Shown: piece after piece, positions 1 to 64,000 of the stretch
How the letters are laid out: each line of letters starts with the position of its first letter
Position numbering within the stretch: position 1 is the stretch's first letter
Source: Isurus oxyrinchus
Lineage: Eukaryota
DNA: 64,000 nucleotides
Direction: 5' to 3'
Assembly (NCBI GenBank): GCA_026770705.1
Contig: JANJGN010000150.1
Location: forward strand, 930,001-994,000
Notes under the pieces: model-generated
Seen by the model: the letters and a program-made list of their open reading frames with translations, nothing else
What the model was told of the DNA's origin: nothing
Databases searched by the model: none
Position numbers and translations under genes: made by a program

Positions 1-10789: not shown

Positions 10790-12760
10790 TTTTCATTCTT
10801 TATATTCCATCCACTCATTATTTTATCCACTCACGGAAACTATTTATCTCCCTCTGCAGCCTCTTTGTGTCCTCCTCAGAACTAGCTTTCCTGCTCAGCT
10901 TATATATTTCCTACCTATCTTCACCACACAGTCAGAAAATCTGTCTACAGTACAGTCAGTCCCTTCATCCAAGTCACTAATGTAGATTGTGAATAGTTGA
11001 GGCCTCAGCACTGATCCCTGTGGCTCTCCACTAGTTACAGTTTACCAAGCTGAAAATCACCCATTTATCCTGGCTCTCTGTTTCCTGTCAGTTAGCCAGT
11101 CCTCTATCCGTATTAATATATCCCCCCCAACACCATCCAATTTCACCCTGTGCAGTATCCTTTGATGTGGCACCTTATCGAATGCCTTTTGGAAATCCAA
11201 TGTCATGAAGAGATATTTGTGTGTAACGTGTGCTTGGAAATAATATTTTCAAATAGAATTCTAGTGGTGGTCCATGTATAGGTGTGTGTCTGGGTGTGTC
11301 TTAATTGGATTAAAGCCAGCTGCTCTGTGTGCTTTGATGTTTAGTAGTTTTGAGATGTTAATTAGGTGAATTGTGAGGAGAACAGTAAAGTGTTCATTTG
11401 CAATTGTTGAATAAACCATTCCAGACTGGGGGTAAAATCTTGCACCTAGTTAGAAGGAGCCAAAAGATGTGTTTTTTCTTGAACTTAGTAATGAAATTGG
11501 TGCAATGAAAGGGGGTTTTATTGTTCGAAGAGCTGGAGTTCAGAAGACCGAGTGATATAATGGAAAATTTACAATCAAAGGGAAAGCTAGCTATATAAAG
11601 GAAGGAGTTTGTGTGTGTGAGGCAGGAGCATTTCAGACCGAACCAGCCTGTAGCCTCCAACCAACTTGCAAAGGAACCTCATTCAGAATTCGTAATGTCA
11701 AATGTGCTTTGCCTGGTGTCTATATTATGTCAATGGTTCATTGTTGCCTTAGTAGAGATTTACATGGGGGTGATTAATTGGGGGATTTGTTAAAAATTTA
11801 TTATAGTAGTTATTTGTAGCCAATGTGTATGTGTTAATTTTGTTGTTAAATTAATAAATGGTTTATTTAGTTTAATATTAAAAAAACCCACAAGCCTCCG
11901 TGGTCTTATTCCTACTGAATTCAAAGTCTTCATCTCGAAATTACAAACAGCAAAATTGGGTTATGACAGTTGTTTCAATTTTCCCTCTGGGATTTGAACA
12001 ACTCAGCCTTTACCCTTGGCTGTGTCATAGTCCCTAATACACCACATCTACAGGTTCCCCTTTATCCAATCCACTTGTTACATCCTCGAGGAAATCTAAT
12101 TATTTTTTCAAACATGATATCCCTTTCACAAACCCATGTTGACTCTGTCTGATTGAATTATGGTTTTCTAAATGTCCTGCTGCTCCCTCCTTCATAATGA
12201 ATTCTGGTATTTTCCCAATGACAGATATTAGACTAACTGACCTGTAGTTTCTTGCTTTCTGCCTCCCCCCTTTATTGAACAGACGTGTTTTATTTATGTT
12301 TTTCCAATCCGCTGGGACCTTCCCATAATCTAAGGAATTCTGGAAGATTACAACCAATGCATCCACCGTCTCTGCAGCCATTTCCTTTCAGACCCTCACA
12401 TTCAGGCCGTCTGCTCCATGGGACTTGTCAGCATTTGTCTCATTAGTTTTCTTAATACTTTTTCTCTGGTGATAGTGATTGTTTTATGTTCCTCCCTCCT
12501 TGTTGCACCGTGACTTTCTCCTGCTATTGGGATGGTTTTAGAGATTTTTACTGTGAAGACAGACACAAAATTCTTGTTGAAAGTCTCTGTCATTTCCTTG
12601 TTTCCCATTATTAATTCCCCAGTCTGATTTTCTATGTGTCCCATTATTACTGTAGCTTCTCTCTTATTTTAATGTACAACATCTCACTGTCATTGTTTAT
12701 GGTTCTTGCTAGTTTACTCTCATATCATCATTTCTGCCTCTTTATTATTCTGCTGGGATC
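10790..12760 (-). mobile_element. CR1-type LINE ORF2 fragment, interrupted by a solo-LTR-like insert
   Basis: Degenerate RT peptides KVPADWK...NYRSVSLISVIGK...SQHGFVKG; sequence resumes after the insert (GGAAATCCAA...TACACCACATCTAC). Confidence 0.8.
11201..12029. mobile_element. Solo-LTR-like element
   Basis: Starts TG, ends ...GCTGTGTCATA; similar to 15128-15863 and 31163-32180; splits a CR1. Confidence 0.55.
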
Positions 12761-12764
12761 CTTC

Positions 12765-13390
12765 AGGTCAGATTTTTGCCCTCGGCAGGGGTGCACAGGG
12801 CTGGGGGCGGTGAGGAATCCGACTATCGCCCGCGATCAGCTCCGCGCTGCGATTTTACGTGGGCGGGCTAATAAAGGCCTGCCAGCATAAGATGTGGCTG
12901 CAGAATGAGTGCAAAGGGGCGGGCAGAGGTGGGTGCTTAGTGACTGCTTGGACCAATGGTGACCCAGCGGCCGATTGAAATCTGGCCACGGCAACCTTCA
13001 AAAGGCTTCCAGTGAAGGACGTTGAAATCATGGTGGACAGCGTTCCGGGTGGAGGGGCATTCGGCCCTGCGTTTCCCTGATGAGTGATGCTGCCCTCCTG
13101 GAGGGTGTGGATATTGACCCCACTGATCCCCCTCCCCCACTCCGCCATTCTATCCTGGGAGACCTGCCAGGTTCCTTTTTCCAGCTGCGATGGGCAGCCC
13201 TTCCACACTTTCCTGTGGGCCCCGCCCTTCATGTCCAAAAGCGCTAAGTTAGAGCAGGGATGGAGAAATGAACAGGGGGTGTGGGATAAGTGTGGGGGTC
13301 TCACAGCCAGAACAGATGCTGCCTCGGGAGGGGGGGGGGAGGTTTCACCAGCTCTCTGTCTTAACAACATCGTAACCACAGTGTGAAGAT
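12765..13390. mobile_element. GC/CpG-rich interspersed element (non-autonomous DNA transposon-like); related type at 32337-32975
   Basis: Abrupt GC-rich insert; at 32.3 kb it interrupts a CR1 3' fragment; family not identified. Confidence 0.4.
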
Positions 13391-14194
13391 TGTCCCCATT
13401 CCCTGTATCTTAATAATATTGTAAAGACAACTGGGAGATGTGCTGCAATCGCTGAGAAAGTATTTGGTGTGCTTACAGCACCACCACTGGCAAGAGAGTG
13501 TAAGTACAGTGTGACATGTTTACATGGGAAATTTTCATGATAAATGCGGACACAGGAATTTACATAATTTGGTGGGGAAATGCAATGACATGAATTAACA
13601 GATTGGAGCAGGAAGGTTGTCCCAGAGTAAGATGTTTAATAAAAATATATCTGTACAGAGTTGTCTGGGCATTTCAATCCCTTGTGACAATAAATGTAAT
13701 ATTATAGAAAATGCAAAAGCTTCTTGTAATCTATCACAGAATAAACAAGTTGCAGAATTCAGAAAGCACATTCTGAAATGTTAACAAAGTTCAGTGATGT
13801 CACATTTCTGCTAATTACTATTTGGCCATGTTGGCTGCACGCAGTCAGACAGTCCCTCGGTTGTGATGTGTCCACACAGCAGGACTGGGATGCATCAGCA
13901 TCAAAGGACATGCTTAGTTGTTGCTGTGCAATGCATTTATTGCGAGCCTGTTGCACACATGCCCTGTCGAAGGTTTCTAGGTGTTTCCATTCTGAATCGA
14001 GGCAGATCAACGTTACTACAACAACTTGCATTTATATAGCAACTTAATGTAGCAAACTGTCCCAAAGCTCTTCAGGGGATTGTTAACCACATATAAATCC
14101 ATCTCTGAGACAAATAATGAGATATAAGGGACAGGTGACAAAAAGCTGAGTTAACAAAGCCAGTTAATAAGGACCATGTTAAAGGAGGAGAGCG

Positions 14195-14322
14195 ATAGAC
14201 AGAGATGCAGAGGGAGAGAGACAGAGAGAGAGAGACAAAGAAGGAGAGAGAGACGGAGAGAGAGAGAGAGACAGACAGAGAATGAGAGAGAGATAGAGAG
14301 ACAGACTGGGAGAGAGAGAGAC
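14195..14322. repeat. (GA)n/(GACA) microsatellite in the gene B 3' region
   Basis: Direct inspection. Confidence 0.9.
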
Positions 14323-14521
14323 ACTGAATCTCTGTCCCCAATGACTCAGCATAAAGTCGTCTCTGGGGAAACATTTCATTCCAAACCACACCAACCACAG
14401 ATCCATTCAGTCCCTTCCTCCCTCTCTCCCCCTCTCCCCCAGTGGGTTGTCTCATGTTCCAAGGAATCACAATCCCTGCCCCCATCCACAAACCTCCTCA
14501 CCCCCTCTCCCCGTTTCACAC

Positions 14522-14770
14522 TCAGTTTTGCTTGAATCTGATCTGTGCGTATTCTGTCTCCTCTTCCCTGTGGACAGTCCCATCACCACTGGGCACCCTG
14601 AAGACTTGGGGATTGGCGTAGAGAAGGTCGCCGGGTTTGTTGTGATTCCAATGTCCAGCATCGCCTCCCACTGGACCTTCAGAGAGATCCCGGGGAGCTG
14701 GGGTCTCCCCCTCACTAGTTGTGTCTCTGGTTGTGTTCCGGGCCTCAGTAATCAGCACGTTCTGTTTACC
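14522..14770 (-). CDS. Gene B: terminal cytoplasmic exon with LLYANP (degenerate ITIM) and TEYAQI (ITSM/ITIM-like)
   Basis: ccctgtag|GGT AAA CAG, phase 0; ...GDLLYANPQVF...EEETEYAQIRFKQN*; two-Tyr layout of CD33-related Siglec tails. Confidence 0.88.
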   Translation of the reverse strand, partial: GKQNVLITEARNTTRDTTSEGETPAPRDLSEGPVGGDAGHWNHNKPGDLLYANPQVFRVPSGDGTVHREEETEYAQIRFKQN

Positions 14771-15127
14771 CTACAGGGAAATGGAAACAGAAGACATCCT
14801 CACATCATTTACTGGCACTGATAGGGTTAAATTATTGTGCAGCCGCGTTAGGGTCAGTCGTGTCTCAGTTGGTTTAACTCTGTCTCTCATATCATATAAA
14901 AGAAACCACCTATGACAGGGCAGCACTCCCTCAGTACTGACCCTCCAACAGTGCAGCACTCCCTCAGGACTGACCCTCTGTCAGTCTCGCACTCCCTCGG
15001 TAATGTCTCTGGCGAGTGCCGGCTTGGATTCTGCACTCAGGTGCCTGGTGTGAGGCTCATTAACATGAACCTTGTAATCAGAGAGAGGATGAGAGGGAAG
15101 AGAAAGAGAGAAAGAGAGAGATAGGGT

Positions 15128-15863
15128 GTTATTAATCTATTAATGTATGTAATGTAAGTGGAAATTGTCATTTTAAACAGGGGTTTAGTCTGTGGGTGTG
15201 TCTGTGAGAGTTTTAATTGGATTAAAGCCAGCCAGTCTGGGTACTTTGATGTCAAGTAGTTTTGAGATGTAAACAAAGAGGTAAAGGGGTAATTTGCATT
15301 TTTAAACAGAGCACTCAATGTCTGAAAGTGAAACCTTAAACGAATCAATGTTTATATTACTAATAATATTGATACGATGAAGGGTGGAGTTCAAAGGTCC
15401 TGATGATTCAATGAGAATTTACATTCAAAGAGAAGAGCTGGGTATAACTTGAGCAGTTTTGTGTGTGCAGAGCAGAGGCTTGTAACATCAAAGCAGCTGT
15501 AAGCCTTCACCTGTCTGCAAAGGAACCAAAGTGAAAGGAACCTCATTTGGAATTTGTGAGGTGAAAATGCTTTGCTTGGAATCTGCTTAAAGTCTATGGG
15601 TTGTCTTAGAGGAGATTAGTTTGGGAATTTGTTAAAAAGTTATGATAATACTAGTGTTTAGCCATGTGCATATGTTTAACTTGTGTAAATTAATAAATGT
15701 CTCATGTAGATTGATATAAAACCATCTCGAGAACTGGTGGTCTTATTCCTGAATTTAGAGCTGCATCTCAAACATTCCACTGGGAAATATAGGTTATGAC
15801 AGTTGTTTAAAGTTTCCCTCTGGGATTTTAAACAGTAGCCTTTACCAGTTGCTGTGTCATAAC
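15128..15863. mobile_element. Solo-LTR-like element in the last intron of gene B
   Basis: TGTT...ATAACA termini; similar to 11201-12029. Confidence 0.55.
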
Positions 15864-15999
15864 AGAGAGACAGCATGATACTGAACCATTGCTGACTCCA
15901 CAGGTACAAATCAGTGGGTAACTGGGCTGGGAATCTGGGACATGTGTTGTCTACACACTGAGATTGAAGCTTTGGAGTGAGTGTAAACAGCTCCTGTAC

Positions 16000-16081
16000 C
16001 TGGTGTTTCACAGAGAGTGGACTGGGGGTCAATGCAATGTCACTGGTCCCTGAAACTCTCTCCTCCATCGCTGTCTTTCTC
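16000..16081 (-). CDS. Gene B: first cytoplasmic exon (RKTAMEERVSGTSDIALTPSPLSVKHQ)
   Basis: ttgcag|G acceptor, CAG|gtacag donor; 82 nt, phase 2 to 0, links TM and last exon in frame. Confidence 0.82.
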
Positions 16082-16219
16082 CTGCAATAACACAATATCA
16101 CACTGTGGTTATCATATAGCAGAGAGTCAGTGCAGCACAGACACAGAGCCCACTGTAACCTTACACCAACGACTGGACTGTCTGTTTAAATCACTTCTGC
16201 ACAAAGCACAGAATCTAGA

Positions 16220-16682
16220 AGCTTGACACCATCCAGAACAAACCAGCCCGATTGATCAACACCCCATCCACCCCATTAAACATTCACTCCCTCCACCACG
16301 AACACACAGTGGCAGCAGTGTGTGTACCATCTACAAGATGCACTGCAGCAACTCAGCAAGGCTCCTTCGACAGCACCTTCCAAACCCACGACCTCTACCA
16401 TCTAGAAGGACAAGGGCAGCAGACACATGGGAACACCACCACCTGGAAGTTCCCCTCCAAGTCACTCACCATCCTGACTTGGAAATATATCACCGTTCCT
16501 TCACTGTCGCTGGGTCAAAATCCTGGAACTCCCTCTCTAACAGCACTGTGGGTGTACCTACACCACATGGACTGCAGCGGGTCAAGAAGGCAGCTCACCA
16601 CCACCTTCTCAAGGGGCAATTAGAGATGGGCAATTTAATAACGGCCTCACCAGTGACAGTCACATTCGATGAAAGAATTTAA
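16220..16682 (+). mobile_element. 3' fragment of a non-LTR retrotransposon; related pieces at 48700-49740 and 55550-55715
   Basis: Repeated interspersed sequence with LINE ORF2 C-terminal-like peptide (KSWNSL...). Confidence 0.7.
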
Positions 16683-16804
16683 AATCTCACAGCTCAGGAG
16701 GAAGCCACTCAGCCCATCGTGCCTGTGCTGGCCCTTTGTAAAAACTGTCCAATTAGTCCTAAGCAAATGTTTATATTAAAATCAAGTTAAATCTTCAGAC
16801 TTAC

Positions 16805-16901
16805 TTTCTCACACAGATGAAGATGAAGATTCCAGCCAGGAAAACACTCAACATGATCCCAGCCGTGAGCAATCCTACTGTCCATTTACTGGAGTCTCTA
16901 C
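16805..16901 (-). CDS. Gene B: transmembrane exon (GRDSSKWTVGLLTAGIMLSVFLAGIFIFICVRK)
   Basis: ttttacag acceptor, AGAAA|gtaagt donor, 97 nt phase 1 to 2; uncharged hydrophobic span. Confidence 0.88.
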
Positions 16902-17928
16902 CTGTAAAAACAGCCATTAATTACTGCACTACAGGTTTACAATGATGCTCCGATGTATCTCGAGAAGCGATACACTCACTCAGTGTTTAAATACTCATTC
17001 TCGGGCAATGCTGACATTTATTGTCCATCCCTAGTTTCCCCTTGAGAAGGTGGTGGGGGGTCTTCCTCCTGAGCCACTGGCTTGTCCCAAACTGGGAGAC
17101 CAGTTCAGAGGGCAGGTCAGAGTTAACCATGTTGGTGTTTGAGACTGGAGTCACATATACACCCAGACGTGTTAAAATGGACAGGTTTCCCTCCCTTAAG
17201 ATCATTAGTGACCCATATTATATATGTAATTTCTATATATATGTATCAAATAACCTCACTAAAATAATAAATTATCACCTCAATTTCACGCTGTTGTTTG
17301 TGGGATCTTGCTGTGTACAAATCAACTGTTGCGTTTCCTACATGACAACAGTGAGCTCACTTCGAAACTGCTTCATTGGTTATCGAGCGTTTTGGCAATT
17401 TCTAAGCATTTTATCAACACAAGTCTTGCATTTCGATGTAATCAATCTAACATTTATATATAATATTTATCAATGTGATCCCTATAACATTAATGTATAA
17501 TATTTAGCAATGTAATCTATGTAACATTTATATATAATGTTTCTCGATGTAATCTATGTAATATTTATATATAATATTTAGTCGTTTGGGAGGAGAACCT
17601 GAGTATTGCTGAGAAAGGACATTTTGTCAAAGCTTTCTGTCTTGCACCCAATGAAGCAGCTTATCTGGGGGAGAGGGTTCCAGATTTCCACTCCCCTTTG
17701 TGTGAAGAAGTGCTTCCTGACATCACCCCCTGAACGGCCTGGCTCCAATTTGACCAAGTGTTGCCATTGTCACATGAGGTCAGGTGATTCAAAGCTTGGT
17801 CAAAGGGGTAAGTTGTACACAGCATCTTAGAGGAGGTAGAGAGAGAGGTGGAGAGGTTGAGGGAGGGAATTCTCGAGTTTAGGGATCAATCCAGCTGAGT
17901 GGAGATCGATCCTGAGCGATTCTGTCAC

Positions 17929-18222
17929 CTTTGACCCACAGATACACCTTGAACATGGCTTCCCCATGTGGGTTTTGAACTGAGCAGGATGCCATCACTC
18001 CCCCCTCATCCTGGGGTCTCATCAGGGTGAGGGAACCAGTCACCAGATGCCCATCTCTGACCTGCCACGACACAAAACCTCCGTGTGTTTGGTTACCACT
18101 GATGTTTGCACTGGGCAGGTGCCAGGTGAGGTCTCCCGGTGGGTTGGATTCAGCCACACAGACACAGGTGACCCCCTCTGACCTCTGAGTGCACTCCGAT
18201 TGCTGGGAAATCTCCGGCTTAT
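17929..18222 (-). CDS. Gene B: membrane-proximal Ig exon (MAG D5 / Siglec-10/11-like CxC type)
   Basis: KPEISQQSECTQRSEGVTCVCVAESNPPGDLTW...VTGSLTL...SCSVQNPHG; 294 nt phase 1-1. Confidence 0.88.
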
Positions 18223-18956
18223 CTGAGGAGGGAAGGACAACAATGAGACAACGTCTTGGCAAAGTTAGAGCGTAAGATAGAATCTTCACACTGAAACATT
18301 CATTCCTGCCTTTGTTACCTCCGCACTCGACTATCCCAACACTCTCCTGCCCGACCTCCCATCTTCCACTCTCCATAAACATCAGCTCATCCCAAACTCT
18401 GCTGTCTCCATGTCCTAACTCACACCGAGTCCCGTTCACACATCACTCCCTGTTGGTCACTGAGCTACACTGGCTCCCGGTCCGACAATGACACAATTTT
18501 AAAGTTAACATCGTTTCAAATCCCTCCTTACCCCCTCCCTATCTCTGTAACCTCCTCCAGCCCCTATAACCCTCCCTATCTCTGTAACCTCCTCCAGCCC
18601 CTACAACCCTCCGAGATCTCTGTGCTCCTCCAATTCCGGCCTCTTGACCATCCCCCGATTACTATCGCTCCACCATTGGCGGCCGTGCCTTCAGCTGCCT
18701 GGGCCCCGAGCTCTGGAATTCCCTCCGTAAACCTCTCCATTTCTATCTCTCTCCTCATTTCAGACACTCCTTAAAATCCGGCCTCTTTCTCTGAGCTTTC
18801 AGTCCCTGTTCTAACATCTCCTTCTGTATCTCGGAGAGGCGCAGGGTGAAAAAAGCAGGGAGGTGATGCTAGTTATGCTAAACCACAGCAAGGAAGCTGC
18901 CCTCAGACAGAAAGTGTTTGAGTTTTAAGCAGAGACAGGGGGAGTAAAATGCTTAC

Positions 18957-19232
18957 ATTGTACGTTCAGGTGGGTGATGTTGGAGGTGCTGTTACCCACC
19001 GGGTTCCTCGCTGTGCAGTAGAAACCTGCATCATTCTCCCGTGTTACAGGAGTGAAGGAGAGAGTGCGGCTACTTGTGTTTAACTGGGTGCTGGTGTTCC
19101 CCTCGATCCTGAACCAGGTGTAATGAGATATCGGTGGGACACTTTCACTGGAGCAGGTTAATGTGATATTGCTTCCCTCTCTTATCCCACCTGAGGATCT
19201 GCTGATGGACACCATCGTCTCCTGTGGGGGAT
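18957..19232 (-). CDS. Gene B: CD22-like C2/I-set Ig exon
   Basis: PPQETMVSIS...REGSNITLTCSSESVPPISHYTWFR...DAGFYCTARNPVG; 276 nt phase 1-1. Confidence 0.88.
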
Positions 19233-19409
19233 CTGGAACAAAGACAGAGAACAATCAGCAGGTAATCCCCACACCCCACAGCTCTCCGAAATCTCTGCGC
19301 TCCTCCAATTCTGAACTCTTGGACATTCTCCCATTCCCATCTCTCCACCATTGGCGGCCGTGGATTCAGCTGAGAAACCCTCCAGTCCAGTCACTAGTGC
19401 GGAGTTCAG

Positions 19410-21022
19410 ATCCCCTCCCACATTCTTTCTCTGGAACATCGATGACTGTTTCGATGCTGCTTCATGCTCAGTCTGGACCTGGGAAGATTTATCTATTTTG
19501 CTTCCAAGTTTCCCCCCTCCATCATTCTCACAGGGTCCATCTCTGACACTTCCCTTCCCTTCCTTGATCTCCCTGTCTCAACTTCTGGTGATAGACTGTC
19601 CACCAATATCCATTACAAGCCCACTAACCCCCACACAGACCTCGAATTCAGCTCCTCACACCCCGCTTCCTGTAAGGACTCCATCCCATTCTCTCAGTTC
19701 CTTCGCCTCTGTCGTATCAGATCCGATGATGCCACTTTCCAAAACAGCCCTTCTGACATGTCCTGCGTCTTCATTAACCAAGGTTTCACACCCATGGTGG
19801 GTGAGGGGGCCCTGAACCATGTCTGGCCCATCTCCCATGCATCCGCCCTCACACCTTCCTCTCCCTCCCTGAACCATGATGAGGTCCCCCTTGTCCTCAC
19901 TTATCACCCCACCAGCTTCTGCATTCAAAGGATCATCCTCCGCCATTTCCGTCAACTCCAGCATGATGCCACCACCAAACACATCTTCCTTTCACCGCCC
20001 ACTGTTGGCAATCCATAGGGATCGTTCTCTCCAGGACACCATGGTCCATTCCTCCATCACCCTCAACACCTCAACCTCCACCCATGGCATCTTCTCATGC
20101 AATTACAGAAGGTGCAACACCTGCCCCTTTACTTCCCCCCTTCTCACCGTCCAAGGGCCCAAACACTCCTTCCAGGTGAAACAGCATTTAACTTGCACTT
20201 CCCTCAATTTGTTCTACTGCATTCGCTGCTCCCAGTGCGGTTTCCTCTACATTGGAGACACCAAACGGAGATTGGGTGACAGCTTTGCAGAAGACCTTTG
20301 GTCTGTCCACAAGCATGACGCAGACCTCCCTGTCGCTTGCCATTTTAACACCCCACCCTGCTCTCATGCCCACATGTCCGTCCTTGGCCTGCTGCATTGT
20401 TCCAGTGAAGCCCAACACAAACTGGAGGAACAGCACCTCATCTTCCGACCTGGCACTTTACAGCCTTCCGGACTGAATATTGAGTTCAACAATTTCTGGT
20501 CATGAACTCTCTCCTCGATCTTCACTGCTTTTTGAACCCTTTTTTATGTATTCATTTTAATTGTTTTATTTGTTAACTGTTTTCCACTTATTTTTATTAT
20601 TATTATTTGAAATTCATTTCCATTTTTATTGATTGTTTTATCCGCAGATTTTAGTCTATTTTCGATGTTTATTCCCTCCACTGTCCCCTCCCCCTGCCAC
20701 ACCCCCACGAGGGCCATCTGTCTCTTTCCAGAGTGCTTACCCTGGTCCGCCCATTATCACACTCTGCTTAATGTCACCATTAGCACCTCCTTTATCCAAT
20801 ACCACCACTGTTAACAACCCTTTGACCTTTTGTTTATGACATCTTCCACAATCTCTCCATTGCCTCCACCTATCGCTGGTTTTCTATCCAGCTCCACCTG
20901 TCCCATCGCCCCCCCTTAGACAGGATATATTTCACCACATGTCTACTTCCCTTTAGCTCTGAAGAGGAGTCTTACGGACTCCAAACGCTAACCCTGTCTT
21001 TCTCTCCACAGATGCTGCCAGA
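19410..21022 (+). mobile_element. Penelope-like retroelement, 5'-truncated and degenerate (RT C-terminus + GIY-YIG endonuclease + terminal repeat)
   Basis: LPFLDL...HYKPT...HPASCKDSIPFSQFLRL; YCIRCSQCGFLYIGDTKRRL; frameshifted. Confidence 0.85.
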
Positions 21023-21330
21023 TGCTCAGAATCAGCTGGATGGACAGAAAGACCAATGAGTGGCTTAGATCAAGAGGAGATGTTCAGCAATTAAAAGGGT
21101 TGTTCAGGACAGTTAGAGAGAGAAAGGTCGTCAAGTACGGAGATTGGAAACGAAGACCTGACAGCCTTGTCCTCACAACCATTGAAGGAGAAACTGAGAG
21201 CAAAAACAGAAAGGGAGAGGAAAAATTGGATGTGTGGATAACGTGGACTGAGCGAGGATTGAAGAAAACTGGATTAAAAACAACACGATCCCAATGGCTC
21301 CACGGAGACCACGGAGACAACAAACAAACA
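21022..21330 (+). mobile_element. RTE-clade LINE 3' fragment
   Basis: LRISWMDRKTNE...RKVVKYG...IEGE..KNRKG resembles the RTE ORF C-terminus. Confidence 0.55.
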
Positions 21331-21349
21331 AATGTATCTCCACACTCAC

Positions 21350-21416
21350 ATTCCACAGTGATGGTTATGAACCCCTCCACTGCTCCATGTTCATTCTCTG
21401 CCACACACTGATAGTC
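21350..21416 (-). pseudogene. Gene B: 3' remnant of the repeated stalk Ig exon (DYQCVAENEHGAVEGFITITVE)
   Basis: Matches the last 67 nt of the 282-nt exon with donor kept; 5' part and acceptor lost. Confidence 0.8.
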
Positions 21417-21609
21417 ACAACCTGGGCCCCCTCTGCCCTATCAGGTTGGGATAAACAATCCCAAGGGTCAATACAAGGAACAGCTCTCCCTGGTCAATAT
21501 CACTCATTAGAAAAGGACCAGTTTTGTCTTCAAGTGATGTTTGTGGGATCTTGCTCTGCACATTATATCCTAATACCGCTAATATAGAATAAAGGATGTC
21601 CATACTTAC

Positions 21610-21906
21610 ATTGTACAGTCAGTACGAGGGTCCGCTCCGATGAAACAGATGGATATCTCACTCTGCAGCTGAGAGTGTGTCCGTGGTGTTTGAGTGATGG
21701 GGTCAGGGTCAGAACAGAAGTATAGGTCAGAGTGACACCATGCTGAGTTACAGTGTTTGAGACTGATCCAGGTACGTCAGTGGGAGTGTCCCAGGTTAAG
21801 ACAGGTGCTGCTGTTCCATTGCACGTTGTGTTGAAGGTGCAGCTTACATCCACACGCTTTCCTGCAATAATTTCAGCAGGGAATATCGTGGGTTTATCTG
21901 TGAAAT
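21610..21906 (-). CDS. Gene B: Siglec D2 C2-set exon
   Basis: 297 nt, near-identical to 5170-5466, intact splice sites. Confidence 0.9.
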
Positions 21907-22277
21907 CTAACAGACAGAGAATGGATCCTTTTAGAGAAATATAACATGAAGCGTCAGCTCAAATAGAAACCACAGACCCACAAGAGAAAGCACTTTTACA
22001 AGGATGATATCAGAACTGAGATGTTTCAACGATACTGATAGACTGTTAGACACAATTAGAGTGATCAATGGGAGTGGAATACATTTAATCATTGATATTA
22101 AAGTGAGTATTAGAGTTTGCTTTAGGACTGAACTGGAAGTAATCACGAGGTTATTGAGAATTAGACAGTGTGTTATAATAAGCTGTGTTTTGTGTTAATG
22201 TGTAAATGTCACAGTTTGTGTTATTTCCCATTGAGTGCTGAATGTGAATTGTTGAGTAATTATAACACAGCACTTAC

Positions 22278-22646
22278 CAGAAACGTGAAGCTGGGTTACA
22301 GGGTAATAGTTATGGCTCGGACCATTGTCAAATTCTATTCTGAAAAAATAAGGTCCTTCATCTTCCCGTCTGATGTTGTTTATAATCAGGGAACAGTCAC
22401 CATCTTTCAAGTCTCCAGACAGCCGGGTCCGATGGTGGTACCGTGGTAACTCGTGACTGTGATCCTTGGAGTGAAAGGCAATGGGAGCCCAGGGAATCTG
22501 ATTCTCATTATTAAACCAGACTCCACCTCGCGGTTGGTTTTCCAGACACGATGGATAACTGTAATGACATGGAATCTGTACACACGAACCTTCCTGTGCT
22601 GTCACCTCTCGTGGAGTGTCACCTTTCCACTCTTGTGAGGGTTCAG
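22278..22646 (-). CDS. Gene B: internal V-set exon V2 (AEPSQEW..., 369 nt)
   Basis: Open frame, ccccag acceptor and G|gtaagt donor, YFFRIE Arg, extra Cys YPSCLEN. Confidence 0.88.
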
Positions 22647-24159
22647 CTGGGGAGAGAAATCTCAATATTTAACTCTGGATGGTTTGTGGATCCACTGAAC
22701 CCGATATTTACAGATGAGGCTGAATTGGGGGGATGGTCAATACTGAGGAGGACTGCAACAAATTACAGGAAGATATACATTCTGATGAAGAATCATACGG
22801 ACTTGAAACGTTAACTCTGTCTTCCTCTCCACAGATACTGTCAGACCTGCTGAGATTTTCCAGCAATTTTTGTTTTTGTTACAGATTTCCAGCATCTGGA
22901 GAATTTTGCCTTTATATTACAGGAAGATATTAATTAACTTGCAGAATGGGCAGGTCATTGACAAATGAATTTCTACGTTAATAAATGTGAGGCATTACAT
23001 TTTGTTCAGGAGAATGAGGAGCTTGTATCTTACCTCGAAAATAAGAATCTAATTGGGAAAGAGGAACAACGTGATCTGGGGCAGAAATACAGGAATCAGT
23101 AAACGTGGGGACACAGGTTAACAAGGGGATTAAACATACATACTAAAGACTCGAGATTATTTCTCCAGGGATTGAATTGAAAAGTAGAGAAGAGATGTGA
23201 AACTTGTCCTGAACCTTGGTCTGACTGCACCTGGAGTCACGTGTGCAGTTCTGGTCCCCATATTGTAAAAAGGATGTGGAGACACTGGAGAGGGTGGTAA
23301 AAAGCTTCACAAGGATGATCTCAGCAATGTGAGGCTTTACCTATCAGGAGAGGATGAACAGGCTGGGACTCTGTTCTCTTGAACAGAGAAGGTTGAGGGG
23401 TGGCCTCATTTGACCTTTGAAGTAATGAAAGGTTTTGATCGAGTAGACATGGAGAGAGTGTTTCCACTCCTCACAATGAAGAAAACCAGAGGCTGACAAT
23501 ATAACATCCTCACTAATAAATCCAATGGGGAATTCAGGAGAAACTTCTTTACCCAGAGAGTGGGGAGAATGTGTGGTTCAAGAATCACTTCATTGGCTGT
23601 GAAATTGATTTAGGATCGTCCTGAGGTGGTGAAAGGCGCTATGGAAATGTGAGACTTGCTTTTGTATTTTGAAAGCAGGTTTCCAAGGATGAGATGGGAA
23701 CTGAGAGGTAACAACAATCAGCAGCAACTTTCCTATTTTCAAACTTGGTGGGGAATGTGTCACTGAGCTGAATACACTTTCACTCCCAGACCCTTGAATT
23801 GCCAGCACTGGGGTGTGGGTGATGGAGCAGCCCACAGCTCATGGAACCCTGGCTCATCATTCTCTCAGAGATCTGGGTCACTGATCCCATTGCTCTCTGT
23901 GGGAGCTTCCTGTGAACAAACTCACTGCCACGTTAGACAGTGATATTGATGTACACTGTCAACACATTTAATCATTCATGTTAAAGTGAGTATTAGAGGT
24001 TGCTTTAGGACTGAATGGGAGCTATCACCAGGTTATTGAGAATCAGACAGTGTGTTATAATAAGCTGTGTTTTGTGTTAATATGTAAACGTCACAGTTTG
24101 TGTTATTTCCCATTGAGTGTTGAATGTGAATTGTTGAGTAATTATAACACAGCACTTAC

Positions 24160-24528
24160 CAGAAACGTGAAGCTGGGTTACAGGGTAATAATTATAGCTT
24201 GGACCATTGTCAAATTCTATTCTGAAAAAATAAGGTCCTGCATCTTCCCGTCTGATGTTGTTTATAATCAGGGAACAGTTGCCATCTTTCAGGTCTCCAG
24301 ACAGCCGGGTCCGATTGTGGAACCGTGGTAACTCGTGACTGTGATCCTTGGAGTGAAAGGCAATGGGAGCCCAGGGAATCTGTTTCTCATTATTAAACCA
24401 GACTCCACCTCGCGGTTGGTTTTCCAGACACGATGGATAACTGTAATGACATGGAATCTGTACACACGAACCTTCCTGCACTGTCACCTCTCGTGGAGTG
24501 TCACCTTTCCACTCTTGTGAGGGTTCAT
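24160..24528 (-). CDS. Gene B: internal V-set exon V3 (DEPSQEW...)
   Basis: 369 nt, open, intact splice sites. Confidence 0.85.
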
Positions 24529-26196
24529 CTGGGGAGAGAAATCTCAATATTTAACACTGGATGGTTTGTGGATGCATTATCTATCCAATATTTACAGATG
24601 TTGCTGAATTGGGGGATGGTCAATACTGAGGAGGACGTCAACAAATTACAGGAAGATATACATTCTGATGAAGAGTCATACAGATTCGAAACGTTAACTC
24701 TGTCTTCCGCTCCACAGATATTGTCAGACCTGCTGAGTTTTTGCAGAATTTTTTGTTTTTGTTACAGATTTCCAGCATCTGCAGTATTTTGCTTTTACAT
24801 TACTGGAAGATATTAATAAACTTGCAGAATGGGCAGGTCATTGACAAATGAATTTCTACGTTAATAAATTTGAGGCATTACATTTTGTTCAGGAGAATGA
24901 GCAGCTTGTATCTTACCTCGAAAATAAGAATCTAATTGGGGTAGAGGAACAACATGATCTGGGGCAGACATACAGGAATCAGTAAACGTGGGGACACAGG
25001 TTAACAAGGGGATTAAACATACAAACTAAACACTCGAGATTATTTCTCCAGGGATTGAATTGAAAAGTAGAGAAGAGATGTGAAACTTGTCCTGAACCTT
25101 GGTCTGACTGCACCTGGAGTTACGTGTGCAGTTCCAGTCCCCATATTGTAAAAAGGATGTGGAGACACTGGAGAGGGTGGTAAAAAGCTTCACAAGGATG
25201 AGCTCAGCAATGTGAGGCTTTACCTATCAGGAGAGGATGAACAGGCTGGGACTCTGTTCTCGTGAACAGAGAAGGTTGAGGGGGTGACCTCATTTGACCT
25301 TTGAACTAATTAAAGGTTTTGATCGAGTAGACATGGAGAGAGTGTTTCCACTCCTCACAATGAACAAAACCAGAGGCTGACAATATAACATCCTCACAAA
25401 TAAATCCAATGGGGAATTCAGGAGAAACTTCTTTACACAGAGAGTGGGGAGAATGTGTACTTTAAGAATTACTTCATTGGTTGTGAATTGATTTAGGATC
25501 GTCCTGAGGTGGTGAAAGGCGCTATGGAAATGCGAGACTTGCTTTTGTATTTTGAAAGCAGGTTTCCAAGGATGAGATGGGAACTGAGAGGTTACAACAA
25601 TCAGCAGCAACTTTCCTATTTTCAAACTTGGTGGGGAATGTGTCACTGAGCTCAATACACTTTCACTCCCAGACCCTTGAATTGACAACACCGGGGTGTG
25701 GGTGATGGAGCAGTCCACAGCTCATGGAACCCTGGCTCATCATTCTCTCAGAGATCTGAGTCACTGATCCCATTGCTCTCTATGGGATCTTCCTGTGCAC
25801 AAACTCACTGCCACGTTAGACAGTGACTATACTTCAAGAATTTCTTCATTGTCTGTGAAGTGAATTGTCATGTGCTGAGGTGGTGAAAGTCGCTACAGAA
25901 ATGCAAGTCTTTACTGTGTCGATTTGCCAGACTTTTAAATGGGGATTAGAGAAATCGATGGGTGTGGATAACCTGATAACATTGATGGACACAGTCAACA
26001 CATTTTATCATTCATGTTAAAGTGAATATTAGAGGTTGCTTTCGGACTGAGCTGGAAGCTACCACCAGGTTATTGAGAATCAGACAGTGTGTTATAATAA
26101 GCTGTGTTTTGTGTTAATATGTAAATGTCACAGTTTGTGTTATTTCCCATTGAGTGCTGAATGTGAATTGTTGAGTAATTATAACACAGCACTTAC

Positions 26197-26565
26197 CAGA
26201 AACGTGAAGCTGGGTTACAGGGTAATAGTTATGGCTCGGACCATTGTCAAATTCTATTCTGAAAAAATAAGGTCCTGCATCTTCCCGTCTGATGTTGTTT
26301 ATAATCAGGGAACAGTCGCCATCTTTCAAGTCTCCAGACAGCCGGGTCCGATGGTGGAACCGTGGTAACTCGTGACTGTGATCCTTGGAGTGAAAGGCAA
26401 TGGGAGCCCAGGGAATCTGTTTCTCATTATTAAACCAGACTCCACCTCGCGGTTGGTTTTCCAGACACGATGGATAACTGTAATGACATGGAATCTGTAC
26501 ACACGAACCTTCCTGCACTGTCACCTCTTGTGGAGTGTCACCTTTCCACTCTTGTGAGGGTTCAG
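26197..26565 (-). CDS. Gene B: internal V-set exon V4 (AEPSQEW...)
   Basis: 369 nt, open, intact splice sites. Confidence 0.85.
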
Positions 26566-28077
26566 CTGGGGAGAGAAATCTCAATATTGAACTCTGGATG
26601 GTTTGTGGATCCACTGAACCCGATATTTACAGATGTTGCTGAATTGGGGGATGGTCAATACTGAGGAGGACTGCAACAAATTACAGGAAGATATACATTC
26701 TGATGAAGAGTCATACAGACTCGAAATGTTTACTCTGTCTTCCTCTCCACAGATGCTGTCAGACCTGCTGAGATTTTCCTGCAATTTTTCTTTTTGTTAC
26801 AGATTTCCAGCATCTGCAGTATTTTGCTTTTACATTACAGGAAGATATTAATAAACTTGCAGAATGGGCAGGTCATTGACAAAGGAATTTCTACGTTAAT
26901 AAATTTGAGGCATTACATTTTGTTCAGGAGAATGGGGAGCTTGTATCTTACCTAGAAAATAAGAATCTAATTGGGAAAGAGGAACAACGTGATCTGGGGC
27001 AGAAATACAGGAATCAGTAAACGTGGGGACACAGGTTAACAAGGGGATTAAACATACAAACTAAACACTCGAGATTATTTCTCCAGGGATTGAATTGAAA
27101 AGTAGAGAAGTGATGTGAAACTTGTCCTGATCCTTGGTCTGACTGCACCTGGAGTCACGTGTGCCGTTCTGGTCCCCATATTGTAAAAAGGATGTGGAGA
27201 CACTGGAGAGGGTGGTAAAAAGCTTCACAAGGATGATCTCCGCAATGTGAGGCTTTACCTATCAGGAGAGGATGAACAGGCTGGGACTCTGTTCTCGTGA
27301 ACAGAGAAGGTTGAGGGGGTGACCTCATTTGACCTTTGAAGTAATGAAAGGTTTTGATCGAGTAGACATGGAGAGAGTGTTTCCACTCCTCACAATGAAC
27401 AAAACCAGAGGCTGACAATATAACATCCTCACTAATAAATCCAAAGTGGAATTCAGGAGAAACTTCTTTACCCAGAGAGTGGGGAGAATGTGTACTTTAA
27501 GAATTACTTCATTGGTTGTGAATTGATTTAGGATCGTCCTGAGGTGGTGAAAGGCGCTATGGAAATGCGAGACTTGCTTTTGTATTTTGAAAGCAGGTTT
27601 CCAAGGATGAGATGGGAACTGAGAGGTAACAACAATCAGCAGCAACTTTCCTATTTTCAAACTTGGTGGGGAATGTGTCACTGAGCTGAATACACTTTCA
27701 CTCCCAGACCCTTGAATTGCCAACACCGGGGTGTGGGTGATGGAGCAGTCCACAGCTCATGGAACCCTGGCTCATCATTCTCTCAGAGATCTGAGTCACT
27801 GATCCCATTGGTCTCTGTGGGAGCTTCCTGTGCACAAACTCACTGCCACGTTAGACAGTGATATTGATGGACACTGTCAACACATTTAATCATTCATGTT
27901 AAAGTGAGTATTAGAGGTTGCTTTAGGACTGAATGGGAGCTATCACCAGGTTATTGAGATTCAGACGGTGTGTTATAATAAGCTGTGTTTTGTGTTAATA
28001 TGTAAACGTCACAGTTTGTGTTATTTCCCATTGAGTGTTGAATGTGAATTGTTGAGTAATTATAACACAGCACTTAC

Positions 28078-28446
28078 CAGAAACGTGAAGCTGGGTTACA
28101 GGGTAATAGTTATAGCTCAGACCATTGTCAAATTCTATTCTGAAAAAATAAGGTCCTGCATCTTCCCGTCTGATGTTGTTTATAATCAGGGAACAGTCGC
28201 CATCTTTCAGGTCTCCAGACAGCCGGGTCCGATTGTGGAACCGTGGTAACTCGTGACTGTGGTTCTTGGAGTGAAAGGCAATGGGAGCCCAGGGAATCTG
28301 TTTCTCATTATTAAACCAGACTCCACCTCGCGGTTGGTTTTCCAGACACGATGGATAACTGTAATGACATGGAATCTGTACACACGAACCTTCCTGCGCT
28401 GTCACCTCTCGTGGAGTGTCACCTTTCCACTCTTGTGAGGGTTCAT
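28078..28446 (-). CDS. Gene B: internal V-set exon V5 (DEPSQEW...)
   Basis: 369 nt, open, intact splice sites. Confidence 0.85.
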
Positions 28447-30114
28447 CTGGGGAGAGAAATCTCAATATTTAACACTGGATGGTTTGTGGATGCTTTATCT
28501 ATCCAATATTTACAGATGTTGCTGAATTGGGGGATGGTCAATACTGAGGAGGACTGCCACAAATTACAGGAAGATATGCATTCTGATGAAGAGTCATACA
28601 GACTCGAAACATTTACTCTGTCTTCCTCTCCACAGATGCTGTCAGACCTGCGGAGTTTTTGCAGAATTTTTTGTTTTTGTTACAGATTTACAGCATCTGC
28701 AGTATTTTGCTTTTACATTACAGGAAGATATTAATAAACTTGCAGAATGGGCAGGTCATTGACAAATGAATTTCTACGTTAATAAATTTGAGGCATTACA
28801 TTTTGTTCAGGAGAATGAGGAGCTTGTATCTTACCTAGAAAATAAGAATCTAATTGGGGGAGAGGAACAACGTGATCTGGGGCAGAAACACAGGAATCAC
28901 TAACCGTGGGGACACAGGTTAACAAGGGGATTAAACATACAAACTAAACACTCGAGATTATTTCTCCAGGGATTGAATTGAAAAGTAGAGAAGAGATGTG
29001 AAACTTGTCCTGATCCTCGGTCTGACTGCACCTGGAGTCACGTGTGCAGTTCTGGTCCCCATATTGTAAAAAGGATATAGAGACACTGGAGAGGGTGGTA
29101 AAAAGCTTCACAAGGATGATCTCCGCAATGTGAGGCTTTACCTATCAGGAGAGGATGAACAGGCTGGGTCTCTGTTCTCTTGAACAGAGAAGGTTGAGGG
29201 GGTGACCTCATTTGACCTTTGAAGTAATTAAAGGTTTTGATCGAGTAGACATGGAGAGAGTGTTTCCACTCATCACAATGAACAAAACCAGAGGCTGACA
29301 ATATAACATCCTCACAAATAAATCCAAAGTGGAATTCAGGAGAAACTTCTTTACCCAGAGAGTGGGGAGAATGTGTACTTTAAGAATTACTTCATTGGTT
29401 GTGAATTGATTTAGGATCGTCCTGAGGTGGTGAAAGGCGCTATGGAAATGTGAGACTTGCTTTTGTGTTTTGAAAGCAGGTTTCCAAGGATGAGATGGGA
29501 ACTGAGAGGTAACAACAATCAGCAGCAACTTTCCTATTTTCAAACTTGGTGGGGAATGTGTCACTGAGCTGAATACACTTTCACTCCCAGAACCTTGAAT
29601 TGCCAACACTGGGGTGTGGGTGATGGAGCAGCCCACAGCTCATGGAACCCTGGCTCATCATTCTCTCAGAGATCTGAGTCACTGATCCCATTGCTCTCTA
29701 TGGGATCTTCCTGTGCACAAACTCACTGCCACGTTAGACAGTGACTATACTTCAAGAATTTCTTCATTGTCTGTGAAGTGAATTGTCATGTGCTGAGGTG
29801 GTGAAACTTGCTACAGAAATGCAAGTCTTTACTATGTCGATTTGCCAGACTTTTAAATGGGGATTAGAGAAATCGATGGGAGTGGATAACCTGATAACAT
29901 TGATGGACACAGTCAACACATTTTATCATTCATGTTAAAGTGAATATTAGAGGTTGCTTTCGGACTGAGCTGGAAGCTACCACCAGGTTATTGAGAATCA
30001 GACAGTGTGTTATAATAAGCTGTGTTTTGTGTTAATATGTAAACGTCACAGTTTGTGTTATTTCCCATTGAGTGCTGAATGTGAATTGTTGAGTAATTAT
30101 AACACAGCACTTAC

Positions 30115-30482
30115 CAGAAACGTGAAGCTGGGTTACAGGGTAATAGTTATGTCTCGGACCATTGTCAAATTCTATTCTGAAAAAATAAGGTCCTTCATCG
30201 TCCCGTCTGATGTTGTTTATAATCAGGGAACAGTCGCCATCTTTCAGGTCTCCAGACAGCCGGGTCCGATGGTGGAACCGTGGTAACTCGTGACTGTGAT
30301 CCTAGGAGTGAAAGGCAATGGGAGCCCAGGGAATCTGTTCCTCATTATTAAACCAGACTCCACCTCGCGGTTGGTTTTCCAGACACGATTGATAACTGTA
30401 ATGACATGGAATCTGTACACACGAACCTTCCTGCGCTGTTACCTCTCGTGGAGTGTCACCTTTCCACTCTTGTGAGGTTCAG
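30115..30482 (-). pseudogene. Gene B: dead V-set exon V6
   Basis: 368 nt (1-nt deletion near the 5' end, GAGGTTC vs GAGGGTTC on +) and AAG>TAG nonsense at ~30303; splice sites intact. Confidence 0.82.
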
Positions 30483-31162
30483 CTGGGGAGAGAAATCTCA
30501 ATATTTCCCTCTAGATGGTTTGTGGATCCACTGGACCCGATATTTACAGATGAGGCTCAATTGGGGGATGGTCAATACTGAGGAGGACTGCAACAAATTA
30601 CAGGAAGATATGCATTCTGATGAAGAATCATACGGACTCGAAACATTAACTCTGTCTTCCTCTCCACAGATGCTGTCAGACCTGCTGTGTTTTTCCTGCA
30701 ATTTTTCTTTTTGTTACAGATTTCCAGCATCTGGAGAATTTTGCCTTTATATTACAGGAAGGTATTAATAAACTTGCAGAATGGGCAGGTCATTGACAAA
30801 TGAATTTCTACGTTAATAAATGTGAGGCATTACATTTTGTTCAGGAAAATGAGAAGCTTGTATCTTACCTCGAAAATAAGAATCTAATTGGGGTAGAGGG
30901 ACAACGTGATCTGGGGCAGAAACACAGGAATCACTAACCGTGGGGACACAGGTTAACAAGGGGATTAAACATACAAACTAAACACTCGAGATTATTTCTC
31001 CAGGGATTGAATTGAAAAGTAGAGAAGTGATGTGAAACTTGTCCTGATCCTCGGTCTGTCTGCACCTGGAATCACGTGTGCAGTTCCGGTCCCCATATTA
31101 TATAAAGAATATAGAGACACTGGAGAGGGTGGTAAAAAGCTTCACAAGGATGATCTCAGCAA

Positions 31163-32180
31163 TGTGGTAGTGTACCCATTAGTAGGAAAACATAATAATT
31201 TTCATAGTGGTAATTTAATTTATTGTAAGCTAGGAATAGAGGGGTCTTGATANNNNNNNNNNNNNNNNNNNNNNNNNNNNNNNNNNNNNNNNNNNNNNNN
31301 NNNNNNNNNNNNNNNNNNNNNNNNNNNNNNNNNNNNNNNNNNNNNNNNNNNNNNNNNNNNNNNNNNNNNNNNNNNNNNNNNNNNNNNNNNNNNNNNNNNN
31401 NNNNNNAAATATGGCTGGGCTGAACGTTTTGAAGTCTCAGAAAAGAAGCTAAATTTGAAATGTTTAATAGGTAAACATAGCCAGAGTTTTAGAATGGGAG
31501 GTGCGAAAGGAGAATTTGCAATTTCTACATAGTCCTGAATTTCAATGAGGTGCTTAAATGTTACACCTAGTGAAGAGAGGCTAAGGCAAACAGCGTTTTT
31601 ATTATTCACAATTTTACTGAGAAACTTGGTACCATGAAAGATTTCTATTATTGGAAATGTAAAGTCCAATGACATATTGGAACAATGGGGTTTACATTCA
31701 GAAAGGGAGAAACATCTCTAAATGAGATTAGGTTATGTGTAAGGGAAGGCATTGAAAGATCTACAAGTGTGAAATGCCTCTGTGCCCCTAATTGCTGTCT
31801 GCAAGAACTGAAGGAAAGAAAATTCACTTTGAATTTAACTGTTCAGGGTATTGTGTTACTTCCTCTGAGGCTTTTTAAATCTGCTTGTTTTACTGTTGCT
31901 TTACCAGAGGAGTAACTGGGAGTCAGATTAATTAGGGAAGCTAAGAATTAGCATAGCAGTAATTTGTAGAACTGTGTATGTGTTTAAAATTATTTCTTTT
32001 ACTAATAAATGCTGAATTTAGTTTTGCCAAAACCCTCTCGACCTGGTGGACTCATTACTACTGAATTCAAGGGAAACAACTCAACATAAAAATACAACTT
32101 GCAAAACAGTTGTGGCAGCTGTTCCAAGTTTACTTTGGGATTTGAGCAGCTCAGCTTTTACCGTCTGCTGTGCCATAACA
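31163..32180. mobile_element. Solo-LTR-like element containing an assembly gap (N 31253-31406)
   Basis: TGTGG...CCATAACA; splits the CR1 fragment of the last array unit. Confidence 0.5.
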
Positions 32181-33386
32181 CTATCAGGAGAGGAAGGACA
32201 GTCCGGGCCTGGTTTTCTCGTGAACAGAATAGATTGAAGAGGTGACCTTGGGGAGGTGGCTACGATTCTGAAATATGCTGACAGAGTCGACGCACAGAGA
32301 GAAAGTTTCCCCAGGTGGAGAGGAGGAAAAGCAGAGGCAGAAATTACCCCCCTCGGGGTGGGGGAGGTGGGGGGGGGTGTTGCCTGTGCAGGGTTGGCAG
32401 GGGTGGGCGTGAACCCGATTGGTGCCCCCGATCGAGGCTGTGCCGCCATTTGACGTGGGCCGGACAGTTCGGGCCCGCCCAGCGTGACGGGTGCCCGGGA
32501 GCGTGGGCGGGGGAGGGGAGGGGAGGGGGATTCCCTGAGGTGCCTCAGGGAGATGAGCTTCAGGTTTAAGACACGTCCCCTCATGTGACAGTGCCTCATG
32601 AGCTGGGACATGCTCATCAGTTTTGATGGAACAATTTTGTGTCATGAAGGAAAACTTCAGGAAAGCTCCTCCGGCCTGCGGATGAGGCTCCATGAAAACT
32701 ACAAAGGATGCCTGAAGGTGAGACGAGCAGCCCTGATCCTTGTTTAAATGACTATTTCAATGTCCTTCACGGGCCTTGGACAATTGGGCGTGCGGGCTGC
32801 GACCCCCGCTGAACTGACATTCGAAATGATGCGCAGGGACGTTGGGACATCCGCCCGACATCATTTCACTGTACGCGAGCAGACCCCACCCACACTCACC
32901 GAGACAAGAATTCCACCCCCCCCTCCCTCCCCCCCGCCAACCCAGCAGGGACCAGCAAGGTATGAAATCCCAGCGGGAATTCAGGAGGAATTCCTTTCCC
33001 CAGGGCTGGGGAGAATGTGCAATTCAGCAATTATCTCATTGTCTGTGGAGTGATTTGGTGCATGCTTGAGGTGGTGAAAGGCGCTATAGGAATGCAAGTC
33101 TTTCGTTTGTTGATTTGTCAGACTTTTAAAAAGCATTAGGTAGACTGATGGGAGTGGATAACCTGATAACATTGATGGACACAGTCAATACATTTAATCA
33201 TTGATATTAAAGTGACTGTTAGCGGTTGCTTTAGGACTGAACTGGAAGCTATCACCAGGTTATTGAGAATCAGACAGTGTGTTATAATAAGCTGTGTTTT
33301 GTGTTAATATGTAAACGTCACAGATTGTGTTATTTCCCATTGAGTGTTGAATGTGAATTGTTGAGTAATTATAACACAGCACTTAC

Positions 33387-33752
33387 CAGAAACGTGAAGC
33401 TGGGTTACAGGGTAATAGTTATGTCTCGGACCATTGTCAAATTCTATTCTGAAATAATAAGGTCCTGCATCTTCCCGTCTGATGTTGTTTATAATCAGGG
33501 AACAGTCGCCATCTTTCAGGTCTCCAGACAGCCGGGTCCGATGGCGGAACCGTGGTAACTCGTGACTGTGATCCTTGGAGTGAAAGGCTATAGACGATGT
33601 TCTCCATTCCTCATTATTAAACCAGACTCCATCTCGTGGCTGAATTTTCAAATCTGTTGGGTAACTGTAATTAAATGGAATCTGTACACAGGAACCTTCC
33701 TGTGCTGTCACCTCTCGTGGAGTGTCGCCTTTCCACTCTTGTGACAGTCCAA
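33387..33752 (-). CDS. Gene B: leader-proximal V-set exon V7 (VGLSQEW...; B-strand Cys>Phe)
   Basis: 366 nt open; SCVQIPFNYS; YYFRIE Arg kept. Confidence 0.82.
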
Positions 33753-34834
33753 CTGGGGAGAGAAATATCAATATTTAACTCTGGATGGTTTGTAGATCCA
33801 CTAGACTTGATATCCACCCCCTCCATCACTGGGGCACAGTGGCTGCAGTGTGGACCATCTACAGGACACACAGGGATCTCCCCAAGGTTTCACAATGGAT
33901 TGAAGAGATTCCTGGACACAGGAGTGGACAAGTTCATTCTACATTGGCTCATGGTCCTCAGGACCCTGTTTACTGAAGCCAGTCTTCCACCCAACACAGT
34001 GTCTACAAGACACACAGGGAAACTATGTAAACATCTCATCTCTCTACACTGACTGGTTTGAGCTTCAGTTTAACTTTCAGTATTTTAAAATTTCCATATT
34101 GTGGTTGCTATGGTGAAACTGTGCAGGAAGTGTGAGGGCTGGACTCTCTGTCTATTCTGACTGCAGCTGTGATGTGGTCGTGGTGATTCTCAGTAAAATG
34201 AAACCCTCTGAGCTCCTCCATCCCCGAGGTTTAGGGAGTGAATTCCAGAGCTCAGGCCCCAGGCAGCTGAAGGCCCGGCCGCCAGTATTGGAGTGATGGG
34301 AATCGGGGGATGGTCAAGAGGCCGGAATTGGAGTAACACAGAAATCTGGGACGTTGGTTGGGAGAGAAGCAGGAGGTTACAGAGATAATGAGTCAGTTTG
34401 TGGCAATGGAGGCATTTCAACACAGTGCTCTGAATTTTATGTTTGTGATGTTGTAGGACCAGGAGTCAGAAAACACAGGGGTGAACGGAGAATGGGGTTT
34501 GGTGTGAGCTTGCACATTGGGTCACTGCTGAATCTGAACCCAAACAGAGCTCAGTAAGAATCTTAAGATTCTGCTCTAGCTACAACAAACTTGCCTATCT
34601 CTGTAACCTCCTCCAACCCCTACAACCCTCTGAGATCTCTGCTCTCCTCCAATTCTGCTGTCAGACAGGGAGTCAGTGTATATCAGTGAGCACAGGGGTG
34701 ATGGGTGAATGGGACTTGGTGTGAGTTTGTACACTGGCTCACTGCTGAATCAGTTCGACAGTCACAGCTTAATAAGAATGATCTTTTACAAAGACTATTA
34801 ATCATAAATCTGTCCGAGATGACGATGATATTAC

Positions 34835-34916
34835 CTTGGAGAAGTGACAGGAGGAAGTAAGATTTCCCGATCATTGTCCACTCCCAGATATTCCATCCAC
34901 TTCTCACTCACAAACT
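34835..34916 (-). CDS. Gene B: leader exon (CDS 34835-34874)
   Basis: Same 40-nt coding segment and splice sites as gene A. Confidence 0.85.
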
Positions 34917-35324
34917 CTGAAAGAGAAAGGAGTTAATGAGACCTCACCTCTTGTCCGACAGCTCTCAAAAGATCAGAACTGCTTTTAAACAATGTCTTCA
35001 CAGACTAATTTGATTCTCTGTGGGATGATAGGTGCTCTGCAGAGAGTTACAAGGCTTTAAGAAAGAAAAACAATGAAGGACTTGCATTTCTATAGCACCT
35101 TTCACCACCTCAGGACATCCCAAAGCTCATGTCCCTGCACTTCCCTCATCCCTTGAGCTAGAAAGATGTTCTGTACAACAGACTTGAGTCTCACACCCAG
35201 ATCTCAATCATCAGTAGAAATCTTTCAAAGGCATCAATCATTGGAATCTGTCTTTATAAAGTCACAACATCAACAAAGGACGGTGTTGGTCATGGAAGTG
35301 AATTCTAATCGTTCCGTTACTTAC

Positions 35325-35450
35325 CCAGGACCTGTCCGACTGCTCGCCTGGGGAGGCACTGCCCACAGGCTCTGCTTGGGCTGAATGATCCCTCTGTGTA
35401 TTTAATTAGAAAGGGTTGATGTGTCTCTGTGTGTCAAAATGAGGAAGTAG
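35325..35450 (-). promoter_or_regulatory. Gene B: non-coding exon 1/promoter (16-nt deletion relative to paralogues)
   Basis: Donor CTGG|gtaagt; GAGGAAGT kept; CCTCTTCCTGTGCTGC segment missing. Confidence 0.6.
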
Positions 35451-35634
35451 CATAGGAGTGAGTAAACAGGCAGTAGGAACGAGTGCGTAATTCCACAATG
35501 TGTTACAACAGAATCAAACTGTTGGCCAATTCATCATGACTCTGTGTTGTTTCTCTTTTGTTGTTTGCTGTTTGGTAACTTCAAATTTCTACCCTGGCTC
35601 CGAGGGTTGATATTTAAATCTGCTGTCGGAGGAT

Positions 35635-36187
35635 AAATACTGAGCAAGTGCTGCAATGTCGGAGGGTCAGTACTTAGGGTGTGCTACACTGTTGGAAGAT
35701 AAAGAGCGAGGGAGTGCTGCTTTATTGGAGGGTCAGCACTGAGGGACTGCTGCAGTGTCACAGGGTCAGTACTGATGGAGCGCTTCACTGTTGGTGGGTC
35801 AGTACTGAGGGAGTGCTGCACTGTCGGCCGGTCAGTACTGAGGGAGTGCTGCTCTGTTGGTGGGTCAGCACTGAGGGAGTGCCGCACTGTCATTGGCCAG
35901 TACTGAGGGAGTGCTGCACTGTCGGAGGGTCAGTACTAAGGGAGTGCTGCACTGTTGGAGGGTCTGAACTGAGGGAGTGCTGCACTGTTGGAGGGTCTGA
36001 ACTGAGGGAGTGCTGCACTGTCAGAGAGTCAGTACTGAGGGAGTGCTGCACTGTTGGAGGGTCTGAACTGAGGGAGTGCTGCAAAGTCGGAGGGTCTGAA
36101 CTGAGGGAGTGCTGCACTGTCAGAGGGTCAGTACTAAGGGAGTGCGGCACTGTCGGAGGGTCTGAAATGAGGAAGTGCTGCACTGTC
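35635..36187. repeat. 33-bp minisatellite (CAGTACTGAGGGAGTGCTGCACTGTCGGAGGGT)n
   Basis: Gives 11-aa TDPPTVQHSLS repeat ORFs; SINE-like unit. Confidence 0.92.
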
Positions 36188-37424
36188 CAAAGAATATTGT
36201 ACAATTGAACAAAATTGCATCTGATGCCTGTGTCTCATGCACACATGAAGTTCATGCACACAACAGGAATATTTCTCACTGTTTCTGAGCAGCAAGGCAG
36301 CCTTCATATCGCACCACCCACTGGCAAGTGTGTGCAGCTACAATGTGACATGTTTACATTGGAAATTTCTATTACAAAGATGGTCACAGGAATTCATCTG
36401 ATTGGCAAACGTGACAACAGGCAGCTATGTCTTTGAGCCAAGAATTTGGCAGCAAAATAAGAATTTTAATCTATAAATATCTACAGAACAGGCTGAGAAT
36501 TTTAATCACTTGAGTTAATCAATATAATTTTATTCATAACCCAAATGCTTCTTACAATCTATCGCAGCATGAAAAAGGTGCAGCATTCAGAAAGCACATT
36601 CCAATCAGAGAACAGAGTTTAGCAACGTCACATTTCTGTTCATTCCTATTCGACCATGTTGGCTGCACACAGCCAGACAATGCCGTAGTTATGATGTGTC
36701 CACACAGCAGGACTGGGGTGCACCAGGTATAAGGAAAAGTTTCAGCTTGCTGAGGAGAAGAAGGAGAATCTCTCGTTCCAGGTTTCTCTCCATACATTAA
36801 GAAGCAGGCATGCCGATGTTTCATTGCACTCTGTCTGCTGATGGGAGTCCGCTTGGAAATTGCTGTTTGTGCTGATGGAAAGAATAAGGATAATATCAGT
36901 GGAGAGGAAGACAGGGTTAACGTTTCGAGTCCGTATGACTCTTCATCAGACCAGAGGTTTGAGTTCACTGGCTTCTCATTTCCTCAGTGATCTGGGTGAT
37001 TTATCACCTTGTGGTTTGTTGGATCTTGCTGTGCACAAACTGCCTGCTGTGTTTTACATCTGTGACTACAATTCAAGAATAATTTCATTGGCTGTGAAGG
37101 GATTTGGATCCTCCTGAGGTGGTAAATTGCGCTGCAGAAATGCACATCTTTCTTTTATCGATACGTCAGACTTTTAAACAGGACAGGAGAGATTGATGGG
37201 AGTGGATAACCTGATAATACAGTTAATGTTTTTCATCATTGATATTAAAGTGAGTATTAGAGGTTGCTTTAGAACTGAACTGGAAGCAATCACCAAGTTA
37301 TTGAGAATCAGACAGTGTGATATAATAAGCTGTGTTTTGTGTTAATATGTAAACGTCACAGTTTGTGTTATTTCCCATTGAGTGTTGAATGTGAATTGTT
37401 GAGTAATTATAACACAGCACTTAC

Positions 37425-37793
37425 CAGAAACGTGAAGCTGGGTTACAGGGTAATAGTTATAGCTCGGACCATTGTCAAGTTCTATTCTGAAAAAATAAGG
37501 TCCTGCATCTTCCCGTCTGATGTTGTTTATAATCAGGGAACAGTCGCCATCTTTCAGGTCTCCAGACAGCCGGGTCCGATGGTGGAACCGTGGTAACTCG
37601 TGACTGTGATCCTTGGAGTGAAAGGCAATGGGAGCCCAGGGAATCTGTTCCTCATTATTAAACCAGACTCCACCTCGCGGTCGGTTTTCCAAATGTGCTG
37701 GATAACTGTAATGACATGGAATCTGTACACACAAACCTTCCTGCACTGTCACCTCTCGTGGAGTGTCGCCTTTTCACTCTTGTGACAGTCCAA
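37425..37793 (-). pseudogene. Orphan V-set pseudo-exon V8 (Trp>stop at QEW)
   Basis: GAG TGA AAA in place of GAG TGG AAA; no leader exon upstream and no C2 downstream. Confidence 0.85.
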
Positions 37794-38970
37794 CTGGGGA
37801 GAGAAATATCAATATTTAACTCTGGATGGTTTGTAGATCCACGAGACTCGATATCCACCCCCTCCATTACTGGTGCACAGTGGCTGCAGTGTGGACCATC
37901 TACAGGACACACAAGGAACTCCCCAAAGTTTCATAATGGATGGAAGAGAATCCTGGACACAGGAGTGGACAAGTTCATTCTACATTGGCTCATGGTCCTC
38001 AGGACCCTGTTTAGTGAAGCCAGTCTTCCACCCAACACAGTGTCTACAAGACACACAGGGAAACTATGTAAACATCTCATCTCTCTAAACTGACTGGTTT
38101 GTCTTCGGTTTAACTTTCAGTTATTTTACTTCCTTATTGTGTTGCTATGGTGAAACTGTGCAGGAAGTGTGAGGGCTGGACTCTCTGTCTATTCTCACTG
38201 CAGCTGTGATGTGGTCGTGGTGATTCTCAGTAAAATGAAACCCCCTGAGCTCCTCCATCCTTGAGGTTTAGGGAGTGAATTCCAGAGCTCAGGCCCCAGG
38301 CAGCTGAAGGCCCAGCCGCCAGTATTGGAGTGATGGGAATCGGGGGATGGTCAAGAGGCCGGAATTGGAGTAACACAGAGATCTGGGACGTTGGTTGGGA
38401 GAGAAGCAGGAGGTTACAGAGATAAGGAGGCAGTGTGAGGCAATGGAGGCATTTGAACAAAGAGATCTGAATTTTAAGTTTGAGATGTTGTAGGACCAGG
38501 AGTCAGAGAGCTTAGTGGTGATGGGTGAATGGGACTTGGTGTGAGTTTGTACACTGGGTCACTGCTGAATCGGTTCCCAATCACAGCCCAATAACAGAAT
38601 CAGATAAGGAGGAGTTGGGACCGGTTATTGTTCGAAGGGCTAGCTTTCAGGAAGCTTCTTAAAGGGAGAGAGAGAGTTGGAGATGTAGAGAGTATCTGTG
38701 AGTGCCTCTATGCATCTGAGTGTCTGTAATAGACTTTGTAATTTCCATATTCTTTCATAAATATGAATGGGAACACAAATCCCAGAATCCAGGCCAACTC
38801 TCCAGTGCAGTACTCAGGTAAACCACAGGGGAGTGTGTTTGTTCATGAGTGTGTCTTTGTATGTGCTCATACTTATGTGTGTATGCACGTTTCTATTTAG
38901 TTCTGTATATTTGAGGGTATTCGTGTAATGTTTGAATCTGAGAGAGATGTTGAAGTCTGTGTACACTCAC

Positions 38971-39123
38971 GTTCCACAGTGATGGTTATGAACCCATCCA
39001 CTGCTCCATGTTCATTCTCTGCCACAAACTGATAGTCTCCAGTGTCCCTGGATGTAATGTGAGGAATCACCAACCACAGCTCATTGTTGGAACTTTTTCT
39101 GTTCATTTGGACATTAAGATGTC
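38971..39123 (-). pseudogene. Gene E: 5'-truncated stalk Ig exon, F-strand Cys>Phe
   Basis: ...NELWLVIPHITSRDTGDYQFVAENEHG; homology stops at 39123. Confidence 0.8.
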
Positions 39124-39446
39124 AGGGCAGGAATCAAGAAGCCCGTTCGCAGGATTACCAAAAGAAAGTGAATAACAATTTATACTTAATGGGAAGAGAC
39201 TGCTGATTGGTTGGCAAGTGGTCTCTGATAGGTGGAGGTGTTGGCATGGAGAATGGTGTGTGCGAGATGTAAACTTTAGACAGCTTGTCTCTTCATTCAG
39301 CAATAATCAAATAAAGATCAATTAACTTCTATCGACTGTGAAGCACTTTGAGAGGACTGAGAATGTGGACACTGAGAACGGGCTGCACTGTCAGAGGGTC
39401 AGCGCTGAGGGAGTGCTGATGTAGAATGAAGGGTGTCAGTACTAAC

Positions 39447-39743
39447 CTTGCACAGTTAGTACGAGGGTCTGCTCCGATGAAACAGATGGATATCTCACTC
39501 TGCAGCTGAGTGTGTGTCCGTGGTGTTTGAGTGATGGGATCAGGGTCAGAACAGAAGTATAGGACAGAGTGACACCATGCTGAGTTACAGTGTTTGAGAC
39601 TGATCCAGGTACGTCAGTGGGAGTGTCCCAGGTTAAGACAGGTGCTGCTGTTCCATTGCACGTTGTGTTGAAGGTGCAGCTTACATCCACAGGCTTTCCT
39701 GCAATAATTTCAGCAGGGAATATCATGGGTTTATCTGTGAAAC
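39447..39743 (-). CDS. Gene E: Siglec D2 C2-set exon
   Basis: 297 nt, open; donor CAAG|gttagt. Confidence 0.85.
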
Positions 39744-40602
39744 CTAACAGACAGAAAATGGATCCTTTTAGAGAAATATAACGTGAAGCATCAGTTCAAA
39801 TAGAAATCACAGTCCCACAAGAGAAAGCACTTTTACAAGGATGATATCAGAACTGAGAGATTACAATGATCAGGAGAGAATTTCCTGCTTTGAGACTTTG
39901 GTGTTTCTGTCTCTCAGCTTAATACACGTTCACTCCAAGACATGTGAATTGAGAACACTGGATGAGAGAAGAGGCTCAGACCAGAGATTGGAGTTAAAAG
40001 CAGAATACTGCGGATGCTGGAAATCTGAAACAAAAACAAAAATTACTGGAAAGACTCAGCAGGTCTGACAGTATCAGTGGAGAAGAAGACAGGGTTAACG
40101 TTTCGAGTCTGTATGACTCTTCATCAGACCAGAGGTTTGAGTTCACTGGCTTCTCATTTCCTTAGTGATCTGGGTGATTTATTACATTGTGGTTTGTTGG
40201 ATCTTGCTGTGCACAAACTGACTGCTGTGTTTTACATCAGTGACTACAATTCAAGAATAATTTCATTGGCTGTGAAGGGATTTGGATCCTCCTGAGGTGG
40301 TAAATTGCGCTGCAGAAATGCACATCTTTCTTTTATTAATACGTCAGACTTTTAAACAGGACAGGAGAGATTGATGGGAATGGATTACCTGATAATACAG
40401 TTAATGCTTTTCGTTATTGATATTAAAGTGTGTATTAGAGGTTGCTTTAGGACTGAACTGGAAGTTATCACCAGGTTATTGAGAATCAGACATTGTGTTA
40501 TAATAAGCTGTGTTTTGTGTTAATATGTAAACGTCACAGTTTGTGTTATTTCCCATTGAGTGTTGAATGTGAATTGTTGAGTAATTATAACACAGCACTT
40601 AC

Positions 40603-40977
40603 CAGAAATGTGAAGCTGGGTTACAGGATAGTAGCTGTAACTATTCCTGCTGTCAAATTCTATTCTTAACAAATAAGGTCCTGCATCTTCCCGTCTGATG
40701 TTGTTTATAATCAGGGAACAGTCGCCATCTTTCAGGTCTCCAGACAGCCGGGTCCGATGGTGGAATCTTTGATCCCTGTGACTGTGACCCTCAGAGTGAA
40801 AGGCTATAGACCGTTTCGGCTGTGGGTTCCCATCTATTCCTTTCAACCAGATTCCGACACGTGATCTCCCTACGAAATTTGATAAGTAACTGTAATGACA
40901 TGGAATCTGTACACAGGAACCTTCCTGCGCTGTCACCTCTCGTGGAGTGTCACCTTTCCACTCTTGTGACAGTCCAA
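40603..40977 (-). CDS. Gene E: divergent V-set exon V9 (375 nt)
   Basis: YSYLSNFVGRSRVGIWLKGIDGNPQPKRSIAF...YLLRIEFDSRNSYSY; Arg kept. Confidence 0.87.
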
Positions 40978-41678
40978 CTGGGGAGAGAAATATCAATATT
41001 TAACTCTGGAAGGTTTGTAGATCCACTAGACTCGATATCCACCCTCTCCATCACTGGGGCACAGTGGCTGCAGTGTGGACCATCTACAGGACACACAAGG
41101 AACTCCCCAAGGTTTCACAATGGATGGAAGAGAATCCTGGACACAGGAGTGGACAAGTTCATTCTACATTGGCTCATGGTCCTCAGGGACCCTGTTTAGT
41201 GAAGCCAGTCTTCCACCCAACACAGTGTCTACAAGACACACAGGGAAACTGTGTAAACATCTCATCTCTCTACACTGACTGGTTTGAGCTTCGGTTTAAC
41301 TTTCAGTATTTTTAAATTTCCATATTGTGGTTGCTATGGTGAAACTGTGCAGGAAGTGCGAGGGCTGGACTCTCTGTCTATTTTCACTGCAGCTGTGACG
41401 TGGTCGTGGTGATTCTCAGTAAAATGAAACCCTCTCATCTCCTCCATCCCCGAGGTTTAGGGAGTGAATTCCAGAGCTCAGGCCCCAGGCAGCTGAAGGC
41501 CCGGCCGCCAGTATTGGAGTGATGGGAATCGGGGGATGGTCAAGAGGCCGGAATTGGAGTAACACAGAGATCTGGGACGTTGGTTGGGAGAGTTGCAGGA
41601 GGTTATGGAGATAGAGATAAGAATGATCTTTTACAAAGACTGTTAAACATAAATCTTCCAAGCTGACGATGATATTAC

Positions 41679-41758
41679 CTTGGAGAAGTGACAGGAGGAA
41701 GTAAGATTTCCCGATCATCGTCCACTCCCAGATATTCCATCCACTTCTCACTCTCAAG
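41679..41758 (-). CDS. Gene E: leader exon (CDS 41679-41718)
   Basis: MIGKSYFLLSLLQ, donor gtaat. Confidence 0.83.
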
Positions 41759-42168
41759 CTGTGAAAGAGAAAGGAGTTAATGAGACCTCACCTCTTGTCC
41801 GACAGCACTCAAGAGATCAGAACTGCTTTGAGACAATGTCTTCACAGACTAATTTGATTCTCTGTGGGATGATAGGTGCTCTGCAGAGAGTTACAAGGCT
41901 TTAAGAAAGAAGAACAATGAAGGATTTGCATTCCTATAGCACCGTTCACCACCTCAGCGCATTCCAAAGCTCATGTCCCTGCTCTTCCCTCATCCCCTGA
42001 GCTAGAAAGATGTTCTGTACAACAGACTTGAGCCTCACATCCAGATCTCAATAATCAGTAGGAATCTTTCAAAGGCATCAATCATTGGAATCTGTCTTTA
42101 TAAAGTCACAACATCAACAAAGGACGGTGTTGGTGGTGGAAGTGAATTCCAATCGTTCCGTTACTTAC

Positions 42169-42312
42169 CCAGGACCTGTCCGACTGCTTGCCTGGGGAGG
42201 AACTGCCCACACGCTCTGCTTGGGCTGAATGACCTCTTCCTGTGCTGCTCCCTCTGTGTATTTAATTAGAAAGGATTGATGTGTCACTGTGAGACAAAAT
42301 GAGGAAGTTGGA
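42169..42312 (-). promoter_or_regulatory. Gene E: exon 1/promoter
   Basis: Conserved cassette with donor and GAGGAAGT. Confidence 0.6.
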
Positions 42313-42537
42313 TCAAAGTGACAGAGCAACTCATGTTTTGAGATGTTGGTGAGCTGTTAACCGTTTGTGCCCTGACCCTGTGGTGATATTTCTGCTCACA
42401 GGTGGACAGTCATTGACCAGGAGTTTCTCCTGTGGGTCAGTGGGTTTCACAGCCGAATTCAGGGGGTCAGAATGTTGTGGGGTTCAAGACCCGATTCAGG
42501 GGACGTCTGCCCCACAGAGTACACTGAAATTCCCCAG

Positions 42538-42845
42538 TGTCAGTACTGAGGGAGTGCTGCACTGTCGGATGGTCATTACTGAGCGAGTGTTGCACTATTG
42601 TAAGGTCAGTACTGAGGGAGATCTCCACTATTGGAGGGTCAGTACTGAGGGAGATCTCCACTGTTTGAGGGTCAGTAATGAGGGAGTGCTGCACTGTCAG
42701 AGGGACATTAATCAGGGAGTGCTGCACTGTTGGAGGGTCAGTACTGAGGGAGTGCTGCACTGTCAGAGGGACATTAATCAGGGAGTGCTGCACTGTTGGA
42801 GGATCAGTACTGAGGGAGTGCCGCACTGTTGAAGGGTCAGTATTA
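42538..42845. repeat. 33-bp SINE-like minisatellite
   Basis: Same unit as 35635-36187. Confidence 0.9.
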
Positions 42846-42926
42846 AGGTGCTGATTTGCAAGACAGGACAATGGATTAGGAGCCCTCAGAACTCCCCCCG
42901 TGATTTCCAATCATTCTGTTACTTAC

Positions 42927-43068
42927 CCAGGACCTGTCCGACTGCTCGCCTGGGGAGGAACTGCCCACACGCTCTGCTTGGGCTGAATGACCTCTTCCTG
43001 TGCTGCTCCCTCTGTGTGTTTAATTAGAAAGGGTGGATGTGTCTCTGTGAGTCAAAATGAGGATGTGC
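42927..43068 (-). promoter_or_regulatory. Second, upstream copy of the exon 1/promoter cassette
   Basis: Donor intact; ETS core changed to GAGGATGT. Confidence 0.5.
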
Positions 43069-43169
43069 TTGGTACCAAGTGAGAAAGCAGCTCTTTGCCT
43101 CGCACAGTTAGAAAACTGTTAACCCTTTGCGTGCCAAGAATGTGGTTGAAGGGCTATCGACTGTTCACA

Positions 43170-44680
43170 TGCAACAAGCTTGAGGGACTGAATGGGCCTC
43201 CTCCTGTTCCTGAGTAACAGGCTCGAGGGGCTGAACGGGCCTCCTCCTGTTCCTGTGTAACAGGCTTGAGAGGGCTGAATGGGTCTCCTCCTGTTCCTGT
43301 GTTATAGGCTCAAGGGACTGAATGGGTCTCCTTTTCCTGTGCAACAGGCTCAGGTGGGCTGAATGGCCTCCTTCTCTCACTGTGTACCAGGCTCATGGGG
43401 CTGAGTGGGCCTCCTCCTGTTCCTGTGTAAAAGGCTAAAGGGGCTGAATTGGCCTTCCCCAGTTCCTGTGTACCAGGCTCGAGTACATTAGGAGGATCAT
43501 TGGAAGCAGCATTTCACTTGCACTTCCCTCAATTTAATCTACTGCATTCACTGCTCCCAATGTGGTCTCCTCTACATGGGACAGACCAAACACAGACTGG
43601 GTGATCGCTCTGATGAACACCTTCGGTCTGTCCACAAGCATGACCCAGACCTCCCTGTCGCTTGCCATTTTAACACCCCACCCTGCACTCATGCCCACAT
43701 GTCCGTCCTTGGCCTGCTGCATTGTTCCAGTGAAGCCCAACGCAAACTGGAGGAACAGCACCTCATCTTCCGACCAGGCACTTTACAGCCTTCCGGACTG
43801 AATATTGAGTTCAACAATTTCAGATCATGAACTCTCTCCTCCATCCCCACCCCCTTTCCAATCTCCTTTTTTCCAATAATTGATCATTTTTAATATTTAT
43901 TTTATTTATATATTTTTCTTTTCCCACCTATTTCCATTATTTTTAAATGTTTTACATCTGTTGTTGTATCTCTACCTTTTAGCCTATTTCAATCCTTTCC
44001 CCCCACCCCACCCCCACTAGGACTATCTGTCTCTTGCTCGTCCTGCTTTCTACCCTTAATGTCCCCATTAGCACATTCCTCAGATAATATCACCACCGTC
44101 AACACTCCTTTGTCCTTTTGTCTATCACATCTTTGGCAACCTCTTCTTTGCCTCCACCTATCACTGGCCCACAATCCAGCTCTACCTGCCCCACCCCCTC
44201 TACCAGCTAAAACGTCACCTCATTTCTCAATTTCCTTAGTACTGATGAAGAGTCTTACAGACCCAAAACGTCAAGTGTGTTCCTCTCCGCAGATCCTGTC
44301 AGACCTGCTAAGTTTTTCCAGCTATTTTTGTTTTTGCTCCTGCTCTTGTGGAACAGGCTTGAGTGGCTGAATGGAGCCCCTATTGTTCCTGTGTAACAAG
44401 CTTGTGGAGGCTGAATGGGTCTCCTGTACCTGTGTAACAGGCTCAAGGGGACAGAATGGGCCTCCTCCTGTTCCTGTGTAACAGGCTCGAGGAGGGTGAA
44501 TGGGCCTCCTCCTGTTCCTGTGTAACAGGTTCAAGGGGACAGAATGGGCCTCCTCCTGTTCCTATGTAACAGGCTCAAGGGGACAGAATGGGCCTTCTCC
44601 TGTTCCTGTGTTACAGGCTCAAGGGGACAGATTTGGCCTCCTCCTGTTCCTGTGTAATAGGCTCGAGGAGCTGAATGTCC
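43170..44680. repeat. ~43-bp minisatellite derived from a CR1 3' end, split by a Penelope-like insert
   Basis: GGGCTGAATGGGCCTCCTCCTGTTCCTGTGTAACAGGCTC units at 43170-43480 and 44345-44680. Confidence 0.85.
43490..44337 (+). mobile_element. Penelope-like element 3' fragment (GIY-YIG + terminal repeat)
   Basis: LYMGQTKHRLGDR...GLNIEFNNFRS. Confidence 0.85.
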
Positions 44681-46023
44681 TCCTCTCATTAAAAATAAAC
44701 ACTGCAGATGCTGTAAATCTGAAATAAACACAGAAAATGCTGCATTAACTCAGCAGGTCTGGCAGCAGCTGTGGAGAGAGAAACAGAGTTTTTGCTTTGA
44801 GACTCTGAAGAAGAGTCATACGGACTCGAAATGTTAATTCTGTTTATCTCTGCACAGATGCTGCCAGACCTACTCAGTTTCTCCAGCATTTTCTGTTTTT
44901 ATTTCAGGTGCCCTCTTGCTCCTGTGTAGCAGGCTCGAGGGGGCTGAATGGCCTCCTCCTGTTCCGATTCAATGGGCAGTCAAAGCATGTGTCTGATTTT
45001 GGACCTCGAACCCAAATCTGTCCTCAAATCATTAACAGAGAAAATGACCAGTTACAGATCAATGCAGGAGGATTATTTATTTTCCCAATCTTTGAATCAA
45101 GCATCTCATCAAACACAGAGCGGAACCAGGATCGACTATGTTGGTCTCTGTGATCTGTAACACATCGCACAGTCCACCCATCCAATCAGCCATCAGGATG
45201 GATGCTAAATTTACTCTCCAAGTCTGAAAGACTAAAATGGTGGTTTACTGCAGCTATATCTCATTCTGTTATCAAAGCTGTCTCATCCATCCAATGACAT
45301 ACTGCAGAAAATAAACCTGCAACCAATTTTTCACATCATAGTTTTCAATGTTCATTGGCAACATCAATGTAAACATGTCACGCTGAAATGATGTCCTCCC
45401 ACCAGTGGTGGCACTGTAGCACATCTGTTATCCTCTAAGCTGCAGAGAATTTCACAACTCTCCAATCAAATTGTTTCCCTGTTTCCCAGATTCTTGTTTG
45501 TTTCGCTGTTTAACGATGAAGTGTAAAATCCAAATGTATATCTGAAAATACATTTGACTACAAAATGCTGAGTAAATTTTACCAGTCTCCTCTGCTCCAA
45601 TTATCCACCGATCCTGCATTTCCTGAAGTCTACACTGGCTGATGAATATTCTGTAAACACTGACAGACAGGAAGGTGAATAACAGAATGAAAATTAACTC
45701 ATAATCAAGGACACGGGATTGAATTTGTCCGTTCTGTCCTGGTACATCATCGAACGATACCTAAAGACATTTACAATCAGAATGGAGAGAAGGATGTTTC
45801 CAACTGTGAGGGACAATTCTGAAGGAGGATGTTCGAATTGAAACCCACAGACAACCATCCTGGATAGATCATTCCGAAGAAATTCCATCAGTTTGTAACA
45901 AGAGGTTTAAATCGATTTCCTGGGAGTGAGTTCCTGTGGATATTAGGAAGGTAAATTGGAGTTTTGAATGATTCTCCCGTTCTGTATTCTCCCCACACTG
46001 TGTGTGTCTCATTCTTGCTCAGT

Positions 46024-46140
46024 TTATAAATTCCCATAAACAGAATCCTTGGCAAATTCACAGTTTGCGTAAAGATCATCATCTGTATCAGGATTGACTC
46101 CGCGGTTAGATTTCATTTCCAGAACCTTCTCATCTTTCTT
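46024..46140 (-). CDS. Gene C: terminal cytoplasmic exon KKDEKVLEMKSNRGVNPDTDDDLYANCEFAKDSVYGNL*
   Basis: tttctattacag acceptor, phase 0; two Tyr motifs preceded by acidic residues. Confidence 0.72.
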   Translation of the reverse strand, partial: KKDEKVLEMKSNRGVNPDTDDDLYANCEFAKDSVYGNL

Positions 46141-46237
46141 CTGTAATAGAAACAGAAATGATCAGAGTGACAATCAGAGTGATCAGTGTTTAGTATTATT
46201 GAACCAAATCGAAAATTCCACCCACAATAGATACATT

Positions 46238-46880
46238 AATTATTGATACTGAACAGGGTTTGATTATTGATACTGAACGGGGTTTGATTATTGATACTGA
46301 ACGGTGTTTGATTATTGATTCTGAACGGGGTTTGATTATTGATACTGAACGGGGTTTGATTATTGATTCTGAACGGGGTTTGATTATTGATACTGAACGG
46401 GGTTTGATTATTGATTCTGAACGGGGTTTGATTATTGATACTGAACGGGGTTTGATTTTTAATTCTGAACGGGGTTTGATTATTGATACTGAACAGGTTT
46501 TGATATTGATTCTGAACGGTGTTTGATTATTGATCCTGAACGGAGTTTGATTATTGATACTGAATGGGGTTTGATTATTGATACTAAATGGGGTTTGATT
46601 CTTGATTCTGAACTGGGTTTGACTATTGATTCTGAACGGGGTTTGATTATTGATACTGAACGGGGTTTGATTATTGATTCTGAACGGGGTTTGATTATTG
46701 ATTCTGAATGGGGTTTGATTATTGATACTGAACGGGGTTTGATTATTGATACTGAACGGGGTTTGATTATTGATTCTGAACGGGGTTTGATTATTGATTC
46801 TGAACGGGGTTTGATTATTGATTCTGAACAGGGTTTGATTATTGATACTGAACGGGGTTTGATTATTGATTCTGAACGGT
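46238..46880. repeat. 24-bp minisatellite (TTTGATTATTGAT[A/T]CTGAACGGGG), ~26 copies, in the last intron of gene C
   Basis: Direct inspection; 8-aa periodic ORFs. Confidence 0.95.
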
Positions 46881-47012
46881 GTTGGGTGTGAGTTTGTTTG
46901 GGTTTGGGAGTGACTGTCTAAAACATTGCAGATACAGGACTGGAGCAGCCATATCAATAACCAGGCTACTGGAGCACCTGAGAGGCTGGGGATCCTGTGG
47001 TGTGTGACTCAC

Positions 47013-47114
47013 CTGATTCCTCAAAGCCCAACCACGCTCACAGTTTTCATAAACAGGACCTCGATATTCATCAGCACGATGGTTCGATTTGATTCCTGCT
47101 TTCCCCTCGCCTCT
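47013..47114 (-). CDS. Gene C: first cytoplasmic exon RGEGKAGIKSNHRADEYRGPVYENCERGWALRNQ
   Basis: Donor CAG|gtgagt; polypyrimidine tract then first AG (ttcggaag); phase 0-0. Confidence 0.65.
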
Positions 47115-47628
47115 CTTCCGAAATAGAGATGGAAATGGACAGAGTGACAATCAACATGATGTGTATTCGGTGTTGGGTTTGATTATTGGGGAGAGAGTTC
47201 CAGATTTCCACTCCCCTTTGTGTGAAGAAGTACTTCCTGACATCACCCCTGAACGGCCTGGCTCCAACCTGAAGTTCCAGCCCCCTTGTTCTGGACTCCA
47301 CCCAACCCCCACCACCCACCCCCACCCGAGGGAATAGCTTCTCTCTATTGACCCTATCGAGTGTTTAATCAGTTTGAACCCCTCAGTTAGATCCCTCTTT
47401 AATCTTCTAGACCCGAGGGAATATAATCGTAGACTGTGTGTAACCTGTCTGCATAATTTAACCAGAAAGATGTTCTGTACAACAGACCTGAGCCTCACAC
47501 CCAGATCTCAATAATCAGTAGAAATCTTTCAAAGGCATCAATCATTGGAATCTCTCTTTATAAAGTCACAACATCAACAAAGGACGGTGTTGGTCGTGGA
47601 AGTGAATTCCAATCGTTCCGTTACTTAC

Positions 47629-47770
47629 CCAGGACCTGTCCGACAGCTCGCCTGGGGAGGAACTGCCCACACGCTCTGCTTGGGCTGAATGACCTCTTCC
47701 TGTGCTGCTCTCTCTGTGTATTTAATGAGAAAGGGTTGATGTGTCACTGTGAGTCAAATCAGGAATTGGG
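47629..47770 (-). promoter_or_regulatory. Ectopic copy of the exon 1/promoter cassette inside a gene C intron
   Basis: 47465-47770 matches 10380-10690; donor intact. Confidence 0.5.
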
Positions 47771-48417
47771 GAACAATTGTGAAAACCCTTTCATTGAAAC
47801 GTAGGGCCTTAGTGTTGTGTTGTAAACAAACTGTTAACCCTTTGTGTCCTGACTCTGTGACGCGATTCCTGTGTAAAGCTGAGCAGTCGTTGAGCGAGTT
47901 TCAATTCACTGCTCACTCCAGGTGTTGAGGTGGATCTTCTGAAGGAACAGATGTTGCTCAGCGCTCCTTAAAAACGTGAGAGACTGAACAATGTGTAAGA
48001 GGACGAGAAAAAGAATGAGAAGGAGAGCATTAGTGGAGATTGGAGAGAGAGTGAATGAGAGAGAGAATGAGAAGGCGTGCATTAGTGGAGATAAGAGAGA
48101 GTGAATGAAACATGGAAAAAGGAAAGAGATTGCATTCACTAACAAAAGAAAGGTTTTCATTTATATAGCTCCTTTCACATCCTCAGTAGGTCACAAGGTA
48201 TCTTATGGTCCGGGTCAACACTGCCAGTTACAGGACTGAGTTGTGAAACAGTGAATGTTGGATGAGATGTTAAACAGTAGGTGAAAATCAAAACTCTTCA
48301 GGGGCTGTGACGGGTTCTGGGTTGTGAAAGGTGCTATAGAAATGCAAGTTCTTTCTATAAGGAGAGAACTTTGAAGAAAACATTTTCAAAAACAACCAAT
48401 TAAACCTTCACACTTAC

Positions 48418-64000: not shown

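Follow-up and report, generated by a model that had tools for sequence, protein, structure and literature searches.

A Siglec-family gene of Isurus oxyrinchus with a tandem array of internal V-set exons

In textbook accounts a Siglec has a single lectin head, the two heads of primate Siglec-12 being seen as an oddity. The 64,000-nucleotide stretch of Isurus oxyrinchus (mako) DNA analysed here, referred to as the window, contains a gene that raises the question of what a Siglec with six V-set exons behind a single leader might encode. On the minus strand, the gene opens with a 5'UTR exon and a leader exon; six V-set exons of the Siglec type come next, then a C2 exon, two Ig exons, a transmembrane (TM) exon and two tail exons (Table 1). 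This agrees with the first-pass annotation, which had placed a single promoter and leader, six V exons and a C2-Ig-Ig-TM-tail region at the same positions, and a single gene in which one leader and one constant region serve several V exons is consistent with the sequence. Exon 1 is conserved with respect to the first exons of neighbouring genes. The leader exon codes for MIGKSYFLLSLLQ and ends in phase 1. Only four copies of it are present in the window, at approximately 10.1, 34.8, 41.7 and 59.4 kb, all of them outside the sequenced part of the array, in keeping with the earlier observation that the array units have no leader copy.

Table 1. Exons and other features of the mako multi-V gene, in the order of transcription
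Feature	Position	Strand	Remarks
Exon 1 (5'UTR)	35325..35430	-	3' end firm, 5' end approximate; donor CTGG/GTAAGT
Leader exon	34835..34916	-	ATG at 34874; acceptor ...TTTCAG/, donor CAAG/GTAATA
V7, first-type V exon	33387..33752	-	starts VGLSQEW; open frame, Arg kept
Assembly gap (N)	31253..31406	.	inside V7-V6 intron, 770 bp upstream of V6
Tandem array, five units A-B-A-B-A	22078..31166	-	BLAST self-comparison, unit alignment
V6, dead internal-type V exon	30115..30482	-	1-bp deletion in CCC run, in-frame TAG, splice sites intact
V5, intact internal-type V exon	28078..28446	-	starts (D)EPSQEW; has SYPSC, YFFRIE
V4, intact internal-type V exon	26197..26565	-	
V3, intact internal-type V exon	24160..24528	-	
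V2, intact internal-type V exon, last before C2	22278..22646	-	
C2-set exon, phase 1-1	21610..21906	-	Pfam C2-set_2; splice sites present
Ig exon (Ig_3/Ig_2), phase 1-1	18957..19232	-	
Membrane-proximal Ig exon, phase 1-1	17929..18222	-	93% identity to great white XP_041037226
Transmembrane exon	16805..16901	-	100% identity to great white protein over 33 residues
Cytoplasmic exon 1	16000..16081	-	
Cytoplasmic exon 2	14522..14770	-	LLYANP, TEYAQI, stop codon

Several features, established on single exons rather than on a joined spliced model, place the gene in the Siglec family. V2-V5 and V7 score above the curated cut-off for Pfam V-set and Ig_CD22, and the best PDB relatives of the V domain are Siglec-5, Siglec-7, CD33, Siglec-10, Siglec-8, MAG and sialoadhesin (E-values between 1e-17 and 1e-11). 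The F-strand arginine lies in YFFRIE (V2-V5) or YYFRIE (V7), which correspond in the alignments to YFFRVE in Siglec-5 and YFFRME in Siglec-7; as had been claimed, its codon is kept in all six V exons, dead V6 included. V2-V5 possess C21, C26 and C84 and so show the Siglec pattern of a B-E intrasheet pair and an interdomain Cys, with the role of each Cys assigned from the published Siglec-7 and CD33 structures; the pattern fails in V7, where C26 is Phe. The exons downstream of the V array are all open and comprise C2-set_2 and Ig_3 exons, a hydrophobic TM exon and a tyrosine-motif tail, in which TEYAQI fits TxYxx[V/I] (ITSM-type). LLYANP is not a canonical ITIM because of the Pro at +3; the same proximal motif is found in the great white (Carcharodon carcharias), whereas S. 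canicula has LLYASI. Each V head would be predicted to bind sialic acid.

The V exons share one set of splicing signals, with the acceptor ...TCTCCCCAG/ and the donor /GTAAGT in all six, and every one was confirmed as phase 1-1. The first-pass annotation was correct that six V exons exist and that V6, which has a 1-bp deletion and an in-frame stop, is dead, but it overstated their coding capacity: four are intact (V2-V5, 369 nt each), one is dead (V6, 368 nt) and one is damaged (V7, 366 nt). In V7, the B-strand Cys of the intradomain disulfide has become Phe (IPF, not IPC). With V6 dead and V7 damaged, a sound protein would therefore have at most four or five V domains. V6, if spliced in, would bring a stop into the message, and V7 lacks a nearly invariant Cys; the 5' half of the gene may therefore be decaying. 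In a more extreme version, the whole locus is decaying or unproductive, leader transcripts run through V7 and V6 and are destroyed, and the downstream exons are merely unmutated so far. This would be consistent with the frameshift and stop of V6, whose splice sites are intact, with the loss from V7 of a Cys kept in nearly all of 171 related domains, and with further relics in the cluster: the V at 37425-37793 is dead, the gene at 39.4-42.3 kb is truncated, and a remnant of a stalk exon lies at 21351-21416. However, open frames and good splice sites are found in the 11 other coding exons (leader, V2-V5, C2, two Ig, TM and two tail exons), and inclusion of V6 is not obligatory, since relatives have annotated V skipping. 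Decay of the whole locus seems quite unlikely. Four further V exons in the window belong to neighbouring genes (6325-6690, 37425-37793, which contains a stop, 40603-40977 and 60350-60718).

Tandem Repeats Finder, with a longest period of 500, is blind to the array, and BLAST self-comparison was used in its place. The array is a higher-order repeat and not a series of six equal units. The units carrying V2-V6 alternate between A (1883 bp) and B (2036 bp), which are told apart by a 155-bp indel and together form a 3919-bp two-unit superunit; positions 22078-27249 match 25997-31166 at 96.5%. Units diverge from each other by 1.9-3.8% in exons and 3.4-6.4% in introns. The N gap noted earlier between V6 and V7 lies within the intron, so no reading frame spans it, but the leader and V7 are joined to the array only across it. 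Array-unit homology ends at 31166 and returns weakly at 32181-32248, and the DNA flanking the gap resembles a dispersed repeat found also at 11.7-12.0 kb. These features fit a repeat inserted around the gap, across which continuity, order and content are unproven.

An assembly artefact, in which the number of units is wrong or a contig with V7 and the leader has been misjoined to the array contig, would draw on the position of this gap, which is of estimated length and falls exactly between V6 and V7, on the break in unit homology 86 bp before it, and on the short-read contigs of the best DNA run, which at approximately 100-150 nt in this region are too short to establish copy number. Yet a collapsed or over-duplicated assembly is unlikely because the copies are 2-6% diverged and follow a regular A-B-A-B-A order with a type-specific indel, while duplicates made by an assembler would be near-identical. 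DNA contigs also match unit-specific sequence exactly (for example, 24529-24636), and relatives share the architecture of a leader and first-type V upstream of an internal-type V. An artefact is, in our estimation, very unlikely.

These relatives bear directly on how unusual the gene is. RefSeq models with two to five directly adjacent V domains, which are automatic predictions and were compared at the protein level only, occur in at least 12 elasmobranch species. Examples include S. torazame XP_072326181 (five V domains), S. canicula XP_038670868 (four, within a series, XP_038670868-74, that has three or four), Mobula hypostoma XP_062913366 and Hypanus sabinus XP_059815055 (four each), Mustelus asterias XP_078092344 (three) and great white XP_041037226 (two). 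The last is the closest annotated relative; its second V, C2, Ig and TM regions are 92-100% identical to the mako gene. The many-headed layout is not unique and is already predicted by public annotation in other sharks and rays. The premise that a multi-V Siglec is exceptional, with Siglec-XII as the familiar exception, holds from a mammal-centred viewpoint, but in elasmobranch annotation multiple V domains are the rule. A literature search for elasmobranch or multi-V fish Siglecs found no paper. In a tree of V domains, those of sharks form an unresolved comb, within which the carcharhiniform internal V domains are grouped (support 89/85) and the array copies group only among themselves (84/80). 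Because of this lack of resolution, it is the motifs AEPSQEW and SYPSC, and not the tree, that argue for an old "internal V" type.

The explanation towards which we lean, and which we consider somewhat probable, is a lineage-specific amplification of the internal V exon in a multi-V Siglec with an inhibitory-type tail, yielding a variable multi-headed receptor. The gene would belong to a clustered family of Siglec genes in a lamniform-like shark, and its internal V-set exon, located after the first V and before C2, would have been amplified in tandem to five copies, probably by an A/B duplication and then a duplication of the A-B pair. Since phase 1-1 and the splice sites are preserved in every copy, the default product would have several putative sialic-acid-binding V domains in series on a C2-Ig-Ig stalk, followed by a TM segment and a tail with the ITIM-like LLYANP and ITSM-type TEYAQI, and the V exons of the array would be co-included in one product. 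Head number would probably be varied by cassette skipping; the annotated isoforms of catshark and great white include V exons both concatenated and skipped, with great white isoform X4 lacking exactly one V exon (annotated cassette-type skipping) and S. canicula isoforms X1, X2 and X3 using differing V subsets. A productive mRNA would have to omit dead V6 and might omit damaged V7 as well, leaving at most four sound heads, or five with V7. A concatenated multi-V receptor is the best supported of the three readings in the first-pass annotation, with symmetric phase 1-1 exons, intact splice sites, RefSeq models of two to five V domains, an extra Cys in the internal V domains and a V-V junction from some family member all pointing in its direction.

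It may instead be that this is a working Siglec with one or two V domains, in which the additional V copies arose recently as neutral duplicates, are perhaps polymorphic in copy number, and for the most part are skipped or yield unproductive mRNA. The intact copies V2-V5 differ at just 4-7 of 122 residues, and their pN/pS values of 0.37-0.83, with 7-12 differences per pair, are not clearly below 1; the differences were judged too few to separate from neutrality. Exon divergence among copies is approximately half of intron divergence, but the dead V6 shows the same ratio, so the lower exon value cannot be credited to selection, and neither pN/pS nor exon/intron divergence gave evidence of selection on the V copies. 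One copy (V6) is already dead, great white XP_041037226 has only two V domains with one isoform having a single V, and the sole long V-C2 contig has a single V beside C2 and is silent on anything upstream. However, with splice sites that are all intact and identical, four strong symmetric exons would not be skipped unless some active mechanism enforced it. Several species have models with three to five V domains, and every structural residue is kept in all intact copies. Neutral duplication is the strongest of these alternatives to amplification into a multi-headed receptor, but it remains unlikely.

The contig just mentioned comes from RNA-like runs, in which coverage falls on exons and not on unique intron bins. 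These runs contain joints with GT..AG ends from 21906 to 22278 and from 21906 to 26197, neither of which is listed for the DNA run; the first is not specific to the V2 copy, and the C2 acceptor at 21906 is used. The V-C2 contig (258 nt) fits V4 with one mismatch, and V2 and V4 differ at 2 of its 158 V positions. Skipping from V4 to C2 is not claimable from it, given that V2 and V4 are near-identical and that three genes of the window have exactly the same sequence in the C2 part. One RNA-like contig joins the 3' end of a V to the 5' start of a V; its source is some family member and not assignable to one gene. A joint from 22645 to 24209 in run X15, possibly a V joined to the start of an internal-type V, was not counted, as its middle part is "not known". 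No read or contig is assignable to the array gene because three genes of the window have the same first 100 nt of C2 and the copies can hardly be told apart at their V 3' ends.

A Dscam-like library had also been proposed; in its strict form, exactly one V per transcript would be picked by competing RNA pairings. Intron 1 holds an element of 30-48 nt (35060-35135) with 82-90% complementarity to further elements, one or two within each inter-V intron and another downstream of V7. However, the element is a dispersed repeat, found also at 48.3 kb and in other genes, in a bin of very high read depth. The single "docking" arm lies upstream of the leader exon, and pairing would therefore loop out the start codon. 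The few residue differences among copies offer little diversity for selection, and relatives carry two to five V domains together. A mutually exclusive cluster of the Dscam type was rejected on these grounds, and a strict one-of-many choice appears extremely unlikely.

Within the favoured multi-headed receptor, one feature suggests how heads might be joined. V2-V6 have an additional Cys in the BC loop, at position 33 (SYPSC), that is missing from V7 and from the other first-type V exons in the window. Among related domains it is present in 32 of 42 middle or last V domains compared with 2 of 129 single or first V domains, in raw counts that treat related domains separately despite shared ancestry. 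This Cys lies seven residues past the B-strand Cys, and the acceptor Cys of Siglec C2 domains lies approximately six to seven residues past theirs, so the extra Cys could take an interdomain disulfide from the preceding V. It may thus receive the bond that C2 normally accepts from the V before it. A more tentative and somewhat doubtful extension is that the internal V exon serves specifically for stacking, so that disulfides could staple any number of heads into a rigid rod with a single first-type V as its cap. The reach and avidity of an inhibitory-type receptor would then depend jointly on gene-level copy number and cassette splicing, a germline rheostat for sialic-acid sensing that would have been expanded repeatedly in sharks and rays.

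Were the heads co-expressed, avidity and reach in the sensing of sialic acid would depend on exon copy number and splicing. In sharks and rays, many-headed Siglecs appear to be built through amplification of one exon, and this locus, with an inhibitory-type tail, shows that amplification in mid-course, with four intact copies, one dead and one damaged. It is a further instance of a family-wide trait in public annotation and not a unique structure.

The elasmobranch RefSeq multi-V Siglecs resemble the mako gene in having a leader, head-to-tail V domains with internal V domains that start AEPSQEW or VGLSQEW and contain SYPSC, and then C2. Unlike these models, the mako gene has one V exon that is dead, and its first V is damaged. 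It has more internal V copies than the great white gene, which has one, and its internal V domains keep the Arg that those of the stingray models lack. Primate Siglec-12 (human Siglec-XII) is similarly CD33-related, with more than one V-set domain per chain and a tyrosine-motif tail, but it has only two V domains, whereas the mako gene has five or six V exons, all with the Arg codon, and four of these are intact copies of one internal type with an extra BC-loop Cys. The multi-V layout arose independently in the shark lineage and in primate Siglec-12. Teleost and reptile models, such as those from Paramormyrops (XP_072564550) and Pelodiscus (XP_075763978), annotated as "sialoadhesin-like / CD22-like", also have several Siglec-type V domains with Arg per chain. 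In these, however, the repeat module is V plus C2, with approximately 110 residues between V domains, and not V directly on V.

A BLAST search of the window with a V-exon ORF returns ten copies, six of which lie at 22.2-33.8 kb in a single orientation and share, in a multiple alignment, the same acceptor (TTTCTCTCCCCAG/) and donor (TTCTG/GTAAGT; slashes mark exon boundaries). These Siglec-type V-set exons, V7 to V2 in order of transcription, stand between one leader and one constant region on the minus strand, and the exact exons of this array gene can be mapped (table below), bearing out the first-pass annotation of one leader, six V exons and one constant region. Its further statement, that the array units contain no leader copy, holds for the sequenced part of the array, where such a copy was looked for and none was found; leader-exon copies occur in the window only at ~10.1, 34.8, 41.7 and 59.4 kb, with each gene in the cluster having one. 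V6 is dead twice over, as it carries both a 1-bp deletion within a CCC run and an in-frame TAG. The array is genuine: an internal V exon has been amplified, in a lineage-specific way, within a multi-V Siglec whose tail is of inhibitory type, and part of the amplified set has decayed.

Exons of the array gene in order of transcription, and complementary intronic elements
Feature	Position	Strand	Remarks
Exon 1	3' end at 35325	minus	
Leader exon	34835-34916	minus	codes for MIGKSYFLLSLLQ plus one base
V7 exon	33387-33752	minus	366 nt, phase 1-1
V6 exon	30115-30482	minus	368 nt; dead
V5 exon	28078-28446	minus	369 nt, phase 1-1, intact
V4 exon	26197-26565	minus	369 nt, phase 1-1, intact
V3 exon	24160-24528	minus	369 nt, phase 1-1, intact
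V2 exon	22278-22646	minus	369 nt, phase 1-1, intact
C2 exon	21610-21906	minus	open, consensus splice sites
Ig exon	18957-19232	minus	open, consensus splice sites
Ig exon	17929-18222	minus	open, consensus splice sites
TM exon	16805-16901	minus	open, consensus splice sites
Tail exon 1	16000-16081	minus	open, consensus splice sites
Tail exon 2	14522-14770	minus	open, consensus splice sites
Intron-1 element	35060-35135		
Inverted partners of intron-1 element	23618-23662, 25501-25545, 25865-25912, 27536-27580, 29419-29463, 29783-29830, 33067-33107		30-48 nt
Same element pair in plus-strand gene at 59-62 kb	59188-59263 vs 61011-61039		

All V domains with an intact frame (V2-V5 and V7) score above the Pfam cut-off for both V-set and Ig_CD22, and their best solved relatives are Siglec-5, Siglec-7, CD33, Siglec-10, Siglec-8, MAG and sialoadhesin. 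The motif YFFRIE aligns on the YFFRVE/YFFRME motif, which bears what is termed the essential arginine of Siglecs (PMC6288428). In the tail, LLYANP resembles an ITIM apart from its Pro at +3; TEYAQI fits the ITSM pattern. V2-V5 retain the three canonical Cys. In V7 the B-strand Cys, kept by nearly all of 171 related domains, is replaced by Phe; because this residue is presumably the partner of the E-strand Cys, as in the published Siglec-7 and CD33 structures, the V7 fold is probably destabilised.

Self-comparison resolves the array as a higher-order repeat, A-B-A-B-A, in which A units (1883 bp) and B units (2036 bp) are distinguished by a 155-bp indel, and 22078-27249 matches 25997-31166 at 96.5%. 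Duplications made by an assembler would be expected to be near-identical; the copies have diverged by 1.9-3.8% in exons and 3.4-6.4% in introns, and the units are thus distinct sequences. Codons 12, 16, 48, 61, 69, 71, 83, 96, 109 and 111 are among the V-exon positions by which V2-V5 can be distinguished. Some short-read DNA contigs, too short for copy counting, match unit-specific sequence exactly. At two exon positions, 21702 (G>A) and 24480 (A>G; both plus strand), all four of four runs, including the DNA run, disagree with the window base, and these mismatches most likely reflect contigs of near-identical paralogous exons, or an individual difference.

The N gap at 31253-31406 lies in the V7-V6 intron, 770 bp upstream of the V6 acceptor, and is therefore crossed by no reading frame. 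Homology between the unit holding V6 and the other units ends at 31166, 86 bp short of the gap, and resumes over 68 bp at 32181-32248, which match (~80%) unit sequence beginning 10 bp past the break. The DNA between these points resembles a repeat found also at 11.7-12.0 kb. The arrangement fits an inserted dispersed element at which the assembler broke, with order and completeness across it unproven; the gap may hold additional units or exons.

Exons of the array begin (A/D)EPSQEW and bear SYPSC, while V7 and the window's other first-type V exons begin VGLSQEW and have SYPSH, SYPSD or SYPTD in place of SYPSC. The EPSQEW-type start and SYPSC are both present in the last V of Mustelus and Scyliorhinus models, and SYPSC alone is found in the second V of great white and basking shark and in one stingray V. 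Among 171 domains, uncorrected for shared ancestry, a Cys occupies the SYPSC position in 1 of 102 single, 1 of 27 first, 12 of 15 middle and 20 of 27 last V domains. This distribution identifies the array as an amplified exon type that elsewhere follows another V. Judged from sequence, the marker argues for V stacking over leader-to-V choice. The SYPSC Cys lies seven residues past the B-strand Cys; the Cys of the C2 interdomain bond is spaced by six here, and by seven in the C2 domain of CD33. The two spacings appear comparable, as might be expected of a Cys like the one in C2 that accepts an interdomain bond. One first-type V (three Cys), n internal V domains (four each) and C2 (three) give an even Cys total whatever the value of n.

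The first-pass annotation had also offered a Dscam-like library of selectable V exons, and every inter-V intron indeed holds one or two elements to which the intron-1 element is complementary. This option is rejected: the complementary element is a dispersed repeat, present also at 48.3 kb and in other genes; its lone arm is located 5' of the start codon, and pairing would thus remove the leader; and intact V copies differ at 4-7 residues only. Its dispersed-repeat nature is evident from the very high depth, in all runs, of the bin with one array copy of it. The inverted pairs could promote exon skipping or back-splicing. Of the alternatives, a concatenated multi-V Siglec is the best supported, favoured by the internal-type exons and by V-V relatives and curtailed by the dead V6: the predicted product is most likely a receptor whose sound heads vary in number, at most four (five with V7), provided that V6 is skipped.

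Three small RNA-like runs cover V and C2 exons and known repeats, and unique intron bins hardly; in a DNA run, by contrast, 30 of 30 bins are covered. The RNA-like runs contain joints 21906/22278 and 21906/26197, both bounded by minus-strand GT..AG and ambiguous as to V copy and gene; the donor of the V exons and the acceptor of C2 are thereby confirmed, and neither joint is listed for the DNA run. Three window genes share the same first 100 nt of C2, and 2 of 158 covered positions separate V2 from V4; the joints are therefore not attributable to the array gene specifically. In one RNA-like run (X15), a contig from an unassignable family member passes from a V 3' end through TTGGACTG into a V 5' part; this is a V-V junction of the type ('VGLSQEW') also present in the great white model. 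For V2-V5, pN/pS ranges over 0.37-0.83; each pair has 7-12 differences, which is too small a number for a conclusion. Exon divergence is about half of intron divergence, a ratio that dead V6 shares and that is therefore not readable as constraint.

The next gene upstream (39415-42321, minus strand) comprises a leader (41679-41753), one V exon (40603-40977) and a C2 exon (~39448-39741); no stalk, TM or tail exon intervenes before the array gene promoter. After this gene comes a solitary V exon (37425-37793, minus strand) interrupted by an in-frame TGA, and the pair has the look of a truncated gene and a relic V. Additional copies of exon 1, with no leader exon adjacent, lie at 42927-43048 and 47629-47750. 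A 33-bp minisatellite (~17 copies, ~80% identity) occurs directly upstream of Siglec first exons at three sites (35623-36187, 50191-50849 and 57700-58358). Downstream of the C2 of the gene with its V at 6325-6690, tandem units of ~1.05 kb (1-4826, minus strand; 82-90% identity) match a great white and basking shark Siglec stalk Ig exon at 90-97%, and by this match are an amplified stalk exon. A stalk-type Ig exon has left a 22-residue remnant (…AENEHGAVEG.ITITVE; 21351-21416, minus strand) 200 bp downstream of the array gene C2 exon, next to retroelement-like ORFs (19464-21411, plus strand); the stalk exon there was probably destroyed by insertion.

A V3 query against 1.84 billion representative proteins yields 32 matches at E up to 1e-30; the top matches, shark or ray RefSeq models with names such as Siglec-8, -12, -13 and CD33-like, hold two to four matched stretches each. 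V domains were counted locally in the proteins of a second search, those 0-7 residues apart being scored as directly adjacent. RefSeq models have five adjacent V domains in Scyliorhinus torazame (XP_072326181), four in S. canicula (XP_038670868), Mobula hypostoma (XP_062913366) and Hypanus sabinus (XP_059815055), three in Mustelus asterias and S. torazame, and two in Carcharodon, Cetorhinus, Rhincodon, Hemiscyllium, Chiloscyllium and Pristiophorus. A literature search found no paper on the multi-V Siglec architecture of elasmobranchs; it is already in the public annotation of many of them.

The closest relative, great white XP_041037226, has the layout leader-V-V-C2-Ig-TM-tail; its second V is 92.5% identical to V4, and its downstream exons resemble those of the array gene at 94% (C2), 93% (Ig) and 100% (TM) identity. 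The identities point to a species closely related to the great white as the source of the window, and not to the great white assembly itself. Great white isoform X4 (XP_041037230) is without exactly 123 residues, the first V, so that the second V directly follows the leader. S. canicula isoforms X1, X2 and X3, taken as one gene because their accessions are consecutive, have four or three V domains each and between them use at least six different V exons. Public annotation, in the form of predicted models, records both V concatenation and cassette-type choice. In the two four-V models of Hypanus sabinus, the essential Arg is present only in the first V, and domains 2-4 have Lys or Ser, whereas the inspected shark models and the V domains of the window have Arg in all.
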